From assembly GCA_963804645.1 (NCBI GenBank), contig CAWDRG010000005.1:96001-160000 (forward strand): 64,000 nt of DNA. Reading direction: 5' to 3'. The translations under genes and the position numbers were made by a program. Source of the stretch: an uncultured Bacillota bacterium. Its GTDB lineage: Bacteria > Sysuimicrobiota > Sysuimicrobiia > Sysuimicrobiales > Segetimicrobiaceae. The notes under the pieces are model-generated. The model was not told the DNA's origin and ran no database searches. It saw only the letters and a program-made list of their open reading frames with translations. Below, in pieces: positions 1 to 64,000 of the stretch (positions within the stretch are counted from its first letter, which is position 1; every line of letters begins with the position of its first letter).

Positions 1-642
1 CGGCTCTCCCGCCCCGAACAGCCTGACGAGCACGAGGCCAGCGATAAACCCTCCAACGTGCGCGAAGTAGGCCACGCCGCCCGCCTCGGTCGACGTGATG
101 CTGCCGAACCCGCTGACTAACTGCGTCGCGAACCAGATTCCGATCAAGACCCAGGAGGTCAGGCGGGCGCTCCAGATCCAGAACGGCACGAGGATGGCGA
201 TCAAGATTCGGTCCCCGGGAAATACGATCTGGAACCCGCCGAGCACGCCGGCGATCGCGCCGCTGGCGCCGAGGTTCGGGACGGTCGAGGTCGGGTCCAC
301 GGCGATCTGCAGCGCGCTGGCCGCGAGCCCGCAGACGAAATAGAAGATGGTGAAGCGGACCGGCCCAAGGTAATTCGCCTCAAGCTCGTCTCCGAACACC
401 CACAGGTACAGCATGTTGCCGGCGATGTGGATAAAGTTCGCGTGCATGAACATCGAGGTGAACAGCGTCTCGAGATGTTCGCCGCGAACGATCTCAGCCG
501 GCTTCATTGAGTACCGGAGAATGAAGCTGTCTCCCAGCGCCAACTCGATCAGGAAGACGATAACGTTGGCCGTAATTATCAAGAAGAGCGCGATGGGAAA
601 TCGACTGAGCGGGCGGGTCTCGTCGCGCAGCGGTAGAATCAT
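1..642 (-). CDS. Rhomboid family intramembrane serine protease (3' end runs off window)
   Basis: Not in ORF track; manual translation from ATG 642: MILPLRDE...SMFMHANFIHIAGNMLYLW...GASGAIAG...AYFAHVGG (catalytic GxSG and His); purine-rich RBS upstream. Confidence 0.93.
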   Translation of the reverse strand, partial: MILPLRDETRPLSRFPIALFLIITANVIVFLIELALGDSFILRYSMKPAEIVRGEHLETLFTSMFMHANFIHIAGNMLYLWVFGDELEANYLGPVRFTIFYFVCGLAASALQIAVDPTSTVPNLGASGAIAGVLGGFQIVFPGDRILIAILVPFWIWSARLTSWVLIGIWFATQLVSGFGSITSTEAGGVAYFAHVGGFIAGLVLVRLFGAGEP

Positions 643-908
643 CGCCGCTTTCCCCCCAAAAACAAGTTACTCGCAGGTCTGGTCAACGCGCCGCCGTCCC
701 CGCTGGCATCGCCCGACGCGGTCGCGTCGTACGATCCGGTTCTGTGTCAGCGGCGGCACCGCGACCCCGACGATCTCGTGGACCCAGACCCGGCGTGGTC
801 GCACCACATCGTCGTGCGTCTTCGGCACCGGTCCGTACGAACGGTTCCCGCGGCGCGTGCCGGGACCCTTCCGGCGTCACGGACTGGGCCCGAGCCGGGA
901 CAAAGCTG

Positions 909-1520
909 TCAGCGCTCGGCAAGCGCGAGTTTGATGCCCAAGGCGACAAACGCGCCCGCGAAACCGCGGCGCATCCACGTCAACACCTGCGGACGCGAAA
1001 CGACGTGTGTCCGGATCCAAGCCGCGAACAGGCCGTATCCAACAAAGACAATAAACGTCAGGACCATGAACACCAGGCTCAGCGCGAACATGCGTGAGAG
1101 CGGATGTGGTTCGCGGGTGCTCACAAACTGCGGCAGGAATGCCACGAAGAAGATGGACAGTTTCGGATTGAGCAGGTTAATGAGGATCGCCCGCACGATC
1201 ACGTGCACGGTCGATCGTGTGTCGATGCCCGTGTCCACGCGAAGCGTGCCGCGGTCCCGCAGCGCGTTCCACGCCATGTAGAGCAGGTAGGCCACACCCA
1301 AGTATTTCAGGGTTTGGAATGCGAGCGCGCTTGCGTACAGCACGGCCGCCAGACCCATGATCGCCGCGGCCATGTGCGGGATGATCCCAAGCGTGCATCC
1401 GAACGCCGCAACGATACTGGCGCGCGGACCACGGGAGAGACCGGCCGCCATCGTGTAGAGGACGCCGATCCCCGGCGCCACGATCACGATCAGGGAGGTG
1501 ACGAGAAAGTCCGCGCTCAC
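909..1520 (-). CDS. LysE/RhtB family translocator
   Basis: IVAPGIGVLY N-terminus, GVAYLLYMAW, NLLNPKLSIFFVAFLPQF; GTG start after GAGGGGG. Confidence 0.92.
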   Translation of the reverse strand: MSADFLVTSLIVIVAPGIGVLYTMAAGLSRGPRASIVAAFGCTLGIIPHMAAAIMGLAAVLYASALAFQTLKYLGVAYLLYMAWNALRDRGTLRVDTGIDTRSTVHVIVRAILINLLNPKLSIFFVAFLPQFVSTREPHPLSRMFALSLVFMVLTFIVFVGYGLFAAWIRTHVVSRPQVLTWMRRGFAGAFVALGIKLALAER

Positions 1521-1593
1521 GGGATCCCCCTCGCGTGCGTCCGGTGTCCGCGACCGCACGACGGAGCGGCCCACTCCCCCACGCAACGCGGCG

Positions 1594-2757
1594 TCATTCT
1601 GTCTCCCACGGTCCTTTTGCCGCCCGGAACAGAGCGGCGAGAAAGCCGATCGCCATGCCGGCGTTGATGGCCAGAAAATTGTAGACGACCGACGCCACGG
1701 GAACTCGCCGTCCGGACCGCTCTCCCAGGTAGCCGAGCAGTCCGAGGCCCAGCACCAACGCCTCCAGCCACGCCGCAGCGAGATAGATGCCGCCGCGGGG
1801 CGCCAACACCACAGTTGAGATCACGAACGCGACGGCCACGAACGGGCCCAGCCACCGCAAAAAGTGGTGAGAGACGAGCCGCCACGTGATGACCGGATGG
1901 CGGAGGCTTTCCCGAACCCCCCACCGCCGCAGGATCATCGTCACGCTCTTGGAGACGCCCCGCACCTTCGCGCGAAACTCGCTCCGCGCGGACGAAAACG
2001 GTACGTCATGGACGATCGCGTCGTCCGCGAACACCACGCGCCCTCCCTGCAGGATCACGTCGAGCGGCGTCAGGGAGTCGGAGTCGTCGAGCGGACCGCC
2101 CATCGGGCGCCACACCTCCCGTCTCACGGCCATCCCCGCCCCGGTCGACCCCGCCAGGATCCCCAACTGACTTTCCACCCGCCGCAGGTCGGTCTCCAGC
2201 CCCCAGTACCACGTCCGGAGGGCTCCCGTCGCCGTCTCGTTCCCGCGCCAGGCGAGATTCCCGACCACACAACCGACCCGATCGTCTTCGCGAAACCGCG
2301 CGACGACGGCCCGAAGAAATCGGCGATCGAACTCAGAGTCGGCATCGGTGAACACGATGATGTCTACGTGTGCGCCGGCGACGGCGTCGTTCTGCGCGAG
2401 CGCCTTGCCGCGGCGGGGCAGCGCGAGCGCCGCCACACCGCGGGACGCGTAGCGCCGGGCGATCTCGACCGTGCGGTCGGTGCTCCCATCGGATGCCACG
2501 ACAATCTGCAGGCGGTCGCGCGGATAGTCGAGCGCCAGGAGGTTTTCGAGCCGTCGCGCGATGACCCGCTCCTCGTTGTAGACGGCGACGATCACCGCGA
2601 CGGTCGGCGCGTTGCGCTCGTCCACTCGTTGCGTCCCGTCCCGGGCGCTCCGCCGCCCCGGCATGCAGCATGCCGCGGCGCGCAGCAGAAGGTGATATCC
2701 CGCGTATGTGTACGCGAGCAGGGCCGCGGAGATCCAAAACACGAGAAACGCCGTCAC
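1594..2757 (-). CDS. Membrane-anchored family 2 glycosyltransferase
   Basis: N-terminal TM helix, VAVYNEE, VVASDGSTDRT, VFTDADS (DxD), C-terminal TMs; GTG overlaps upstream TGA; the longer track ORF overlaps the neighbour. Confidence 0.9.
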   Translation of the reverse strand: MTAFLVFWISAALLAYTYAGYHLLLRAAACCMPGRRSARDGTQRVDERNAPTVAVIVAVYNEERVIARRLENLLALDYPRDRLQIVVASDGSTDRTVEIARRYASRGVAALALPRRGKALAQNDAVAGAHVDIIVFTDADSEFDRRFLRAVVARFREDDRVGCVVGNLAWRGNETATGALRTWYWGLETDLRRVESQLGILAGSTGAGMAVRREVWRPMGGPLDDSDSLTPLDVILQGGRVVFADDAIVHDVPFSSARSEFRAKVRGVSKSVTMILRRWGVRESLRHPVITWRLVSHHFLRWLGPFVAVAFVISTVVLAPRGGIYLAAAWLEALVLGLGLLGYLGERSGRRVPVASVVYNFLAINAGMAIGFLAALFRAAKGPWETE

Positions 2758-4577
2758 CGGCGGGCCCGCCCGCGCGCGAGGTACGCGGTCGCCGCCCCAC
2801 GCACCCGCGCGTACTGCGCGTCCGAAAGCATCCTCCGGAGCACCGCGCGCCCCGTGTAGCTCATCTGCCAGCGCAGCAGCGTACCGCGATCGGGCCGGAC
2901 GAGATGCGCCAGGTCCGGTTCGCCGACCCCGCGGTGCAGGGCGTTTCTCCGCACCGGCCGCCCCGCCCGCAGCGGAAGCGGGTTCTGGCCCGGCCGAGAC
3001 ACGCACACGCGGGCGTAGCCGGCGTCCACGGCTTCGGCGAGCACCCGATGGCTGTAAATGCCGTGCGGGATCGACAGCGTATCGACCGGCCGCCCGAGCC
3101 GTTCCTGAAGTTCCTCCCGAGACGCCCGCAGCTCGCGGCGAAGCTCGTCCGGAGCGAGCCGCGTCAAATCCGGATGCGAACAGGTGTGGGATCCGAGCTC
3201 CATCCCGGACTCGGCGAGCTCCCGCACCTGGGGCCAGGACAGAAACGATGGGGTACCGACATGGCCCGTCGTAATGAAAAACGTCGCTCGAGCATCCATC
3301 CGAGCGAGCGCGGGCAGCGCGACCGTGGCATCGCTCTCCCAGCCGTCGTCGAACGTGAGGCAGATCGCGTCCGCAGAGGTCCCCGCGGGCGCACGCGCCG
3401 CGTCGGCGAGCGTCTGCACCGGAACCCCGACCGCCCGGACCCGCTCCAAGCAGCGGAGAAACAGCCTCCCGTCGATGTCCGACGGCCGGTCCAGTCCATC
3501 CGCGATGCGGTGGAACAGCAGCACCGTGAGCGTCGGCATTACGGGAGCGCCCGACCGAGTCCGCGACGTCAGAAAACGGGCACGCTCGAGCAGCGGTCGG
3601 GCCAGCAGGTACGCGGACGCCACGGTGCGCATGACGGGGGATCGCCACGTGGCTCCGACATACGCGTGGGGGTATCCGCCGAGGCTGAGCTTGAAGCGGT
3701 CGATCGAGGCCCGTCCGGTACCGCCGAGGTCGTAGCGCCTGAGCCCGCGCTCTACGGCGAACTGGATCACAGACCATTGAATCAGGTTGTTGGGCGCGTA
3801 CGCGCCGACCCCGGGCAGCGACGTGCCGCTCGTGAAGAAGATCTCCTCCTCATCGTGCACGAACAGCCCCATCGCGAGAATCCGGTCGTCCGCTCGGGCC
3901 GACAGAAACAGGAGGCGGTCCTTCGGCAGGAGATGCTCGAGCATCGCGCGGTAGAACCGAAGCCGGTGAGGCGGCCGCCGGCCGGATTTCGCAAATGTGC
4001 CTTCGAGCATCCGGTAAAACAGCGCCAGGTCCGACGGTCCGCCCGCGCAGCGCTCGACCACGACGCCGGCTTTCTCCGCCTTGCGGACCATGTTCCGCCC
4101 TCGGCTCTCCATCCGCTTCCACATCGCGTCAACCGACGCGTCGATGTCCATGAGCAGCGTGGGCACCTCGGTCACGCGCGCACCGGTGGCGCCGGCCATC
4201 GCGAGAAACTCCGGATCGGGCTCCGGCAGCATCCATTCGATCGACGCGTACCCGTGATCCCGCAGGAACCGAAGCTGCCCCTCAAGGATCTCGCGCCGCC
4301 GCCCCTCCGCCTCAGCCAGCCAGACCGGGCGCTGAAACGGGGTGAAACACCCGGGCAGCGGGCTCCCGATGAGACGCAGCGGTCCTCGGCGCGTCTCGAA
4401 CCATGGGACGAGCGCCAGCGGGGCACGCGCCTCGGTGAGCACGCCGACCGGCTGGTAGCCGGCCCCTTCCTGAACGACCCGCGCCCACTCGGTCTGCTGG
4501 TACACCGACGTCCCGCGGCGCGTGATCGCTTCTAGTTCCGCGCCGTGGACCAGCCGATGGGACAGCGCGTCGGTCAC
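2754..4577 (-). CDS. FemAB-like GNAT domain joined to NodB-type polysaccharide deacetylase (may be two genes)
   Basis: RNMVRKAEKAG, NNLIQWSVI, YDLGG, FKLSLGG; then LLFHRI, LTFDDG, ELGSHTCSHPDL; GTG start after GGAGGG. Confidence 0.85.
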   Translation of the reverse strand: MTDALSHRLVHGAELEAITRRGTSVYQQTEWARVVQEGAGYQPVGVLTEARAPLALVPWFETRRGPLRLIGSPLPGCFTPFQRPVWLAEAEGRRREILEGQLRFLRDHGYASIEWMLPEPDPEFLAMAGATGARVTEVPTLLMDIDASVDAMWKRMESRGRNMVRKAEKAGVVVERCAGGPSDLALFYRMLEGTFAKSGRRPPHRLRFYRAMLEHLLPKDRLLFLSARADDRILAMGLFVHDEEEIFFTSGTSLPGVGAYAPNNLIQWSVIQFAVERGLRRYDLGGTGRASIDRFKLSLGGYPHAYVGATWRSPVMRTVASAYLLARPLLERARFLTSRTRSGAPVMPTLTVLLFHRIADGLDRPSDIDGRLFLRCLERVRAVGVPVQTLADAARAPAGTSADAICLTFDDGWESDATVALPALARMDARATFFITTGHVGTPSFLSWPQVRELAESGMELGSHTCSHPDLTRLAPDELRRELRASREELQERLGRPVDTLSIPHGIYSHRVLAEAVDAGYARVCVSRPGQNPLPLRAGRPVRRNALHRGVGEPDLAHLVRPDRGTLLRWQMSYTGRAVLRRMLSDAQYARVRGAATAYLARGRARR

Positions 4578-4608
4578 CGAGCCCTCCGTCCCGGCGGCGC
4601 CGATGCGC

Positions 4609-5706
4609 TCACGACGCGGCCGCCGCGCGCTCGACGGCACGCGCGATTCCGTCGAGATGACGCGGCTGCAGGCTCTCGTTCACGGGCAGCACAAGGCCTC
4701 GCTCCGACCATGCCCGGGCCCCCGGGAAGGCTTCGAGCCCGAGGTCCGGCACCGCATCGGCACCAGGCCACTGTGATGCCCCGACCCCCATGGCGCGGAG
4801 CGCCCGGCACATGCGCGCAGGGTTCGACACGCGCACAGGGAGCACCTGAGACACGGAACCCTCCGGAGGCACCGGCACCGGGACGTCCACCCCTCGAACG
4901 GCCGCGAGCCGCTCGGCGAGCGCCGCGTAATGTGCGTTCCTCCGCCGGATGAGCGCGCGGATATCCATCGCCGCGAGCAACCGCGGCGACAGTCCGGACC
5001 CGCGCGCGGGCTCACCGCTGGGCTCGCCCCCGTCCCTCGGTCGAGCCCGCAGCCGATCCTCGATCGGCAGGATGTTCCATCCCAGGCGAAACGCAACGGA
5101 CTCGACGACGAGTTGCGCCAGGCGCACCGCCGGGACCGGCGGTTCCAGCGGCGGCGCGGCTGGGGAATCGGGCAGCGGCAGCGCCGGATCGTTCACGACG
5201 AGGACGCCACCGTCCGGCACCGGCAGCAGTTTGCGAAGGCTGAAGATCGCGAAATCCCCCGAGCGGCCCATCGGCCGCGGCGCATCCGGGTCGGGAAGCC
5301 CGTGGGCGCAGTCCTCGATGAGGTGCGCGCCCCGGGCACGGCACTGCTCGCGAGCGGACTGCGCGGGTCCGGCGAGACCAAAGTAATGGAGCAACACCAC
5401 GAGGTCCGCCGGGCGGGCGTCGTGGAATTCGGTGTTGGGCTGCAAGGTATCGGTAATGTCATACGGCACGAGCTGGAGCCCACGCTGGACGAGCGGCGCG
5501 ACCGCGGCCCGGCAGACGTACGCGGGGATCCAGGCACGCTGCCCCGGGACCGCCCCCATCGCCTGCAGCCCCGCGAGGAACGCGAGGCGACCGGTTCGAT
5601 ACCACCGCACGCGCGTCCCGAACAGCGCGGGCTGCCAATCGGGTCTCCCGCGGCGCGCAGCGTACAACTCGGCAAGCCCGATGACTCCCCGATCCGGTAC
5701 GTTCAC
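4609..5706 (-). CDS. Divergent DegT/DnrJ/EryC1/StrS-like PLP-dependent protein
   Basis: WIPAYVC, LHYFG, IEDCAHG, FSLRKLLPVPDGG (PLP lysine), IRRRNAHY, LVLPVN. Confidence 0.82.
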   Translation of the reverse strand: MNVPDRGVIGLAELYAARRGRPDWQPALFGTRVRWYRTGRLAFLAGLQAMGAVPGQRAWIPAYVCRAAVAPLVQRGLQLVPYDITDTLQPNTEFHDARPADLVVLLHYFGLAGPAQSAREQCRARGAHLIEDCAHGLPDPDAPRPMGRSGDFAIFSLRKLLPVPDGGVLVVNDPALPLPDSPAAPPLEPPVPAVRLAQLVVESVAFRLGWNILPIEDRLRARPRDGGEPSGEPARGSGLSPRLLAAMDIRALIRRRNAHYAALAERLAAVRGVDVPVPVPPEGSVSQVLPVRVSNPARMCRALRAMGVGASQWPGADAVPDLGLEAFPGARAWSERGLVLPVNESLQPRHLDGIARAVERAAAAS

Positions 5707-5754
5707 GACGACGTGGGTCCCCCGAGCGACGCGGCCCGACGAACGATCGCCATC

Positions 5755-7302
5755 TCAGCCGACCGCCGGAGTCACGGCACGCTTCCAGAGACGCGGCACC
5801 AGCCAGACGACCCCCAAGAAGAACGTTCCTGCGGCGGCGATCTGAAGCATCTGCCATCCGAAAAAGTCGAGTCCGAAACTCAGCAACAGAGAGTACGTGG
5901 CGTACAGGCAGAGAAACCTCGCAAACATCCCGGTCACTCCCGACAGCCGGCCGGCGACGCCGTACAGCGCCGCGAGCCCACCCATCACGACCGCCGACGC
6001 GACCAGCCCTCCGACGCCTCCGAACAGCACGTAAAACTCGCCCCACAGCGTCCAGATGTAGGTCGTGTACCACGCGCCGCTGATGTACAGCTCCTCACGC
6101 TGGTGTCCGAACACCACCGCGTACTCCTGGGCCATCCACGCGATCGGGAATGGATGCCAGGGGAGCAGATGCGACACCAGGGATTTCCCTTCGTTGAAGA
6201 GATTCACGTGCGCACGCGTGTCACGGCCCTTGTCGTTCACGACGTTGACGAGGGGGTCGATCCCCTCCAGGCGGTTGAAAAACGGGACGATGTTCAGGTA
6301 CGAAGCCGGCGGTACCGCGTCAAGATCCCGGTACGTGTCATAGAGGGTCAGCTGCTGGTTCCGCGTCGCTTCCCAATGCTGTCTGATCGCTTTCGCGCCG
6401 TTGAAGCTCAACACCCCAATCACCATCAGGGGAAGCACGAGCGCGATCATCGCTCGGCTGATCCGGTGTTCGCGGTCCTGCGCCAACCACGCAAAGAACC
6501 AGAACACCACGATCAAGAACACCGCCGCCTTGCTGCTGATGACGATACGGGTCGCAGCGTATCCGACGATTGCGACCAACGCCAGCGTGCGCACACCCCG
6601 TCCGAGCGACCGCCACTGCGCCACGGCGAGGACCAACAGCACCATCAGCCCGGTGTCGATATCGAGCACGGTGTAGTAGAACTTCCAGAAGTGGGACAGG
6701 TGCCGCGCGACCTCGCTGTGTCGATCCATCCCGATGTAGAGGTGTTCGTACACGCGATTCAGTTCGATCACGATCAAGAGCAGGCTCGCTGCCACGACCG
6801 AGAGCACCGGCCGCACGTCGATTCCCAACCGGCCGTCGCGCGCCGGGCCGCTCCACCGGTGCGCGATTCGCGCGCCCACGATGATCCCGCAACCCGAGCA
6901 GACGATTCCCGCCAACGCGTACTCGAGCGCGTGGTGCATGTCCCCACTCGTCGCCGGCGCGAGGAACTGGTCGTACAGGCCCCGGGGATCGATGATCAGC
7001 GCCATGGTGCGGAGCGGGAAAAACAAGAAGGCAAACAGGACAAACACCAGCATCACGGGGTGCCGCCGCTCCGCAACCGCGGTCGTAAGCAGCAGGAGCA
7101 CCAGCAACTGCCCAGCCACCAGAAGGATCGACGCGGTGTCGATCAGTCGGTTCTCGCCGAACACCGCAAACAGCACCGGTAGCGCGACGAGGCCGAGCGC
7201 CACAAGACCCGCGAGCAGCGCCTCCGGGGGCACGCCGCGGCCCGCGGCGCGCTGGCCCTCCCAGGCATGTCCGCCTGACGCCGCCCCGGCGGCGCTCGTC
7301 AC
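5755..7302 (-). CDS. Polytopic membrane protein, putative Wzy-type polysaccharide polymerase
   Basis: About 11-12 hydrophobic segments, large loop with FFNRLEGID and TLWGEFYVLFGG; operon context. Confidence 0.65.
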   Translation of the reverse strand: MTSAAGAASGGHAWEGQRAAGRGVPPEALLAGLVALGLVALPVLFAVFGENRLIDTASILLVAGQLLVLLLLTTAVAERRHPVMLVFVLFAFLFFPLRTMALIIDPRGLYDQFLAPATSGDMHHALEYALAGIVCSGCGIIVGARIAHRWSGPARDGRLGIDVRPVLSVVAASLLLIVIELNRVYEHLYIGMDRHSEVARHLSHFWKFYYTVLDIDTGLMVLLVLAVAQWRSLGRGVRTLALVAIVGYAATRIVISSKAAVFLIVVFWFFAWLAQDREHRISRAMIALVLPLMVIGVLSFNGAKAIRQHWEATRNQQLTLYDTYRDLDAVPPASYLNIVPFFNRLEGIDPLVNVVNDKGRDTRAHVNLFNEGKSLVSHLLPWHPFPIAWMAQEYAVVFGHQREELYISGAWYTTYIWTLWGEFYVLFGGVGGLVASAVVMGGLAALYGVAGRLSGVTGMFARFLCLYATYSLLLSFGLDFFGWQMLQIAAAGTFFLGVVWLVPRLWKRAVTPAVG

Positions 7303-8246
7303 GCAGCCCTCCCCGGGCGCAGCCGGCGGTATCGCATATACACGGGCGACAGCCAGTTGAACGCTCCCGTGCCAAGGTAGCTCAAGGCGTACGCGGCGGC
7401 CATCCGGGGAGACCGCGACGCGTATGGTCTGAGGAGTTCCCGGCACCGGTCGGGGTGGCCAGCCTTCCACTCGGCCAGGGCACCCTGCCACGCAATCTTC
7501 TTTGTAAACGCGCGCACTTCTTCGACGTACTCGACGTCCAGTTCGGGGTACCGCGCCCGAAGCTTCTCAAGCAGCAGGGTGTTCTCCACGCTGAACAGAT
7601 CGTAGTGGGTGTGCGTCCAGCTCTGTTCGTGTACGCGCCACTTGGCCAGCGGCTCGTCGATGCAGTCAATCTCATAGTCATGGGCGAGACGGAGAAATAG
7701 ATCCTTCTCCTCAACCACGTTGAACCGTTCGTCGAACCATTCCGGCAGGCTCTCGAGCGCCTCCCGACGCACGACGACGGTCTCGAGCGAGAGGAAGTAA
7801 TCGCCCAGCAGCTCGCGGAATGCCATGCCCCGCGGCGGCTTGTGGCGCCCGTACACCGGACCCATTTCACGCTTCGCGTCGAAAAAGATCGTGTCGCAGT
7901 AGACGAACCCAAGCCGGGGCGAGCGGTCGAACACCGCCACCTGCTTCTCGAGCTTGCGCGGAAACCAGAGATCGTCGCTGTCCAAAAACGCGAGGTAACG
8001 ACCGCGGGCCTGCTGGATCGCGAGGTTCCTCGCCTTGCCGAGCGGGTGGGTCTCCCCGCTTCTGAAATATCGGACTCGATCTCCGTAACTCTTCGCAATC
8101 GTACCGGTCGCGTCGGTGGATGCGTTGTCCCAGAACACAACCTCCCAGTCCGTGTACGTCTGCGCGAGAACGCTGTCGAGTGCCTCGCGCAGGTAGGCTT
8201 CCCCGTTAAGGCAGTTCACGATCACGCTGACCTCAGGCGTGGGCAT
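7299..8246 (-). CDS. Family 2 glycosyltransferase
   Basis: VSVIVNCLNGEAYLREALDSV, WDNASTD, ARNLAI, AFLDSDDLW. Confidence 0.93.
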   Translation of the reverse strand: MPTPEVSVIVNCLNGEAYLREALDSVLAQTYTDWEVVFWDNASTDATGTIAKSYGDRVRYFRSGETHPLGKARNLAIQQARGRYLAFLDSDDLWFPRKLEKQVAVFDRSPRLGFVYCDTIFFDAKREMGPVYGRHKPPRGMAFRELLGDYFLSLETVVVRREALESLPEWFDERFNVVEEKDLFLRLAHDYEIDCIDEPLAKWRVHEQSWTHTHYDLFSVENTLLLEKLRARYPELDVEYVEEVRAFTKKIAWQGALAEWKAGHPDRCRELLRPYASRSPRMAAAYALSYLGTGAFNWLSPVYMRYRRLRPGRAA

Positions 8247-9372
8247 CCCGCCTCTCGGAGGCGCCCATGAACGACCGAATGATGTCGATGATGAGTGCGA
8301 CATCCTGATCGGCCAGCGCGCAGTGCAGCGGCAGCGTCAGCATCTCTCCGTAGACGGCCTCCGTCACCGGCAGCACCAACCCAGGCTCGCGGAAATACGG
8401 CTGCAGGTGATTCGGTACGTAGTTCACGCTGGTCTCGATGTCACGATCCTTCAACGCCTGCATGAGGGCGTCGCGCCGGCCGTCCAGCACGCGGATCACG
8501 TAAATGTGGGGAGCAGCATGCCGGTAATCGATCGTCAACGTCCGGATGCTGGGCACGTCGGCGAACGCCCGGTCGTAGCGCCGGCAGATCTCGCGGCGCC
8601 TCGCGATGAACGCGTCGACTTTCGTGAGCTGCGCAAGCCCGATCGCGGCGTTGATGTTGCTCATGTGGTACCTGAACCCGAGCTCCGAGACTTCGTACCG
8701 CCACCCGCGGCCCTTCCAGCCAGGCTCCGTCGGAGCCGGACGAACCATGGCGAGCGATCGCTTGCGGCGCATCCGGTCGGCCAGGGTCGGGTCGACGCAC
8801 ACCACTGCCCCGCCCTCCCCGCACGTGATGTTTTTGATCGAATCGAAACTGAAGCACGCGACATCACCGAAGCTCCCAATCTTCCGGCCGCGGTACACCG
8901 AACCGAACGCGTGCGCCGCGTCCTCAACAACCCGAATCCCAGCCCGTGTCGCGAACTCCATGATGCGATCCATGTCGCACGGATTCCCCGCGTAGTGGAC
9001 CGGCATCACCGCTTTGGTCCGGGACGTGAGCCGCCGCTCCACGTCTTCCAGATCGATCGCCAGCGTCTCGGGCACCACGTCGCAGGCGACCGGCGTGGCG
9101 CCGGTCGCCTTGACGGCCTGAAACGACGAGACAAACGTGAGCGACGGAAGCACAACTTCGTCGCCGGGACCCAGCCCGAGCGTGGCCAGTGCGAGGTGCA
9201 GCGCGGCGGTGCCGTTGCCGACGCAGACGACATGCTCTGCACCGAGAAACTCGCGAAGGCGGTCTTCGAATTCATTCACCTTCTCCGCGTGGCCGTAGTA
9301 GCCCCGGTCCAGGGCGGCCTTGACGGCCTCGTACTCCCCGTCTCCGACGACCGGCTGCGACACGCGGATCAT
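8233..9372 (-). CDS. DegT/DnrJ/EryC1/StrS family nucleotide-sugar aminotransferase
   Basis: GTAALHLAL, PVHYAG, VEDAAHAFG, FSFDSIKNITCGEGG, GFRYHMSNINAAIG. Confidence 0.94.
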   Translation of the reverse strand: MIRVSQPVVGDGEYEAVKAALDRGYYGHAEKVNEFEDRLREFLGAEHVVCVGNGTAALHLALATLGLGPGDEVVLPSLTFVSSFQAVKATGATPVACDVVPETLAIDLEDVERRLTSRTKAVMPVHYAGNPCDMDRIMEFATRAGIRVVEDAAHAFGSVYRGRKIGSFGDVACFSFDSIKNITCGEGGAVVCVDPTLADRMRRKRSLAMVRPAPTEPGWKGRGWRYEVSELGFRYHMSNINAAIGLAQLTKVDAFIARRREICRRYDRAFADVPSIRTLTIDYRHAAPHIYVIRVLDGRRDALMQALKDRDIETSVNYVPNHLQPYFREPGLVLPVTEAVYGEMLTLPLHCALADQDVALIIDIIRSFMGASERRDAHA

Positions 9373-11213
9373 GCGCTCGCGCCGACGCCTGTCATGGGCA
9401 GAAATACCTCCATATAGACCTCCGTGGGTGGGGCAAAAAAGCTCGACAACTCCATCGCGTCCGCGGGCGGAGTTCCCTTCGCGGACAGGACCTCAACCAA
9501 CCGGCGGGCAAGCGCATCCGGTGAGGACACCGCGGGCTCGAACTCCTCGAACCACGCCAGCGGATCCATGTCGAGCTGAGACTCGGGAGAGATCCGAACG
9601 ACGCGCTTGCCGGCCAGGGCCGCCTCGAGCACGGCTCCGGACGCCGCGCATACCACCACGTCGCTCTCCGCGAGCGCCTCCTCCATCGTACCGTCGACGA
9701 CACGCACGCGCGCACCGAGAGCCGCGACCACCCCGTCCGCGAGTTCACGGGCAAACGGATGCGGCTTCACGATGACCGCGGCGTTGGAGATGACCGCGAG
9801 CGCTGCGACAAACTTGTCAATCACCTCCGCCGTGCCGTCCCGCTTCGTCGTCAACACCAGGAGGACCCGGGGCGCGCCGCCGACGGACGACGGCGCACGG
9901 AACGACGGCACGGCTCCGCCGCGGTGAAGATAAGCATACCGCAGTGCCGCCCCCACGACAACCCGCTCGGGCGCGTACCCTTCGCGCACCAGGATGTCCC
10001 GGTACCGCACACCGTTGCAGACGATGCGATCTGGGAGCGGTGCAATGTCCCGCTCGTGGCGATCCGTATACCACGGCAGCACGTTGCGCTTCAGCGGGTT
10101 GTGGCAGAATCCGTATACCAGGGTGCGGGGCATGAAGCGGCGGACCCCGAGGATGGTAAGTTTGTCCGACACCATGTTCTCGAACGGCAGCACCATGAGC
10201 CGCGGGTGGATGCCGTCGCCCGCAAGACGCCGCATCAGCGGATAGTGCAGCGTGGACATCACCGACAGGGACTCGGTGCGGTTTGAAGCATCGAACAGCC
10301 GCGAGACATCGAGGCCGTGCAGCGTCGCCCCACGGAAGCGAAACGTTCGCTGCCGCGCCCACATGAGCGCGGGAAACGTCAGATCCCACAGGCGGAGATG
10401 CTCTTCGAGCACGATGCAGTCGGGAGACCGCCGCAGGCGCCGGATCATGGCCAAAAAGACTCGGAAGGGCTCAGCGATTGTGAGCACGGTCACGCACGAG
10501 AGCCGCTTCGACGCGTAGAGGGACGGGAGCAACGGCAGGTACCGGTCGTGGACGGATCCGGCCTGGTCGATACTCCCCTGGTCCACTCGCGTGCTCAACA
10601 GCACATCCGGGGTCGCGCTGCGCCGCGCTCCGCGGCCCCGCACGGCGACGACGGCGAGCCACCGAGCCAGGAGGGACGCACTCTTCCAGACCAGCGTCGC
10701 AAGGGGCCACAGCGACGAGTCGTGCAGACGCGGCCGGTGCCGTCCGGCGGTTCGGACTCGGTAGTTCCGTGCCCGGGCGAGATCGATGATCAAGGACCGC
10801 AGCGCCGGCGCATCACACACGATGCACACGCTGCGCCGCTCGTCCAGATACTGCCGCGCAAGCCACAGGTAGCAGCAATGGAGAAACAGATCGCTCCCGT
10901 TCGTGTTGCGCTCGGCGATGCCGCTCGCCCACCATGCCAGCGAGTCGTAGCGCCTGCCGAACATCGCCGTGAGTTCGAGAAAGGGCCGCCGCAGATCGTC
11001 TGCGGCGGCCCGCAGATCGGCATCGATGCGACGACGCACGGCGACTCCGTCCACTTCCGCCTCCAGGCGCACGAGGGTCCCGTACTCGGGGATCAGCGCG
11101 ATGACCTCGGCGATCCCGGCCCCATGCAGGACGGCCCGAAGATCCCGCGCCCCGGACGTCGCGAGGACTAGCGTCGGCGGGTCATCGTGGCTCTTCGCCG
11201 ACATCCCCGTCAT
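9369..11213 (-). CDS. Uncharacterised surface-carbohydrate biosynthesis protein with probable C-terminal GT-B-like fold
   Basis: 614 aa; PDRIVCNG, VVVGAALRY, IVKPHP, SDVVVCAASGAVLEAALAGKRV; ATGA-coupled to downstream gene. Confidence 0.65.
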   Translation of the reverse strand: MTGMSAKSHDDPPTLVLATSGARDLRAVLHGAGIAEVIALIPEYGTLVRLEAEVDGVAVRRRIDADLRAAADDLRRPFLELTAMFGRRYDSLAWWASGIAERNTNGSDLFLHCCYLWLARQYLDERRSVCIVCDAPALRSLIIDLARARNYRVRTAGRHRPRLHDSSLWPLATLVWKSASLLARWLAVVAVRGRGARRSATPDVLLSTRVDQGSIDQAGSVHDRYLPLLPSLYASKRLSCVTVLTIAEPFRVFLAMIRRLRRSPDCIVLEEHLRLWDLTFPALMWARQRTFRFRGATLHGLDVSRLFDASNRTESLSVMSTLHYPLMRRLAGDGIHPRLMVLPFENMVSDKLTILGVRRFMPRTLVYGFCHNPLKRNVLPWYTDRHERDIAPLPDRIVCNGVRYRDILVREGYAPERVVVGAALRYAYLHRGGAVPSFRAPSSVGGAPRVLLVLTTKRDGTAEVIDKFVAALAVISNAAVIVKPHPFARELADGVVAALGARVRVVDGTMEEALAESDVVVCAASGAVLEAALAGKRVVRISPESQLDMDPLAWFEEFEPAVSSPDALARRLVEVLSAKGTPPADAMELSSFFAPPTEVYMEVFLPMTGVGASA

Positions 11214-11259
11214 CCGCGGCGCACACGCACCGCGGCATGCCCCGACGGCGCCGTGCGCG

Positions 11260-12051
11260 TCACACGCGGCTCCAGATCACGGCGAGCTTCGGCGGCCGCA
11301 AGGGCAGCATCCCCGCAGCCGACGGCCGGAGTGTCTCGGTCACCCGAAACTCATCGTCGAACGTGACAAGCGTCTCGGGTCGTAGGCCCGCCCGGAGCCC
11401 AGGGCGCAGGTGCTCCCGCGTCGTACGCTTCCATCCCAATCGCACGACGCGGTGCGCGCGCACGTCCCCGCGTGCCTGAATCAGCGCGCGCTTGGCCAGC
11501 CCCCTGAAGATCCCCCCGAACGACAGGTTCGCCACGGTGATCATCACAGCGGCGCCGCCGGGCGCCAGCAGCCGCGCGGTCTCGTGCAGCAGGTCCTCGT
11601 AGCCCCGCCGGTCGTAGACGTGCTCGATCGCCGAGAGTACGACGACATCGAACGTACCAGGAGGCGCATCGACGTGTCGGGCGTCCCCGATGTACACCGG
11701 CGCCTCCGGATGCGCCTCGCGGAACGGCCCCAGCGAAGAAGCTTGGCACTCCTGCACCGAAACCCGGTAGCCGTGCTCAAGCCACACCTGCTCCATCGTC
11801 CCCAGCCCCGCACCCAGCGAGAGCACGGTGCCTCCGGGCGCACCGGCACCTGGTCGGGATCGCAGCACCGCAGTCTCGATCCACGCTGCAAGATTCAACC
11901 GCGCACACACCCACGCGGGGTCGAGGGAAATCCCCCCGGCGAGAAGCCGATCGTAGAACGCGCCGTAGAATGCCGCGGCCCCGTCGGGGACAGCGGGAAT
12001 GCCATCAAAAGGAATCCCGTGCCACTCGCCCTCGAAGCTCTCGATCTCCAT
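11260..12051 (-). CDS. Class I SAM-dependent methyltransferase
   Basis: VLSLGAGLG motif I, GDARHV, FDVVVLSAIEHV, RLLAPGG. Confidence 0.85.
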   Translation of the reverse strand: MEIESFEGEWHGIPFDGIPAVPDGAAAFYGAFYDRLLAGGISLDPAWVCARLNLAAWIETAVLRSRPGAGAPGGTVLSLGAGLGTMEQVWLEHGYRVSVQECQASSLGPFREAHPEAPVYIGDARHVDAPPGTFDVVVLSAIEHVYDRRGYEDLLHETARLLAPGGAAVMITVANLSFGGIFRGLAKRALIQARGDVRAHRVVRLGWKRTTREHLRPGLRAGLRPETLVTFDDEFRVTETLRPSAAGMLPLRPPKLAVIWSRV

Positions 12052-12093
12052 GCCCGCCCACCGCCGACTCCGGACGCCTCGGCCCGCCGCCGT

Positions 12094-12963
12094 TCAGACC
12101 GGCATCGTGCGCTTGGTGTGCAACCGTCCGATCTCGGCCGCCTTCGGGTCATACGCGCGGCAGAATTTCAGCCCGCGGTCGATCTGCGCCTTGATGTCCT
12201 CCGGGGTCACAATCGTCAGAAACGAGATTCCGGCGTCCGCGCACGCCTTCCAGACGCGGTCGAGATCAGCCTGCAGGTCGGGAGGCAGGGGCACCGGCCG
12301 CTTTCGGTATCCCTGCTCCATCGACTGGTCGCCGGCCCCCCACTCGCCAAACGCGATCCCGGGCACCCGCGCGCTCACTTCACAGTTCACGAGCGCGCGC
12401 GCATTCTCCATCTTGATTCCCAGCAGGAGCTCCCCGTTCGGGTTGAGCGGCCACACGTCGGCCTTCTCCATATACTCGTCCTCGGAGATGCCCCACACCT
12501 TCGAGGCCATCCCCTGCCCCCCATGGCCCCGCCGGCCCTTGCCGAGTCCGCGGCCGACCCCGAGCGATTGAAATACGTATCGCGCTGATTCCACGTAGGC
12601 GCGGACCGCCCCCGGCGTCTCCGCGTGACAGAGGATCAATCCATGAACGCCCTGGGCGAGCGCCTGTTTGATCATCCACGCGTTGCTGTACACGACGTAC
12701 TCATCGATGCCGTCGAACGGCAATTCCGCGATCACCGCGGGGGTGCGGTGGCCGCTGCGCGTCGGCCCGCCGTCGATCAGTCCCTGCATGAATGTCCCGA
12801 GTGCGGTCATGTCGAACGGTCCGTGCTCGGAGTCAATGCGGATGTAGTCCGCCCACGTCTTGGCCATGGCAACGCCGCTCTCGTGGGTCAGCACGTGCGT
12901 ACTTGTGTAGTAGACCGGCTGCCCCCGCTCCAGCAGCTCGATCGCCCGGTTTACCCGCGCCAT
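12094..12963 (-). CDS. HpcH/HpaI (GarL-like) class II pyruvate aldolase family protein
   Basis: YIRIDSEHGP (DxEH), GIKMENARAL, WGAGDQS metal-binding region; GGAGG RBS. Confidence 0.8.
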   Translation of the reverse strand: MARVNRAIELLERGQPVYYTSTHVLTHESGVAMAKTWADYIRIDSEHGPFDMTALGTFMQGLIDGGPTRSGHRTPAVIAELPFDGIDEYVVYSNAWMIKQALAQGVHGLILCHAETPGAVRAYVESARYVFQSLGVGRGLGKGRRGHGGQGMASKVWGISEDEYMEKADVWPLNPNGELLLGIKMENARALVNCEVSARVPGIAFGEWGAGDQSMEQGYRKRPVPLPPDLQADLDRVWKACADAGISFLTIVTPEDIKAQIDRGLKFCRAYDPKAAEIGRLHTKRTMPV

Positions 12964-12982
12964 TGATTGAACCTCCCGAGTC

Positions 12983-14194
12983 TCAGGACGGTCGACGCCC
13001 GTTCCGCGATGCCGATGCCGCCCGCCGCGCGATTCCTGGGGCGGCTCTCACGACGGCGCGCTCCAGTCGATCGCGGATGATCGCGGCGGACAACTCGCCC
13101 GGCCGGACCCTGCCGTCGCAGGCGATGACCTCGTCGTAGAACGGCGCCCGGAAGCCGGGTTCCACGGTCCCGACCACGGCCACCACGCGGCGCCCCAAGC
13201 GCTTGGCGACCGCCCCCGCGTGAGCCGGCCCCTTCGACAGCAGGGTCGTGCGGTCGAGACGGCCTTCCCCGATGATTACGACGTCGTGACGTTTGATCCA
13301 TGCCGCGAGGCCGATCTCCCGCTCAACCAGCTCGGCGCCGTGCACCAGCGTCGCCCCCAGAAATCCCAACAGCCCCGCACCCAACCCGCCCGCCGCCCCG
13401 GCCAGCGGAACGTCGACGCGGCGACCGGTCTGTCGGCGTAACACCCGCGCGAGGTTGGCAAATCCCGCGTCGAGGTAGGCGATCTCCGAGACGCTGGCAC
13501 CCTTCTGCGGCCCGAATGAGCGCGCCTGCCCCCGCGGGCCCAGGAGCGGGATATCCGCATCCGACGCGACGACGATCTCCGGGACGCCCTGGGACACCTT
13601 GAGGCGATCCAGGCGCACCCCGGCGATGTCGACCAAACTCAGCGCGTTGAACCCGGGAGTCCCGATGGGGCGCAGTACGGCACCGCGCCGGTCAAGGAAC
13701 TCAACGCCCAGGGCCTGCGCCATGCCGATCCCCATGTCGCTGACGATGGACCCGCCCAGCCCGACGATGACGCGGCGGTACCCGCGGGCGACCGCGGCGA
13801 GAATGAGCTCGCCCACGCCGTAGGACGTCGCCACCATCGTCTGCCGTTCGTGGGGGCGCAGGAGCCTCCACCCGGCCGCCTCGGAGATCTCGATGACGGC
13901 AGCCGCCGGCGTGCCGTCGAGCAGCCCGAGGCGCGCACGCCGCGGGCGAAACAGCGGATCGTGCGCGGACACCTCCACCACGCGTCCGCCCCGCGCGGAC
14001 ACCAGGACCTCGATCGTCCCATCGCCGCCGTCGGCCATGGGTGCGATTTCGATCGCGAACCGCTCGCTGCCGCGGCGGAGCCCGCGTGCGATGCTTCTGG
14101 ACGCCTCGCCCGGCGAGAGGTACCCTTTGTGGCCGCAGCTCGCGATCAGCGCGCGCACGCTGCCCCCGGGCGTGCGCGCAGCCCCTACCGGCAT
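12983..14194 (-). CDS. Glycerate kinase (GlxK/GarK class), divergent
   Basis: PMADGGDGT, VGLGGS, FGPQKGA, GAAGGLG, GEGRLD; N-terminal IASCGHKG replaces usual IAPDSFKG. Confidence 0.9.
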   Translation of the reverse strand: MPVGAARTPGGSVRALIASCGHKGYLSPGEASRSIARGLRRGSERFAIEIAPMADGGDGTIEVLVSARGGRVVEVSAHDPLFRPRRARLGLLDGTPAAAVIEISEAAGWRLLRPHERQTMVATSYGVGELILAAVARGYRRVIVGLGGSIVSDMGIGMAQALGVEFLDRRGAVLRPIGTPGFNALSLVDIAGVRLDRLKVSQGVPEIVVASDADIPLLGPRGQARSFGPQKGASVSEIAYLDAGFANLARVLRRQTGRRVDVPLAGAAGGLGAGLLGFLGATLVHGAELVEREIGLAAWIKRHDVVIIGEGRLDRTTLLSKGPAHAGAVAKRLGRRVVAVVGTVEPGFRAPFYDEVIACDGRVRPGELSAAIIRDRLERAVVRAAPGIARRAASASRNGRRPS

Positions 14195-14230
14195 GGCGAA
14201 CCCCCGCGTCGCGGCGCAGCACGCAAGCCG

Positions 14231-15295
14231 TTACTCCGCATCGAGCCGGGCCAGACGCGAGACGATATCTACCACGCGGGACCCGTACCCCCATTCGTTG
14301 TCGTACCACAGCACGAGCTTGAGCTGCGCGTCTCCGTGCACCATCGTCCACCGGTGGTCGACCACCGCGGAGTGCTCAACCCCGGCAAAATCGACGGACA
14401 CCAGCGCCTGGTAGTTGTTCGCGATGACGGGGTACGCCTGCGTACGCTCCGCCGCCTCGAACACGCCGATCACGTCGTCTCGGGACGCGTCCCGAGACAG
14501 TTTCACCGTGAGATCGGCGGACGACACGATCGTGGTCGGCACCCGATACGACAGCGACACAAACTTGCGGTCGATGCCGGGCAGCACCTTGGCCGACGCC
14601 CGCAGGCATGAGGTCGTCTTTGGGATCAGCGACAGCGTGCTCGCGCGCCCCAGCGCATAAGCGGAGTGGATGCTGCCGGGGTCCGAAAACGAAAACGACG
14701 GGCCGTCCAGCAGCCGCTGGTAGCTGAGCCACGGGTGCAGAGTGGTCAGGGAGCCGTACTCGATCCCGAAGTGACGTTCCAACAGCAGCGCCACAGGCGC
14801 GAATGCCGCCGCATCGCAGATGCTGGCCGAGAGCACGAAATCGCCGCGCCGGATGTCGGTCTCGTTCACCCCGAAGATGACAAACCGGTCGACGAACTGT
14901 TCGTCTGGCGCGTTGGTCACGACGCAGTGCCGCACGCCCTGATCAGCCAGCCGGCGCAGCGCGGGCAGGTTGTGCTCGATCCCGGACGCGTCGATCACCA
15001 GATCGACGGCGTCGGCCTTCCACGGCACCGCGTCAATCTCGTGGTGTCGTGATACGCGGATCGAAGGCGCGCGCTCGACCGCGAGCGTATCGGGCCCTTC
15101 TACCCGTACGTCGCGCGCGAGCCGCCCGTATGTCGAGTCGTACTTCAACAGGTAGGCGACGTTGCCGAGATCCGGGTTGATGTCATTGACGGCCACCAGA
15201 TCGAACACGTCCCGCTCGAGGTTGATCCGGGCGATCGCGCGTCCGATCCGGCCGAACCCGTTAATGCCGATGCGCATCCGCATGCCGGCGGCCAC
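14231..15295 (-). CDS. Divergent GAPDH/erythrose-4-phosphate dehydrogenase family protein
   Basis: GINGFGRIGR, YLLKYDSTYG, YRVPT, WYDNEWGY; active site SASICDAAA instead of SNASCTTNC. Confidence 0.9.
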   Translation of the reverse strand: MAAGMRMRIGINGFGRIGRAIARINLERDVFDLVAVNDINPDLGNVAYLLKYDSTYGRLARDVRVEGPDTLAVERAPSIRVSRHHEIDAVPWKADAVDLVIDASGIEHNLPALRRLADQGVRHCVVTNAPDEQFVDRFVIFGVNETDIRRGDFVLSASICDAAAFAPVALLLERHFGIEYGSLTTLHPWLSYQRLLDGPSFSFSDPGSIHSAYALGRASTLSLIPKTTSCLRASAKVLPGIDRKFVSLSYRVPTTIVSSADLTVKLSRDASRDDVIGVFEAAERTQAYPVIANNYQALVSVDFAGVEHSAVVDHRWTMVHGDAQLKLVLWYDNEWGYGSRVVDIVSRLARLDAE

Positions 15296-15298
15296 GGC

Positions 15299-16288
15299 CT
15301 ACTCACCACCCTCGGGCCCATAGTCGACCACCCCGTACAGGGGCGGCTCGCCGCGGGCGGCCCGCGCGACGTTCGCCGCCACGTGCTGCACCATCCGAAA
15401 CCGCGATTCGTGGCTCGGCCCGGCGTGCGGCGACAGCGCCACGTTGTCGAGCGCGAGCAGCGGAGAGTCCCGCCGAGGAGGCTCCGCCTCAAACACGTCG
15501 AGCCCGGCACCTCGCAACCGACGCTCGGTGAGCGCCTCGTACAGCGCCTCTTCGTCGACGATGCCTCCGCGCGCTGCATTGATCAAGACGGCCGTCGGTT
15601 TCATCCACCCGAGCGAGTCGCGGTTGATCATGTGCCGCGTCCGGGACGTCAGCGGAACATGGAGGGTCAGCACATCGGACGCCCGCACCAGGTGCTCGAA
15701 CGGGCACGCCTCAAGCGCGTGCGCCCGCACGAACTCGGGATCCGCCGGGCGAATGTCGTCGTACAGGACGCGCATCCCAAATGCGCTGGCGCGGACCGCG
15801 ACCGCACGCCCGACATGCCCGAGCCCCACGATCCCCATCGTCTTGTCGAGGAGTTCAATGTTCTCGTGCTTCCGATTGACCCACGATCCGTCGACGACGG
15901 TCGCATGATGAAACCGCTGGTGACGAAACAGTGTGAGTGCCAGCAAAAATACGTGCTCCGCCACAGAGACGGCGTTCGACCCCCCGTTGTTGGCGACGAT
16001 CACCCCGTGACGCGCCGCACGCGCAAGGTCGATCTGTTCGTACCCGGCAATCGGCAGCTGAAACAGTTTGAGACGAGGCGCGCGCCGGTATTGGTCGTCC
16101 GTCAGGTCGACGCGCGAGATAACGCAGTCCGCGCGAGCTAACAACTCGGAAAGATTGTCCGGAGGCGAGGTAAAATCCACCCGCAGCCACTCGCACCGCG
16201 GGTCACCCAATTCACGCAACTGATTCTTGAAGCTGTCATAGACATCGGCCGACGTCAGGACGACAAACGCGTCGTCACGCGCCGGCAT
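15299..16288 (-). CDS. D-isomer-specific 2-hydroxyacid dehydrogenase (SerA/PdxB/glycerate dehydrogenase family)
   Basis: NAVSVAEH, GIVGLGHVG, INAARGG, DVFEAEP, SPHAG (Arg/Glu/His triad). Confidence 0.93.
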   Translation of the reverse strand: MPARDDAFVVLTSADVYDSFKNQLRELGDPRCEWLRVDFTSPPDNLSELLARADCVISRVDLTDDQYRRAPRLKLFQLPIAGYEQIDLARAARHGVIVANNGGSNAVSVAEHVFLLALTLFRHQRFHHATVVDGSWVNRKHENIELLDKTMGIVGLGHVGRAVAVRASAFGMRVLYDDIRPADPEFVRAHALEACPFEHLVRASDVLTLHVPLTSRTRHMINRDSLGWMKPTAVLINAARGGIVDEEALYEALTERRLRGAGLDVFEAEPPRRDSPLLALDNVALSPHAGPSHESRFRMVQHVAANVARAARGEPPLYGVVDYGPEGGE

Positions 16289-17018
16289 GGTTTTTCGTGG
16301 AAGCCGCGCGCCCGCTCAGGATCGTCTCGATGAACAGCATCTGGTGCGGGTCGTCGACGTCGATCGCTCGCTCTGGCGGCACGATGTACGGGATCGGCCG
16401 CCGCCCGATCAAATTGGTCTGCGTTTTGAGCTCGCCGACCGTGTTGAAAATGATCGCAAAGTTGGCGCGGTACATTCGACGATGGTCGTTGTGCCGCGTC
16501 GACCGCCGGTAGTCTTCGGGGAACACTGGGTCGAGGCGGTTATCCTCCGCAATGTTCAGCGCCAGCTGGATAGGGTACTCGTAACTGGTCACGCTGACCA
16601 CGGGCGTCGCCCCGCCCTGCTCTCGGAACAGTTGATACGCTCCCTGGATGTCCTGCGCCGTCCGCAACGGGCACGTCGGAAACAAGACCCCAAGTACCGT
16701 GTCGTCGGACCACTCAAGCGCGCGGATCATCTCCTGGATGATCTCGATGATATACGTGGTGTCGCTCGCCAACTCGGGGGGCCGCAGATAGGTGTCGGCA
16801 CCGTACGAACGAGCCACGGCGAGTATCTCGTCATCCTCGGAATTCACGATGACTCCTTCGAACACACCGCTTTGCAGGGCCGTCTCGATAGTGTACGCGA
16901 TCAGGGGCTTGCCGTTGACCAAGATCAGGTTCTTGTGGGGGACCCGCTTCGACCCGCGTCTGGCGGGGATGAACGCGTGGACAGCCGCCTTCCCACCGCT
17001 GTCCCCACGAACCCCCAT
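16275..17018 (-). CDS. Acylneuraminate/CMP-ulosonate cytidylyltransferase (NeuA/KdsB family)
   Basis: FIPARRGSKRVPHKN, GKPLIAYTI, RPPELASD, PTCPLR, AIDVDD; AGGAGG upstream of ATG 17018. Confidence 0.9.
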   Translation of the reverse strand: MGVRGDSGGKAAVHAFIPARRGSKRVPHKNLILVNGKPLIAYTIETALQSGVFEGVIVNSEDDEILAVARSYGADTYLRPPELASDTTYIIEIIQEMIRALEWSDDTVLGVLFPTCPLRTAQDIQGAYQLFREQGGATPVVSVTSYEYPIQLALNIAEDNRLDPVFPEDYRRSTRHNDHRRMYRANFAIIFNTVGELKTQTNLIGRRPIPYIVPPERAIDVDDPHQMLFIETILSGRAASTKNHAGA

Positions 17019-17244
17019 CCTCGTCCTCCTGACGCGGTGTTCCTCCACTGACCCTCACGGGGTTATCGGACTCACCAACGGCGCCGCGCGCGCGCCGATC
17101 AGTCGCGGTGCCCGATATTCGACAGATAGTAAGGAAGCCCCTCCGCGCACGCCGCAGCGCGCGGTGCATCGGGGTCGACGACGACGCGACGCGCGGCAAC
17201 CGTGCATCCCGAGCGACGCGCGTATACCTGTGCACGCTGCTCGA

Positions 17245-18777
17245 TTACGGCCCACCGCGGACGGGTTCGGCGCGCCCGCGGCGGCCGATCCACCGCAGCA
17301 GATCGGCGCTGCTCCCCGTCACCCAAACGCCCGCTACAATCAACGGGGCGAGCACGATCAGAGTACCGAGCGCTACGGCTGCGGAGTGCACCAGGTCCGC
17401 TTCCCACCCAACCCGTTCACCCCCGGCACGACCAAACAGCCAGAGCACGCCGGCCGTCCAGCCGGAGGCGCACGCGGCCTGCAACAACACCTTCCACGAC
17501 GTCTTGATCCCCCAAATTTCCCGCCCGGCGGAAAACACCATATACACAAAATACAATGCGTAGCCGATGACTGTGCCCACCGCCACGTCGCGCAGCGTGA
17601 CGCGGCCGAGGACAAACCACATCAGGGCGATCGACCCGCCAGTCGCCAGCACCCCGAACAAGTTCGAGAGACCGTAGGAGACGAGACGCTTATCGGCGAG
17701 CCACAGCACGTAGATGTTGTTGTTGTTCGAGATGAAAAATGAACAGAGCAGCAGCACCAACAGGACCGGCACGCTGTCGCTGTACAGCGGCGTGATGTGG
17801 CGGATCAGAAACGGCGCCGCCGCCGCGACCGCCCAGGACACGAGCGGGATCGACACAAATAACTGAAACTGCATGAATCGCAGCATGTCTTTCCCGATCT
17901 TCTCCCGACCGACTCCCTCTCCATGCTGCATCAGCGTGCGCGTCGACAGCACGGTGCCCATGCGGGTCGTGACATCCGAAGCTTGGGAGTAGAAGCTTTT
18001 CGCGAGGGCGTACAGTGCGAGCGGCCCGAGCCCAAGCAGCCGGGAAACCCACAACACGTCGAGCGACAGAAAGAACACCTGCGGGTAGTCCGCCATCCGA
18101 AAGCCGATTCCGTACGACACCAGGCGCTTCCACATTCGCGTGTCGAACATCCACGCCGTCGTGAGCCCCGCCCGGTTGCCCGCAAGGTAACTCCAGAGCC
18201 CGCGACACAGCTCGGCCACAATCGCCGCCACCAGGAGTCCCGGCAGGCCGGCCGCGTACGCTCCCACAGGGAGCGCGACCGCATACAGGACCGTGGTCAC
18301 CAGCAGCACACGGCTGAGGGCGACATAGAGTTGGGCGCCCTGGAAGAACGTGATGTAGGCTTCCTGGACCTTGCCGAGGATGACCAGCACGCCTGTCACG
18401 ACGAGCGCCGCGACCTTCAGGCGGTCAAAGGTTGCCAGATGCCAGTAGGTGTACGCCCACAGCCCCACCGCCAGCACGGCCGCTTCCACGAGCGAGAACC
18501 AAAGCGCGACGGAGCGGCAGCTGACCTCTTCGGCGGGTTCGTTCCGCCCTTTCAGAATCGAAAGTTCCCGCAACGCCCCCGCCAGCGCGCCGAGCGTGAT
18601 CGGCTGCACATACCCGCGCGCGAGGACAACAAAGTTCCAGGTGCCCATCACCTCCGGGGGCAGCAGACGGCGCACGGCGAACCCGGAGAGAAACGTCACC
18701 ACCTGTGCGAGCACGTTCGTCCCGCTGTACGCGGCGGCGCTCTTCATGACGAGCCGGCGGGCCCGCGACGTCACCAT
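17245..18777 (-). CDS. wzx: Wzx-type oligosaccharide flippase
   Basis: About 12-14 TM helices; VRRLLPPEVMGTW and RLLGLGPLALYALA repeats typical of MOP/PST flippases. Confidence 0.78.
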   Translation of the reverse strand: MVTSRARRLVMKSAAAYSGTNVLAQVVTFLSGFAVRRLLPPEVMGTWNFVVLARGYVQPITLGALAGALRELSILKGRNEPAEEVSCRSVALWFSLVEAAVLAVGLWAYTYWHLATFDRLKVAALVVTGVLVILGKVQEAYITFFQGAQLYVALSRVLLVTTVLYAVALPVGAYAAGLPGLLVAAIVAELCRGLWSYLAGNRAGLTTAWMFDTRMWKRLVSYGIGFRMADYPQVFFLSLDVLWVSRLLGLGPLALYALAKSFYSQASDVTTRMGTVLSTRTLMQHGEGVGREKIGKDMLRFMQFQLFVSIPLVSWAVAAAAPFLIRHITPLYSDSVPVLLVLLLCSFFISNNNNIYVLWLADKRLVSYGLSNLFGVLATGGSIALMWFVLGRVTLRDVAVGTVIGYALYFVYMVFSAGREIWGIKTSWKVLLQAACASGWTAGVLWLFGRAGGERVGWEADLVHSAAVALGTLIVLAPLIVAGVWVTGSSADLLRWIGRRGRAEPVRGGP

Positions 18778-18853
18778 GGTCGTGCCGGCGGCACAACGCG
18801 CCAATAAGCGGCGAACGAAGTACGCGGAGAACGGCGGGGCAGCGCGCGCACGC

Positions 18854-19297
18854 CTACCCCGGAGACCACGGGGCGGGCATCGTCGCGTCAAACGGGTCGA
18901 GGCGTTCCACCTCGCCCGCATCGTATGGTAGGTCTGTGCAGTTCGCTACGAGGGCGTGCCGGTCTCCGAGCGCCTGGAAGCCGTACCAGATGCCGGGCGG
19001 GATCTGGATCAGCAGATACGCGGCTTCGCCCACCTCCAGCACCTGGGTCACCCCTCGCGTGGCCGAATCGGCCCGCGTGTCGTGAAGGCAGAATCGCACC
19101 GTGCCGATCGGCACCGTTAGCTGCTGCACGATCCGGCGGTGCCGCCGCCATGCTTTCACGGCGCCCGGGTTCGTCAGCGAAAAATACACCTCGCCGAACC
19201 CCCGGAACAGCGGGGAATCCGACCGAAGCATGTGCATGATTTTGCCGCGGGCGTCGGCGATCTGCGTGAGTGGTTGGACCACGACGTCGTGAATCAC
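18854..19297 (-). CDS. NDP-4-keto-6-deoxyhexose 3,5-epimerase (RmlC-like cupin)
   Basis: DARGKIMHMLR, FGEVYFS, VKAWRRH, IPPGIWYGFQ; GTGA coupling to rfbG. Confidence 0.9.
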   Translation of the reverse strand: MIHDVVVQPLTQIADARGKIMHMLRSDSPLFRGFGEVYFSLTNPGAVKAWRRHRRIVQQLTVPIGTVRFCLHDTRADSATRGVTQVLEVGEAAYLLIQIPPGIWYGFQALGDRHALVANCTDLPYDAGEVERLDPFDATMPAPWSPG

Positions 19298-20412
19298 GCG
19301 GCGTCTCCCGCCCCGGCCCACGGAAGGCGGCGCGCCGCGCAATCGGCGGTGTAGCGCGCGATCTGGACGCGCGACACCTCAAACGCCTCATGCGGCCTGG
19401 CATAGTACGTCCGGTACCACTCCACGGTAAACCGTGCGATCTCCTCGAGCGTCAGCACCGTCCGCCACCCGAGCATGTGAAGCGCCTTGTCGCAGGCGAG
19501 TTGCAGGAGGACGTCTTCGCCAACGTTGACCGCCGCGGAATCGATTTCCCAGGCGGCGCCCTCCCACTGACGGCTGATCGTGTCGATCAGTTCGGACACG
19601 GACGCGCTGGCCGGAGGCCCAAAATTGAACGCCTCACCGTGAAAACTCGGCGACGCAAGCAGCGTCGCCCCAAGCCACAGGTAACCGCTCAACGGTTCGA
19701 GCACATGTTGCCACGGCCGCGTGGCGCGCGGGCTGCGAATCCGCGCGACCCGTCCGCCCGACCATGCGCGCACGCAGTCGGGGACGATGCGATCCTGCGC
19801 CCAATCGCCGCCGCCGAGCACGTTGCCCGCACGGGCAGTGGCCAACCGCACACGCCGGCCCGCGAGCAGCGACCGGGCGTAGGCGTGACAGGCCAATTCT
19901 GCGCACGCCTTGGACGCACTGTACGGACTCTGGCCTCCGAGCCGATCGGTCTCGCGATATCCCCAGGGCCACCCCATGTTCTCATAGCACTTGTCGCTCG
20001 TGACGATGACCGCCGCCGCGACCGCGTCGGACTCCCGGAGACATTCCAACATGTTCACGGTCCCCCCGACGTTCGTCTCAAACGTCGTTATGGGATCCTC
20101 GAGCGACCGCCGCACGAGCGGTTGGGCCGCGAGATGGAACACGACCTCGGGGCGGTGCTCCGCGAACACCGCGCGGAGGTGCTTCAGGTCGCGGATATCT
20201 CCGGTCACGTCGACAACCCGGCTCGCGAGCCCGCACGCGTCAAAGTGACTGGGGACGGACGGCTGATACGCGGAGTAGCCGACGACGCGGGCCCCCAACT
20301 CGAGCAACCACGTCGCCAGCCACGAGCCCTTGAAGCCCGTGTGTCCGGTGATCAGGACTGTCTTGCCGCGGTATGCGCCGCCGAACGTGGTCGCGGCCGC
20401 GACCGACCCCAT
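19294..20412 (-). CDS. rfbG: CDP-glucose 4,6-dehydratase
   Basis: ITGHTGFKGSWL, HLAAQPLVR, TSDKCYEN, YSASK, RAGNVLGGGDW, RPWQHVLEPLSGY. Confidence 0.96.
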   Translation of the reverse strand: MGSVAAATTFGGAYRGKTVLITGHTGFKGSWLATWLLELGARVVGYSAYQPSVPSHFDACGLASRVVDVTGDIRDLKHLRAVFAEHRPEVVFHLAAQPLVRRSLEDPITTFETNVGGTVNMLECLRESDAVAAAVIVTSDKCYENMGWPWGYRETDRLGGQSPYSASKACAELACHAYARSLLAGRRVRLATARAGNVLGGGDWAQDRIVPDCVRAWSGGRVARIRSPRATRPWQHVLEPLSGYLWLGATLLASPSFHGEAFNFGPPASASVSELIDTISRQWEGAAWEIDSAAVNVGEDVLLQLACDKALHMLGWRTVLTLEEIARFTVEWYRTYYARPHEAFEVSRVQIARYTADCAARRLPWAGAGDAA

Positions 20413-20414
20413 GC

Positions 20415-21212
20415 TCAGCGTCGCGGCAGCGTGGCCGATCGCGACGCCGCCCGCGCCCACGGCGCGTTGCCCGTGGCCCACAGCTTCTCCAGCACCTGCT
20501 TGTCCCGCATCGTATCCATGCACTGCCAGAACCCGTCGTGCTGGAACGCCATCAACTGCCCCTCCCGGGCCAACGTCTCAAGGGGCGTCCCCTCAAGCAC
20601 GGTATCATCCCCATGCAGGTAGTCGAACACGCGCGGTTCAAAGACGAAAAAGCCGCCGTTGATCGCGCCCTCGCCGACCTGCGGCTTCTCTTTGAAGCTC
20701 GCGACCCGCGTGCCATCCAGCACGATTTCCCCGAACCGCGCGACGGGGCGCACCGACGTCACCGTGGCGATCTTCTTGTGCGCCCGGTGAAACTCTAGCA
20801 GCCGTCCGATGTCGACGTCGCTGACGCCGTCTCCGTACGTGAGCATGAACGTCTCGCCGCCCACCACGTCTCGGAGCCGGGCGAGCCGTCCGCCGGTCTG
20901 CACGTGCAGACCTGTGTCCACCAACCGAACGGTCCAGTCGCTGGGCGTGCTGCGGATCGCGCGGACGCTGCCAGTCTTCAGGTCGATCTGAAGGTCACTC
21001 TGATCGTGGTAGTAGTTGAGGAAGTAGTGCTTGATGACCTCACCTTTGTAGCCGAGCGCCACGACAAACTCGCGAAACCCGTGGAAGGCGTAGAGGTTCA
21101 TGATGTGCCACAGCATCGGCTTGTGGCCGATCTCCACCATCGGCTTCGGCAGCACGGTCGTTTCCTCGCTCAACCGAGTGCCGTATCCGCCCGCCAGAAT
21201 CACGACCTGCAA
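20415..21212 (-). CDS. rfbF: Glucose-1-phosphate cytidylyltransferase
   Basis: ILAGGYGTRLSEET, PKPMVEIG, VDTG, TYGDGVSD, FWQCMDTMRD; TTG start after AGGGGG (alternative start 21245). Confidence 0.96.
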   Translation of the reverse strand: MQVVILAGGYGTRLSEETTVLPKPMVEIGHKPMLWHIMNLYAFHGFREFVVALGYKGEVIKHYFLNYYHDQSDLQIDLKTGSVRAIRSTPSDWTVRLVDTGLHVQTGGRLARLRDVVGGETFMLTYGDGVSDVDIGRLLEFHRAHKKIATVTSVRPVARFGEIVLDGTRVASFKEKPQVGEGAINGGFFVFEPRVFDYLHGDDTVLEGTPLETLAREGQLMAFQHDGFWQCMDTMRDKQVLEKLWATGNAPWARAASRSATLPRR

Positions 21213-21310
21213 TCGGATAGCCCCCTCGCCCGCAGCGCTCACCAACCGACAGCATATTCTCCGCCCATCGAAACAGCGCCTCTAAGCGACGGCCGCGGCC
21301 CCGCACCCCC

Positions 21311-23350
21311 TTAGGGACCACCGCCCTCAACCCGTGATCGGGCGGCGCGGCCGAGCTGTTCGAGCGCAGCGAGCGCCCGCGCCGCGCTTGCCCCGTCGTC
21401 CCGAAACAACCCGTAGGCGAGCAGAAACTCCTGATTGGGAGTCGCAACCTCGGCAAACTCCTTCGACTGCAACCGCGCCCGCACCCGAGCGCAAAAGGCG
21501 TCGGGATCCGTCGTCACGTCGGCCCGCTTACGCAGCAGCTCCCGGGCCTCGGGCAGCAGACCGTTGTGACGCCGGTCGGCCAGAATGACGATGGGCTTGG
21601 GCGTCAGCAGCGCCTCCAGCAATCCTGTCGAGGGCATATCGATGACGTGAAGGTCGGACGCCCACAGCAGTTCCGGCAGCGGGACGCGGGTCACGACCGT
21701 ACAGTTCGGGCACCGATCGGCGATCAACCGGATGATCGGATCGGGCTCGAGCATGGGGAACGCCTTATAGATGAAGCGGACCTCGGGAAACTCGCGCATG
21801 AGCTCGACCATCCGCGCCTGCAGCTGAAAATACGGCACGTTCCCGTTGTCTCCACATCCGAGATACCGCCGATACCGCATATACATCGTCGGCACATAGA
21901 CCACCGCGGGCTGTCCCGCGGCCACGCCCAGGCGCCGCCGAAGCGCCGCGACCCGTGGCGCGGAGGGCCCAACGCGAAGACGGTCGAGCCGCGCGGACCC
22001 CACGCTCCGCACCTGCGCGCGTGCGCCGGGATACCGAAACCCGGGGTGTTGATAGTACGCCTCAACACCGGGGCCGTACACGAATCGGTGATCGGAGGCC
22101 CGCAGATCAGTCATCTCGTGCAGCGCGAACGCACAGCTGCCTTCAAACCCCCCATGCTGGTACGTGACGATCGGCACGCCGAGCACGCGGCCGGCGTGCA
22201 GCACGCCGTGATCCACCGCGCTGTAGGGCGAGGACACCAACAGCGCGACCGGCCGGCGCGTGCGAAGGCCGGCGTGCGCACCCGTGAACGCGTTCCATCC
22301 GATGGGAATGACGTGCTGACACCAGTGCCGGAGGCGGGGCTCGGCCACCGGCCACAGGTCCACCCCGACCCACTGAAAGGGACGGCGAATCGCCGGTTCG
22401 GACGCGACCCGCTCCCAGCATCCGGACAACGACGCCGACAGCTCGGGGGGTGCCGGTTCGTCCGCCCGCTGCGCTGAGACCACCTCTGCGAATTCTCGGC
22501 ACTGCCATCCCTGCCGCAGCGCAAACCGCGCCACGAGGGACACGTCGAAGCCCTGCTTGAACACGAGTAAAGAGGCGGTCTTGGCACGGGTCAGGCGACG
22601 CAGCAGACCGGCCGGCCCGAGGGACCGGACGATGCGGAGGCCCGCTTTCTGCCGAGACGACAGCATGCGAACGCCCCGCTGGCGCAGCCCGGTCCCGGAC
22701 GCCGAGCCCCGTTGCGCCGGCTCAGCCGGCAGGCGGGTGAGCGGAATCCCGTAGGCGCCCGCGCACGCCGGAAGAATCGCCGCGTGCACCGAGCGATGAT
22801 CGAAGAACAGCTCCGGCCCAAAGCGGTCGGTCGAGACGTCCTCGATGTACACGACCTCGCGAGGTTGCGCGCCCACAAAGAAGTGGACCAACGCGTAGGC
22901 ACACATCAGCATTTCGTCGCTGAGAATCTTGAGGAAGAATCCGTGCATGCGTGCGGGCTTGAACCCGGCCTCGCCAAACACCGGTACGGACTCGGCCAGC
23001 AGCGCGTCCACCGAGTCCAGCCAGCTCATCTGCAGCGCGAGCACCGGCTCGATGAGTCGGCGAAACACCGCTTCGTCGAAAAACTCCTCCAGCACGACGT
23101 AGGGATGTCCGTCCCGAACACACTGATAGGCAGCCTCGGGGGTCACGGCCACGAGGATGTTTACCCGATGCTGCAGCGACGGTTCCGACAACACGCGTCG
23201 GACATCGTCGGCGCGCACGCAGACCGCGTAGACGGCGTCCCGCGGGAGATCACCGCGCCGGCCAGCATCGGATGCGCCGATGCGCCCGTGCGGCAGGATG
23301 TCGCCGACTACGCCGTTGGGCGCACCCGACGGGCCGGTCGAACCCGTCAC
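21311..23350 (-). CDS. Uncharacterised glycan biosynthesis protein with probable C-terminal GT-B-like fold
   Basis: 679 aa; IVTYQHGG, VGSARLD, SDLHVIDMPSTGLLEALLTPKP; GTGA-coupled to pseG. Confidence 0.62.
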   Translation of the reverse strand: MTGSTGPSGAPNGVVGDILPHGRIGASDAGRRGDLPRDAVYAVCVRADDVRRVLSEPSLQHRVNILVAVTPEAAYQCVRDGHPYVVLEEFFDEAVFRRLIEPVLALQMSWLDSVDALLAESVPVFGEAGFKPARMHGFFLKILSDEMLMCAYALVHFFVGAQPREVVYIEDVSTDRFGPELFFDHRSVHAAILPACAGAYGIPLTRLPAEPAQRGSASGTGLRQRGVRMLSSRQKAGLRIVRSLGPAGLLRRLTRAKTASLLVFKQGFDVSLVARFALRQGWQCREFAEVVSAQRADEPAPPELSASLSGCWERVASEPAIRRPFQWVGVDLWPVAEPRLRHWCQHVIPIGWNAFTGAHAGLRTRRPVALLVSSPYSAVDHGVLHAGRVLGVPIVTYQHGGFEGSCAFALHEMTDLRASDHRFVYGPGVEAYYQHPGFRYPGARAQVRSVGSARLDRLRVGPSAPRVAALRRRLGVAAGQPAVVYVPTMYMRYRRYLGCGDNGNVPYFQLQARMVELMREFPEVRFIYKAFPMLEPDPIIRLIADRCPNCTVVTRVPLPELLWASDLHVIDMPSTGLLEALLTPKPIVILADRRHNGLLPEARELLRKRADVTTDPDAFCARVRARLQSKEFAEVATPNQEFLLAYGLFRDDGASAARALAALEQLGRAARSRVEGGGP

Positions 23351-24927
23351 GGAGCGCCCGCCCTCTTCGCGGACGGGCGCAGGGAGATCAGCACCTCGGC
23401 GACGCGCTCGGCCCCGCAGCCGTCGACCAGTCTGCGCCCGGCGGCCGCCATCGCGGCACGGAGGTCCGGCCGCGGCAGCAGCTCGACAAGAACGTCGCTA
23501 ACCTGGGCGCGAAGCGACGCGTCGTTAGCGCCGCTCACCGCGCGGACCACTCCTGCGTCCGCCATTGCGCGCACGCTCGCGATCTGATTGTCAGCCGCGG
23601 CGACGGCGACCGTCGGAGTTCCCGCCGCGGCAAGCTCGTACATCGTCTGCCCGCCCGCAGAGAGCGCGAGGTCAGCTTCCACCATGAGCTCGCGTACCGA
23701 GGGGGGATCCCGCACCAGTCGGACCGGCCTGGCGCAGCGCGCTGCGGCGGCGTCGACGACCTCCGGATGGGCGAACATTGGCGCGGTGATCGCCGTCACC
23801 ACGCACTGTTCCGGGAGCAGACCCGCCGCCTCGAGCAGAATCGAGAGCAGCCCGCGCGGGTCCGCGCCACCGACCGCGATCAGCACGTTCTGCACCTCTG
23901 GCCGCGGCGCGCGGACAGGCACGTTCCGAAACTCCGGCCGGAGCATGACGTACCGGGGCCCAAGGAGGAACCGGGCGTCGCCCAGGGATCGATACGGCAG
24001 CGTCTCGGCGTGCGCGCCACCGTTGACGACGAGTTGGCACGGAAACGGGTACGCCGCAAGGTCGTCGATCGCCGCGACGACACCGCCGCTGTCACGCAAA
24101 CGCGCCAGGTACTCCGTATCGACGTGATACGAGTCCACGAGGATGTGGGTGGCTCCAACGTGCACCGCGCTGTCGAGCGTGCGGGCGACGTCGTCGGGAC
24201 TGCCGGGGCGCGCCTGCTCCAGCGGTGCGAAGTCAAACCCAAGGGCGGCAATCCTGCGCTCCGCCTCCGGATGGCTGTCGGCGAGGAACGTCGAGGCGAT
24301 GCCGTCGCCCCGCAGCGCCAGCGCGAGCGAGAGACACCGCTGCAGATGCCCCAACCCGCTCGTCGCGGTCGCGTCGACGCGAAACAGGACCGCGCGTGAT
24401 GCCCTCGGCGCCGCGTCCGCGCGGCCCCAGTCGGAATCCCGGCGCCGGCGATACACAAGCACCCAGGCCTCGACGCCGGCGATCTGCGCGGTGCCGTCCA
24501 GCACGAACCCGGCCCGCTCGAACGTCGCGCGAGATCTGGGGTTGTCGGTCTTCACGTGCGCGACGACGCGCCGCACGGGTCCCGTCAGCACCAGGTCCGA
24601 GGCGATGCCAATCGCCACGGTGCCGTAGCCGCGCCCACGCTCCAGCGCATCGACGCCCACGCTGATCTCGGCGCGGTCGTCGTCGAGCGTGAACCGCACG
24701 TAGCCGACGGCCCGGCCATGAGCCAGGATCACGAACATCCGACGCCGCGGGTCGGCCACGGCGCGCGAGAACCAGTCGCGATGCTCTTCGAAGGGGATCT
24801 CGCGCGTCGTGAACGACGCGCCACGCGCCTCGGGGTCGTTCCGCCACTCCCATACCCGCCTGACGTCCTCGAGCGTCGCGGGCCGGACCGCGACCGGACC
24901 GCGCGCCGCGTCCGGCCGTTCAGTCAT
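23347..24927 (-). CDS. pseG: Fusion of PseH-like GNAT N-acetyltransferase and PseG UDP-sugar hydrolase
   Basis: N-terminal WEWRNDP..IPFEEHRDWF..GRGYG; C-terminal FRVDATATSGLGHLQRC, VDSY, LLGPRY, GGADP, SAGGQT, AADNQ, DGCGAERV. Confidence 0.9.
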   Translation of the reverse strand: MTERPDAARGPVAVRPATLEDVRRVWEWRNDPEARGASFTTREIPFEEHRDWFSRAVADPRRRMFVILAHGRAVGYVRFTLDDDRAEISVGVDALERGRGYGTVAIGIASDLVLTGPVRRVVAHVKTDNPRSRATFERAGFVLDGTAQIAGVEAWVLVYRRRRDSDWGRADAAPRASRAVLFRVDATATSGLGHLQRCLSLALALRGDGIASTFLADSHPEAERRIAALGFDFAPLEQARPGSPDDVARTLDSAVHVGATHILVDSYHVDTEYLARLRDSGGVVAAIDDLAAYPFPCQLVVNGGAHAETLPYRSLGDARFLLGPRYVMLRPEFRNVPVRAPRPEVQNVLIAVGGADPRGLLSILLEAAGLLPEQCVVTAITAPMFAHPEVVDAAAARCARPVRLVRDPPSVRELMVEADLALSAGGQTMYELAAAGTPTVAVAAADNQIASVRAMADAGVVRAVSGANDASLRAQVSDVLVELLPRPDLRAAMAAAGRRLVDGCGAERVAEVLISLRPSAKRAGAP

Positions 24928-25969
24928 AGTCGTCCGATGTGATCGCCCGCTCCTGCGGAATATCCCGCCGTGCGCGCCTCCCGAGGATCTCGTCAAACTG
25001 CTTTGGTGGCAGTCCCGCCGGAAGCTTTCCGCAGCGCAGGACCGCGATGTTATCGCGGGTCAGCGCGTCGCCGCGCGCGATCTCGCGCACGGCGAAAATG
25101 CTCCGCCGGGCGAACAGCCGGAGTTCCTCCTCGACCGGGTGCACGACCTTCCGGCCGTCGCCGAGCGCGCGCTCCGTCTCTCGGATCTTCTGGACCATCA
25201 GACGCAGCTCCGCGGGCTCGACAGCGAATCGGTGGTCGACCCCAGGCAGCTCGTTGCTGAGCGTAAAGTGCTTCTCGATGAGGTTCGCACCCACCGCCAC
25301 GGCGGCAAGCGGCCCCACCAGCGGCTCGCGAGAATGATCCGAGAGCCCGACGGGAACTTCGAACGCCGCCTTCATCGCAGGAATGGTGCGCACGTTCAGC
25401 GACTCGAGCGGCGCCGGATACGCGGCGGTGCACTGCATCAAGATCAGCCCGTGGTGCCGCGCCGACCGCACGGCATCGACGGTCTCGGCGACCTCCTCCA
25501 GCGTGGCGGCACCGGTCGAGACGATCACCGGCTTGCCCGCGCGCAGCAGGTATCGGATCAACGGCACGTGCGTCAGCTCATACGACGCGATCTTGAACGC
25601 ATCCACAAACGGTGCCAACCGGTCGGCCGATTCCTCGTCAAAGACCGACGCCATGAACAGCATGCCGTGCTCGTGGCAGCGGGCCGCGAGCGCGGGCACC
25701 CACGCATACGGCATCTCCATCTCGGAGATGATGTCGTAGATCGAGCGTCCGACCTTGAGATAATCGCTCATGCCGGCGTGCTTCGGATACAGGCGCTCCG
25801 CGCGGAACACCTGGAACTTGACCGCGTCGACCCCTGCGGCGGCGGCGACGTCGATCAACCGAATCGCCTGAGGCTCGAGCCCGTTGTGATTGCTCCCGGC
25901 CTCCGCGATGAGGAAACAGGGGGCTCCATCGCCGATCGTCCGGTCGCTGATCCGGACCGGTGGAATCAT
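24920..25969 (-). CDS. pseI: Nonulosonic acid synthase (NeuB family), likely pseudaminic acid synthase
   Basis: IAEAGSNHNG, DAVKFQ, KIASYE, GLSDHS, IEKHFT, C-terminal SAF domain RRSIFA. Confidence 0.9.
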   Translation of the reverse strand: MIPPVRISDRTIGDGAPCFLIAEAGSNHNGLEPQAIRLIDVAAAAGVDAVKFQVFRAERLYPKHAGMSDYLKVGRSIYDIISEMEMPYAWVPALAARCHEHGMLFMASVFDEESADRLAPFVDAFKIASYELTHVPLIRYLLRAGKPVIVSTGAATLEEVAETVDAVRSARHHGLILMQCTAAYPAPLESLNVRTIPAMKAAFEVPVGLSDHSREPLVGPLAAVAVGANLIEKHFTLSNELPGVDHRFAVEPAELRLMVQKIRETERALGDGRKVVHPVEEELRLFARRSIFAVREIARGDALTRDNIAVLRCGKLPAGLPPKQFDEILGRRARRDIPQERAITSDDYD

Positions 25970-26188
25970 GCTAGCCTCCCGCACCGAGCCGCTCGGAGGG
26001 GCGCGGAATCGGCCGCCCGCACGGCGCGCGCCATCGGCGATGTTTGGGGACCCGCACCGACCGCGATCGTCCGCCCATCACGTCTCCCTCTCCGGATTCG
26101 CATCGAGGCGAGCACACTACGACGCCGCCCACGGACGCTTCGTCGAGGTGCTGCGATGCCCCTGGGGACAGTCGGGCCGCCGACGACG

Positions 26189-26935
26189 TCAGTCATGCGC
26201 GGGCAAATACTGGGCGTTGAGCGCGGCGACATCCGGATGCGCCTCGAGAAACGCGATGATCTCGTCGGTCGTCACGAGACGCCCCGGCTGGTACAGCGCC
26301 TCGAAGATCCGCCGAAGCAGCAGATAGTCCTCCCAGTAGTCGAGCGTCCAGCGGTACCGCCAGAACCCGCGTGCGGGGTCTTCCACGTTGTAGACGCGCA
26401 GGCCGGCCTCCCAGAAGTACGGGATCGTATGCTCCCGCTGCGGCGGGGTCGTGGCGTGCCGCCACGCCTCTGCGAGGCCCTCCGCAGACAGCACGTCACA
26501 ATCGAGCCCGTCGGGAAACGTCAGCGGGTGGCGATTCGTGACGAGGTCGTACTGCGAAGGGTGCGCCAGAAAAAACCTGACCATTCGGTCGATGAGCCGC
26601 GGGTCGGCCAACGGGCAGTCGGCGGTAATGCGCACGACCACGTCGAGCCGAAACTGCTCTGCCGCCCGGTGATAGCGGTCGAGCACGTCGAGCTCGCTTC
26701 CGCGAAACACCGGGATGCCCCGCGCGTCGCACAGCGCGGCGATGGGGTCGTCCGCCGGCTCCTCTGACGTCGCGACGAGCGCCGCCGTCAACGACGTCGC
26801 GTACGCGAGCCGCTCCATCAGATGGTCGAGCATCGGCTTGCCGGCCGCCTCCAGCAGCACCTTCCCGGGCAGCCGCGTCGAGCGCATGCGCGCCTGGACA
26901 ACCGCGCCCACGCGCGCGGGGGCTCCCTCAGGCAC
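26189..26935 (-). CDS. SpsF-like cytidylyltransferase family protein
   Basis: VQARMRSTRLPGKVL, FRGSELDVLDRY, VRITADCP, REHTIPY, RWTLDYWED. Confidence 0.9.
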   Translation of the reverse strand: MPEGAPARVGAVVQARMRSTRLPGKVLLEAAGKPMLDHLMERLAYATSLTAALVATSEEPADDPIAALCDARGIPVFRGSELDVLDRYHRAAEQFRLDVVVRITADCPLADPRLIDRMVRFFLAHPSQYDLVTNRHPLTFPDGLDCDVLSAEGLAEAWRHATTPPQREHTIPYFWEAGLRVYNVEDPARGFWRYRWTLDYWEDYLLLRRIFEALYQPGRLVTTDEIIAFLEAHPDVAALNAQYLPAHD

Positions 26936-28319
26936 GACAGCAGTCGAGCTGGGCCGCGTCCGGGTGCAGCCGCCCACAGCGGGCCTGCTGGCACCGGTTG
27001 AAGGGTCGGAACACCGGCTTGGGCGCCTCCCCCTCGAATGACTCGTCCACGGTCTCAGTCTCGATCGCCCGCCGGACCTTGCGCATCCCGGCGACGATTG
27101 CATCGAGCGTGCGGTCGAGCTCCTCATCTCCGTGCGAGTAGGTGATCGTCGTCCACGGGATCAGCACCCCGTGGGAAATGACCTCCTCGTGAAACGACGC
27201 GCTCAACGCCGGCCAACCGCGGCCGTCGCCTCGAGTGCAGATGATCTGGGGATTGCAGTCGAACCCGATGATCTGCACGTAGGGCGAGACCCGCTCACGC
27301 TCCGCCGCGCTGCGAATCCCCTCGACGAGCCGCTTCCCGAAACCCCATACGTGTGCGCTGATGTCCACCCGCTGGCACTCCTCCAGGGTGGCGCGGCACG
27401 CCGCGAGGCCGGTCGTTTCGGATCCGTGCGTCTGCGACAGGAGAAACACCCGCTCCTTGTTGTGCCGCAGTCCGCCCGCTTCCATGATGTCACGCTTCCC
27501 TGCCAGCAGCGAGAACGAATAGCCGTTGGAGATCGCCTTTCCGTAGGTCGCCAAATCCGGATAGACGCCCCACAGATGGTGGGCGCCCCGAATGTCGAAC
27601 TTCATCCCGCTGATCATCTCGTCGAAGATGAGCACCGTGCCCTCTTGAGTGGCGAGCGCGCGAAGCTCCTGCAAAAAGTTGTGCTGTGGCGCGTCGTTCT
27701 TGACGGGCTCGAGAATGATGGCGGCGATCTGGCCGGGGTATTGGTCAAACAGCGCGCGGAGGCTCCCCAGGTCGTTGTACCGGAACGGCAACGTCAGTCG
27801 CGACACCTCTTCCGGGACCCCGGCGTTCATGGTGGTCGTCCCGATGAACCAGTCGTGGATGCTGTAGAACGGATGATCCGCGCACTGGGCGATGTATTTT
27901 CGCCCCGTGTAGGCCCGGGCGAGCTTGACCGCCGCGGTCGTGACGTCCGACCCGTTCTTGCCGAACTTCACCATCTCGGCAACCGGCAGCAGGTCCACGA
28001 GATACTCCGCCAGCTCGTACTCAAGAATGCCCGGCCGGGTGAAGTTGGTCCCGAGGTCGATCTGGCGTTTCACCGCCTCGTTCACGGCGGGATAGCTGTG
28101 CCCGAGGATGATGACGCGGTTGCCCATCCCCCAGTCGATATACCGGTTGCCGTCGACGTCCCAGGTGTACGCGCCCAGGGCGCGCGCCATCACCTTGGGG
28201 CCGCGCCACGGAAACTGGTCCTCGCCCTTGCTGTACGTGTGGCTGCCACCCGGAATGAGCCGGTGTAGCTTCTCATTCATCTCGTAGCTTTGAGTGAAGT
28301 TGTCGATCGGGCGCGACAC
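26928..28319 (-). CDS. Class III PLP aminotransferase (glutamate-1-semialdehyde aminomutase-like)
   Basis: PGGSHTYSKG, WDVDGNRYID, FGKNGSD, FDEMISG, YGKAISNG; GGAGGT RBS before GTG 28319. Confidence 0.92.
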   Translation of the reverse strand: MSRPIDNFTQSYEMNEKLHRLIPGGSHTYSKGEDQFPWRGPKVMARALGAYTWDVDGNRYIDWGMGNRVIILGHSYPAVNEAVKRQIDLGTNFTRPGILEYELAEYLVDLLPVAEMVKFGKNGSDVTTAAVKLARAYTGRKYIAQCADHPFYSIHDWFIGTTTMNAGVPEEVSRLTLPFRYNDLGSLRALFDQYPGQIAAIILEPVKNDAPQHNFLQELRALATQEGTVLIFDEMISGMKFDIRGAHHLWGVYPDLATYGKAISNGYSFSLLAGKRDIMEAGGLRHNKERVFLLSQTHGSETTGLAACRATLEECQRVDISAHVWGFGKRLVEGIRSAAERERVSPYVQIIGFDCNPQIICTRGDGRGWPALSASFHEEVISHGVLIPWTTITYSHGDEELDRTLDAIVAGMRKVRRAIETETVDESFEGEAPKPVFRPFNRCQQARCGRLHPDAAQLDCCRA

Positions 28320-28368
28320 GACGCCCACCTCCCTACCGCTCAGGATCGGTCACGAACACGACCGGCGC

Positions 28369-29052
28369 TCACGCCGTGCGGCTCATCAGAAACGCCGCCA
28401 GGTCGAAGTCAAACTGCGTCGCCACGTGCACGCTGCGCTCCTCAGGCGTCTCGTACACGGCGAGGCGTTCGCCAAAGAAGTTCCGGCGCTCGCACAGCGG
28501 GGCGGCGCGGCCGATCTTGATCGATCCGTTCGGCCGCTGGACCGGCGGGAGGAGCGGCCGCTCCAGCATGAACGCGTCCCCGAAGTACATCCGGAACCAG
28601 CCCCCATCTTCGCGCAGCGCCCAGTGAAAATAGTGCGGGTCGACCGGTGTCACCGACACGAGGAAATCGGCGCCGGACTCCACAAATCGCTCCCACGAGC
28701 CCCGCACGTCCCCTGCGCTTCGCAGGGGCGACGACGGCTGGAGACAGACCACCGCGTCGTAGCGGTCCCCGGCCGCCCGCCGTGCCTCAAAGACGTCGAT
28801 GCACACGTCGGTCGAAGAGACCAGATCGTCCGCGAGCGCCGCGGCACGAATGTGCACGTCCGCGCCGCAGTCGCGCGCGATGCGCGCGATCTCCTCGTCC
28901 TCCGTCGAGACGACCACCCGGTCAAACACGTGGCTGGCCGCGGCGGCGTCGATCGAGTAGGCGAGCATCGGCTTGCCTGCCAGCGGGCGAATGTTTTTCA
29001 GCGGAAGCCGCTTCGAACCCCGGCGTGCCGGCACGACGCACAGCGGCCGCAT
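28369..29052 (-). CDS. Acylneuraminate cytidylyltransferase, likely CMP-pseudaminic acid synthetase (PseF-like)
   Basis: VPARRGSKRLPLKNI, VSTED, LQPSSPLR, PNGSI; inside the pse block. Confidence 0.88.
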   Translation of the reverse strand: MRPLCVVPARRGSKRLPLKNIRPLAGKPMLAYSIDAAAASHVFDRVVVSTEDEEIARIARDCGADVHIRAAALADDLVSSTDVCIDVFEARRAAGDRYDAVVCLQPSSPLRSAGDVRGSWERFVESGADFLVSVTPVDPHYFHWALREDGGWFRMYFGDAFMLERPLLPPVQRPNGSIKIGRAAPLCERRNFFGERLAVYETPEERSVHVATQFDFDLAAFLMSRTA

Positions 29053-29055
29053 CGG

Positions 29056-30059
29056 CTACGCCACCGACCCGGCCATCGCTTTGGCGGTCAGCGCCAGCGA
29101 CAGCGTCGCCAGTGCGTCCTCGATCGGATTCACGGTCGGCGCGAGCGTCCGCACGCACCGGAGAAACCCGGCGACTTCATCCACGTACGCCTGGTTCGGC
29201 GCCCAGCCCGCCGGCAGCGCGTGCGTCGTTACCGACGCGTCCCCTCGGGACACCGTCACCACCGGGTGTTCATAGTCCCAGTACAGTGTCCCCCGCTCGC
29301 CGATCACCTGGCATCCCCTCCGGTAGTCGCGTTGGACGACGTTCAGATGCACGCTCGACAGCACCCCAGAGTCGTGACGGATCAGAATCTCGGCGACCCC
29401 CTCGATCTCCAGCCCGAGCGTGCGCGCGGGCACCACCGCCGCGCCGAGGACGCGTCCTGGCCCGAAGTACCAGCGCGCCAGATCGAGCTCATGGATGCAG
29501 TCGAGGATGGCGCCTCCGCCCTGCTCGGCGTGCGCGCTGTAGCTCGACCGATAATCCATCCACGGCCGCCACCCGGGCAGGTACGACCCGGTCTGAATCC
29601 GCGCGGCGATCACAGTCCCGACGGCCCCGTCGTCGATCAGGCGCTTGATCTCGGCCGGACCCGGGTGAAAGCGCATGTTGCAGCCGACCAGCGTGATCAG
29701 CCCGCCGCGCTCGACGGCCGCCCGCAGGCTTTCAGTCCCCTCGGCGGTATGCGCGAGCGGCTTCTCGATAAACAGGTGGCATCCGAGGTTCGCGGCCGCC
29801 GTGGCCGCCTGAATGTGCAGATGGGTGGGCGTCGCTACGAACACGACGTCGGGCCCCCACGCCAACCCATCCTCCAGCGATCCGACGCGCCGCAAACCGT
29901 CGACCTCGGGCACCGACGCGCCCGGGTCGTAGCCGGCCAGCGCCGTGACGCCGAGCGCGCGCAGATTGGCGGCATGGCGCCGCCCGATCGATCCCAGTCC
30001 GACGACGAGTACTCGGAGCGCGCGCGCTTCGTCTCTCGCGGCGGCCTCGGCGCGATCAC
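29056..30059 (-). CDS. Gfo/Idh/MocA family oxidoreductase (5' end probably frameshifted near 30018-30027)
   Basis: VVGLGSIGRRH, ATPTHLH, FIEKPL, GGGAILDCIHELD; only in-frame ATG (30111) lies inside pseC. Confidence 0.88.
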
Positions 30060-31258
30060 CTCGCGTAATGGCGGACCACCTTGTCGACCGCCTCCACGAC
30101 GCTGTCGGCATCGGCGTCGCTCATCCCGGCGTACATCGGTAGGGAGAGCATGCGCGCGTACGCCTCCTCGGTCACGGGGCAGAGTCCCGGCGTCATTCCA
30201 AAGCGGTCGCGGTAGAACGGGTGCCAGTACACGGGAATGTAGTGCACGTTCACCGCGATCCCCTCCGCCCGCAGCGCCGCGAACACATCGGCCCGCGACG
30301 CCGACAGCACCTCGGAATCGAGCTCGATCACGTACAAGTGGTAGGCGTGCTCAACCTCCGGGCGCACCGCGAGCGGCCGCACGCCCGGAAGCTCGGCCAG
30401 CGCCCCGTCGTACCGGCGCGCGAGCGCACGCCGGCGAGCGACCCAGCCCGGCAGCTTGCGCAGCTGGCTCAGCCCGAGCGCGCACTGGAAGTCGGTCAGC
30501 CGATAATTGTACCCGAGGTCGACCATCTCGTAGAACCACGAGTTCTGGGCCGCCCGCCGGGCATGGTCCGCGGTGATCCCGTGGTTCCGAAAGGTGCGCA
30601 TGCGCGTCGCGAGCGCGGGATCCGCCGTCGTCACGACGCCGCCTTCCCCGGTGGTGATGTGCTTCACCGGATGCAGGCTGAACGCCGTCAGATCCGCGAG
30701 CGTTCCGACCGGCTCTTCGCGGTACCGCCCGCCGAGCGCGTGACAGGCATCCGCGACGAGGCAGATGCCCCGGTCGCGCGCGATCGTCCGAAGCCGGTCA
30801 TACTCGCACGGCTGCCCGGCGTAATCGACGCTCACGACCGCCCGCGTCCGCGGCGTCAGCAGCCGTTCCACCTCAGTCGGAGCGAGCAGTAGCGTCCCGG
30901 GAGATACGTCCGCGAACACCGGCGTCGCGCCCTGATAGACGGCACAGTTCGCGCTCGCCGCGAACGTCAGCGCGGGCACGATCACCTCGTCGCCGGGACC
31001 GACGCCCGCCGCGTACATTGCCGCGTGCAGCGCTGCCGTCCCGCTGCTCACCGCGACCGCGTGCGGCGCTCCGACGGCGGCCGCAAACGCCGCCTCGAAC
31101 TCCGCGACCTGCGGTCCGGTCGTCAGCCAGTCCGAGCGCAGGACCGCGACGACCGCGTCGACATCCGCATCGTCCAGCCACTGGCGCCCGTACGGCAGCG
31201 GCTGCGTCCGGACGGGGGCGCCGCCTTCGATGGCCAGCTTATCCGTGTGTGTCGCCAT
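30056..31258 (-). CDS. pseC: UDP-4-amino-4,6-dideoxy-N-acetyl-beta-L-altrosamine transaminase
   Basis: PYGRQW, WLTTGP, DACHALG, FSLHPVKHITTGEGG, LGYNYRLTDFQCALG, VHYIPV. Confidence 0.93.
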   Translation of the reverse strand: MATHTDKLAIEGGAPVRTQPLPYGRQWLDDADVDAVVAVLRSDWLTTGPQVAEFEAAFAAAVGAPHAVAVSSGTAALHAAMYAAGVGPGDEVIVPALTFAASANCAVYQGATPVFADVSPGTLLLAPTEVERLLTPRTRAVVSVDYAGQPCEYDRLRTIARDRGICLVADACHALGGRYREEPVGTLADLTAFSLHPVKHITTGEGGVVTTADPALATRMRTFRNHGITADHARRAAQNSWFYEMVDLGYNYRLTDFQCALGLSQLRKLPGWVARRRALARRYDGALAELPGVRPLAVRPEVEHAYHLYVIELDSEVLSASRADVFAALRAEGIAVNVHYIPVYWHPFYRDRFGMTPGLCPVTEEAYARMLSLPMYAGMSDADADSVVEAVDKVVRHYAR

Positions 31259-32243
31259 CAAGCGCCCCGATCATCGCCTGCAGTTCCGCAACGGTGAGCC
31301 ACCGGGTGTTCGTGTCGCTGCTGTACCGGAACCCGTCCGGACACGGCCGCCCGCCGTTCTCCCGCACATACTCGGACGCTTGCCAATCGTGAAATGGCGG
31401 GAGAATCACGAAGTAGTCGTCGTACTCGATCGTGTGCCGCGCATCGTCCTCGGGCACCATCACCTCGTGCAGTTTCTCCCCTGGCCGGATCCCGACGATC
31501 TGCACCTGGCACCCTGGCGCGACGGCCTCGGCGAGCTGCAGTATGTTCATGCTCGGGATCTTCGGGACGAAAATCTCGCCCCCGCGCATGCGCTCGAGGC
31601 ACGCCAGCACGAACTGCACGCCCTGGTCCAGGGTGATCCAGAATCGCGTCATCCGGGTGTCGGTGACGGCGACCGTCCCGGCGCCGCGCATCTTGAGGAA
31701 GAACGGGATCACGCTGCCGCGGCTCCCGACGACGTTCCCGTAGCGCACGATGCTGAACCGGGTGTCCCGTGCGCCGGCGTAGTTGTTACCGGCGATGAAC
31801 AACTTGTCGGAGCACAGCTTGGTGGCGCCGTAGAGATTGATCGGGTTCGCGGCCTTATCCGTGCTGAGGGCGATCACGCGGCGCACGCCGCGGTCGATCG
31901 CCGCGTCGATCACGTTCATGGCGCCGAGCACGTTCGTCTTCACGGCCTCAAACGGATTGTATTCAGCGGTCGGCACCTGCTTCAGGGCGGCCGCGTGGAT
32001 CACCACGTCGACCCCGTCGAACGCGCGGTACAGCCGCTCGCGGTCGCGGACGTCCCCGATGAAAAACCGCAGTGACGGATGATCGGCCTCGCTGAACCGC
32101 TGGCGCATCTCGTGCTGCTTCAGCTCGTCGCGGCTCAGCACGATCAGCCGGCGCGGTGAAAAGCGCTCGAGCACCGTCGCCACAAACTGCTTGCCGAACG
32201 AGCCGGTGCCGCCGGTCACCAACACGACTTTCCCGTCAAGCAT
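31239..32243 (-). CDS. pseB: UDP-N-acetylglucosamine 4,6-dehydratase (inverting)
   Basis: TGGTGSFG, SRDELKQ, HAAALKQVP, STDKAANPINLYGATKL, RYGNVVGSRGSV, GIRPGEKLHE. Confidence 0.96.
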   Translation of the reverse strand: MLDGKVVLVTGGTGSFGKQFVATVLERFSPRRLIVLSRDELKQHEMRQRFSEADHPSLRFFIGDVRDRERLYRAFDGVDVVIHAAALKQVPTAEYNPFEAVKTNVLGAMNVIDAAIDRGVRRVIALSTDKAANPINLYGATKLCSDKLFIAGNNYAGARDTRFSIVRYGNVVGSRGSVIPFFLKMRGAGTVAVTDTRMTRFWITLDQGVQFVLACLERMRGGEIFVPKIPSMNILQLAEAVAPGCQVQIVGIRPGEKLHEVMVPEDDARHTIEYDDYFVILPPFHDWQASEYVRENGGRPCPDGFRYSSDTNTRWLTVAELQAMIGALDGDTHG

Positions 32244-32279
32244 CACGCCGACACCCATGCGGGCGCGACCCGCTCGCGC

Positions 32280-33506
32280 CTACGGACATCCGGGCGGCTC
32301 CTCGCGCGCCACGGCGTACTCGGGCGCGACATAGCCCACCTTCTGGCGCCGACCGTCCCACCGGACATCCGGAATCAAGACCTCGCGCTTCATCTCGATC
32401 CGGTCCCGATATCGCAAGAGATCGCGCAGCATGATCCCAAGCTCTGTCTCGACGTCGTGCGTCGGCCGGTAGCCCAGATCAAGCAGATGCTGATGATCCG
32501 GCCGGTAGAAGTGCTCCTCGAGCTCCTTGCGCGGATTCTCGAGGTTGCGGACCTCGACGGACAGCCCGAGCCCGCCCGCCACCGTCTTGACCTTCGCGGC
32601 GAGTTCCGTGACGTCGTACACTTCCTCAAACTGGTTGAACACCCGGTACTCGCCCGGCTGCGGCGGATGCTCCAGCGCGAGCGTCAAGCACTGCATCGAA
32701 TCCCGCAGGGGGAGGAACCCGCGCTTCTGGTGCCCCTTCCCGAACGGCGTCAGCGGGTGTCCGATCACGGCCTGGCAGGCGAACCGGTTGACGGCCGTGC
32801 CGAAGGCCTGATCGAAATCGAGCCGGGTCAGCAGCGGACCGCCGTCGCCCATCGCATCGATGCGCGACCCGAACACAACGCCCTGCATGACATCGGTGGC
32901 GCAGATCCCCCAAATCCGGCACGCGAACATCACGTTGTTGGACCCCGCGACCTTGCTCCAATGGTACCAGGAGCCGGCCTGGCGGGGAAACGGCAGCCGG
33001 TCGCGGCGGCCCCGGAACTCGATCTCGAAAAACCCTTCGGGGATCTCGACGTTCGGCGTGCCGTACTCGCCCATGGTCCCGAGCTTGACGAGATGGGCGT
33101 CGGGGCAGACGTCGCGCATCGCAAACAGCAGATGAAAGGTCGTCGTGATGTTATTCGTCTGCACGAACACCGCGTGGGCGGCATCGATCATCGAGTACGG
33201 CGCCGACGGACACTCCCCGAGCTGCACGACCGCCTCTGGCCGGAACTCGCGGAAGAGCCGTTCCACGAACCCGTACTCCCGGAGGTCTCCCTCCCAGAAC
33301 CGAACCTCCCGTCCGAACCGCTCCCGGAAGGCGGCGAGCCGCTCGGTCATCGGCGGGGTGGGAATCGCGCTGTGGCTTCCCATCTCTTCCACCCATTGGC
33401 GCCGGAAAAACACGTCGGCGCCGGCGACCTCGTGGCCCCGCGCGGTCAAGTGCTGCGCGAGCGGCCACCCCAGATAGCCGTCCATGCCGGCGATCAGAAT
33501 CCGCAT
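32280..33506 (-). CDS. sqdB: UDP-sulfoquinovose synthase homologue (SqdB/SQD1/Agl3 family)
   Basis: GMDGYLGWP, PSAPYSM, HLVKLGTMGEYGTPN, IPEGF, GSWYHWSK, TDVMQGVV, NPRKELEEH. Confidence 0.85.
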   Translation of the reverse strand: MRILIAGMDGYLGWPLAQHLTARGHEVAGADVFFRRQWVEEMGSHSAIPTPPMTERLAAFRERFGREVRFWEGDLREYGFVERLFREFRPEAVVQLGECPSAPYSMIDAAHAVFVQTNNITTTFHLLFAMRDVCPDAHLVKLGTMGEYGTPNVEIPEGFFEIEFRGRRDRLPFPRQAGSWYHWSKVAGSNNVMFACRIWGICATDVMQGVVFGSRIDAMGDGGPLLTRLDFDQAFGTAVNRFACQAVIGHPLTPFGKGHQKRGFLPLRDSMQCLTLALEHPPQPGEYRVFNQFEEVYDVTELAAKVKTVAGGLGLSVEVRNLENPRKELEEHFYRPDHQHLLDLGYRPTHDVETELGIMLRDLLRYRDRIEMKREVLIPDVRWDGRRQKVGYVAPEYAVAREEPPGCP

Positions 33507-33627
33507 CCGCGATCCCGTCTCAACACACTCATTCCTCCCCAGAACGGCCCCGCAGCCCGGTCACGTGCGCTCTCCTAGCGCGGCTCCGTACCGCATGGAT
33601 CCAGCCCGCGCCATCATATCAACCCGG

Positions 33628-33642
33628 CATCGTCTTATTATA
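33628..33642 (-). promoter_or_regulatory. Putative -10 box for block A operon, followed by a mini-ORF start
   Basis: Perfect TATAAT (33642-33637) in GC-rich DNA, 6 nt before ATG CCG GGT TGA. Confidence 0.6.
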
Positions 33643-33846
33643 GCGCTCGCGATCTCTCGTCGCAGGAACTGCACGTCCCCATCGCCTGCTCCAGATTCCG
33701 CCGGATTGCGCATTGGACCTCTGCCGATCGGGCGTCGCATTCGGATGATCGGCGCTTCGCCAGGGCCGGCACCGCGGCCGAGGCCGTAGGGCCGGCACGC
33801 TGCCCGTCGCTGCACTTGCCCGCTTCCCAGCGTCAGGGTGCGGTAT

Positions 33847-33863
33847 TGTGTTATAGTGCACAC
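33847..33863 (+). promoter_or_regulatory. Extended -10 promoter and likely autorepression operator of the TA operon
   Basis: TGtTATAGT (33849-33857), 6 nt before ATG 33864, no SD; flanked by inverted TGTG...CACA. Confidence 0.6.
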
Positions 33864-34151
33864 ATGCGCACACAGAAAGCGGCCTCCGCCACCAAAACCA
33901 TGACCCTCCGTCTGGACGCGGACACGCTTCAACGTCTTGACGAACTCGCGCAGGCCACCGACCGGTCGAAATCCTGGCTCGCCTCCCAGGCCGTGCGCAC
34001 CTATCTCGACCTCAACGAGTGGCAGATCCGTGCGATCCGAAAGGCCGTGGAACGAGCCGATCGTCGCGGTGCAAAGTTCCTCGCGCATGAGGACGTAGAC
34101 GCCTGGCTCGCCAGTTGGGGAACGTCACAGGAGCGCAAGCCTCCTCGGTGA
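33864..34151 (+). CDS. CopG/ribbon-helix-helix antitoxin
   Basis: TMTLRLDADTLQRLDELAQATDRSKSWLASQAV; GTGA overlap with toxin. Confidence 0.9.
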   Translation: MRTQKAASATKTMTLRLDADTLQRLDELAQATDRSKSWLASQAVRTYLDLNEWQIRAIRKAVERADRRGAKFLAHEDVDAWLASWGTSQERKPPR

Positions 34152-34429
34152 GGGTTCGCTGGCTCGATCAAGCAGTCCAGGATCTTAAGTCTCTCAGGAC
34201 GCATATCGCCCGCGATCATCCCGCCGCTGCCGCGGAGATCGCCCGCAGGATCCGAGAGACGGTCCGGATCCTCTCCGACTTTCCCGCGGCGGGGCGAGTT
34301 GGGCGCGTCCCCGACACCCGCGAAGTCGTGGTCAGCGGCACCCCGTACATCCTCCCCTATCGCATCAACGGGCACATGGTTGAAATTCTGCGTGTGCTGC
34401 ACGCGGCCCAGAAATGGCCGGATCGCTGA
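34148..34429 (+). CDS. RelE/ParE family toxin
   Basis: VRWLDQAVQDL, FPAAGRVG, TREVVV, PYILPYRI, VEILRVLHAAQ. Confidence 0.92.
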   Translation: MRVRWLDQAVQDLKSLRTHIARDHPAAAAEIARRIRETVRILSDFPAAGRVGRVPDTREVVVSGTPYILPYRINGHMVEILRVLHAAQKWPDR

Positions 34430-34513
34430 GCCTACCGGACTCGAGCGAACTGTCCTCGAGACTGCGCTCCGTCGCCCTGACTTAGCGCGTCGAGCTTCCG
34501 CCCTGCGTCACGA

Positions 34514-35899
34514 TCACGCCGGTGTCGCGATCCGCCGCGCGACGCGGGCGCGCCCCCAAGCGCGAATCAGCACGTCCACAGCCCAGTAAATCAGGAGCGC
34601 GTGGGCAACGCCCCCCATCACCAGGCTCAAGTTCGAGTCTCCATCGGCGACCGTGCCGATGACGGCCATCCCGATCATCACGGTGCCGGGCGCGGTCCCA
34701 TCGCCGATCCAGGACGTCCAGATGATGCGCAGCACGAGACCCACGAAGAACGCCGACGCGAGCGCGCCGCCCCACCCTCCGCTGATCCACCCCTCAACGA
34801 CCATGGGCAGGTTGTCGCTGTGGGACGTGTCCGACGGATCGAGGAACGCATACCGGTGGCCGTAAAACTGCCCGGCCTCTTCGGCCGGCTTGTTCGGCCA
34901 GAGGACGCGCGGCACCGCAGCCCCGATGAGCGGCGCGTATGTCGTCCCGTGCGTGTACGGGATCGTTCGAGGCGTGAGTTCCACGACATACGCGAGGTCC
35001 GACAGCCGGTTGATTCGGTGAATCGCCCGCGCGAGTCCAAACTGCAGGAGGAGCAGCGGCCGGCTCTGGGCCCGGTGGAACCAGAACCCCTGCACCCACG
35101 GGTTGAAGACGTCGAGCCGGTCGCTCTCGAACGAGCCCGGCTGCTGGGACCCCTCGGGCGCGCGGCCGCGCGCCTGGGCACTGCGCGCCGGCCCGAGCGT
35201 CCGCTGAATACCGGTCCCCGTATCCAGCGTCGCCCGCAGGTACTCGCGCAGGGGCAGCGCCGCTCCGATGATCACGAGAAACAACACGACCAGCACCGCG
35301 AGCCGCCGCCCCGGAATTCCCACGACGGTCAGGCCGTAGAGGATCGCGATCAACCCAAGCGCCACGGGGGTGGCGCGGCCGAGCAGGAGCGGAACCGCGA
35401 GCGCGACGACGAGGTCGAGCGCGATGAGACCCCACACCGCCACACTCGCCGGTCGCGAGACGGGGCCGGCGAGACCGCGCAGGATCTGGACCCCCAGGAG
35501 GCAGCCGATGACCGGCGCGAACGCGAGCTGGTTGATGATCTCCTCAACGGTCGCGGGCGCCTCGAACCCCGCGTGGAACAGCGAGATCGCGCTCCCGAGC
35601 AGCGAGAACGCGATGAACGCCCACCACAGCACCGGCGCCGGCCAGTCTCTCGGGGCGGCGCGCTTGGCGGCCGGCCAGAGGACGAGCCCCCCGGCGACCA
35701 AGAACCAGACGAGTGCCACCGCGACCGCGAGGGCGACGAAGCGCCCGGCGACCACGGTTTCACGATTGTAGTTCAGGTAGACGACGAGCGGGATGCGGGA
35801 AAACGGCAGCGGCAGCAGGTACAACAGCAGGCTCGGTCCGAACGCGTACGCGGCGAAGATCACCTGCCGCGGGGTGGCGCGCCGAAATGGTGCCAGCAT
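34514..35899 (-). CDS. Polytopic membrane protein, putative Wzy-like polymerase (paralogue of 50770-52176)
   Basis: About 10 TMs; RINRLSDL, VPRVLWPNKP, GQFYGHRY, EGWISGGW. Confidence 0.62.
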   Translation of the reverse strand: MLAPFRRATPRQVIFAAYAFGPSLLLYLLPLPFSRIPLVVYLNYNRETVVAGRFVALAVAVALVWFLVAGGLVLWPAAKRAAPRDWPAPVLWWAFIAFSLLGSAISLFHAGFEAPATVEEIINQLAFAPVIGCLLGVQILRGLAGPVSRPASVAVWGLIALDLVVALAVPLLLGRATPVALGLIAILYGLTVVGIPGRRLAVLVVLFLVIIGAALPLREYLRATLDTGTGIQRTLGPARSAQARGRAPEGSQQPGSFESDRLDVFNPWVQGFWFHRAQSRPLLLLQFGLARAIHRINRLSDLAYVVELTPRTIPYTHGTTYAPLIGAAVPRVLWPNKPAEEAGQFYGHRYAFLDPSDTSHSDNLPMVVEGWISGGWGGALASAFFVGLVLRIIWTSWIGDGTAPGTVMIGMAVIGTVADGDSNLSLVMGGVAHALLIYWAVDVLIRAWGRARVARRIATPA

Positions 35900-35975
35900 G
35901 CTCAGCGGCGGCCGGCCCGGGCGGCCGGCACAGGCGCCGGCGCGCCCACGCGATCGTGCCGGTGCACCGCGCGCC

Positions 35976-36686
35976 TCACGCCTCTCGAAAGAAGGTCAGC
36001 AGGCGGTTCTGGAGCTCGGACGCGACCTCGGTCACGTCCTTGATCGTGTCCACCCCGCGCCAGTAGGCGTGAGATTTGAACGCCCCCAGCCGTCCGGACT
36101 GCGCCAGTTCGGGAAAGGTCGTCGTTTCATGGTCGCCGCGCTCCGGCAGCCGGTCGCGCAGCCCCGAGGCGAGCACGTAGACTCCCGCGTTGATCCAGTA
36201 CGGAAGCGACGGCTTCTCGAGGAACTGCGTCACGCGGTCGTCCTCGTCCACTTCCACGATGCCGTACGGGCTCACGAACGGCGTCAGCACGATCGTCGCC
36301 AGCATGCCCTTGGAGTGGTGCGACTCGAGCACCGGCGCAAGGCGCAGGTTCGTGATGATGTCGCCGTTGGTGGCGATGATCGCCCCCGCGCTCTCGGGCA
36401 CCCGCGAGAGCGCGAGCCGCAGCGCCCCGCCGCGCCCGAGCGGCTGGTCCTCGACCGAGTAGACGATCCGGAGTCCCAGCCGTTCGCCCGTCCCGAAGTA
36501 CGATTCGATGACGTCGTGGCGGTAGCCGCAGGAGATCACCACATCCCGCACGCCCTGCCCCTGCAGCCACTGGAGCTGGTAGCTCAAGATCGGAATGCCC
36601 ATGATCTCGACCATCGGCTTCGGCCGGTCCTCGGTGAACGGCCGCAGCCGCTCACCCTTGCCCCCCGCCAGCACAATCGCGTGCAT
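35976..36686 (-). CDS. Sugar-1-phosphate nucleotidyltransferase
   Basis: VLAGGKGERLRPFT, PKPMV, EDQPLGRGG, NGD, FLEKP, INAGVY. Confidence 0.92.
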   Translation of the reverse strand: MHAIVLAGGKGERLRPFTEDRPKPMVEIMGIPILSYQLQWLQGQGVRDVVISCGYRHDVIESYFGTGERLGLRIVYSVEDQPLGRGGALRLALSRVPESAGAIIATNGDIITNLRLAPVLESHHSKGMLATIVLTPFVSPYGIVEVDEDDRVTQFLEKPSLPYWINAGVYVLASGLRDRLPERGDHETTTFPELAQSGRLGAFKSHAYWRGVDTIKDVTEVASELQNRLLTFFREA

Positions 36687-36700
36687 GCCTCGCCCGCCCC

Positions 36701-37696
36701 TCAGAATCGCGCGTCGCGCGAGATGCGGTCCCAGTTGGCCGTGAACCACTCATAGGCCCGCTGCACACCGTCTTCGAACTCGGTCGTCGGCCGGTATCCG
36801 AGCAGCTGCCCGGCCTTCTCCACCGACGCCCGGCGCCGCGTGATGTGGTCCCACGACCGCCGCTCGACGTAGCGGACGCCCGCGGTGTTGTCGGTGATGC
36901 CGTTGATCATCGCCGCGAGCGTGCCGACCGACACCTCGCGGCCCGAGGCGAGGTTCATCGCCTCGCCGACCGCCGCCTCGGCCACGCCGGCGGCGAGCAG
37001 CCCGCGCACGACGTCGCCGACGTACGTGAAGTCGCGGGTCTCCTCCCCGGTGCCGGTGATCGGCAGCGGCTCTTTCCGCATCGCCCAGTACAGGAAGTTC
37101 GGGATCACATTGCGGTACCGCCCCGGGATCTCGCCGGGGCCGTACACATTGAAAAACCGCGTCCGCACGACCGGCACCTGATAGTAGTTGTGAAAGAAGT
37201 TGCAGTAGAGCTCGCCGAGCAGCTTCGTGATCTGGTACGGCGTGTCGAGCTCGAGCGAGACGAAGTCTTCCGTAAGCGGCAGCGGCGCCTTGCTGCCGTA
37301 CACGGAGCATCCGGAGGAGGCGTAGACGAAGCGCCGCACGCCGGCGCCGCGGACGGCCTCGAGCATCTTGAGGGTCCCGAGCCCGTTGACCATCAGGTCA
37401 TCTTCCGGGTGGTCCACGGAGTTCTGGTTCGCGAACAGCGCGGCAAGATGAAAGACGTACTCGGGCCCGCCGGCAAACGCTCGGCGCACCGCGTCGGCGT
37501 CGAGCACGCTGCCCTCGATGAACTGCACGCCCGGCAGATCGGGGATGTTCCACCGGCTCGCCGACGACAGGTCGTCCAGCACGGTGATGTGCGAGGCGCC
37601 GGCGGCGGCCAGCCCGGCGGTCAGGTTGCTGCCGATGCACCCGGCTCCCCCGGTGATGAGGATCCGGCTCCCTGTGTATGCGCGCTCCGTACTCAT
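36701..37696 (-). CDS. NAD-dependent nucleotide-sugar epimerase/dehydratase
   Basis: TGGAGCIG, HLAALFANQNS, YQITK (YxxxK), RFFNVYGPGE, TRDFTYV. Confidence 0.93.
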   Translation of the reverse strand: MSTERAYTGSRILITGGAGCIGSNLTAGLAAAGASHITVLDDLSSASRWNIPDLPGVQFIEGSVLDADAVRRAFAGGPEYVFHLAALFANQNSVDHPEDDLMVNGLGTLKMLEAVRGAGVRRFVYASSGCSVYGSKAPLPLTEDFVSLELDTPYQITKLLGELYCNFFHNYYQVPVVRTRFFNVYGPGEIPGRYRNVIPNFLYWAMRKEPLPITGTGEETRDFTYVGDVVRGLLAAGVAEAAVGEAMNLASGREVSVGTLAAMINGITDNTAGVRYVERRSWDHITRRRASVEKAGQLLGYRPTTEFEDGVQRAYEWFTANWDRISRDARF

Positions 37697-39876
37697 GCCC
37701 TATCCCTCCCATTGTCGATGTTCCCGGTCCCGTGCACCAGCGTCTCGACCGCGAGCGGCATCCCGGTCCTCGCCGAGTCAACGGCGGCGAGGCAGCAGGC
37801 GGTGTTCGCAGCATACGCCGACATCTCGACGGGCGACGGCGCGTCCCCGCGTACGGCCCGGATCCACGCCGCCAGTTCCTCGGCGTACCCGCGCTCGGCC
37901 TCCGCCAGGCGCACACGCCGCAGCCGCCCGCCGCGTGCCAGCGTCCCGCGCTTAAAGTCCTCGAGCGAACACGTCATCCCTCGGCCGAACAGGTTCACGC
38001 GCTCCCGCCATGCTCCCTGGTCCGCCCCGTCGGCGTATAGGATTGTCCCGACGGACCCGTCTTGGAATCCGATCGACACCACGAACGAGGTACCGGGCTC
38101 CCCGGCTGGCGCGGTCGCGCGCGCGAACACCTGCGCCGGGTCGGCCCCGATCAGGTATTGGAGCAGGTCGACGAAATGTCCGCCTTCCCCCATCCACCGT
38201 CCCCCGCCCTCGACCGGATCGTACTGCCAATGGTCCGCCGGCACGGCCCCCGCGTTCACCTCGTAGGACGCCACCAGCGGGTGCTCGCCCGCCACGAACG
38301 CCTTCACCTGCCCGACGATCGGCGAGTACCGCCGATTGAACCCCACCATCAGGACGTGCGGCGATGCCTCGTACGCGGCGAGGACCGTCCGAAGATCCTC
38401 CCGCGTCAGCGCGAGCGGCTTCTCCACGAACACGTGCTTGCCGGCGCGCAGGGCGGCGGCGGCGAGCGCCGCGTGCGTGTCGTTGCGCGTCGCGATCACC
38501 ACGGCGCTCACGTCCGCGTCCCCAAGCACCGCATCGCTGTCCGTCGTGCAGACCTCGAACCCCAGACGATCGGCCGTGTGGCGCGCGGACAGCCCGGACG
38601 CGGCGGCCACGGCGCGGAAGCGGACGCCGGGGATCTTCCGCAGGGCCGGCAGGAGCACGGTCTGCGCGAACAGACCGCTCCCGATCACGCCGACCCCGAC
38701 GGTCGCACCTCGAACCGGCGCGGGACGGGGCAGCACGAGCGTCCGCACCTCGGGCGCTGCCTCCGGGTAAGTCAGGACGACCCCAAGGTACGGGGCGGCG
38801 CCGCGGATGATCGCGTACGCGTCCCCCGCCCGGTCGATCGGAAACCGGTGGGTCACCAGCGGCTCGGTGCGCACCGTCCCCCGCGCGACCTCGGCGAGAA
38901 ATGCCGCGAGATTGCGTCCGGCGGTCCACCGGACGTATCCCGGCGGGTACGCAACCCCTCTCCGCTCGTACTGCTCTTCTTCGGCCCCGGGTCCGGACGC
39001 CCGGGAGAGCACAAACGCCAGCTCCTTCTTCCAGAACGTCCGGCGCGGGATCTCCATGCCCGTCACGCCGACCATGACGATCGTGCCGCGCACCCGCGCC
39101 AACTCGCCCGCGAACTCCACCGGACCGCTACTGTTCGTCGAGGCGGTGATGATCACCGCATCGGCGCCGATCCCGCCCGAGGCCTCGAGCGTCGACGTGC
39201 GCACGGCGTCCGGGTCCGCCCCGACCGAGTCCGCGCCCAGGCGCTCGGCCAGGGCCACCCGATCGGGCGCCGGATCGTATGCCACGACCCGGCAGCCGGC
39301 GCTCCGGAGGAGCTGCACGGTCAGCTGCCCCACCAGGCCCAATCCAAGCACGACGCAGACATCGCCGAGGCTCACCCGCGCGCGTCGCACCCCATGCAGC
39401 GCGATCGCGCCAAGCATCCCGAACGCACCCGCCTCCATCGAGACCCCGGGCGGCAGCACGGCGCAGAGCTGGTGCGGCACCACGACGATCTCCGCGTGGT
39501 TGGCCCATCCCGCACCGGCGCACGCGACGCGGTCACCGGGCCGGAATCCTTCGACATCCGCGCCGAGACCGAGCACGGTTCCCGCGCTGCTGTATCCGAG
39601 CGGGAGCGGCATCTCGAGGCGGCGGAACGCCTCGCGCACCGTCGTGCGGAGACCCACCTGCCGCATCTTGACGAGCGCCTTGCGCACTTCCTCGGGCCGC
39701 GCCCGCGCCTTGCCGAGCAGGCTCTTGCCCGCGAGCGCGACGACGGAGCGCTCGGTCCCCGCGCTCACGACCGACACCGCGTTGTGGACGAGCACCGTCC
39801 CCGCCCGGATCTGCGGCACCGGCACGTCCAGCACTTCCAGGGCCCCGGTCCGGGGACTCAGCGTCACCTGCTTCAT
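37693..39876 (-). CDS. Bi-domain oxidoreductase (MDR-type dehydrogenase + Gfo/Idh/MocA)
   Basis: SAGTE, LGYSSAG, GLGLVG; then GSGLFA, ATRNDTHA, VEKPL, GFNRR, GEGGHFVD. Confidence 0.92.
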   Translation of the reverse strand: MKQVTLSPRTGALEVLDVPVPQIRAGTVLVHNAVSVVSAGTERSVVALAGKSLLGKARARPEEVRKALVKMRQVGLRTTVREAFRRLEMPLPLGYSSAGTVLGLGADVEGFRPGDRVACAGAGWANHAEIVVVPHQLCAVLPPGVSMEAGAFGMLGAIALHGVRRARVSLGDVCVVLGLGLVGQLTVQLLRSAGCRVVAYDPAPDRVALAERLGADSVGADPDAVRTSTLEASGGIGADAVIITASTNSSGPVEFAGELARVRGTIVMVGVTGMEIPRRTFWKKELAFVLSRASGPGAEEEQYERRGVAYPPGYVRWTAGRNLAAFLAEVARGTVRTEPLVTHRFPIDRAGDAYAIIRGAAPYLGVVLTYPEAAPEVRTLVLPRPAPVRGATVGVGVIGSGLFAQTVLLPALRKIPGVRFRAVAAASGLSARHTADRLGFEVCTTDSDAVLGDADVSAVVIATRNDTHAALAAAALRAGKHVFVEKPLALTREDLRTVLAAYEASPHVLMVGFNRRYSPIVGQVKAFVAGEHPLVASYEVNAGAVPADHWQYDPVEGGGRWMGEGGHFVDLLQYLIGADPAQVFARATAPAGEPGTSFVVSIGFQDGSVGTILYADGADQGAWRERVNLFGRGMTCSLEDFKRGTLARGGRLRRVRLAEAERGYAEELAAWIRAVRGDAPSPVEMSAYAANTACCLAAVDSARTGMPLAVETLVHGTGNIDNGRDRA

Positions 39877-40811
39877 CGGTCGACCGCCGGCGACGGCGCG
39901 GCCGGGTCGCCGCGCGCCGTGCCGCGGGCCCGCCGAGCCTCCAGGATGTTGGCGTCGATCAGCGCCCGATACCAGAGGACCTGGAGCACATAGTAGATGA
40001 ACCCCTCCCGACCGTCCAAGAATCCGCCCCGCAGCACGTACCGGTAGCCGAAGTACACGAGCGCGCGCGCCCCGAGCGGGATGCGGCGGTACACGCGATC
40101 ATACCACCAGCGGCTGCGCTCCGCCGGTTGATCGCTCCGCAGGCGCGCCGTCACCCCGCCGGCCGTCGGGGTCCGTTCGAAATCTGCGGCCGCCAGCTCC
40201 GCGTAGCGGACGTGACGTTCGACCCAACGCGACAGCGGCCGGCGGTCCTCATGCAGCAGATCGTGCCGGAGCCGCGCGGTCCCGCCGTCCACGAGCAGGT
40301 GCTCGTCCACCCCCCGCTCCTCGCAGCGCGCCACCGCGTGGCGAACGACGCGTAGCAGCCACACGGGATAGTATCCGCCATGGCGGAGCCACCGCCCCAA
40401 AAACACGAACCGGCGCTTGACATAGAACCCGCTGACGCCGGCCGGCGGCGACGTGAGCACCTCGCGGAGCTCGGCGCGCAGCTCGGGCATCACGGCCTCG
40501 TCGGCATCCAAGAACAGCACCCACTCCGTTCTGAACGGCAGCGACCGGAGCGCCCACGTGCGCTGTGCGGCGTACCCCGTAAACGCGTGGGACACGACCG
40601 CGGCCCCGGCCGCGGCGGCGATCTCCACCGTCCGGTCGGTGCTCCCGGCGTCGACCACCCAGACCTCGGACGCCCACCCGGCGACCGTGGCGAGGGCATG
40701 GGGAAGATTCATCTCTTCGTCACGCGTGAGAATGACAACAGCGAGCGGGACGAGGTCGGCGGACGCGGCAGCCTCGAGGGACCCGGACGGGGTCGGCCGC
40801 AGTCCCGTCAC
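39873..40811 (-). CDS. Family 2 glycosyltransferase
   Basis: VILTRDEE, VDAGSTDRT, LFLDADE, GGFLDGREG; GTGA coupling (alternative ATG 40829). Confidence 0.92.
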   Translation of the reverse strand: MTGLRPTPSGSLEAAASADLVPLAVVILTRDEEMNLPHALATVAGWASEVWVVDAGSTDRTVEIAAAAGAAVVSHAFTGYAAQRTWALRSLPFRTEWVLFLDADEAVMPELRAELREVLTSPPAGVSGFYVKRRFVFLGRWLRHGGYYPVWLLRVVRHAVARCEERGVDEHLLVDGGTARLRHDLLHEDRRPLSRWVERHVRYAELAAADFERTPTAGGVTARLRSDQPAERSRWWYDRVYRRIPLGARALVYFGYRYVLRGGFLDGREGFIYYVLQVLWYRALIDANILEARRARGTARGDPAAPSPAVDR

Positions 40812-41545
40812 CGGCCCGTGCGGTGCCATTCTGGACGGCCGCGGCGAGGCCAGCGCCCGGTGACGCTGATAAAGATGGAGAGCACGATCAGTCTGAGGTC
40901 GAGCCACAGGCTCATCCGGCTGATGTAGAGCGCGTCGTACTTGAATTTCCGCTGACGGCTGATGTCGCGCGGCGCGTATACCTGCGCCAGCCCGGTCAGC
41001 CCGGGCCGCGCCAGGATGCGGACGCGGTAGTTCGGCACGTCGGCGATGTCGTGGTACTGCCGCGACCTCGGATCGACCTCGATCTCGTTGGGCAGCAGCG
41101 CCCGCGGGCCGACGAAGCTCATCTCCCCGCGCACCACGTTCAGGAGTTGGGGGATCTCGTCGAGCGCCGTCGCGCGCAGGATGCGTCCGGCCGGCGTGAT
41201 CCGCTGGTCGTCCACCGTGGCCTGACGATGCGCGCCCGAGACGGTGTGCTCGTGCATCGTCCGGAACTTGAACACGCCGAATGGCTGGCCGTACCGCCCG
41301 ACGCGCACCTGGCGGATGAAGACCGCCCCGCGGTCGCCGAGCCAGATCACGCACGCGATCACGAGGGACACGGGCAGGAGCAGGAGGAGGCCGAGTATAG
41401 CCAGACACACGTCGAGCTGCCGCTTCAGCGGGTAGTCGACCCGACGGGCGCGCACGGTCACCGCGACGGCATTCGGCTCGCGCGGCGCGGCCGCGCGCAC
41501 CGACTCCTCAGCGGCGCTGCCCACGGAACCGGAACCCATAACCAT
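40808..41545 (-). CDS. Priming phosphoglycosyltransferase (bacterial sugar transferase, WcaJ/PglC family)
   Basis: KRQLD, FKFRTM, LDEIPQLLNV, GEMSFVGPR, PGLTGLAQV, DALYI. Confidence 0.95.
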   Translation of the reverse strand: MVMGSGSVGSAAEESVRAAAPREPNAVAVTVRARRVDYPLKRQLDVCLAILGLLLLLPVSLVIACVIWLGDRGAVFIRQVRVGRYGQPFGVFKFRTMHEHTVSGAHRQATVDDQRITPAGRILRATALDEIPQLLNVVRGEMSFVGPRALLPNEIEVDPRSRQYHDIADVPNYRVRILARPGLTGLAQVYAPRDISRQRKFKYDALYISRMSLWLDLRLIVLSIFISVTGRWPRRGRPEWHRTGR

Positions 41546-41550
41546 TGTTT

Positions 41551-42804
41551 TTAGCCCTCACGCTGAGAATCTCCTGCGATGCGCCGCCCGCCGCCCGCCG
41601 CGCGCACGCGCTCGACGAGCGCATCGTACTCGCGCGCGGCGCCGTCCCGCGAGAAGTGACGCTCGACGTAGCGGCGTCCCGCGGCCCCCATCTCGAGGGC
41701 CGACGCCGGATCGCGCGCGATGCGCCGGATCGCGTCCGCGAGCGCGGCGGCATCGCCGGGGGGCACGCAGATGCCGCCGCCCGACGCCTCGATCATCTCG
41801 CGCGCGTCGCCCGGCGGGAGCGCGGCGACGACGGGCCGGGCGGCGGCGAGAATCCCGGCGATCTTCGAGGGCACCACGGGGGTCGCCACCGACGCCTGCA
41901 GGGTCGCGAGACAGCAGTCGGCCGCGTTGAGCAGCAGCGGATACCGCTCCATCGGCTGGAACGGCCCGAAGCGAACGTTCTCGAGCCGCCGGTCGCGGAC
42001 GAGCGCTTCCGCCTCCGCGCGCCGCACCCCGTCCCCAATCAGCAGGAACAGGATGTCGCGCTCGCCGCGGAGCGCCGCGGCGGCTTCAACGATCACGGCC
42101 ATGTCCTGCGCGTACCCCATCACCCCCGCGAACAGCACCACAAACGCGTCGCCGAGCGTAAACTCCGTCCGGTACGCGTTGTCGCGGGGGCCGGGGGCCG
42201 TCGCCTTCGTATCGATCCAGTTGGGTACGACGGTCACCTTGGCATCCGGGACGCCCTGTGCCATCAGGCGCGCGCGGTTCCCGTCCGAGTGCACCGTGAT
42301 CGCCGCGGCGCGCCGGTACGCCCGCCGCTCGAGCCAGCGAAGCACGCCCACGACGAGCCGGTTGCGTGCCAGTCCGAGATCGATGAGCGTCTGCGGATAC
42401 AGGTCCTGCACGTTCAGAATGTAGGGCGCGCCCCACGCGCGGCCGAGGGCCTCGCACGCCAGCGCCAATGTCAGCGGCGGCGAGTACGCGAGCAGGACAT
42501 CGTGACGTCCGAGGCGCCAGCCGGCCGCAATCATCGACCCGGCGAGGGTAAAGTGGGTCACCGCCCGCACCGTCGGCGCGACCTTCACGAACGGGAGCGC
42601 GGTGACGCGCTGGACCCGCACGCGGCCGCCGCCGTTCGCGGGGGCCGCGTCCGACTGCGCCTCAGCCATGTTCGCCGGCGGGTACGGCGCGAGTACGGTC
42701 ACCTCGTGCCCGGCGGCGGCTAGGTCCTCGGCTAACTGCGACATCAGGACCGAGACGCTCCGCACTTCCGGCGGATAGTGGGGGCTCAACAGCAGGATGC
42801 GCAT
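41551..42804 (-). CDS. Family 4 glycosyltransferase (WbuB-like)
   Basis: HYPPE, YSPP, VQDLYP, VPNW, AGVMGYAQD, VPSK. Confidence 0.92.
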   Translation of the reverse strand: MRILLLSPHYPPEVRSVSVLMSQLAEDLAAAGHEVTVLAPYPPANMAEAQSDAAPANGGGRVRVQRVTALPFVKVAPTVRAVTHFTLAGSMIAAGWRLGRHDVLLAYSPPLTLALACEALGRAWGAPYILNVQDLYPQTLIDLGLARNRLVVGVLRWLERRAYRRAAAITVHSDGNRARLMAQGVPDAKVTVVPNWIDTKATAPGPRDNAYRTEFTLGDAFVVLFAGVMGYAQDMAVIVEAAAALRGERDILFLLIGDGVRRAEAEALVRDRRLENVRFGPFQPMERYPLLLNAADCCLATLQASVATPVVPSKIAGILAAARPVVAALPPGDAREMIEASGGGICVPPGDAAALADAIRRIARDPASALEMGAAGRRYVERHFSRDGAAREYDALVERVRAAGGGRRIAGDSQREG

Positions 42805-43943
42805 CAGGCGGGCGCGGCCCCGGGCGTGACGATCCGCGCGTAGGCGGCCGCGATCCGGTCTCCGTAGACGTCCCAGCCCCAGGACGCGGCCGTGCGCGCC
42901 GCCGCCTCTCCCATCGCACGGCGGCGGGGCTCGTCCTCGTACAACTCGAGCAGCGCGTCGGCGAGCGCCCCGGCGTCCCTGGCCGGCACGATCAGCCCTT
43001 CGCGCCCGTGGGTCACGATGTCTTCCGCTCCTGTGTTCGGCGTCACTACGACCGGCAGCCCGCTCGCCATCGCCTCGAGAATCACAAGCGCCAGCCCTTC
43101 CTCAACCGATGGTAGCACAAAGACGGACGCGTCCCGGTACACGCGCGCGAGCTCCGCCTGCGAAAGACCGCCGAGGTGACGAAACGGCACGCGCGCGCGG
43201 TCCAGCATCGCGCGCTGCCCCGCCGGCACGGCACCGACGAGCCACAACTCCACGTCCGGCACGTTGAGACGCGCGACCGCGTCGAGCAGGTACGGGGTGC
43301 CCTTCCGGAGACTGAGACCCACGGCGACGATCCGAAACGGCCGCCCCGGGGTCGCTCCCGCGGTGAACTGATCGAGGTGCACGCCGTACGGCACGTGCAC
43401 GATCCGCTCCCGCGGGAACCCGTGGGCGAGAAAGCTTTCGAGCACAAACCGGCTCGGCACCGCGATGTACTCGGCCTCTTCGTACTCCTCCAGCTGCCGC
43501 GCGAGCAGCCGCCGGTCCACGGGCGGCGCCTCGGCACCCCACCGTTGGTGCTCTTCTGCCAGCAGCGCCTGCTGGGTCAGGATGTGGGTCGATCCCCGCT
43601 CGAGCACCGTGTGCGCGCCCGACGCCCGGGCCGCGCGGCTGGACAGGAGCGAGAACAGCGCAAACCCGACCAGCAGATCGCAGTCGCGCACGTGCCGGAC
43701 CGCCCAGCGGTCGAACGACACCGCCTTGAGATAGTCGCCGATCTCCCAGCGCAGCCCAAAGCGGCGCGGCCCGCGCATCAGGATCTCCGGCACGATGTTG
43801 GCGACGAGGCGCTCGCTCGGGATCTGCTCCCCGCGCAGCGGCCGGTGGGTGGTGACGAGGCGCTGCAGGAGGCCCCGTCGTTCGAGCTGTTCGGCCAGGC
43901 GGAACGCGTGGAACGTTCCGCCGACCGACACTGTGACCTTCAT
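42804..43943 (-). CDS. Family 4 glycosyltransferase
   Basis: ATG 43943 MKVTVSVGGTFH; VPSRFV, RKG, LPSVEEGLALVILEAMASG (EX7E). Confidence 0.92.
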   Translation of the reverse strand: MKVTVSVGGTFHAFRLAEQLERRGLLQRLVTTHRPLRGEQIPSERLVANIVPEILMRGPRRFGLRWEIGDYLKAVSFDRWAVRHVRDCDLLVGFALFSLLSSRAARASGAHTVLERGSTHILTQQALLAEEHQRWGAEAPPVDRRLLARQLEEYEEAEYIAVPSRFVLESFLAHGFPRERIVHVPYGVHLDQFTAGATPGRPFRIVAVGLSLRKGTPYLLDAVARLNVPDVELWLVGAVPAGQRAMLDRARVPFRHLGGLSQAELARVYRDASVFVLPSVEEGLALVILEAMASGLPVVVTPNTGAEDIVTHGREGLIVPARDAGALADALLELYEDEPRRRAMGEAAARTAASWGWDVYGDRIAAAYARIVTPGAAPA

Positions 43944-45483
43944 CGACCGTCGGGGCCGGCGGGCTCGTCCGCGGCACCAATCTCCGGCGCCGCATCGGCC
44001 GCGGCCGGCGCGCCGTTCTGCGAGAGCGGCGTCTCCCCCTGAAACGCGGCGATCAGCGCAAGCAGGTGTTCCTGCATCTGCTGCCAGTCGAACAGGGCGA
44101 GGCAGACGACGTACAGGAAGCCCGACGCCGCGAGGTTCGCTGCGAACCCCGTGCGCCCGGTCCACGGGAGCACGTGCCACGTCCGGCTCAGCGCGACCGC
44201 GCCGCCGCCGACCGCCGCAGCGATCGCGGGGCGCAGATAGCCCCCGAGCGCCAGGGACCCGATCTCGGCCCGGAGCGACAGATAACTCGAGCCGAGCCCG
44301 ACCACCTCGCTGAGCGTCATGACCGCCGCCGCCCCCCGCGCCCCCCAGTGTAAAATTGCGGGCGCCAAGAGCGGCAGCGTCACGCAGAGCTGGACGACCC
44401 GAAACTTCACGGCGTCGCGGATCCGTCCGATGCCGATCAGCAGCACTTTGACGTTGTCGGCAATCGGATAGAGAAACCCGAAGACGGCGAGCCAGGGCAG
44501 GATCGCCGCGGTTTCGTCCCAGCGCTGGCCGGCGCCGTACAGCAGGCCCACGAGCTCCCGCGGGAAGAGCAGGAGCCAGATCAGCACGGGGAACATCAGC
44601 CGCACCAGGAATCCGTGCGTGAGCCGGTAGGCGTACGCGACCGCCTCCGCCCGCCCCTGCAGGCGCGCGTAGACGGGATAGGCCACCTGCACGGCGCCGA
44701 ACGACACGATGTAGTGGCCGAACTCGGCGAGGTACCGGCCGCGGTCGTAGAACCCGAGCACGACGGTGCCGCCGAGGATGCCGAGGAGTGCTGTGTCCGC
44801 GCGGTACCAGAGCGTCTCGAGCCCCCGCGTCACGAACATCTGCCACCCGAACCGCCACAGCCGCTGCGCGGTCTCGTGGTTGTAACCGCCGTGGTAGCGC
44901 CAGCGGCTCGCGACGCGATTGCCCACGAGCGCGGCACCGGAGAGCACGACTTCCCGACCGAGCAGGCTCCACACCCCGGCGCCGGCGCTTGGCCATCGCC
45001 AGCGTCGACGACCATCGCCAGGACCGCGGTGACGAGCCGCACTACCGAGAGCTGATGGTACACAAGCTGCTTCTCAAGCTGCGCGGAGTACACGTAGGAG
45101 AACAGCGTCAGGTTCCGGACGGCGAACAGGATGAAAAACAGCGGGATGAACGACCCGGGGTAGTGCGGGCTCAAGATCACGCACAGCACCGCCGCCACCG
45201 CGAGCATGCCCCAGTACAGCCGGCGGCTCAGCACGTACGCGGTCTCGGCGACCTGAGGCGCAGTCGGCATCTGGATGATGCCCTGCGAGAAGCTGAACGC
45301 GGTGATGATCGAGAGCAGGTCCACGAACGACCCGGCGAGCGCGAACTGCCCGAAGTCCTTGGGGAAGAGGATGCGCGCCAGGACGAGCGTGACGCCGAGG
45401 TTGAGAACGAATCCGATGTAGCCTGAGCCGCTGAGCCAGACCGTCCCGATCAGGGCGCGGCGCGCCCCCGACTGCGGCTTCAC
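43940..45483 (-). CDS. wzx: Wzx-type flippase, interrupted by two extra bases near 44980-45010
   Basis: 5' frame LARILFPKDFG; 3' frame GVWSLL, ADTALLG, LGFYDRG; span 1544 nt = 514 codons + 2. Confidence 0.85.
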
Positions 45484-46724
45484 CGAGACGCCCGCACGTC
45501 GGCCGGCGCAGGCGCGGTGCGGCGCACGCCGGTGCTGCGCAGCGCGTCCAAGATCCCCCGGACGTCCGCCTCGTAGGAGTAGGCGGCGACGATCTCGAGC
45601 GACCGCGCCCCCATCGCCTCGCGCCGGGCGGGGTCGCCGAGCACCGCGCGCAGCGCCTGCGCGAGCGCGTCCACGTCACCCACGTGATACACGTACCCGT
45701 TCTCCCCCGGCCGGACAAGATCGGGCGCCGCGCCGACCGCGTCGCTCGCAATCGCCGGGACGCCGAAGCACATCGCCTCGTTCAGGACGAGCCCCCAGGG
45801 CTCGTGGCTGGACGGCAGCACCAGCACGTCGGACGCCGCATAGTACTGCGAGATCTCGCCCTGATTGATGAAGCCCGTGATCAGGGCGTGGCGCAGACCG
45901 GCGCGGGCGATCTCCGCCTCCAACAGGGCGCGCTCGCTGCCGTCTCCCATCAACACCAGCGACAGGGGACACTCCCCCGCGATCCGTGCCGCCGCCTGCA
46001 CCAGATCCAGGGGCCGCTTCCGGGGAATCAGCTTCCCCGCGTACAGCACCACGGGCACGCCGGGCGGGACGCCGAGGTGTTCGCGGAGGGCGGCCCGCTC
46101 CGGCCGCAGCCGCGCCGCCTCCGTCATGAAGTACTCGTTGTCGACGGCGTACGGCACCGAGAAGATGCGGTCGTCCGGCACGCCGTAGGCCCGGTAGAAC
46201 TCCCGGTTGCGCTCGCCGATCGCGAGCGCGCCGTGGATGCGGTGCAGCAGGCCCCCGAGCACGGCGCGCTTGCCGGTCCGGACCCACCACCGCCGCCGGC
46301 CGAGCAGGTTGGACTCCCCCCGCAGGAACAGCGGCGTCGCGGTCGCCCAGGCACCGAGAAACGACAGCCACTCCGTGGCATGTGCGTAGCCGTGCACGAT
46401 CAGCGCATCATAGCGCCCCGCGCGCAGCGTGCCGAAGATCGAGGGATGGAAGAACCGAAGGAAGTGATCGGCCGAGATCGGCGACCGGTTCCGCAGCACG
46501 CGCCACTCGTACCCGTCAAGGAGAGGCAGATCCCACTGCACGGTCGAGCCGAACTCCCAGTCATAATACTGCCGCGCCCCCATGTCATCCATGTAGTACA
46601 CGGTCAGGTCCAATGCCGGGTCCGCCGCGAGTCGTCGGAGGAGCGGGACCTGATATTGGATCGGATGCGAGACGAGGTACGCGACGCGAAACGGCGCCAT
46701 GCCGTCACCGGCCGAAATATTCAC
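45480..46724 (-). CDS. Family 4 glycosyltransferase
   Basis: SHPIQYQ, PYAVDN, GKLIPRK, PSSHEPWGLVLNEAM; GTG 46724 is 6 nt after TATGAT (alternative ATG 46700). Confidence 0.92.
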   Translation of the reverse strand: MNISAGDGMAPFRVAYLVSHPIQYQVPLLRRLAADPALDLTVYYMDDMGARQYYDWEFGSTVQWDLPLLDGYEWRVLRNRSPISADHFLRFFHPSIFGTLRAGRYDALIVHGYAHATEWLSFLGAWATATPLFLRGESNLLGRRRWWVRTGKRAVLGGLLHRIHGALAIGERNREFYRAYGVPDDRIFSVPYAVDNEYFMTEAARLRPERAALREHLGVPPGVPVVLYAGKLIPRKRPLDLVQAAARIAGECPLSLVLMGDGSERALLEAEIARAGLRHALITGFINQGEISQYYAASDVLVLPSSHEPWGLVLNEAMCFGVPAIASDAVGAAPDLVRPGENGYVYHVGDVDALAQALRAVLGDPARREAMGARSLEIVAAYSYEADVRGILDALRSTGVRRTAPAPADVRASR

Positions 46725-46835
46725 ACCCGCATCATAACCAACGGTCGGCGTGCGTGGTGATCGAGATCCCGGAGGTCCGCCCCGCACAGCCGCTCGGCGC
46801 CTCGGTGCGTGGCCGACCCGAGCGCGCGCGGTTCC

Positions 46836-48554
46836 CTACTCCAGACGCCGGCACGAGGCCCCTTGCGGTGGAACGCCTCCGGCCTCCTGCTCACGAACCG
46901 CCGGTGTGAGCGCCGGCAGCGTGCACAGGATCCCGTCTTTCCACGTCAGCACGTGGAAATCACCGACCTGGTAGATGTGGTCCGGTTCCCCGAAGGTGCG
47001 GCGCGCGATCAGATCGTCGACATCCCCGCCGTCCACGATGAGGAACGTCGCGGGATGCGCAGACGTGAACCACGCGTTGCTGGCCATCAACTCGATGTTG
47101 GGCACAAGCGTCGTCGCCGAACGCGGGATCGAAGCGTACTGACCGGTCGAGATCAGAGGACGAACGGTCACCCGGCCGGCGGTCTCCACCGTGACGATCG
47201 AGGCCTCGTCGTAGGGCCCGTATCCGGACTGGAAGCCGTGCTGGTCGAGCCAGCGGGCCAGCGCAATCTGATGGAATTTCTCGGGGTTGTCGAAGCCCTC
47301 GGGATGCCGCAGATGGATCGGCGGGACGCCGAAGACGAACACGACCGCACCCACCAGCAGCGCCGAGGCCAGCGTGCCCTTCCGACGCGGTTCGGCCAGC
47401 CATCCACGGTACCCGGACGCGACCGTTCTGGCAAACACGATCACCGCCAGGAGAAACACCGGGGTGCGATGCTCGTCGCCCAGGTAGTCGCCGGGGCCGT
47501 ACAGGAAGGTTCCGGCCGCTGAGAGGAGCACCGCGGTCGTGACGACGACCGTGACCCAGTCGGCAAGGGCGCCGCGCGCCACCTGGACGACGGCGCGCGC
47601 CACTGCCCAGAGCACGGCGCACAGGTACCCGAACCGAACCATGGCGGACAGCAGCTGGCCGTGGTGGCTCCCCAACGACATGCCGAAGAAGTTGGCGCCG
47701 GTGAGGTCCAGGAATGTGCGGATGAAGTCGACGGCGCGCGGGACGAGCTCAGAAAGCGGAATAATATCCGACAGCGACAGCCGCATCGTGAACCCGCCGA
47801 GGCGGGGCACCAGCCACAGCACGCCGGCGGCGGCGATCCACGCCGCGAGCGCGACCCAGAGGGCGCGCGTGCTCCAGCCGTCGCGGGCGGACCCGGGCTG
47901 CACCAGCCATCCGTACAGCGACACGAGGATGATCGGGAGGATCCCCAGCGTCAGCATGTAGGGATCCCCAACCCGCCCCATCGCGAGCAGGAGCCCGGCG
48001 CCGATGAGACCCGCGGCCGCTGCGCGGCCTCGCCGACCGGCGCTCACCCGGAGCGCCAGTATGGCACCGAGCGCAACCGCCGTGGTACCGGTGTGGTACG
48101 GGCCGATCAACACCTGGCTCGCCAGCGCGGGGGAGGGAAACAGCAGCGGCAGTAGAGCGATCCCGATGATCATCGCGCGATCGGTACCCCGAAGATCTAG
48201 CCCGACAACGGATACCGATGCGACAAGGACCATCAGCACAAGATAAACGAACATGGGCACCGCGTGCAGCAGCACCGGATCGAATCCCCGCAGCCGCAGT
48301 CCGAGCACGTAGACCATGTCGTCGGTGAACCAGTGCGGGTCTTGCGTCACCACCCAGCCGTGCAGCAGCCAGTTGCCGTGCAGCATATCTTGGGCGTAGA
48401 GGAGGTTGTTGGCGAAATCGAACACGTCGAGGCCTGCGGGCACCGAGAGTGTCACGGCCCAGCAGTAGATCAACCAGCAGACGATGGCGACCCCGGCACC
48501 GGCGAGCAGCACCACCCGCCGCGCCCTGCCGCGCCGGCCGACGCTAGCCAGCAT
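46836..48554 (-). CDS. Polytopic membrane protein, putative lipid-donor (GT-C, Gtr-like) glycosyltransferase
   Basis: First loop DFANNLLYAQDMLHGNWLLHGW..WFTD, many TMs, soluble C-terminal domain. Confidence 0.55.
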   Translation of the reverse strand: MLASVGRRGRARRVVLLAGAGVAIVCWLIYCWAVTLSVPAGLDVFDFANNLLYAQDMLHGNWLLHGWVVTQDPHWFTDDMVYVLGLRLRGFDPVLLHAVPMFVYLVLMVLVASVSVVGLDLRGTDRAMIIGIALLPLLFPSPALASQVLIGPYHTGTTAVALGAILALRVSAGRRGRAAAAGLIGAGLLLAMGRVGDPYMLTLGILPIILVSLYGWLVQPGSARDGWSTRALWVALAAWIAAAGVLWLVPRLGGFTMRLSLSDIIPLSELVPRAVDFIRTFLDLTGANFFGMSLGSHHGQLLSAMVRFGYLCAVLWAVARAVVQVARGALADWVTVVVTTAVLLSAAGTFLYGPGDYLGDEHRTPVFLLAVIVFARTVASGYRGWLAEPRRKGTLASALLVGAVVFVFGVPPIHLRHPEGFDNPEKFHQIALARWLDQHGFQSGYGPYDEASIVTVETAGRVTVRPLISTGQYASIPRSATTLVPNIELMASNAWFTSAHPATFLIVDGGDVDDLIARRTFGEPDHIYQVGDFHVLTWKDGILCTLPALTPAVREQEAGGVPPQGASCRRLE

Positions 48555-48915
48555 CGGCACCTCGCCGATCGATCGAGTGCGGGGTCCGGGTCGCGCCGCG
48601 CAGCGGCTGAGCCAACGGCTCCGACCGTGTGGCGACCAATCTCTGCGCGACCCGCGTCCGCGGCCAGCGAGCCATGTATCAACCTCCGTGACACGAGAGC
48701 CCCGCCGTGTCGGCCCAAGGTTCGGCGAGCCGGGATTCTGAACCTTTCCTGCTGCGAAGGCATGCTGGCGGCCCGACAGGGTGATCGGGGCCCGGGACGA
48801 AGCATATGGAGACATCCATGCGAAGGCCGGCCAGCGCCTCGAATTCACGCGCTGCCCTCCGCCGCAGTGTCGGATGAGCGGTAGCGCGTCACCGCACGGG
48901 AGGCTCCATCCGTTC

Positions 48916-50756
48916 ATGAGCGCAAGTCTCGCCCGTCGACTTGGCCTCGTCGTCGCCGTGCTGCTTGCAGCACAGCTCGGCGTGCCGCTCTCACGTGCCG
49001 CCTCATCTCCCCCCCGCTCTGGTCCCGCGCAGGGCGCCGCGCCCGCCTTCGCCCCCGCCGGCCTCGCGCTGGACCGCACGGGACATCTCTACGTCACCGA
49101 TCCAAACGACAATCAGATCCTCCGCCTGAACGATATCTCCGGGGAGCGGCGTCGTCGCGCTCGGAAGCTTTGGCTCAGGCGCCGCTCAATTCAACCGGCC
49201 GTTCGGCATCGCGGTGGATTCCAGCGGCCGCATCTACGTCGCCGACACGGCCAACGACCGTGTGGTGCGTATGGACGACATGACCGGACGGGGATGGGTC
49301 GCCCTTGGCACCACCGGGCGCGGCCCCGGGCAGTTCGAGGCGCCGAGGGCCATCTTTGTCGACTCGCAGGATCGAATCTATGTCGCCGACACCCTCAACA
49401 ATCGCATCGTCAGCATGGACGACATGACCGGCCGCGGCTGGAAGGCGCTGGGAGCCACAGGAACCGGGCGCGACCAATTTACCGCTCCAAGCGGGATTAC
49501 TGTCGACTCGCGCCACCGCGTGTACGTGACCGATACCGGCAACCACCGCGTCGTGCGCGTTGACGACATGACCGGCCGCGGCTGGGTGAGCCGGGGCGAC
49601 GCGGATCACACGTTCAACGCGCCGTGGAACGTCAGCCTCGACACTCGGGGCCGCCTGTATGTCACGGACAGATACGCAGATCGGGTGGTGCGCATGGACG
49701 ATATGTCCGGCGCGGGCACCGTGCGCCTCGGCGTATTCGGAAGCGGTCCCGGTCAGTTCGCCTCGCCGGCCGGGATCGCCGTCGATGCGCGAGGCGCCAT
49801 CTACGTCACGGACTTGAACACGACCCGCATCATCCGAATCCAAGACATGCGGGGTGCCGGCTGGGTGTCGCTCGTCGGAAACCCTCAAACTGCCCGGTTC
49901 GTCCGTCCGCTTGGCCTCGCCGTTGACGCCACCGGAAATGTGTACGTGGCAGATTCACGCAACAACCGAATCGTGCAGGTCAATAACTTCCCCAGCGGTG
50001 AGTGGGACGTCTACGCGATTCAGGAGAATACCGATCCACTGCAGTTCCCGTGGGGCGTCACCGTCGACGGGATCGGCCGCATCCTCATTGCCAACACGGG
50101 TGCGCGCCAGGTGGAGCGGATCGACGACATCTCGGGCCAAGGAGAGGTCGTCCGCGGGCGCATCGAAGACGCCCCACAGCCTCTTCGCGGCGCCCGGGGA
50201 TGTCGCGATCGACCTGTTGGGGTTCATCTATGTGACGGATATGGACAACAGCCGGATCGTCCGGATGAGCACGATGTCGGGCTACGGCTGGACGACGCTT
50301 GGGACGGCCGGCACCAAACCCAAGCAGTTCAACACCCCATGGGGCATCGCCGTTGACTCACAGGAGCGTATCTACGTGGCCGACACGCACAACAACCGCA
50401 TCGTGCGGATGGATGACTTTACCGGCGCGGGGTGGACCACGCTTGGGACGTACGGCGATGGTCCGCGTACGTTTTCGGGGCCCACCGGCATCGCATTCGA
50501 TGCGCAGGACCGCCTGTACATCGCGGACAGCGAAAATAACCGGATTGTGCGCATGGACGACATCACAGGGCGAGGCTGGATCACGTACGGACGGCGCGGC
50601 AGCGGCCCCGGCCAATTCGATGTACCCTGGGGGATCGCCGTGGACGCCCGCGGCCGGATCTACGTCGCCGACAGCGCGAACAACCGCGTCGTGCGCATCG
50701 ACAATATGTCGGGAGCCGGCTGGACCGCGCTGACCCAAGCGATCCCAGTGCCGTAG
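48916..50756 (+). CDS. Secreted NHL-repeat beta-propeller protein (12 repeats), split by two +1 frameshifts
   Basis: Signal peptide MSASLARRLGLVVAVLLAAQLG; repeats PxGIAVD..GRIYVADxxNxRIVRMDD; extra G at 49141-49144 and extra C at 50172-50175. Confidence 0.88.
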
Positions 50757-50769
50757 CGGTCGTCGGGGG

Positions 50770-52176
50770 TCACGCCGCGGGAGGGGACAGGCGCGCCCCG
50801 ATTCGCCGAATGCAGATGTCGACGAGCCAGTAGAGCAGGAACCCGTGAATGACCCCGCCGAGGATGAGGCTCAGGTTTGATTCCAGATCCGTTGCCGACG
50901 CGACCACCACCATGCCGAGCATCACGTTCCCCGGTGCGCTGTTCTCGCCGAGCCACCCGGCCCAGATGACCCGCAACACGATCCCCAGGAGCGCGGCGGA
51001 TCCGATGACGCCGATCCAGCCTCCGCTGATCCAGCCCTCGGTGACGACCGGAAGGTTGACGCTGGTGGCCGTGTCCTCCGGATCGAGAAACTTGTACCGG
51101 TGCCCGTACCATTGGCCGGCGACCTCCTGGGGGCCGTTTCGCCAGAGCGCGCGGGGCACCAATTTGGTCAGCAGCGGACGGTACGTCGTGCCGCCCGCGT
51201 AGGGGACGGCCGCCGGCGTCAGCTCGGTGACGTAGGCCAGGTCGGCCAAGCGGTTGATCCGGCTGAGCGCCTGCCCGACGATAAACAGCGCGACCTGCGG
51301 GACGCCGGTCGTCTGGTGAGCACGAAGTCCCGCCGCCTGCGGGTCGAATTCCCGGATCTGGCGGGCGGTGGCCTGCAGAGACGACCGCAGCGGAGCCAGG
51401 ATCGCCCGTCCCCCTCTCAGGAACGCGTGACCGCCGTAGAGATCCTGACGCAGCGCGTCCTTGAGCGGCAGTGCGACCACCATCAAGGGCACGACCAGCA
51501 GCAGCGCCAGCACCGGGCGGCGCCAGGATCCATCGACCACGCCGACCCCGTACAATATCGCGATTGCGCCAACGGCCGCCGGACCCACCTTGGCCAACCC
51601 CAGTGGGACGACGAGCGTCACGCCCAGGTCGAACAGGATCAACAGCCAGACGAGCCCCACCGCGGTGCCGGGCGCGCCGCGCCGCCGAAGACTGCCGAGC
51701 TGCTGCACTCCCAGCACCACGGCGATGACCGGCGCAAACGCCAGCTGATTCACGACCTCCTCGAGGCTTGACGGGAACCGCACCAGCGAGTGCGCGAGCG
51801 AGAGCATCCCTCCCACGACTGAGAATCCCACGAGCGCCATCCACAGCATCGACGGCGTCCAGGCGCGAGGCGTCGCCGCGCGGCGAAGGGGCCACAATAC
51901 GATGCCGATCGCGACGCCAAACCACACCACACAGACCAGCACCGCCTTACGGACAAAGGGCGCGCCGACGGTCGTGGTAAGGCCGTATTGCAAGTTCAGC
52001 TGCATCGGAAGACGGTAGAACGCGAGCGAGAGAAAAAAGAACGCCATCAGCGGCGCGAAGATCGCGACGATGAACATCCAACGTCGCGAGCCGGGCTGTT
52101 CCCGCACCCGCTCACCCTCGAAGGGCCGCGTGGCTCTGAGCGCGCCTCCCCTCGCCCACCATCCACTGAGCTGCAT
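50770..52176 (-). CDS. Polytopic membrane protein, putative Wzy-like polymerase (paralogue of 34514-35899)
   Basis: NQLAFAPVI, RINRLADL, VPRALW, GQWYGHRY, EGWISGGW. Confidence 0.62.
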   Translation of the reverse strand: MQLSGWWARGGALRATRPFEGERVREQPGSRRWMFIVAIFAPLMAFFFLSLAFYRLPMQLNLQYGLTTTVGAPFVRKAVLVCVVWFGVAIGIVLWPLRRAATPRAWTPSMLWMALVGFSVVGGMLSLAHSLVRFPSSLEEVVNQLAFAPVIAVVLGVQQLGSLRRRGAPGTAVGLVWLLILFDLGVTLVVPLGLAKVGPAAVGAIAILYGVGVVDGSWRRPVLALLLVVPLMVVALPLKDALRQDLYGGHAFLRGGRAILAPLRSSLQATARQIREFDPQAAGLRAHQTTGVPQVALFIVGQALSRINRLADLAYVTELTPAAVPYAGGTTYRPLLTKLVPRALWRNGPQEVAGQWYGHRYKFLDPEDTATSVNLPVVTEGWISGGWIGVIGSAALLGIVLRVIWAGWLGENSAPGNVMLGMVVVASATDLESNLSLILGGVIHGFLLYWLVDICIRRIGARLSPPAA

Positions 52177-52375
52177 CGTCACGCCTTTCAGTGCAGGCAC
52201 CTGGTACGGAACGCCTGCTCAGCGTACCGGAGCCGTGATTGGCGGTCCAGCCCGGACAGCCCGCCGCCTGTGTGTTCCAACGGGTCCGCCAGCGTTCCAG
52301 TGTGATGCCCCGAGGGAACACGCGATCTCACGTCACGCGAAAAGCGCAACGGTCACCGAACCCACTGGCGACCGA

Positions 52376-52391
52376 CTGTACACCCGTACAG
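52376..52391. promoter_or_regulatory. Palindromic putative transcription factor site
   Basis: CTGTAC-ACCC-GTACAG perfect inverted repeat in a divergent intergenic region. Confidence 0.45.
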
Positions 52392-52460
52392 CGTTGGTTT
52401 TGACGCGGTCTCAGTCGACACCTTGCGAACCGCCGCTTCTTTCGCAATGGGGCTGTGCAG

Positions 52461-52466
52461 TATAAT
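52461..52466 (+). promoter_or_regulatory. Putative -10 box of wzz-wzy unit
   Basis: TATAAT 55 nt upstream of ATG 52521. Confidence 0.5.
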
Positions 52467-52520
52467 CCCAAGTATACGGGTGCCAGCTGCTCGGCAACGC
52501 GGTACGGAGCAGAAGCAGTG

Positions 52521-53351
52521 ATGACATCTCGGCAGTTTTGGGACATGGTGGCGCGCAATTGGGCGGTCGGCGGCTGCGTCTTCGCCATCTGCCTGGTCGC
52601 CGCCCTCGCCGCGAGCCTCGCGTCACCCCCTCTGTACGAGGCGACCGCCTTTGTCCAGATTGCTCAGCCGGCGAACCTCGGAAGTGATATACGGGCCTGG
52701 GACTTCTCACACGGCATGCTCGAGCGAGTCGACGCCGACGTGCTCGAGAACTTGCTGAGGCGGGAAGACGTGCTGGATGCCATCATCGCGCGCGCCGGCG
52801 TCGTGGGCCGTACCACGGCATCGCAACTCCACCGTCACCTCGAGCTGATCTCCACAGGCGTTGACGGTCTCTACGAAACCACCGTGTGGTCGCCGTCGCG
52901 GACCGACGCGCCGCGTCTTGCCAACGCGGCCGGCACCGTGGCGGGCGATGAGGCGATCGCGCTCGTGCGGCAGAACAGGGCGGTCATTATCACCCGTCTG
53001 CATGATGCGATGGCGGCTCTGCGCAGGGCGATCGACGACCCAGACCCAAGTGCCGACCCCCAGTGGGTAACCGGTGGCACCGATTATACTGCCGTCGACA
53101 GCGCGCGCGAACGCCATCATAGGAACGTGGCCACTTACGAGCTCCTGACGGACCGGATGACAACGCTCGACGCGGAATATCGGGCCAACCCCCTCCGGGA
53201 GACGCTCGTGAAACCGGCGGGGACGCCCGTCGACCCCGTGACGCCGGGGCCGTCATTGTATCTCCTGTTCGGCGCCGCCGGCGGCGCCGTATTGGGCCTC
53301 ACCGCCGTGCTGATCGCGGGGTCGCTCCGTGGACCTGCCGGCCTCCGCTGA
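52521..53351 (+). CDS. Wzz-like polysaccharide co-polymerase/chain-length determinant
   Basis: N-terminal TM then PPLYEATAFVQI, helical periplasmic region, Pro-rich PVDPVTPGP and Gly-rich C-terminal TM. Confidence 0.8.
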   Translation: MTSRQFWDMVARNWAVGGCVFAICLVAALAASLASPPLYEATAFVQIAQPANLGSDIRAWDFSHGMLERVDADVLENLLRREDVLDAIIARAGVVGRTTASQLHRHLELISTGVDGLYETTVWSPSRTDAPRLANAAGTVAGDEAIALVRQNRAVIITRLHDAMAALRRAIDDPDPSADPQWVTGGTDYTAVDSARERHHRNVATYELLTDRMTTLDAEYRANPLRETLVKPAGTPVDPVTPGPSLYLLFGAAGGAVLGLTAVLIAGSLRGPAGLR

Positions 53352-54864
53352 CCGCGCCGGCTCGCCGCGCGCCGCGCGGCCCGCGCTCGCCGCCGCCGCG
53401 ATCAGCTGCGTGTTCTTGGCCATCGCGGCGTTGGCGCTCACGGACCTCGCGCTGATGCCGCTCCTGTTCGGCATCGCCGCGTCAACAACCGTCGCCGGCG
53501 TGCCATTTCTCATCTCCGCCGCCCGCGGACGCCTGGATCCGTTCGAGCCTCCCGTGCTCTTTAGCGTCTTCTACCTGATCGGGTTCCCCGTGACCGCCCT
53601 GATGGCGGCCGCCTTCGGGGAGCCGTTCGACCCGAGCGGATCGCTGCCGTGGTTTCCCGCGGCCCTGCTACTTGCGGCGCTCGGCATGGGCGCGTGGTTC
53701 CTGGGATACTACGCGGGTCCGGGCGCGGCGCTGGCGAGCGCCGTGCCGCGCCTCAGCCGCCGCTGGGACGAACGGCGCGCGCTTCTCGCCGTCGCCTGCT
53801 TCGGGGCAGCCGGGTGGTTCGCGCAGCTTGTCGTGGTCGTCAGGGGAGGGTATCTCCACGGATTCCGCACCGAGGTGACGGGGCAGTGGTCAACCGCCGT
53901 CGCCTGGGTCGCGAGCTTTGTCTTTGTCGCCCTCGCGATCGCCGCGGTCCGTCAGTATCAGCTCATGAGGGCCGGGAAGCGGGCGTACTGGTGGACGGGG
54001 ATCCTTGTGGTGGGGGTCATCATGGAACTGCTCTATGCGACCGCGAGCGGCTGGCGGACACAGGCGCTCGAAGCGCTGCTCATTCCGCTGCTGGTCGCCG
54101 CCTACATGCTGAAGCACATCCGATGGTCGCGCATCATCGGAGCCGCGCTCGTCAGTGTGTTCCTCATCTTTCCGTTCGCGAATGCCTACCGTGCGGAGCT
54201 TGCCAGCGAGACGGATCTGGCCGCACGCCGGCTGTCCACCGCCCCAGTCGCCGACCTGCGGCTCGCAGCGCTGCGCGGCGGAGAGGACCTTGCGCATCTC
54301 CAAGGGTGGGACTTCGCGGCGGCGTCGGTCCAAACCACGATCCAGCGGCTCGGCATGGTACAGATCGTCGCCGCGATCATCCGCGGCACGCCTGCGGTCT
54401 GGCCGTTTGAACCAGCGGAGACGCTCCAGGCGTTGATCGTGTCGCTGGCCCCGCCCCGGTTCCTCATCAAGAAACCCACGGTCGCCGTGGGCGGCAATGA
54501 ATTTGCGCACCGCTATCACTTGATCCGTCCAGAGGACGCCGACACCTCGGTGGGGCTGACGCGGCTCGGCGAGCTCTACCTCAACGGCTGGCTCGGCGCC
54601 GTCATCCTCGGGATGTGGATCGAGGGAGCGTTCGCCAGGGTCGTCTACGACTACTTGATCGGCCGCCGGCCCGTGTCGCCGGCGGCGCTCGTCTTGTATA
54701 CAATGTTTATCCTGTCGTTTCTCCTCTTCACCGCATTCGCGGACTACGCGCTGATGCTCAAGGTCGCGGTCGTGCTGGTGCCGACGCTCCTCTGGATCTC
54801 CGCCCCCCGGCGAGGCGCGCGCGCGGCGAGGACACAGGACACCGCGTCGCCGATGGCGACGTAA
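53329..54864 (+). CDS. Putative Wzy polysaccharide polymerase
   Basis: About 12 TMs; loop PPRFLIKKP..GNEFAHRY..TSVGLTRLGELYLNG; follows wzz. Confidence 0.68.
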   Translation: MDLPASADRAGSPRAARPALAAAAISCVFLAIAALALTDLALMPLLFGIAASTTVAGVPFLISAARGRLDPFEPPVLFSVFYLIGFPVTALMAAAFGEPFDPSGSLPWFPAALLLAALGMGAWFLGYYAGPGAALASAVPRLSRRWDERRALLAVACFGAAGWFAQLVVVVRGGYLHGFRTEVTGQWSTAVAWVASFVFVALAIAAVRQYQLMRAGKRAYWWTGILVVGVIMELLYATASGWRTQALEALLIPLLVAAYMLKHIRWSRIIGAALVSVFLIFPFANAYRAELASETDLAARRLSTAPVADLRLAALRGGEDLAHLQGWDFAAASVQTTIQRLGMVQIVAAIIRGTPAVWPFEPAETLQALIVSLAPPRFLIKKPTVAVGGNEFAHRYHLIRPEDADTSVGLTRLGELYLNGWLGAVILGMWIEGAFARVVYDYLIGRRPVSPAALVLYTMFILSFLLFTAFADYALMLKVAVVLVPTLLWISAPRRGARAARTQDTASPMAT

Positions 54865-54915
54865 CGGCCCTCCCCGGCCGCATCGCGGGGTCCATGGGCT
54901 CGTGGTGACTCCGCA

Positions 54916-56100
54916 CTATCTCGGACGTGTGCGCTCCGTACCGGGTGCCGGCTCCGACACCGCAGAGGCGAACGTCGACGATATTCCTGCGGGCGCCACG
55001 ACCAATGCAAGCAACAGCCACAGCCCCCCGCTCGTACTGATCGAGAACAGCGTGTTGTCCGCCAGTTGGTCGACCAGCAGCGCCAGCCATGCCGCCCCGA
55101 TCACGGCCCGCAGCGGATCACCGGACACCGGACCGGCGCGGGCGCTCCGCACCCACTCGCGCGCGGCGGCGATCGCCACCCACAGGGCCGCGAGCAGACC
55201 GAGGAGGCCGGTCTCCACGGCAAGGTTCAACCACATGTCGAACGCAAACGGCTCTGGGCTCATCCCGGGCGCCTTGCGCGCATCGTAGGCCACCTGGAAC
55301 GTCCCGAATCCCGTACCCAGCAGCGGGTGCGCGGCGATCATCTCGAGCGACGTGTGCCAGATCTGCAGGCGGTTCCCCGACACGTCGCTCAGCGTGTACC
55401 GCATGCGCTCCCGCACCTGGGGGACGGCGAAGCCCACCACGATCAACGCCGCCAGCCCCGCGGCAAGGATCACCGTCGCCCTGCCGGGGTGCGCACGAAG
55501 TTCGCGCCACACGAGGTAGGCGGCGCCCAGAATCCACCCCGCGAGCGATGCCCGCGATCCACTCACGAGCAGCCCGACAAAACTCAGGGCGCTGCAGACC
55601 AGCCAGAAGATGCGCGTGCGGCCCCGCGCGCGGAACGCGAAGCCCAGCGCGAGCACGCTGCCGAGCACCATCGTGGTGCCGAGGCCGTTCGGGCCGACGC
55701 CGCGGGGAATCTCGGCGCGGCCCGGGATCACCGGCCCGTTGTTCAGGTGGACGTCGTGCGCCAGGCTGTACGCGATCCCGACGCACGCCGCGACCGGCGA
55801 CGCCGCCGCCCACACGCGAAGCAGCATCGACCGGGCCTCGGGCTCGCGGCTCAGCAGCCACGTGAACCCGCCGAAATACACGGCGCCCGAAATGAGCAGC
55901 GCGACGGTGACGAGCGGCGCGACCTGCCGATACGGCGACGCCGCCGCCGAGACGACGAGCACGGCCGCGAAGACGGCGAGCGGTCCATCGAGGACGGTCC
56001 GCGCCCACAGCCACGACCGCCGCGCCGCGAGGCTCCACAGCGCTCCGAAAAACAGCAGACCGAAGCCGATGGTCGAATACCCGAAGCCGTAGAGGGCCAC
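54916..56100 (-). CDS. O-antigen ligase (WaaL/Wzy_C) family protein; true start may be further upstream
   Basis: PNGLG, SGSRAS, RLQIW, HPLLGTGFGTF, AVETGLLG. Confidence 0.85.
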   Translation of the reverse strand: MALYGFGYSTIGFGLLFFGALWSLAARRSWLWARTVLDGPLAVFAAVLVVSAAASPYRQVAPLVTVALLISGAVYFGGFTWLLSREPEARSMLLRVWAAASPVAACVGIAYSLAHDVHLNNGPVIPGRAEIPRGVGPNGLGTTMVLGSVLALGFAFRARGRTRIFWLVCSALSFVGLLVSGSRASLAGWILGAAYLVWRELRAHPGRATVILAAGLAALIVVGFAVPQVRERMRYTLSDVSGNRLQIWHTSLEMIAAHPLLGTGFGTFQVAYDARKAPGMSPEPFAFDMWLNLAVETGLLGLLAALWVAIAAAREWVRSARAGPVSGDPLRAVIGAAWLALLVDQLADNTLFSISTSGGLWLLLALVVAPAGISSTFASAVSEPAPGTERTRPR

Positions 56101-56231
56101 GACGGCGATCGCCGCCCACCGGATGTACGCGGCGAACGCGCGCCCCGCGACGGGACGTGCCGGGAGGGGGCGGGGTCGACGGGTTCCGCGCCGCCCCGGC
56201 TACCACTGCGGCGCGGCGGCGGGCCTCGGGC

Positions 56232-58106
56232 TCACGGACGCGCGGAACTCGCGCCGGTCCCGACCTTCGCGCGGATGTCGCGGACGAGCGTCGCCACGAC
56301 CTCGTACCGGCCGAACGACGGCATCAGATACGCGCCGTCGATCCGGTCGACGAGCCCGAGCAGCAGCTCCCGGGCCAGCAGCAGCCCCTCATCCCGGCCC
56401 GCGTTGCCGGCGGCCTGCATGCGGTCGCGGACCCACTGGGGGATCGAGATGCCCGGCACCTCGTTGTGCAGGAACTCCGCGTGGCGAAAGCTCTGCAGCG
56501 GCAGCACGCCGAGCAGGACGGGCACCGGGAGCGTGCCGACCCGGCGCAGGAACACATCCAGGACTTCCGGCTCGTAGATCGGCTGGGTCATGAAGAAGTC
56601 GACGCCCGCCTCGAGCTTGCGCTCGAGCCGCGGAAGCTCCCGTTCGAGCGTCTCCGGGTTCATGTCGAGCGCGGCGCCCGTGAGGAAGCGGGCGGGATGC
56701 CCGATCGACTTCCCCGACAGATCCAGCCCCTCGTTGAAGCGGCGGATGATGCGCGCGAGCCCGACGCTGTCGACGTCATAGACGGCGGTGACGTTCGGAT
56801 AGTCGCCGCGCGGCGGCTCTCCGGTGAGCGCCAGGACGTTCCGGACGCCCATCGCGTGCGCGCCGATCAGATCCGCCTGAATTCCGACCAGGTTCCGGTC
56901 GCGCGTCGTAAAGTGAATGATCGTCTCGATCCCGACGTGCTGCTGGATCAGAAAGCACATCGCGAGCGCGCTCATCCGGACCCGCCCGATCGGGCTGTCG
57001 CCGACGTCGATGACGTCGGCGCCCGCGGCTTTGAGGAGACGCGCACCCTCGAGGTCCTTTGTGGCGTCCAGGCCCTTCGGCGGATCGACCTCCACGCTGA
57101 TCACGAACGACCGGCGCAGCTTTTGGGCCAGCTCGCTCGGCTGGTCGACCGGCTGGGGCGCCCCTTCCTGAGACGCGCCAAACGTCAGGGTGGCCGGCGA
57201 CGCCTCTCCGGCGGGGTGCAGGTCCGCGATCGCGCGCCCGATCGCCGCGATGTGCTCCGGGGTCGTCCCGCAGCATCCGCCGACGATCCGCGCGCCCGCC
57301 TCGACCATCTTCCGCGCGTAGGCCGCCAGGTGCTCCGGGGAGGCCGCGTAGAGATAGCGCCCGTCGACCAGCGCCGGAAATCCCGCGTTCGGCTGCGCCG
57401 AGATCGGCACGTGCGCGCACGCCGCCATCAACTGGACCACCTCGAGCATGGGCACCGGGCCCACGCTGCAGTTCGCGCCCACGACATCCACCCCGAGCCC
57501 CTCGAGCGCGGCCACGACCTCCGCGGGAGCGTGCCCGTAGCGCGTGCGGCCGTCCTCGGCGAAGCTCATCTGCGCGACCACCGGCAGGTCGCACGCCTCG
57601 TGCGCGGCCCGCACCGCCTCGAGCAACTCGGTGAGGTCGGTGAACGTCTCCAGCATCACGACGTCGATCCCGCCCTCGACCAACGGATCGATCTGCGCGC
57701 GGAACGCCTCGCGCACCTCCGGGGGCGTGATCCGCCCGTACGGGGCGACCGGCTTCCCGAGGGGCCCGACGGCGCCCGCAATCAGCACGGCCCGGCCGAA
57801 CACGTCCCGGGCCTCCTTCGCGATCTTGGCGCCCCGAAGGTTGATGTCCCGGACCCGATCGGCGTACCCGTAGCCGGCCAGCCTGATCGGATTCGCGCCG
57901 AAGGTGTTTGTCTCGATCATCTCGGCGCCCGCGCGCAGGTAATCGAGGTGGACCGTCAGCACGAGCTCGCGGCGGGTCAGGTTGAGGGCGTCGAACGACT
58001 GATCGAACGGAACGCCGCGCGCGTAGAGCAGCGTCCCCATGGCTCCGTCGCAGAGCAGCGGGCCGCGCGCGAGGCGCGCGCGCAGCGGATGCGTCGACCC
58101 GGTCAC
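56232..58106 (-). CDS. yitJ: Bifunctional homocysteine S-methyltransferase/methylenetetrahydrofolate reductase
   Basis: DGAMGT, ETNTFGAN, GANC, PNAG, GGCCGT; C-terminal VEVDPPK, RDRN, LTGEPP, MTQPIY. Confidence 0.95.
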   Translation of the reverse strand: MTGSTHPLRARLARGPLLCDGAMGTLLYARGVPFDQSFDALNLTRRELVLTVHLDYLRAGAEMIETNTFGANPIRLAGYGYADRVRDINLRGAKIAKEARDVFGRAVLIAGAVGPLGKPVAPYGRITPPEVREAFRAQIDPLVEGGIDVVMLETFTDLTELLEAVRAAHEACDLPVVAQMSFAEDGRTRYGHAPAEVVAALEGLGVDVVGANCSVGPVPMLEVVQLMAACAHVPISAQPNAGFPALVDGRYLYAASPEHLAAYARKMVEAGARIVGGCCGTTPEHIAAIGRAIADLHPAGEASPATLTFGASQEGAPQPVDQPSELAQKLRRSFVISVEVDPPKGLDATKDLEGARLLKAAGADVIDVGDSPIGRVRMSALAMCFLIQQHVGIETIIHFTTRDRNLVGIQADLIGAHAMGVRNVLALTGEPPRGDYPNVTAVYDVDSVGLARIIRRFNEGLDLSGKSIGHPARFLTGAALDMNPETLERELPRLERKLEAGVDFFMTQPIYEPEVLDVFLRRVGTLPVPVLLGVLPLQSFRHAEFLHNEVPGISIPQWVRDRMQAAGNAGRDEGLLLARELLLGLVDRIDGAYLMPSFGRYEVVATLVRDIRAKVGTGASSARP

Positions 58107-58858
58107 GGCTTCAGCTGCAGCGGCGTTCCCCCACAGGCCTCGCACGGCTGGGAGTAGTCGGCCTGACTGCTCAACACAAACGCGTCGGCGCTTTGATGAA
58201 ACGACCGGACGGGGAACGGCACCGGCCACGTGCGGAAGTCGATCACCGGATTCATCTGCCGCTCGAGGCGATCGACCACCACGTACGGCAGCGGAATCGA
58301 GTTCACGAACAATGCCTGGAGGTGGAAGAACACCTCGGGCGCGCCGTACACCTGAAACTCTCCCTGCATCCGCACCCGCGTCGGCACGCCGTTGTATAAG
58401 AACGTTCCACGCGCGGTGATGGAGTCGCCGTCCACCGTGAGGGTCACGTTGCGGACCGCGTCCTGATGGTTCAGGAACTCCTGGACGCTCGCGAGCGACA
58501 GCTTCCCATAGATGGCGCTCTCGCGCACGTCGAGGACTTTCAACGTCCCCTGCCGCAGCGCATCGGGGTCGAAGCTGACCCCCACGAGCCGAATCCACAT
58601 CTGGTCGATCCGCATGCCCTTGATCTCGGGGTGCTCCGCGTAGACGCTGACCCGCGCGTAGCCCCCCTCGTAGAGATCGGGCACCACGTCGAGACGCAGC
58701 ACCGGCGGGTTCGCGAGCAGTGTGCGGAACAGCGGCTCCAGGACGGCCGTGTCCGCGACCGTCAGGGCGTGCGCAGGCACGGCACCACCGAGCCAGCCGA
58801 GCAAGATCAGTACCACGAGGCCTCGACGCGCCATCGTGGCGGGGTTCGGGATATTCAC
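58103..58858 (-). CDS. Exported protein, possibly LmeA/DUF2993-like lipid-binding protein
   Basis: Signal peptide ending AHA, beta-rich body, C-terminal CEAC; GGAGGAG RBS; GTGA-coupled to yitJ. Confidence 0.6.
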   Translation of the reverse strand: MNIPNPATMARRGLVVLILLGWLGGAVPAHALTVADTAVLEPLFRTLLANPPVLRLDVVPDLYEGGYARVSVYAEHPEIKGMRIDQMWIRLVGVSFDPDALRQGTLKVLDVRESAIYGKLSLASVQEFLNHQDAVRNVTLTVDGDSITARGTFLYNGVPTRVRMQGEFQVYGAPEVFFHLQALFVNSIPLPYVVVDRLERQMNPVIDFRTWPVPFPVRSFHQSADAFVLSSQADYSQPCEACGGTPLQLKP

Positions 58859-59015
58859 GGGTGACTCCTCCCGCGCGAGTTGCGCGCTCACCCGATAAAA
58901 CGCCGAGCGCGAGCAAACCGTTCCCGGTGCCAATTCGGACCCGTGTGTTGACACGCATAGGACGCGGAGGAATCCGTCGGTGTACGGCATCGTGCACAAC
59001 TCTATGAGCGCACCG

Positions 59016-60627
59016 TTAGCGCGGGGTGGGTCCGAACTGGAACTGCGATGCGACGCCCGCGAGCGTGTTGACGTTTAGGGTGATGTAGATCGTGTTGGTG
59101 GAGGGATTGCTTGGGAAGACCCGGTACAGAAGCCCAATCGAGAGGCAGTCGCATGTCGCATTCACGGCGAAGTCGACCTCGCCTAACTGCCCCGTACTGA
59201 GGGTGTAATTGGCGGACGTCGTGAACAACACGGACGGGCTGATCTGGAAGTTCACGCTGGCATTCGCGGACAGCTGCTGCCCGTAGAAGTCGTAGGCGAA
59301 ACTGAGCGTCCCCGACTGGAACAGACCCCTCGACGGATAGTAGGAATAGCTCACGTTGATCGAGCTGTCCGGGCTCGTCGAATCAAACTCAAACGGCGTG
59401 AACGGCCCGTTGAGCACGGCCCCGGGCGGCGCGACACCGGTGACCGCGGTCGAGTTGTACGACAGGGTAACCGAACTCGTGGGGTTGAGGATCTGCGTCA
59501 GGGCGGTCGAGAAGTTAAAGACGTTCCGCTGGACGCCCGTTCCCGTAGTAGTCATATTGGTAATAGGCGCTCGCCGCCAGGCTGAGCACATTCGACAGCT
59601 CAAGCGTGCGGGTCTGCAGGTAGACGATTCCATCGGCACGGGTGGTGTCCACACCCGTTGCGAGTTCGTCGTAGTCGCCGTAGTGCGCCTGCACCTCATA
59701 CGCATCCGGGAGGTCGTCGACCGGATGCGTGTCGTAATAGAGGCTGAGCGAGTTCTGATTCAGGTTAATCAGGTTGCCGTTCTGGTCATACGTCTCCTGC
59801 CGCCCAAGGTGAAGCGTCCACGTGTGATCCGCGGCGGGCAGGGTCGCCACGTCCTCGGCGGTAAACTGCGTGATCGTCCCGTAGCGAAACCGCAGCTGAT
59901 CGGAGACGTCGCCGAGCGGAAACCACTGGGCGTAGTCGATGAAGAGCCCGTCCAGATTGTTGTACCCGAACGTCGGACCGCTCTGCGCCTGACGGTTCTT
60001 CTTCAGCGACGCGGTGTAGACGGGCAGGGTGACCACGCGCACGCCGTAAACGTAGAGCGACGAATTGTACGCGGTGAAATACTCGTCCGGCACGATCAGC
60101 ACGTGGTCCGACGTCACGTGAAAGAACGGGTGCGTCGGATCGCACGGCGTCATCGTCACCATCCGGGCCGTGCCGGTGCCGTTGCCCTGCGTGTCGAGCA
60201 GTTGGGTCTTCACGTTCCAGGGGCCGTACTTGGTCGTCACCTGTCCCATGTGCCCGACCCGCGTGCGGTAGTTGTACATGAGCGAGTCGCCGCTCGCCGA
60301 CTGCGTGCCCTCCACCAGCGTGACGTGGCCCTGCGCGTCCACCTCCCCGGTCTGAAGATTGCCGGCGAGGTGGTCCGCGGTGATCGTCACGTCCTCCTGC
60401 GTCGCCTTCACGTGACCGTCGGCCACGACCGTGCCGGCCGCCGTGTCGTAGTCGATGTGGTCCGCTGACAGCGAAATCGGCGACGCCGAGACCGCCGCCG
60501 GAGCCGCCAGCGCGGGCAAGGCGGTGGAGGCCACGAGGAAGGCCAGCAGCAGCAGCGCGACGGCCTGGCGCGGACGGACGGCGCGCACCCGCCGCGCGAT
60601 CGCCCGGACCCAGGGTCCCCGTCTCAT
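59016..60627 (-). CDS. LptD/OstA-like outer-membrane assembly protein, split by a +1 frameshift near 59536
   Basis: Signal peptide; ISLSADHIDYD..ADGHV..ITAD jellyroll; TMTPCD..P.F; beta-strand-rich C-terminus with CDC; span 1612 nt = 537 codons + 1. Confidence 0.8.
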
Positions 60628-60689
60628 GACGGCGCGCTCCGTCCCACGGGCCGAGGCTGCGCAGCCCGACCGGCTCGGCTCATGTCCGC

Positions 60690-62081
60690 CTACCAGGAAA
60701 CGGGGGCGACCTCGGGATACCGACGCAGCGCGTCGGTCACGACTTGCTTCGCGCGCGCCAGCGCCTCGGGCGTGGTGCCCTCGGCCCGCGCCACGAGCAC
60801 CGGCTGCGTGTTGCTCGCCCGGATGAGCGCCCAGCCGTCCGGAAACACGATGCGGGCGCCGTCGACGTCGATCACCTGGTAGCGTCCCCGGAACTCCGCG
60901 GTGAGCGCCGCGACCACCTCAAACTTGCGGGCGTCCGGGCACGCGATGCGTGTCTCCGGCGTCACGTAATAGCGGGGAATCTCCCCGGCGAGGTCGGACA
61001 GCGTCCGATCCGAGTGGGACAAGAGGCGCAGCAGACGGCCGGCCGCGTACACGGCGTCGTCATAGCCGTAGTACTCGTCGGCGAAAAACATGTGCCCGGA
61101 CATCTCGCCCGCGAACACCGCGCCGACCTCCCGCATCCGCGCCTTGATCAGCGAGTGCCCGGTCCGGGTGAACTCGGTCCGGCCGCCGAGGCGGGTCACC
61201 TCGTCGATCAGCGCCTGCGAGCACTTGACCTCCACGAGCGCCAGCGCGCCCGGGTGCGCGGCGAGCACCTCGCGCCAAAACAGCGCCATCAGTTGATCGC
61301 CCCACAGGATCTCGCCCCGGTCGTCCACCACGCCGATGCGATCGCCGTCGCCGTCGATCCCGATGCCGAGATCGGCGCCCCGCGCCCGCACGAGCGCGAT
61401 GAGATCCGCGAGGTTGGCCGGCTCGACCGGGTCGGGATGGTGGTGCGGAAACGCCGGATCGGGATCGCAGTACAGCGGCAGGACCTCGCAGCCCCAGCCG
61501 CGGAGGATCTCGGGCGCGAACGCCCCGGCGGTGCCGTTGCCGCAGTCGAGCGCCACGCGCAGCCGGCGCGGCCCGAGGCGGATGCGCTCCCGGAGCATCG
61601 CCGCGTACGCGCCGGCGACCTCGCGCTGCTCGAGCCGGCCCGCGCCGGTACGCGTCGGTCCGCGCTCGCCGATCTCCCGGACCCGCTGCACCTCCGCGCC
61701 GTACAGGGTGCCCGGGCCGTACGCGAGCTTGAAGCCGTTGAACTCCGCCGGATTGTGGCTCGCCGTCACCATCATGCCCCCGCCGATCTCGAGGTGGCGC
61801 AGGGCGAAGTAGAAGATCGGAGAGAGCGCGAGCCCGATCGCGGTCACGTCGACGCCGGTCTCCCGCAGGCCGTGGATCGCCGCGGCGTACAGCGCCTCCG
61901 AACTCACGCGGTTGTCGTGTCCCACGACGGCGCGGTCGACGCCCGCGTCGCGGAGATACGTGCCGAACGCGCGGGCGATCACGTCCGCCGCCTCTGCGTC
62001 GAGCTCCCGCCCGACGACACCGCGGATATCGTACTCGCGAAAGATTCCCGCCGGCGGCCGCATCACGGAAGAGTTTCCCAC
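60690..62081 (-). CDS. Phosphomannomutase/phosphoglucomutase
   Basis: FREYDIRG, TASHNP, DGDGDR, GEMSGH, RASNTQP; GGAGGT RBS. Confidence 0.96.
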   Translation of the reverse strand: MGNSSVMRPPAGIFREYDIRGVVGRELDAEAADVIARAFGTYLRDAGVDRAVVGHDNRVSSEALYAAAIHGLRETGVDVTAIGLALSPIFYFALRHLEIGGGMMVTASHNPAEFNGFKLAYGPGTLYGAEVQRVREIGERGPTRTGAGRLEQREVAGAYAAMLRERIRLGPRRLRVALDCGNGTAGAFAPEILRGWGCEVLPLYCDPDPAFPHHHPDPVEPANLADLIALVRARGADLGIGIDGDGDRIGVVDDRGEILWGDQLMALFWREVLAAHPGALALVEVKCSQALIDEVTRLGGRTEFTRTGHSLIKARMREVGAVFAGEMSGHMFFADEYYGYDDAVYAAGRLLRLLSHSDRTLSDLAGEIPRYYVTPETRIACPDARKFEVVAALTAEFRGRYQVIDVDGARIVFPDGWALIRASNTQPVLVARAEGTTPEALARAKQVVTDALRRYPEVAPVSW

Positions 62082-62110
62082 GGACTCTACCTCCCCCTGC
62101 AGGAGGACGC

Positions 62111-62122
62111 TATAATGAAGGC
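62111..62122 (+). promoter_or_regulatory. -10 box of probable leaderless ABC transporter transcript
   Basis: TATAAT (62111-62116) then 6 nt then ATG 62123, within a 41-nt divergent spacer. Confidence 0.62.
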
Positions 62123-63880
62123 ATGACCGAACTGCGGCGGCTGGCGCAATTCGTCCGGCCGTACGGCGTGCAGTTGGGCGGGGGCATCGGCGCCGCGGTC
62201 CTGGTGGCCGTGGCGTGGCTGTACGTTCCCCGCTATCTCGGCGAGCAGGCCGACGTGATCATCAAGACGGGCAGCCTGGGGGTTCTGAACCACAGCGCGC
62301 TCGTCGTGCTGATCATTTACGTCGTGCGCAGCGTGGGCCTGTACATCCAGCTGTCCCTGCTCGCGTACGTCGGCCACCGGCTGGTCGCGGACCTCCGTGC
62401 GCGGATGTTCGCCCAGGTGCAGCGGTGGTCGCTCGACCGGTTCGTCACATGGCACAGCGGCGAGGTCATCTCGCGCGCGATCCAGGACACGCAGCTCATC
62501 GAAGCGCGCCTCCTCAGCGGCCTCGTCGATCTCGTCACGACCGTGCTGACGCTCGTCGGCATCATCATCATGGTGTTCACGATCGAATGGCGCCTGGCCC
62601 TGTTGATCTTTGTGACGCTGCCGCTGTTCTTCGGCGCCGCGCGTCTGTTTGGACGCGAGGTGCAGCGGACCTCGACCAGCGCCCAGCAGCAGGTCGCCGC
62701 GCTAACACGCCTCCTGAAGGAATCGATCGTCGGCGCGCGGATCATCCGGGCGTTTGTGCAGGAGCCGCGCGAAGAGCACCGCTTCTGGGTGGAGAACGAG
62801 CGCACGTTTTCGGCCAACTACACGATTCGCCGCCTGATCGCGCTTGAAGTATCGCTCGTGAGCCTCTTGACCGCGCTCGCGCTCGTGTTCGTGCTCTGGG
62901 CCGGCGCGCAGTACGTCGCGCGGCACCAGATGACCCCGGGCTCGCTACTGGCGTTCCTCGGCTACCTCGCGCTGGCGATGGATCCGGCGATGGGCGTCAC
63001 CCGGATCTACTCGGAGGCCCGTCAGGCGATGGCCGGGCTCGTGCGCGTCTTCGAAGTGCTGGACGTGCCCGAGACCGTCCACGAGGCGCCGGGTGCCGTC
63101 GCGCTGCCCCACCTGCGCGGCCACGTGCGGTTTCGCGATGTGTCGCTGGCCTACGAGCCGGGACGGTGGGCGCTGCGCGACGTGTCGCTCGAGGTCCGCC
63201 CGGGCGAGCACATCGCGATCGTGGGCCCGAGCGGCGCCGGCAAGACGAGCCTCGTCAACCTGATCCCGCGGTTCTACGACGCGACGGAGGGCACGGTCGA
63301 GATCGACGGCCACGACCTCCGGGGCGTCACGATCGCGTCGCTGCGCCGGCAGATCGGCCTCGTCCCCCAGGACGCGATCCTGTTCGCGGGAACCGTCGCG
63401 GAAAACATCGCCTACGGACGGCCGAACGCGCCGCGGGCGGAGATCGAAGCGGCGGCGCGCGTCGCCAGCGCGCACGTGTTCATCTCGGCGCTGCCGTCCG
63501 GCTACGACACCGTGCTCGGCGAGGGCGGCCTGCAGCTGTCCGGCGGCCAGCGGCAGCGCCTCGCCCTGGCGCGCGCGGTCATCAACGACCCCCCGGTGTA
63601 CATCCTGGATGAGGCGACGTCCGCGCTCGACAGCGAGTCAGAGGAGGCCATTCAGGAGGCGATGGCGCGCCTCACCGAGGACCGGACGACGTTCATCGTG
63701 GCCCACCGGCTGTCCACGGTCCGCAACGCCGACCGGATCGTCGTGATCATGGACGGCCGCATCGTCGAGGTCGGCCGCCACGACGAGCTGGCGGCCCGCG
63801 ACGGCATGTACAGCCGGCTCGTGCGCGGCCAGCTCATCGACGAAGCCGGCCGGGCGCCGAGCCCGGCCCCCACGGCATGA
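62123..63880 (+). CDS. ABC exporter, fused permease/ATPase (MsbA-like)
   Basis: TM domain; GPSGAGKT, VPQD, LSGGQ, ILDEATSALD, AHRLST. Confidence 0.93.
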   Translation: MTELRRLAQFVRPYGVQLGGGIGAAVLVAVAWLYVPRYLGEQADVIIKTGSLGVLNHSALVVLIIYVVRSVGLYIQLSLLAYVGHRLVADLRARMFAQVQRWSLDRFVTWHSGEVISRAIQDTQLIEARLLSGLVDLVTTVLTLVGIIIMVFTIEWRLALLIFVTLPLFFGAARLFGREVQRTSTSAQQQVAALTRLLKESIVGARIIRAFVQEPREEHRFWVENERTFSANYTIRRLIALEVSLVSLLTALALVFVLWAGAQYVARHQMTPGSLLAFLGYLALAMDPAMGVTRIYSEARQAMAGLVRVFEVLDVPETVHEAPGAVALPHLRGHVRFRDVSLAYEPGRWALRDVSLEVRPGEHIAIVGPSGAGKTSLVNLIPRFYDATEGTVEIDGHDLRGVTIASLRRQIGLVPQDAILFAGTVAENIAYGRPNAPRAEIEAAARVASAHVFISALPSGYDTVLGEGGLQLSGGQRQRLALARAVINDPPVYILDEATSALDSESEEAIQEAMARLTEDRTTFIVAHRLSTVRNADRIVVIMDGRIVEVGRHDELAARDGMYSRLVRGQLIDEAGRAPSPAPTA

Positions 63881-64000
63881 CCGTCGCGCTGAGCGTGATC
63901 ACCGCCACCCGCAACCGGGCGCCGGTGCTCGCGCGGTGCCTGGACGCGCTGCTCGCACAGGATCTCGACGCGGATCGGTACGAGGTCCTCATCGCGGACG
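63877..64000 (+). CDS. Family 2 glycosyltransferase (5' fragment)
   Basis: ATGA overlap; MTVALSVITATRNRAPVLARCLDALLAQD..YEVLIAD. Confidence 0.85.
   Translation, partial: MTVALSVITATRNRAPVLARCLDALLAQDLDADRYEVLIAD

What the first reader, a model, noticed from the sequence alone, without database searches (positions are those of the whole stretch)
9369..17018. Candidate new pathway: central-metabolism paralogues that may build and CMP-activate an unusual ulosonic acid
Seen: a tightly packed same-strand run of CMP-ulosonate cytidylyltransferase, D-2-hydroxyacid dehydrogenase, GAPDH-like enzyme, glycerate kinase, HpcH/GarL aldolase, methyltransferase and an orphan GT-B-like protein, sitting between a flippase and GTs. 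Known: HpcH/GarL aldolases reversibly join pyruvate to aldehydes to give 3-deoxy-2-keto acids, which is the substrate class NeuA/KdsB enzymes activate; a GAPDH paralogue plus 2-hydroxyacid dehydrogenase recalls Epd/PdxB. Inference: the cassette makes a C3/C4 aldehyde, condenses it with pyruvate without NeuB/KdsA, activates it with CTP and transfers it to the glycan (e.g. a 3-deoxy-hept/hexulosaric-type sugar). An alternative is supply of a glyceroyl-type substituent. I do not know a characterised pathway with this gene set.
Basis: partly seen in the sequence, partly recalled or inferred. Interest (0 to 1): 0.85.

Follow-up and report, generated by a model that had tools for sequence, protein, structure and literature searches.

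The report
Conserved cassette for an unknown CMP-activated acid sugar
Inside a large surface-sugar gene cluster sits a tightly packed set of genes, copies of ordinary sugar-burning enzymes joined to a sugar-activating enzyme and a sugar-attaching enzyme, that recurs in very distant microbes and probably makes a still unidentified acidic building block for the cell surface.

Summary
The gene run is real. Seven minus-strand genes (9369-17048) sit -14 to +46 bp apart: a NeuA/PseF-like cytidylyltransferase, a D-2-hydroxyacid dehydrogenase, a GAPDH-family enzyme, a glycerate kinase, an HpcH-fold protein, a methyltransferase and a 614-aa GT-B protein.

The five-gene core recurs in the same order in three other full loci with 31-37% GC, plus one short contig that lacks only the cytidylyltransferase. 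All lie in glycan loci, none in glucarate or glycerate catabolic operons. It was not found in the 93 other genomes searched in this phylum.

The cytidylyltransferase forms a discrete orthologue group. The GAPDH-like enzyme keeps Cys/His but has changed four residues at its phosphate sites, and a canonical gap lies elsewhere in the genome.

A complete PseB/C/H/G/I pathway with NeuB and two more cytidylyltransferases lies 6-15 kb away. The "orphan" GT-B protein belongs to a large family.

Best reading (0.4): a self-contained module that builds a 2-keto acid sugar with the aldolase, activates it with CMP and transfers it. Rivals are a module that modifies pseudaminic acid, or one that adds a phospho-hydroxyacid decoration. 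The product is unknown, and four searches of the held paper library found no description of the gene set.

The parts
16275..17048 (-). Cassette cytidylyltransferase (CT1), NeuA/PseF-like. The likely true start is near 17018, giving 247 aa.
   Evidence: PF02348 scores 73 bits. PseF TIGR03584 scores 161.8 bits (cut-off 205.7) and matches over the whole model. The best solved relatives are NeuA chains at E 8e-22 to 6e-21, against KdsB at E 1e-9 or weaker. It forms a discrete orthologue group: 37 listed hits at 51-100% identity, then the next at 42%.
15299..16288 (-). D-2-hydroxyacid dehydrogenase of the PGDH / glyoxylate-hydroxypyruvate reductase type. Its start overlaps the CT1 stop by 14 bp.
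   Evidence: PF02826 scores 199 bits. PGDH TIGR01327 scores 220 bits, below its 454 cut-off. Best solved relatives are glyoxylate reductase 5aov (E 1e-49) and PGDH 1wwk (E 4e-47). The homologues in L001, L091 and L105 are 49-52% identical.
14231..15295 (-). Divergent GAPDH-family aldehyde dehydrogenase. The catalytic Cys and His are kept, but the phosphate sites are altered.
   Evidence: Gp_dh_N and Gp_dh_C hits. GAPDH-I TIGR01534 scores 243 bits, below its 367 cut-off. It carries the motif SASICDAAA where canonical enzymes have SNASCTTN, TTLHPWLSYQ where they have TTVHAYTNSQ, and an insertion of 7-10 residues. It is 36-37% identical to the genome's canonical gap.
12983..14194 (-). Glycerate-kinase-family kinase (PF02595). 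It is the only copy found in the genome.
   Evidence: PF02595 scores 314 bits. TIGR00045 scores 281 bits, above its 168 cut-off. tblastn found no second copy at E<1e-5. The homologues in L001, L091 and L105 are 47-55% identical.
12094..12963 (-). Divergent HpcH/HpaI-fold protein, read as a class II, metal-dependent 2-keto-acid aldolase.
   Evidence: The model has pLDDT 93.4. Foldseek matches HpcH/HpaI, GarL-type 1dxe, YfaU and the hydroxypyruvate aldolase SwHKA. A profile of the family finds YfaU at E 1.4e-8, with the positions I take from memory to be the aldolase metal-ligand Glu and Asp aligned. The cassette copies are 59-66% identical.
11260..12051 (-). Class I SAM methyltransferase, a tailoring gene. 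It is not part of the conserved core.
   Evidence: Methyltransf_25/11/23 at E 3e-8 to 1e-6. Among the 81 loci compared, tblastn found it only in L089, the near-identical contig. Other cassettes carry a radical SAM/SPASM gene or a weak UbiG-like gene instead.
9369..11213 (-). 614-aa GT-B-fold protein, the presumed transferase for the activated product. It is weakly related to the LIC13510 family.
   Evidence: TIGR04326 scores 75 bits against a 250 cut-off. The model has pLDDT 92.1 with GT-B over residues ~200-612. A family HMM scores the L001 neighbour at 549 bits and the L091 neighbour at 65 bits. In the ESM Atlas, three of the 30 nearest clusters have members carrying PF04464 (58% in one cluster) or PF05159 (30-42% in the three).
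17245..18921 (-). Context: a 558-aa membrane protein with about 10 hydrophobic segments.
   Evidence: No Pfam or NCBIfam match even at E<=1. Hydropathy scan.
8233..9372 (-). Context: a DegT/PseC-like aminotransferase whose start overlaps the GT-B gene by 4 bp.
   Evidence: PF01041 scores 373 bits. PseC TIGR03588 scores 328 bits, below its 423.5 cut-off.
23347..32258 (-). Context: the NeuB-dependent pseudaminic acid gene set (PseH-PseG fusion, NeuB/PseI, PseC, PseB). It also holds two more CTP_transf_3 genes, a GSA-aminomutase-like gene and a GFO/IDH/MocA gene.
   Evidence: PseB scores 531 bits and PseC 461 bits, both over their cut-offs. PseG scores 166 bits, over its cut-off. NeuB PF03102 scores 268 bits. 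The cytidylyltransferase at 28369-29052 scores 131 bits on the PseF model.

Best explanation
The cassette is a self-contained, horizontally mobile module. It makes a 2-keto (ulosonic-type) acid sugar, activates it with CMP, and transfers it to the surface glycan.

Proposed order of steps (all inferred; none shown by experiment):
1. The GAPDH-like enzyme oxidises a non-phosphorylated 2-hydroxy-aldehyde (glyceraldehyde-like) to the acid without using phosphate.
2. The glycerate-kinase homologue phosphorylates that acid.
3. The PGDH-like 2-hydroxyacid dehydrogenase oxidises it to a phosphorylated 2-keto acid (phosphohydroxypyruvate-like). Alternatively, steps 1-3 furnish the aldehyde partner while pyruvate acts as donor.
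4. The HpcH-fold aldolase makes the C-C bond with an aldehyde.
5. A HAD-like phosphatase removes the phosphate. That gene is present in the other cassettes but absent here.
6. The dedicated NeuA/PseF-like enzyme makes the CMP-sugar.
7. The GT-B protein transfers it.
8. The methyltransferase (a radical-SAM enzyme in other cassettes) tailors it.

What the data show: the gene families, their order, their co-conservation, and the altered active site of the GAPDH-like enzyme.
For: 1. The core is ordered and co-conserved. Among 81 loci compared, CT-HADH-GAPDH-like-kinase-HpcH-like occurs in L001, L089, L091 and L105. L089 is 97-100% identical to the window, so it is not independent. L090 is a 2.8-kb contig that carries the last four genes. 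The L001, L091 and L105 proteins are 47-66% identical to the window's, although those loci have 31-37% GC against ~68% here.
2. Fifteen further contigs are implied by identical 'longest contig' lengths shared between the three hit lists. They include Endothiovibrio diazotrophicus and a Heimdallarchaeaceae MAG.
3. The cytidylyltransferase is a discrete orthologue group. The 37 best hits are 51-100% identical and the next is 42%. It is NeuA-like over its full length, and the N-terminal nucleotide-binding loop and the C-terminal Asp-x-Asp of 1eyr align with identical or conserved residues. I recall those motifs as catalytic; no call checked that.
4. A GT-B family member follows the cassette in the window, L001 and L091, which is 3 of the 4 lineages with full loci.
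5. L091 and L105 show no NeuB, PseB or PseC within the 8-10 kb held on each side. There the aldolase is the only candidate C-C bond former for the cytidylyltransferase's substrate.
6. Both genomes that do have NeuB also have another cytidylyltransferase next to it, so the cassette's enzyme is an extra one.
7. The HpcH-like protein has the class II aldolase fold, and the Glu and Asp that I take to be the metal ligands align.
8. The GAPDH-like enzyme keeps Cys149, His176 and Arg231 but has S148I, T150D, T179L and R195L. This fits an unphosphorylated substrate and no phosphate acceptor. The residue roles are recalled from the GAPDH literature.
9. The module is sporadic. It occurs in 1 of 94 genomes of this phylum and 1 of 88 in the L001 phylum, as expected for a swappable glycan module.
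Against: - No product is known and no assay was possible.
- The window holds a complete NeuB-dependent Pse pathway, and CT1 is the most PseF-like of its three cytidylyltransferases (161.8 against 131.1 bits, with the third not matching). CT1 could therefore simply activate a Pse derivative.
- L001 has NeuB about 13 kb upstream.
- If the C3 unit is ordinary phosphoglycerate, dedicated GAPDH-like and kinase genes would be redundant with glycolysis.
- An equivalent of the catalytic Arg of HpaI-type aldolases (recalled as Arg70) could not be located, because that region does not align.
- The wider HpcH-like family (>7000 hits at ~60% identity) lives in other contexts. Of 80 genome loci, 79 lack the cassette.
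- The same GAPDH-like subfamily occurs in many marine loci with NTP transferases, kinases and CDP-alcohol-phosphotransferase-like genes and no aldolase. That points to a phospho-acid decoration rather than a sugar.
- This window lacks the HAD-like gene.
Confidence: 0.4

Rival explanations
1. The cassette modifies a nonulosonic acid. CT1 is the CMP-synthetase for a modified pseudaminic-type sugar made by the neighbouring NeuB pathway, and the GT-B protein is its transferase. The four central-metabolism paralogues, plus the methyltransferase, supply or install a C3 hydroxy-acid substituent such as an (O-methyl)glyceroyl or lactyl group. One possible route runs through the acyl-enzyme of the GAPDH-like protein.
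For: - CT1 is the most PseF-like cytidylyltransferase in the window and in the L001 genome, at 162 and 156 bits.
- Complete Pse genes lie 6-15 kb away here, and NeuB plus a PseB-like gene lie ~13 kb upstream in L001.
- N-glyceroyl and 2,3-di-O-methylglyceroyl Pse exist in nature. Their genetic basis in Tannerella forsythia is stated to be unknown in passages read from PMC5378307 and PMC6120980.
- Passages of the SugarBase preprint report CMP-linked di-O-methylglyceroyl nonulosonates in Campylobacter jejuni.
- The T150D change sits at the site that normally binds phosphate, so it could favour an amine acceptor. This is inference only.
Against: - The T. forsythia glycosylation cluster that makes Pse5Am7Gra is described with no GAPDH-, glycerate-kinase- or HpcH-like genes (passages only).
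- L091 and L105 have no NeuB or Pse genes within 8-10 kb.
- This reading gives the aldolase no role.
- A second PseF-like cytidylyltransferase already sits within the Pse operon.
Confidence: 0.27
2. The cassette adds a phospho-hydroxyacid decoration. An aldehyde is oxidised to glycerate or a related acid, phosphorylated, joined to a cytidine nucleotide, and transferred as a phosphodiester-linked substituent by a TagF-like GT-B enzyme. This is the same logic as CDP-glycerol or CDP-ribitol.
For: - In the 78 loci where the GAPDH-like gene was called as an ORF, its commonest neighbours within 7 kb are: an NTP_transferase (38 loci), a HAD-like protein (21), a PF02595 kinase (10), a 2-phosphoglycerate-kinase-like P-loop kinase (11; PRK04220 at 77 bits), a CDP-alcohol-phosphotransferase-like protein (11) and GT2-CDP-OH-P-transferase fusions (13).
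- The GT-B protein's Atlas neighbours include clusters in which 58% of members carry the TagF family PF04464.
- TarL with CDP-ribitol aligns at Z 11.6.
Against: - CT1 belongs to the NeuA/KdsB family, and all its solved relatives make CMP-ulosonates rather than CDP-alcohols.
- The 2-hydroxyacid dehydrogenase and the aldolase, both core genes, have no role in this reading.
- The structural matches to GT-B proteins do not discriminate. The WaaA CMP-Kdo-binding domain scores Z 12.5.
Confidence: 0.15
3. The cassette is ordinary catabolism or salvage: a glucarate/glycerate-type or non-phosphorylative Entner-Doudoroff-type operon (aldolase, aldehyde dehydrogenase, glycerate kinase) that merely lies next to glycan genes.
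For: Aldolase plus aldehyde dehydrogenase plus glycerate kinase is the enzyme logic of the lower non-phosphorylative ED branch and of GarL/GarK (recalled, not checked here). The wider HpcH-like family neighbours GFO/IDH/MocA oxidoreductases, sugar-isomerase-like barrels and solute-binding proteins.
Against: - In the three independent full loci the genes are flanked by, and in operon-like order with, a cytidylyltransferase and glycosyltransferases.
- No dehydratase, GarR-type reductase or transporter of those pathways accompanies them.
- The cytidylyltransferase orthologue group appears with them on the same contigs, by locus content and by contig-length coincidence.
Confidence: 0.03

Closest known systems
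NeuB-dependent CMP-pseudaminic acid pathway (PseB, C, H, G, I, F)
   Same: Both end in a NeuA/PseF-family cytidylyltransferase followed by a dedicated transferase. The cassette lies in the same locus as a full Pse gene set.
   Different: The cassette itself has no NeuB-type PEP-dependent synthase. It carries an HpcH-fold aldolase instead. Its cytidylyltransferase falls below the PseF cut-off and forms its own orthologue group.
Kdo pathway (KdsA synthase, KdsC HAD phosphatase, KdsB CMP-Kdo synthetase) (recalled)
   Same: The logic matches the proposal: condensation to a phosphorylated 2-keto-3-deoxy acid, dephosphorylation by a HAD phosphatase, then CMP activation. HAD-like genes are present in L001, L091 and L105.
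   Different: CT1 is closer to NeuA (E ~1e-21) than to KdsB (E 1e-9 or weaker). The condensing enzyme has a different fold and would use a keto acid rather than PEP. No HAD gene is present in this window.
GarL/GarR/GarK lower glucarate pathway and the non-phosphorylative Entner-Doudoroff branch (recalled)
   Same: Both combine an HpcH-family or KDG aldolase, oxidation or reduction of a C3 aldehyde, and a glycerate kinase. The GarL-type structure 1dxe matches the model.
   Different: The context is biosynthetic and glycan-related, not catabolic. The aldehyde dehydrogenase is a GAPDH paralogue. A cytidylyltransferase and a GT-B protein are part of the unit.
   Same: A GAPDH paralogue is followed by a D-2-hydroxyacid dehydrogenase. 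The E4PD models score 202 bits and PdxB scores 115 bits.
   Different: All these scores are far below the cut-offs. The phosphate-site residues are replaced by Ile, Asp and Leu, which argues against a phosphorylated substrate.
Central-metabolism paralogues in phosphonate pathways (dehydrophos DhpB/DhpC; valinophos vlpABCDE)
   Same: Glycerate-kinase-like and PGDH-like enzymes act one after the other on a glycerate analogue. This is recalled: only the existence of a vlpABCDE core and the VlpB dehydrogenase was seen, in passages of PMC8942020. Five or six of the GAPDH-like loci lie directly beside PEP mutase, Ppd and Fe-ADH genes.
   Different: There is no PEP mutase in this window or in the other cassette loci.

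Membership tests
PseF, CMP-pseudaminic acid synthetase (TIGR03584) | Score at or above the curated equivalog cut-off (205.7 bits) | tested here: not met
   CT1 scores 161.8 bits and the L001 orthologue 156.2 bits.
PseF, CMP-pseudaminic acid synthetase (TIGR03584) | NeuA/KdsB-type cytidylyltransferase fold, with the N-terminal nucleotide-binding loop and the C-terminal Asp-x-Asp (motif roles recalled) | tested here: met
   PF02348 scores 73 bits. The full-length alignment to NeuA 1eyr and 9ftb aligns PARRGSKRVPHKN and IDVDD with the corresponding NeuA segments.
PseF, CMP-pseudaminic acid synthetase (TIGR03584) | Activates pseudaminic acid | not testable with these tools
   This needs an enzyme assay.
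Phosphorylating type I GAPDH (TIGR01534) | Score at or above the curated cut-off (367 bits) | tested here: not met
   The cassette enzyme scores 243 bits. On Gp_dh_C, the genome's canonical gap scores 190 bits against 103 bits here.
Phosphorylating type I GAPDH (TIGR01534) | Catalytic Cys149 and His176 (numbering recalled) | tested here: met
   Both are invariant in the subfamily alignment.
Phosphorylating type I GAPDH (TIGR01534) | Substrate-phosphate and inorganic-phosphate site residues Ser148, Thr150, Thr179 and Arg195 (roles recalled) | tested here: not met
   They are replaced by Ile, Asp, Leu and Leu in the window and across the subfamily. Arg231 is kept.
HpcH/HpaI class II pyruvate aldolases (PF03328) | TIM-barrel fold of the family | tested here: met
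   The model has pLDDT 93.4. Foldseek probability is 1.0 against 4mf4, HpaI, HpcH, 1dxe, YfaU and SwHKA.
HpcH/HpaI class II pyruvate aldolases (PF03328) | Pfam gathering score (25 bits) | tested here: not met
   The window protein scores 20.5 bits. The orthologues in L001 and L091 score 30.4 and that in L105 scores 28.7, all of which pass.
HpcH/HpaI class II pyruvate aldolases (PF03328) | Metal-ligand Glu and Asp (roles recalled) | tested here: met
   E186 (K-x-E-N) and D212 (G-D) are invariant in the 17-sequence alignment. They align with a Glu and an Asp of YfaU and HpaI in the profile alignment.
HpcH/HpaI class II pyruvate aldolases (PF03328) | Catalytic Arg (Arg70 of HpaI; recalled) | tested here: inconclusive
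   The region does not align in the sequence or profile searches. The corresponding strand reads VIAELP, with no invariant Arg.
Glycerate kinase (PF02595 / TIGR00045) | Score above the curated cut-offs | tested here: met
   314 bits on Pfam. 281 bits against the 168 cut-off on TIGR00045. The E. coli equivalog models are not reached: 202 and 192 bits against cut-offs of 625 and 686.
D-3-phosphoglycerate dehydrogenase (TIGR01327) | Score at or above the equivalog cut-off (454 bits) | tested here: not met
   220 bits. This is the best-scoring model, but glyoxylate/hydroxypyruvate reductase models score nearly the same.
GarLRK glucarate catabolic operon | Operon with glucarate/galactarate dehydratase, GarR-type reductase and transporter | tested here: not met
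   None of these occurs next to the cassette in the window, L001, L091 or L105.
LIC13510-type surface carbohydrate biosynthesis protein (TIGR04326) | Score at or above the cut-off (250 bits) | tested here: not met
   The window protein scores 75 bits and the L001 protein 86 bits.
KpsC/KpsS (PF05159) or TagF (PF04464) GT-B transferases | Direct family match | tested here: inconclusive
   There is no Pfam hit at E<=1 apart from DUF6716 at 17 bits. These families appear only in related Atlas clusters. The structural matches are to GT-B proteins in general.

The most novel reading that the evidence does not exclude
The cassette is a NeuB-independent route to a previously undescribed CMP-activated ulosonic acid. 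A phosphohydroxypyruvate- or hydroxypyruvate-type donor is made by a repurposed, non-phosphorylating GAPDH paralogue, a glycerate-kinase homologue and a PGDH-like enzyme. A class II aldolase joins this donor to a sugar aldehyde, which in this window could be the 6-deoxy-hexose of the Pse pathway. The product would be a 3-hydroxylated ('Ko-like') or dicarboxylic higher ulosonic acid, used by both bacteria and archaea.
Probability: 0.15. Interest if true: 0.9.

Novelty: new variant of a known kind. Interest (0 to 1): 0.66.

Why it matters
CMP-activated acidic sugars (sialic, pseudaminic and legionaminic acids, Kdo) cap microbial surfaces and govern recognition by phages and hosts. All known routes to them use PEP-dependent NeuB- or KdsA-type synthases.

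A conserved, mobile cassette that couples an aldolase and three re-tooled glycolysis or serine-pathway paralogues to its own cytidylyltransferase would add either a new route or a new class of modification. It would also give a function to a GAPDH subfamily that has lost its phosphate sites.

The idea is directly testable. Express five to seven genes and look for a new CMP-linked alpha-keto acid. It may also help explain unassigned CMP-linked keto acids now being seen by mass spectrometry, such as those reported in passages of the SugarBase preprint.

Tried and rejected
- Relatives: none of 40 genus, family or order relatives has a GAPDH match above 39% identity. None of the 93 other genomes of the phylum has the HpcH-like protein at E<=1e-80. 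None of the 87 other genomes of the L001 phylum has the cassette-type GAPDH at E<=1e-95. These searches therefore gave no further complete genomes in which to test NeuB co-occurrence.
- The Nitrospinota MAG behind L002 has a 64%-identical HpcH-like gene but only a canonical gap (37%), and it does have NeuB. It is either not a cassette or too fragmented to tell.
- The plasmid collection gave no match to the GAPDH-like protein at E<=1e-60.
- Neighbourhoods of the wider HpcH-like family gave no consistent partner that would name its substrate. Contexts vary: GFO/IDH/MocA, xylose-isomerase-like barrels, solute-binding proteins. An RraA-like neighbour appears in 37 of 80 loci, but these are mostly closely related Poribacteria.
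- The aldolase catalytic Arg could not be located by single-sequence or profile searches against solved structures.
- Structure searches could not tell a CMP-ulosonate transferase from a CDP-alcohol phosphotransferase for the GT-B protein.
- Literature: four searches pairing nonulosonic or pseudaminic acid, O-antigen or polysaccharide terms with glycerate-related terms, glycerate kinase, cytidylyltransferase, aldolase or GAPDH found no description of this gene set. The searches for dehydrophos/DhpB found nothing in the held library, and the valinophos search found only one survey, so those analogies rest on recall.
- I considered a private serine-type pathway (kinase, then PGDH-like, then aminotransferase, then HAD). 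I rejected it because the adjacent aminotransferase is a DegT sugar type and is not conserved beside the cassette in L091 or L105.

Full report
**What is there.** The window has about 68% GC, and almost all of its genes lie on the minus strand. Between 9369 and 17048 lie seven genes separated by -14 to +46 bp. The last one overlaps the following aminotransferase gene by 4 bp.

Pfam and NCBIfam assign the genes as follows:
- A CTP_transf_3 cytidylyltransferase (CT1). Its best model is PseF at 161.8 bits, below the 205.7 cut-off.
- A D-2-hydroxyacid dehydrogenase. Its best model is PGDH at 220 bits, below cut-off, with glyoxylate/hydroxypyruvate reductase models nearly as good.
- A two-domain GAPDH-family protein (243 bits, cut-off 367).
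- A glycerate-kinase-family protein (281 bits, cut-off 168).
- A weak HpcH/HpaI hit (20.5 bits).
- A class I methyltransferase.
- A 614-aa protein with no Pfam family.

Structure prediction settles the two doubtful genes. The HpcH-like model (pLDDT 93.4) matches HpcH/HpaI, the GarL-type aldolase 1dxe, YfaU and the hydroxypyruvate-using aldolase SwHKA. The 614-aa model (pLDDT 92.1) has a generic GT-B fold over residues ~200-612 preceded by an extra N-terminal domain.

**Corrections to the observation.**
- The GT-B protein is not an orphan. 2118 representative proteins match it at E<=0.001.
- The 'flippase' upstream is a protein with about ten hydrophobic segments and no family match.
- Most importantly, the same strand carries a complete pseudaminic acid gene set 6-15 kb away: PseB (531 bits), PseC (461 bits), a PseH-PseG fusion and NeuB/PseI. 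It also carries two more CTP_transf_3 genes, one of which scores 131 bits on the PseF model.
- The rest of the window holds glycosyltransferases, a Wzy_C protein, an LptA-like protein and an MsbA-like exporter. It looks like a large O-antigen-type locus.

**Is the cassette a unit?** Yes.
- A scan of one genome per species with the HpcH-like family returned 80 loci. Only one of them (L001, a MAG with 37% GC) had the neighbours, and it had all of them, in the same order.
- A metagenome scan with motifs specific to the GAPDH-like subfamily returned 80 more loci. The full core CT-dehydrogenase-GAPDH-like-kinase-HpcH-like was present in L089 (97-100% identical to the window, so not independent), L091 (37% GC) and L105 (31% GC). 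Four of the five genes were on the 2.8-kb contig L090.
- The L001, L091 and L105 proteins are 47-66% identical to the window's.
- In L001, L091 and L105 a weakly HAD-like 250-aa gene sits between the GAPDH-like gene and the kinase. A radical-SAM/SPASM gene (L001, L105) or a weakly UbiG-like gene (L091) replaces the window's methyltransferase.
- A member of the GT-B family follows the cassette in L001 (549 bits on a family HMM) and in L091 (65 bits), but not in the part of L105 that is held.
- CT1 has a sharply bounded orthologue group. The 37 best hits are 51-100% identical and the next is 42%.
- Fifteen of those hits share an identical 'longest contig' length with hits of the GAPDH-like or HpcH-like searches. 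They include Endothiovibrio diazotrophicus and a Heimdallarchaeaceae MAG. This is indirect evidence of co-location.
- The cassette is sporadic. It was not found in 40 close relatives, in the other 93 genomes of the phylum or in the other 87 of the L001 phylum. That pattern suits a horizontally exchanged glycan module.

**The individual enzymes.**
- *GAPDH-like enzyme.* The genome has a canonical gap on contig C22 with the SNASCTTN and TTVHAYTNSQ motifs. The cassette enzyme and its subfamily keep the catalytic Cys and His and Arg231. They replace Ser148, Thr150, Thr179 and Arg195 by Ile, Asp, Leu and Leu, and carry an insertion after the His. I recall those four residues as the ligands of the substrate phosphate and of inorganic phosphate. 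If that is right, the enzyme most likely oxidises an unphosphorylated aldehyde without phosphorolysis. NCBI records name its relatives simply 'aldehyde dehydrogenase'.
- *HpcH-like protein.* It belongs to a very large and strongly conserved family, with more than 7000 hits and ~60% identity across phyla. It keeps the Glu and Asp that align with the positions I take, from memory, to be the aldolase metal ligands. The equivalent of the catalytic Arg could not be located. Outside the cassette this family lives in varied contexts that do not name a substrate.
- *CT1.* It aligns over its full length with NeuA structures (E ~1e-21), far better than with KdsB (E 1e-9 or weaker). The segments matching the NeuA nucleotide-binding loop and the Asp-x-Asp are conserved.

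**What it most likely does.** The enzyme classes can be arranged so that each one's product is the next one's substrate class:
1. aldehyde to 2-hydroxy acid (GAPDH-like);
2. to phospho-acid (kinase);
3. to phospho-2-keto acid (PGDH-like dehydrogenase);
4. to C-C bond formation on a 2-keto acid (class II aldolase);
5. to dephosphorylation (HAD-like, where present);
6. to a CMP-ester (NeuA-like enzyme);
7. to transfer (GT-B);
8. to tailoring (methyltransferase or radical SAM).

Arguments for a self-contained pathway:
- The cassette has its own cytidylyltransferase lineage and usually its own transferase.
- In L091 and L105 no NeuB, PseB or PseC lies within the 8-10 kb held on either side.
- In both genomes that do have NeuB, another cytidylyltransferase sits beside it.

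I give this reading 0.4. Every chemical step is inference. Only the families, their order, their conservation and the residue changes are shown.

**Rivals.**
1. *The cassette serves the Pse pathway (0.27).* CT1 is the most PseF-like enzyme in both NeuB-containing genomes. N-glyceroyl and di-O-methylglyceroyl Pse are known, and the passages read state that no gene has been found for the glyceroyl group in Tannerella forsythia (PMC5378307 and PMC6120980). Against this, the T. forsythia cluster as described has no such genes, and the aldolase is left without a role.
2. *A phospho-hydroxyacid decoration (0.15).* The GAPDH-like gene was called as an ORF in 78 of the 81 loci. In those 78 its commonest neighbours are an NTP transferase (38), a HAD-like protein (21), either a PF02595 kinase (10) or a 2-phosphoglycerate-kinase-like kinase (11), and CDP-alcohol-phosphotransferase-like proteins (11, plus 13 GT2 fusions). 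This suggests the sequence aldehyde, acid, phospho-acid, NDP-acid, phosphodiester. Against it, CT1 is of the CMP-ulosonate type, and the dehydrogenase and aldolase are unexplained.
3. *A catabolic operon that happens to lie here (0.03).* The conserved link to the cytidylyltransferase and to glycosyltransferases contradicts this.

**Comparison with what is known.** The logic resembles the Kdo and sialic-acid pathways: condensation, phosphatase, CMP activation. The enzyme set resembles GarL/GarK and the lower non-phosphorylative Entner-Doudoroff branch. The pairing of a GAPDH paralogue with a 2-hydroxyacid dehydrogenase recalls Epd/PdxB. The kinase-dehydrogenase pair recalls dehydrophos biosynthesis, which I recall but could not check in the held library. 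The cassette is a member of none of these. The curated cut-offs for PseF, GAPDH-I, PGDH and TIGR04326 are all missed, the phosphate-site residues of GAPDH are not met, and no catabolic partners are present.

Four full-text searches found no paper describing this gene set. Supplements were not consulted. Passages of a 2026 preprint report unassigned CMP-linked alpha-keto acids in Magnetospirillum. That shows such products exist, but nothing here links them to this cassette.

**Verdict.** This is a real, conserved, mobile and uncharacterised biosynthetic cassette embedded in a pseudaminic-acid-containing surface-glycan locus. It overlooked the nearby NeuB pathway, and the product remains unknown. 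I rate it a new variant of a known kind (biosynthesis of nucleotide-activated acidic sugars or substituents), with interest 0.66.

Noticed in passing
window 23347-32258 (-): A complete pseudaminic acid gene set: PseB, PseC, a PseH-PseG fusion protein of 549 aa, and NeuB/PseI. Two further CTP_transf_3 genes lie at 26189-27127 and 28369-29052. A GSA-aminomutase-like aminotransferase (PRK06209, 557 bits) and a GFO/IDH/MocA oxidoreductase are also present. The window therefore holds three cytidylyltransferases but only one NeuB.
   Followed up: partly
loci L092-L168 (metagenome contigs): The GAPDH subfamily with altered phosphate sites sits in many, mostly marine, glycan loci. Its neighbours there are an NTP transferase, a HAD-like protein, a PF02595 kinase or a 2-phosphoglycerate-kinase-like kinase, CDP-alcohol-phosphotransferase-like proteins, AsnB-like amidotransferases and DHQS-like proteins. 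This looks like a module for a nucleotide-activated hydroxy-acid phosphate, similar in logic to lactaldehyde, lactate, 2-phospholactate and its guanylyl ester in F420 synthesis (recalled).
   Followed up: partly
L113, L121, L124, L126, L141 (and L118/L119 with a sulfatase-family gene): In these loci the same GAPDH-like gene lies directly after PEP mutase, phosphonopyruvate decarboxylase and an Fe-alcohol dehydrogenase. That places it inside phosphonate-decoration gene sets.
   Followed up: no
L003-L080 (genome contigs): The HpcH-like family is very common and about 60% conserved in Poribacteria and SAR202/Dehalococcoidia MAGs. There it lacks the cassette and often sits beside an RraA-like aldolase/decarboxylase gene (37 of 80 loci, many from close relatives). 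Its substrate in those organisms is unknown.
   Followed up: partly
window 2754-5706 (-) and L001 15113-18309: Downstream of the cassette, both the window and L001 carry a polysaccharide deacetylase, a FemAB/GNAT-like domain and a degenerate DegT-like domain. In L001 the DegT-like and FemAB-like parts are fused into one 712-aa protein. This hints at a larger conserved locus that may add an amino acid to an amino sugar.
   Followed up: no
window 21311-23350 (-): A 679-aa protein with weak matches to the LIC12162 and BFO_1060 transferase families, and a remote match (E 2e-6) to the cassette GT-B family HMM. It lies next to the PseH-PseG gene and is a candidate pseudaminic acid transferase.
   Followed up: partly
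window 56232-58997 (-): A 921-aa fusion of a homocysteine S-methyltransferase domain and a methylenetetrahydrofolate reductase domain.
   Followed up: no
L170 1528-2937 and 17636-18676 (genome G041, upstream of the L001 cassette): The related locus also holds a B12-binding radical SAM protein (HpnJ/BchE-like) and a malate/L-lactate-dehydrogenase-2-family enzyme (ureidoglycolate or sulfolactate dehydrogenase-like). They sit between NeuB and the cassette, so further hydroxy-acid chemistry may occur there.
   Followed up: no

Follow-up and report, generated by a model that had tools for sequence, protein, structure and literature searches.

The phosphate sites of GAPDH rank among the most conserved in enzymology. 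Epd, a GAPDH paralogue, is paired in one pathway with PdxB, a D-2-hydroxyacid dehydrogenase, and primary work on Epd reportedly found its reaction to be hydrolytic. In E. coli, the garL-garR-garK genes serve glucarate catabolism. According to the available part of PMC12041015, the Ps site of type I GAPDH consists of T179, T181 and R231, the replacement of T179 by Met in Epd appears important for the larger substrate, and Epd forms an acid bisphosphate. The "new Pi" ligands, as given in an excerpt of PMC2662861, are the Ser and the Thr that flank the catalytic Cys, together with the Thr-Gly of the 206-210 loop. A different precedent comes from Caulobacter, where CpgD, a CTP:phosphoglycerate cytidylyltransferase, makes CDP-glycerate (PMC12275187, in the part available).

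The gene that we call GAPL lies in the window (the whole stretch of 64,000 nucleotides that was analysed), inside a minus-strand surface-glycan cluster at about 1.6-47 kb. The cluster encodes PseB, PseC, a NeuB-type synthase, PseG/H, a CDP-glucose 4,6-dehydratase, a sulfoquinovose synthase and many glycosyltransferases, and it carries three genes of the CMP-transferase family. Its immediate block runs CMP-transferase, 2-hydroxyacid dehydrogenase, GAPL, glycerate kinase and HpcH-like protein (Table 1). Elsewhere in the cluster, two more PF02348 cytidylyltransferases are found around a PRK06209 class III aminotransferase at 26189-29052 (-), a block that looks pseudaminic-acid-like, and the UDP-sulfoquinovose synthase at 32280-33506 (-) scores 528 bits, just below the cutoff of 575. 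A previous sequence-only reading had seen in this gene a GAPDH paralogue with a rewired active site; the remodelling of the GAPDH is borne out, but the conserved glycan module around it had gone unseen.

Table 1. Positions of GAPL, its active-site segments and its immediate neighbours in the window
Feature	Position	Strand	Evidence
NeuA/PseF-type CMP-ulosonate cytidylyltransferase	16276..17048	-	PF02348; TIGR03584 161.8 bits, below its cutoff
D-2-hydroxyacid dehydrogenase with Arg/Glu/His triad	15299..16288	-	PF02826/PF00389
GAPL, putative GAPDH-fold aldehyde dehydrogenase, Cys-Asp subfamily	14231..15295	-	Pfam, AlphaFold
S-I-C160-D-A-A-A, residues 158-164: nucleophile kept, S148>I, T150>D	14804..14824	-	Alignments
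TTLH187PWLSYQ (TTLHPW = 184-189): catalytic His kept, T179>Leu190, T/D181>Tyr192	14717..14746	-	Alignments; Ps residues as given in part of PMC12041015
K226-T-T228-S229 loop (KTTSCLRA 226-233; = 206-210 Pi loop): Lys gained, T208 kept, G209>Ser	14597..14620	-	Alignments; loop as given in part of PMC2662861
Arg251 (=R231), anion-binding residue, kept	14543..14545	-	120/120
Glycerate kinase, GarK/GlxK family	12983..14194	-	PF02595 E 1e-93; TIGR00045 over cutoff
Divergent HpcH/HpaI-family class II aldolase-like protein	12094..12963	-	Weak PF03328, E 3e-4

The GAPL reading frame is uninterrupted and encodes 354 residues from GTG, or 350 from an ATG at 15283. Both Pfam domains, Gp_dh_N and Gp_dh_C, are over cutoff, the NAD-binding Gly motif is retained with Asp38, and the AlphaFold model built from 120 sequences (pLDDT 91.6, with low confidence at 193-211) matches GAPDHs at TM 0.85-0.89 (Foldseek E 1e-40, TM 0.88). 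Identity to type I GAPDH is 32-35%. No solved structure of a subfamily member was among the best 60 matches listed, and an ESM Atlas search with GAPL gave Gp_dh clusters only. Every NCBIfam GAPDH/Epd cutoff lies above the GAPL score: 243.3 bits against 367 for TIGR01534 (GAPDH-I), 202 against 530 and 539 for the Epd models TIGR01532 and PRK13535, and 213 against 450 for NF033735 (ArsJ-associated GAPDH). With that last score and with glycan genes as its neighbours, we rejected an ArsJ-type identity. A protein identical to GAPL is on record (P0002, with 7 member sequences) and another metagenome contig, L157, carries a 98%-identical copy of the cluster, which rules out chance or sequencing error behind the GAPL motifs. 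GAPL is under purifying selection, with a dN/dS of 0.08 against L157 and 0.12 against L152, and of 0.27 and 0.29 for two more distant pairs in which synonymous sites are near saturation. Together with the invariant residues described below, these ratios rule out a pseudogene or drift.

Site roles were transferred to GAPL from GAPDH residue numbering by alignment. GAPL shares with type I GAPDH the fold, the Gly-rich NAD motif and the equivalents of Cys149, His176, Arg231 and Asn313; the catalytic pair, C160 and H187, is present in 120 of 120 sequences (the query and 119 homologues at 50-83% identity, with P0002 left out as identical), just as had been claimed for the nucleophilic Cys and the His of TTLHPW. 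The two reported motif replacements, SICDAAA for ASCTTNC and KTTSCLRA for TTTGAAKA, are equally sound: aligned on solved GAPDHs, SICDAAA falls on NASCTTNC, TTLHPW on TVH[AS] and PKTTSCLRA on P[TS][ST]TGAAKA, and both replacements are family-wide in the 120. Invariant throughout are C160, D161, H187, L190, Q193, R217, K226, R251 and N333; position 159 is Ile in 110, Thr in 9 and Val in 1, never Ser, and position 229 is Ser in 105 and Thr in 15, never Gly. The second motif can be called rewired for its invariant K226, but not for its Cys, which is variable (Ala in 62, Cys in 47). A second set, made of the query and 76 loci from a DNA pattern that fixes residues 184-193 only, gave I159 in 76 of 77 and both D161 and K226 in all 77. 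The same columns in 78 canonical GAPDHs hold S in 78, T in 78, T in 77, T in 53 or S in 25, and G in 77 (Ser at 159, Thr at 161, Thr or Ser at 226), and neither Asp161 nor Lys226 occurs in any of the 78.

Both anion sites of type I GAPDH are thus altered in GAPL. At the Pi site (S148/T150/T208/G209), I159, D161 and S229 stand in place of three residues, as the proposed loss of phosphate binding had it, but the ligand T208 is kept as T228 in 118 of 120 sequences. At the Ps site (T179, T/D181, R231), R251 is kept and L190 and Y192 replace the other two, changes that belong on the list of active-site differences and were missing from the earlier one. Set against type I GAPDH, the full list reads S148>I, T150>D, T179>L, T/D181>Y, T206>K (the Lys gained in this subfamily) and G209>S/T. 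Epd resembles GAPL in being a GAPDH paralogue with T179 turned hydrophobic (Met in Epd, Leu in GAPL, apparently by convergence) and G209 replaced; it differs in keeping ASCTTNC, in sharing 32% identity with GAPL and in the one Epd sequence sitting on the canonical side of the tree. That tree and the others were quick ML trees, the final one built without five long-branch rows (P0410, P0335, P0345, P0326 and L140). It sets 31 subfamily rows on one side of a branch with support 94 and 35 canonical rows, the Epd included, beyond another with support 99; with all rows the supports were 72 and 99. The alignment and modelling against GapA and Epd that had been suggested as a check thus confirm the GAPDH fold and, as judged from the sequences, place the GAPL subfamily on a branch apart from both. 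A small T-C-T-G-N sister group lies between the subfamily and the canonical rows; its members (P0332, P0360, P0378 and P0406) also carry HP[VL]L motifs, keep T150 and have lost T179, and may represent an intermediate that is maybe still phosphorylating.

The organism's own genome (96.8% complete) holds an intact canonical gap on contig C22. GAPL is therefore a paralogue and not the glycolytic enzyme; a sole glycolytic gap role is ruled out by the C22 copy, and so is the one genomic circumstance, GAPL as the only gap gene, that had been named as refuting the earlier proposal. A canonical gap over cutoff is also present in all three Bacteroidota genomes that carry GAPL, and the genomic setting differs too, a glycan locus for GAPL and gap-pgk for type I GAPDH. 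A second canonical gap in the same genome (G000:C9:1368296-1369325) is split by a frameshift near 1369027, which could reflect misassembly or a genuine lesion, and is followed by a PGK-like ORF that we read as PGK. One might still suppose that GAPL is a drifted GAPDH of the ordinary phosphorylating kind, or a drifted Epd, in which the new Lys stands in for the lost Pi ligands while the HAD encoded beside many GAPL genes hydrolyses the acyl phosphate. The retained fold, Cys, His, R231, T208 and N313 are consistent with this, as is the sister group, which is fused to the same HAD and retains T-C-T. We consider it improbable nonetheless, given that GAPL scores 243 bits where GAPDH-I requires 367 and 202 bits where Epd requires 530, that a branch of support 99 separates it from GapA/Epd, that an invariant Asp occupies a phosphate-ligand position and that a canonical gap is present.

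The gene neighbourhoods of the subfamily tell us more about what GAPL might do. We fetched 119 metagenome loci and 6 from a viral collection, and clustered the 83 of at least 1.5 kb; with three genome regions added and five near-duplicates removed, 81 loci remained, 35 of them with at least 1 kb upstream and at least 3.5 kb downstream. Partners were counted within 4 kb on the same strand, using module HMMs built from the same loci except L214-L216, and the family counts are to be taken as descriptive. Among the 35 loci, HAD is found in 29, a CMP-transferase in 28, a D-2-hydroxyacid dehydrogenase in 27, HpcH in 19, FAH in 8 (both in 1, either in 26) and glycerate kinase in 3; all four classes occur together in 23, no module partner in 3, and no aldolase or FAH within 4 kb in 9. 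The corresponding counts for 56 canonical gap loci are 0 for HAD, CMP-transferase, HpcH and FAH, and 1 for the dehydrogenase. This canonical control came from 80 loci at 30-39% identity (77 with a usable ORF), found by a genome-contig search dominated by a generic motif. An independent check is given by L214-L216, from the three Bacteroidota genomes: all four classes are present in each, in the order GAPL-CT-HpcH-2HADH, with HAD close by and with an MptE-like transferase, which we take to be Maf-type. Across the 81 loci HpcH occurs alone in 26, FAH alone in 17 and both in 1, and this near mutual exclusion suggests that HpcH and FAH do the same step. The module's dehydrogenase copies keep Arg and His, and the D[VT]...EP motif, in 38 of 38. 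The partner cytidylyltransferases fall into several distinct clades, all NeuA/KdsB-like; because these clades differ and some loci have other partners, more than one product may be made across the GAPL loci. Such other partners include a ketol-acid reductoisomerase-family gene beside GAPL and HAD, in place of the 2-hydroxyacid dehydrogenase (L117:9149-10144 and L161:11314-12276), and a DHQ-synthase-family gene that GAPL directly follows, with an AMP-binding enzyme and an SDR near and without module partners (L099:9460-10587 and L118:10697-11833).

We think that the gene set around GAPL probably makes an acidic cell-surface sugar of an unusual kind. Like the CMP-Kdo and CMP-nonulosonate pathways (KdsA-KdsC-KdsB, NeuB-NeuA), it combines a HAD phosphatase with a NeuA/KdsB-type cytidylyltransferase in a surface-glycan locus, but in place of a PEP-dependent synthase it has a class II pyruvate aldolase or FAH and two dehydrogenases. 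On balance we lean towards GAPL oxidising a short aldose, or its phosphate, in a non-phosphorylating reaction; the resulting aldonate would feed a CMP-activated 2-ulosonic acid, with both substrate and product inferred. GAPL would then be a dedicated, non-glycolytic, NAD+-dependent aldehyde dehydrogenase. Cys160 would form a thiohemiacetal with the aldehyde and pass a hydride to NAD+, and the thioester would be hydrolysed rather than phosphorolysed because the Pi site is gone, Asp161 possibly activating the water. The loss of the Pi-site hydroxyls and the Asp at the T150 position support such a non-phosphorylating reaction, much as the sequence-only reading had proposed, as far as residues can indicate a mechanism. 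What counts against hydrolysis is the portrayal of the GAPDH superfamily, in the available part of PMC12041015, as reversible or reductive enzymes only.

That reading had also offered a non-phosphorylated substrate, for which the altered Pi and Ps sites do speak, but R231 and T208 persist, a Lys that never varies has been gained, and HAD is the commonest partner. The HAD points to a phosphorylated substrate or product, unless it acts first, since in 47 of 50 HAD-containing loci it adjoins GAPL, and it is fused to GAPL in P0282 (Cys-Asp type) and P0378 (sister type). The substrate would most likely be the phosphate of a short aldose, with Arg251 and Lys226 as its anchors. Erythrose-4-phosphate is our tentative guess, favoured because of the T179>L parallel with Epd and the PdxB-like partner; glyceraldehyde-3-phosphate or free glyceraldehyde come next as guesses, a C3 substrate being favoured by the glycerate kinase in the window and by the CpgD-like loci. 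The module would then work like Epd plus PdxB, likewise a GAPDH paralogue paired in a pathway with a D-2-hydroxyacid dehydrogenase, but extended by partners that Epd does not have (HAD, aldolase or FAH, CMP-transferase). HAD would release the free aldonate, the D-2-hydroxyacid dehydrogenase would oxidise it to a 2-oxo acid, pyruvate-type enolate chemistry by the HpcH aldolase (or by FAH in its stead) would give a 2-ulosonic or ulosaric acid, and the NeuA-type enzyme would make the CMP glycoside of that acid for the surface glycan of the cluster.

It is also conceivable that GAPL acts late and on an unphosphorylated substrate: aldolase and HAD would make a 3-deoxy-ulosonate, its terminal alcohol would become an aldehyde, and GAPL would turn this into a carboxylate, giving an ulosaric acid such as 3-deoxy-heptulosarate, with Lys226 and Arg251 binding the carboxylate. 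The alteration of both the Pi and the Ps site would fit, the step count suits aldolase/FAH, HAD, two dehydrogenases and CMP-transferase, and for L145, a typical module aldolase, the best PDB matches are aldolases for 2-keto-3-deoxy sugars and for glucarate/galactarate. Yet the partner dehydrogenase carries the 2-hydroxyacid triad, which suits oxidation alpha to a carboxylate and not of a terminal alcohol, and GAPL with HAD is also found without aldolase or CMP-transferase, so we regard this order of events as unlikely. Distinctly unlikely, in our view, is that the Cys thioester is passed to an acceptor (an amine, CoA or a carrier protein) as a glyceroyl or tetronoyl group, or that the enzyme runs reductively and supplies an aldehyde for the aldolase. 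Other members of the superfamily do interconvert activated acids and aldehydes (PMC12041015, in the part available), and the extra loop modelled with low confidence at 193-211 might, with the invariant aromatics W189 and Y192, form an acceptor site. But GAPL has no carrier protein, CoA ligase or acyl kinase as a recurrent neighbour, AMP-binding enzymes are confined to the clusters of L099, L118 and L146, and the loss of the Pi site disfavours an acyl-phosphate substrate.

The window carries a variant of the module, and this bears on how far the hydrolytic aldonate route can be followed there. None of three module HAD clades gave a tblastn match in the window, and of 13 HAD_2 matches in the genome 0 are inside it; a generic phosphatase or the glycerate kinase would have to cover this step. 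Where the other module aldolases have Arg, the window aldolase has Glu, and both this and the missing module HAD count against one tidy pathway. It had no PDB sequence match, and its single-sequence fold reached pLDDT 35; the relative in L106 matches PF03328 at E 1e-8. All three aligned members of this divergent HpcH-like clade have the Glu at the Arg column and a Lys two residues before the metal-binding Glu, and the protein co-occurs with glycerate kinase in L106, L143 and L157. The glycerate kinase has no other homologue in the genome, is present in 4 of the 81 GAPL loci and is part of the module in the window's variant only. An HpcH-family aldolase with a GarK-family glycerate kinase recalls garL-garR-garK, but that system is catabolic and has no CMP-transferase or GAPDH-fold gene.

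The kinase beside GAPL might instead suggest that the module's output is glycerate, turned next into an activated phosphoglycerate (CDP-glycerate, the product of CpgD) with which the glycan is decorated. The CpgD precedent (PMC12275187, in part) offers a likeness, in that a small acid destined for the cell envelope is activated by a cytidylyl group, and a second module type, in which GAPL accompanies a MobA-like NTP transferase (L100, L115, L133, L142 and L161), in L115 and L142 with a CDP-alcohol phosphotransferase in addition, is the minority that it may fit. (L100, L133 and L142 also encode a small protein with a weak DUF6206 match.) But CpgD is described in the available part of PMC12275187 as like inositol-1-phosphate cytidylyltransferase, a different family from the window's NeuA/KdsB-type (PF02348) enzyme. 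Moreover, the aldolase and the 2-hydroxyacid dehydrogenase would be left unexplained, and glycolysis already supplies 2- and 3-phosphoglycerate. The best PDB matches of the transferase that adjoins GAPL are NeuA/CMP-Neu5Ac synthetases; it is NeuA-type and not of the IMPCT/MobA-like kind of a CpgD-type pathway. CDP-glycerate is thereby rejected for the window, and as an account of the module we hold it to be very improbable.

Two homologue searches returned 1,454 and 1,293 clusters at strict E-values, with the Cys-Asp motif checked in part of them only; the best 150 representatives at 50% identity comprised 91 with Cys-Asp, 50 with Cys-Thr and 9 with other motifs. A profile search at E<=1e-92, a threshold that misses divergent members, found the subfamily in 3 of 1,556 genomes, all among 251 Bacteroidota, and in 0 of five other phylum samples (251, 301, 401, 201 and 151), and an exact DNA pattern found it in 1 of 94 genomes of the organism's phylum, its own. 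Plasmid and phage searches gave no subfamily member (best 37% and 33% identity, respectively). Six viral-collection contigs (L204-L209) carry the subfamily within glycan clusters and may be host DNA or proviral flanks. A blastn search of E. coli genomes with L140, a distant query and hence a weak test, had no match. A search for longer fusions gave three proteins at 32-36% identity without a partner domain; one of them, P0422, was inspected and is a canonical-type GAPDH tandem. Among the carriers found in the homologue searches, none was a named, cultured organism whose glycan structure is known. An RNA look-up listed no holder of the gene, an outcome without bearing on expression. Nor did we find a description of the module in the mostly open-access literature searched, although glycan-locus gene tables could mention the genes; PMC5989533 and PMC12388113, in the parts available, are apparently unrelated.

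GAPL represents a real and conserved GAPDH subfamily in a recurring sugar-acid module, one that is apparently uncharacterised and whose genes are currently annotated GAPDH or "aldehyde dehydrogenase". A large branch whose phosphate sites have been rebuilt in the same manner throughout would add a new type of reaction to the GAPDH fold. We find it tempting, though it is a long shot, to go further and see in GAPL a GAPDH fold turned hydrolytic by its own general base, the Asp beside the Cys, within a five-gene, PEP-independent pathway that would yield a 3-deoxy-ulosaric acid in CMP-activated form, for example Dha (3-deoxy-lyxo-heptulosarate). A 2012 review (PMC3355719), in the part available, lists the activated form of Dha as unidentified, and the part of PMC12168206 available holds nothing on how Dha is made. 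The module, small and soluble, can be rebuilt in vitro and could bring to light an undescribed way in which prokaryotes from marine, freshwater and soil settings make a CMP-activated acidic sugar for their surface glycans; it is perhaps also a model for Dha synthesis.
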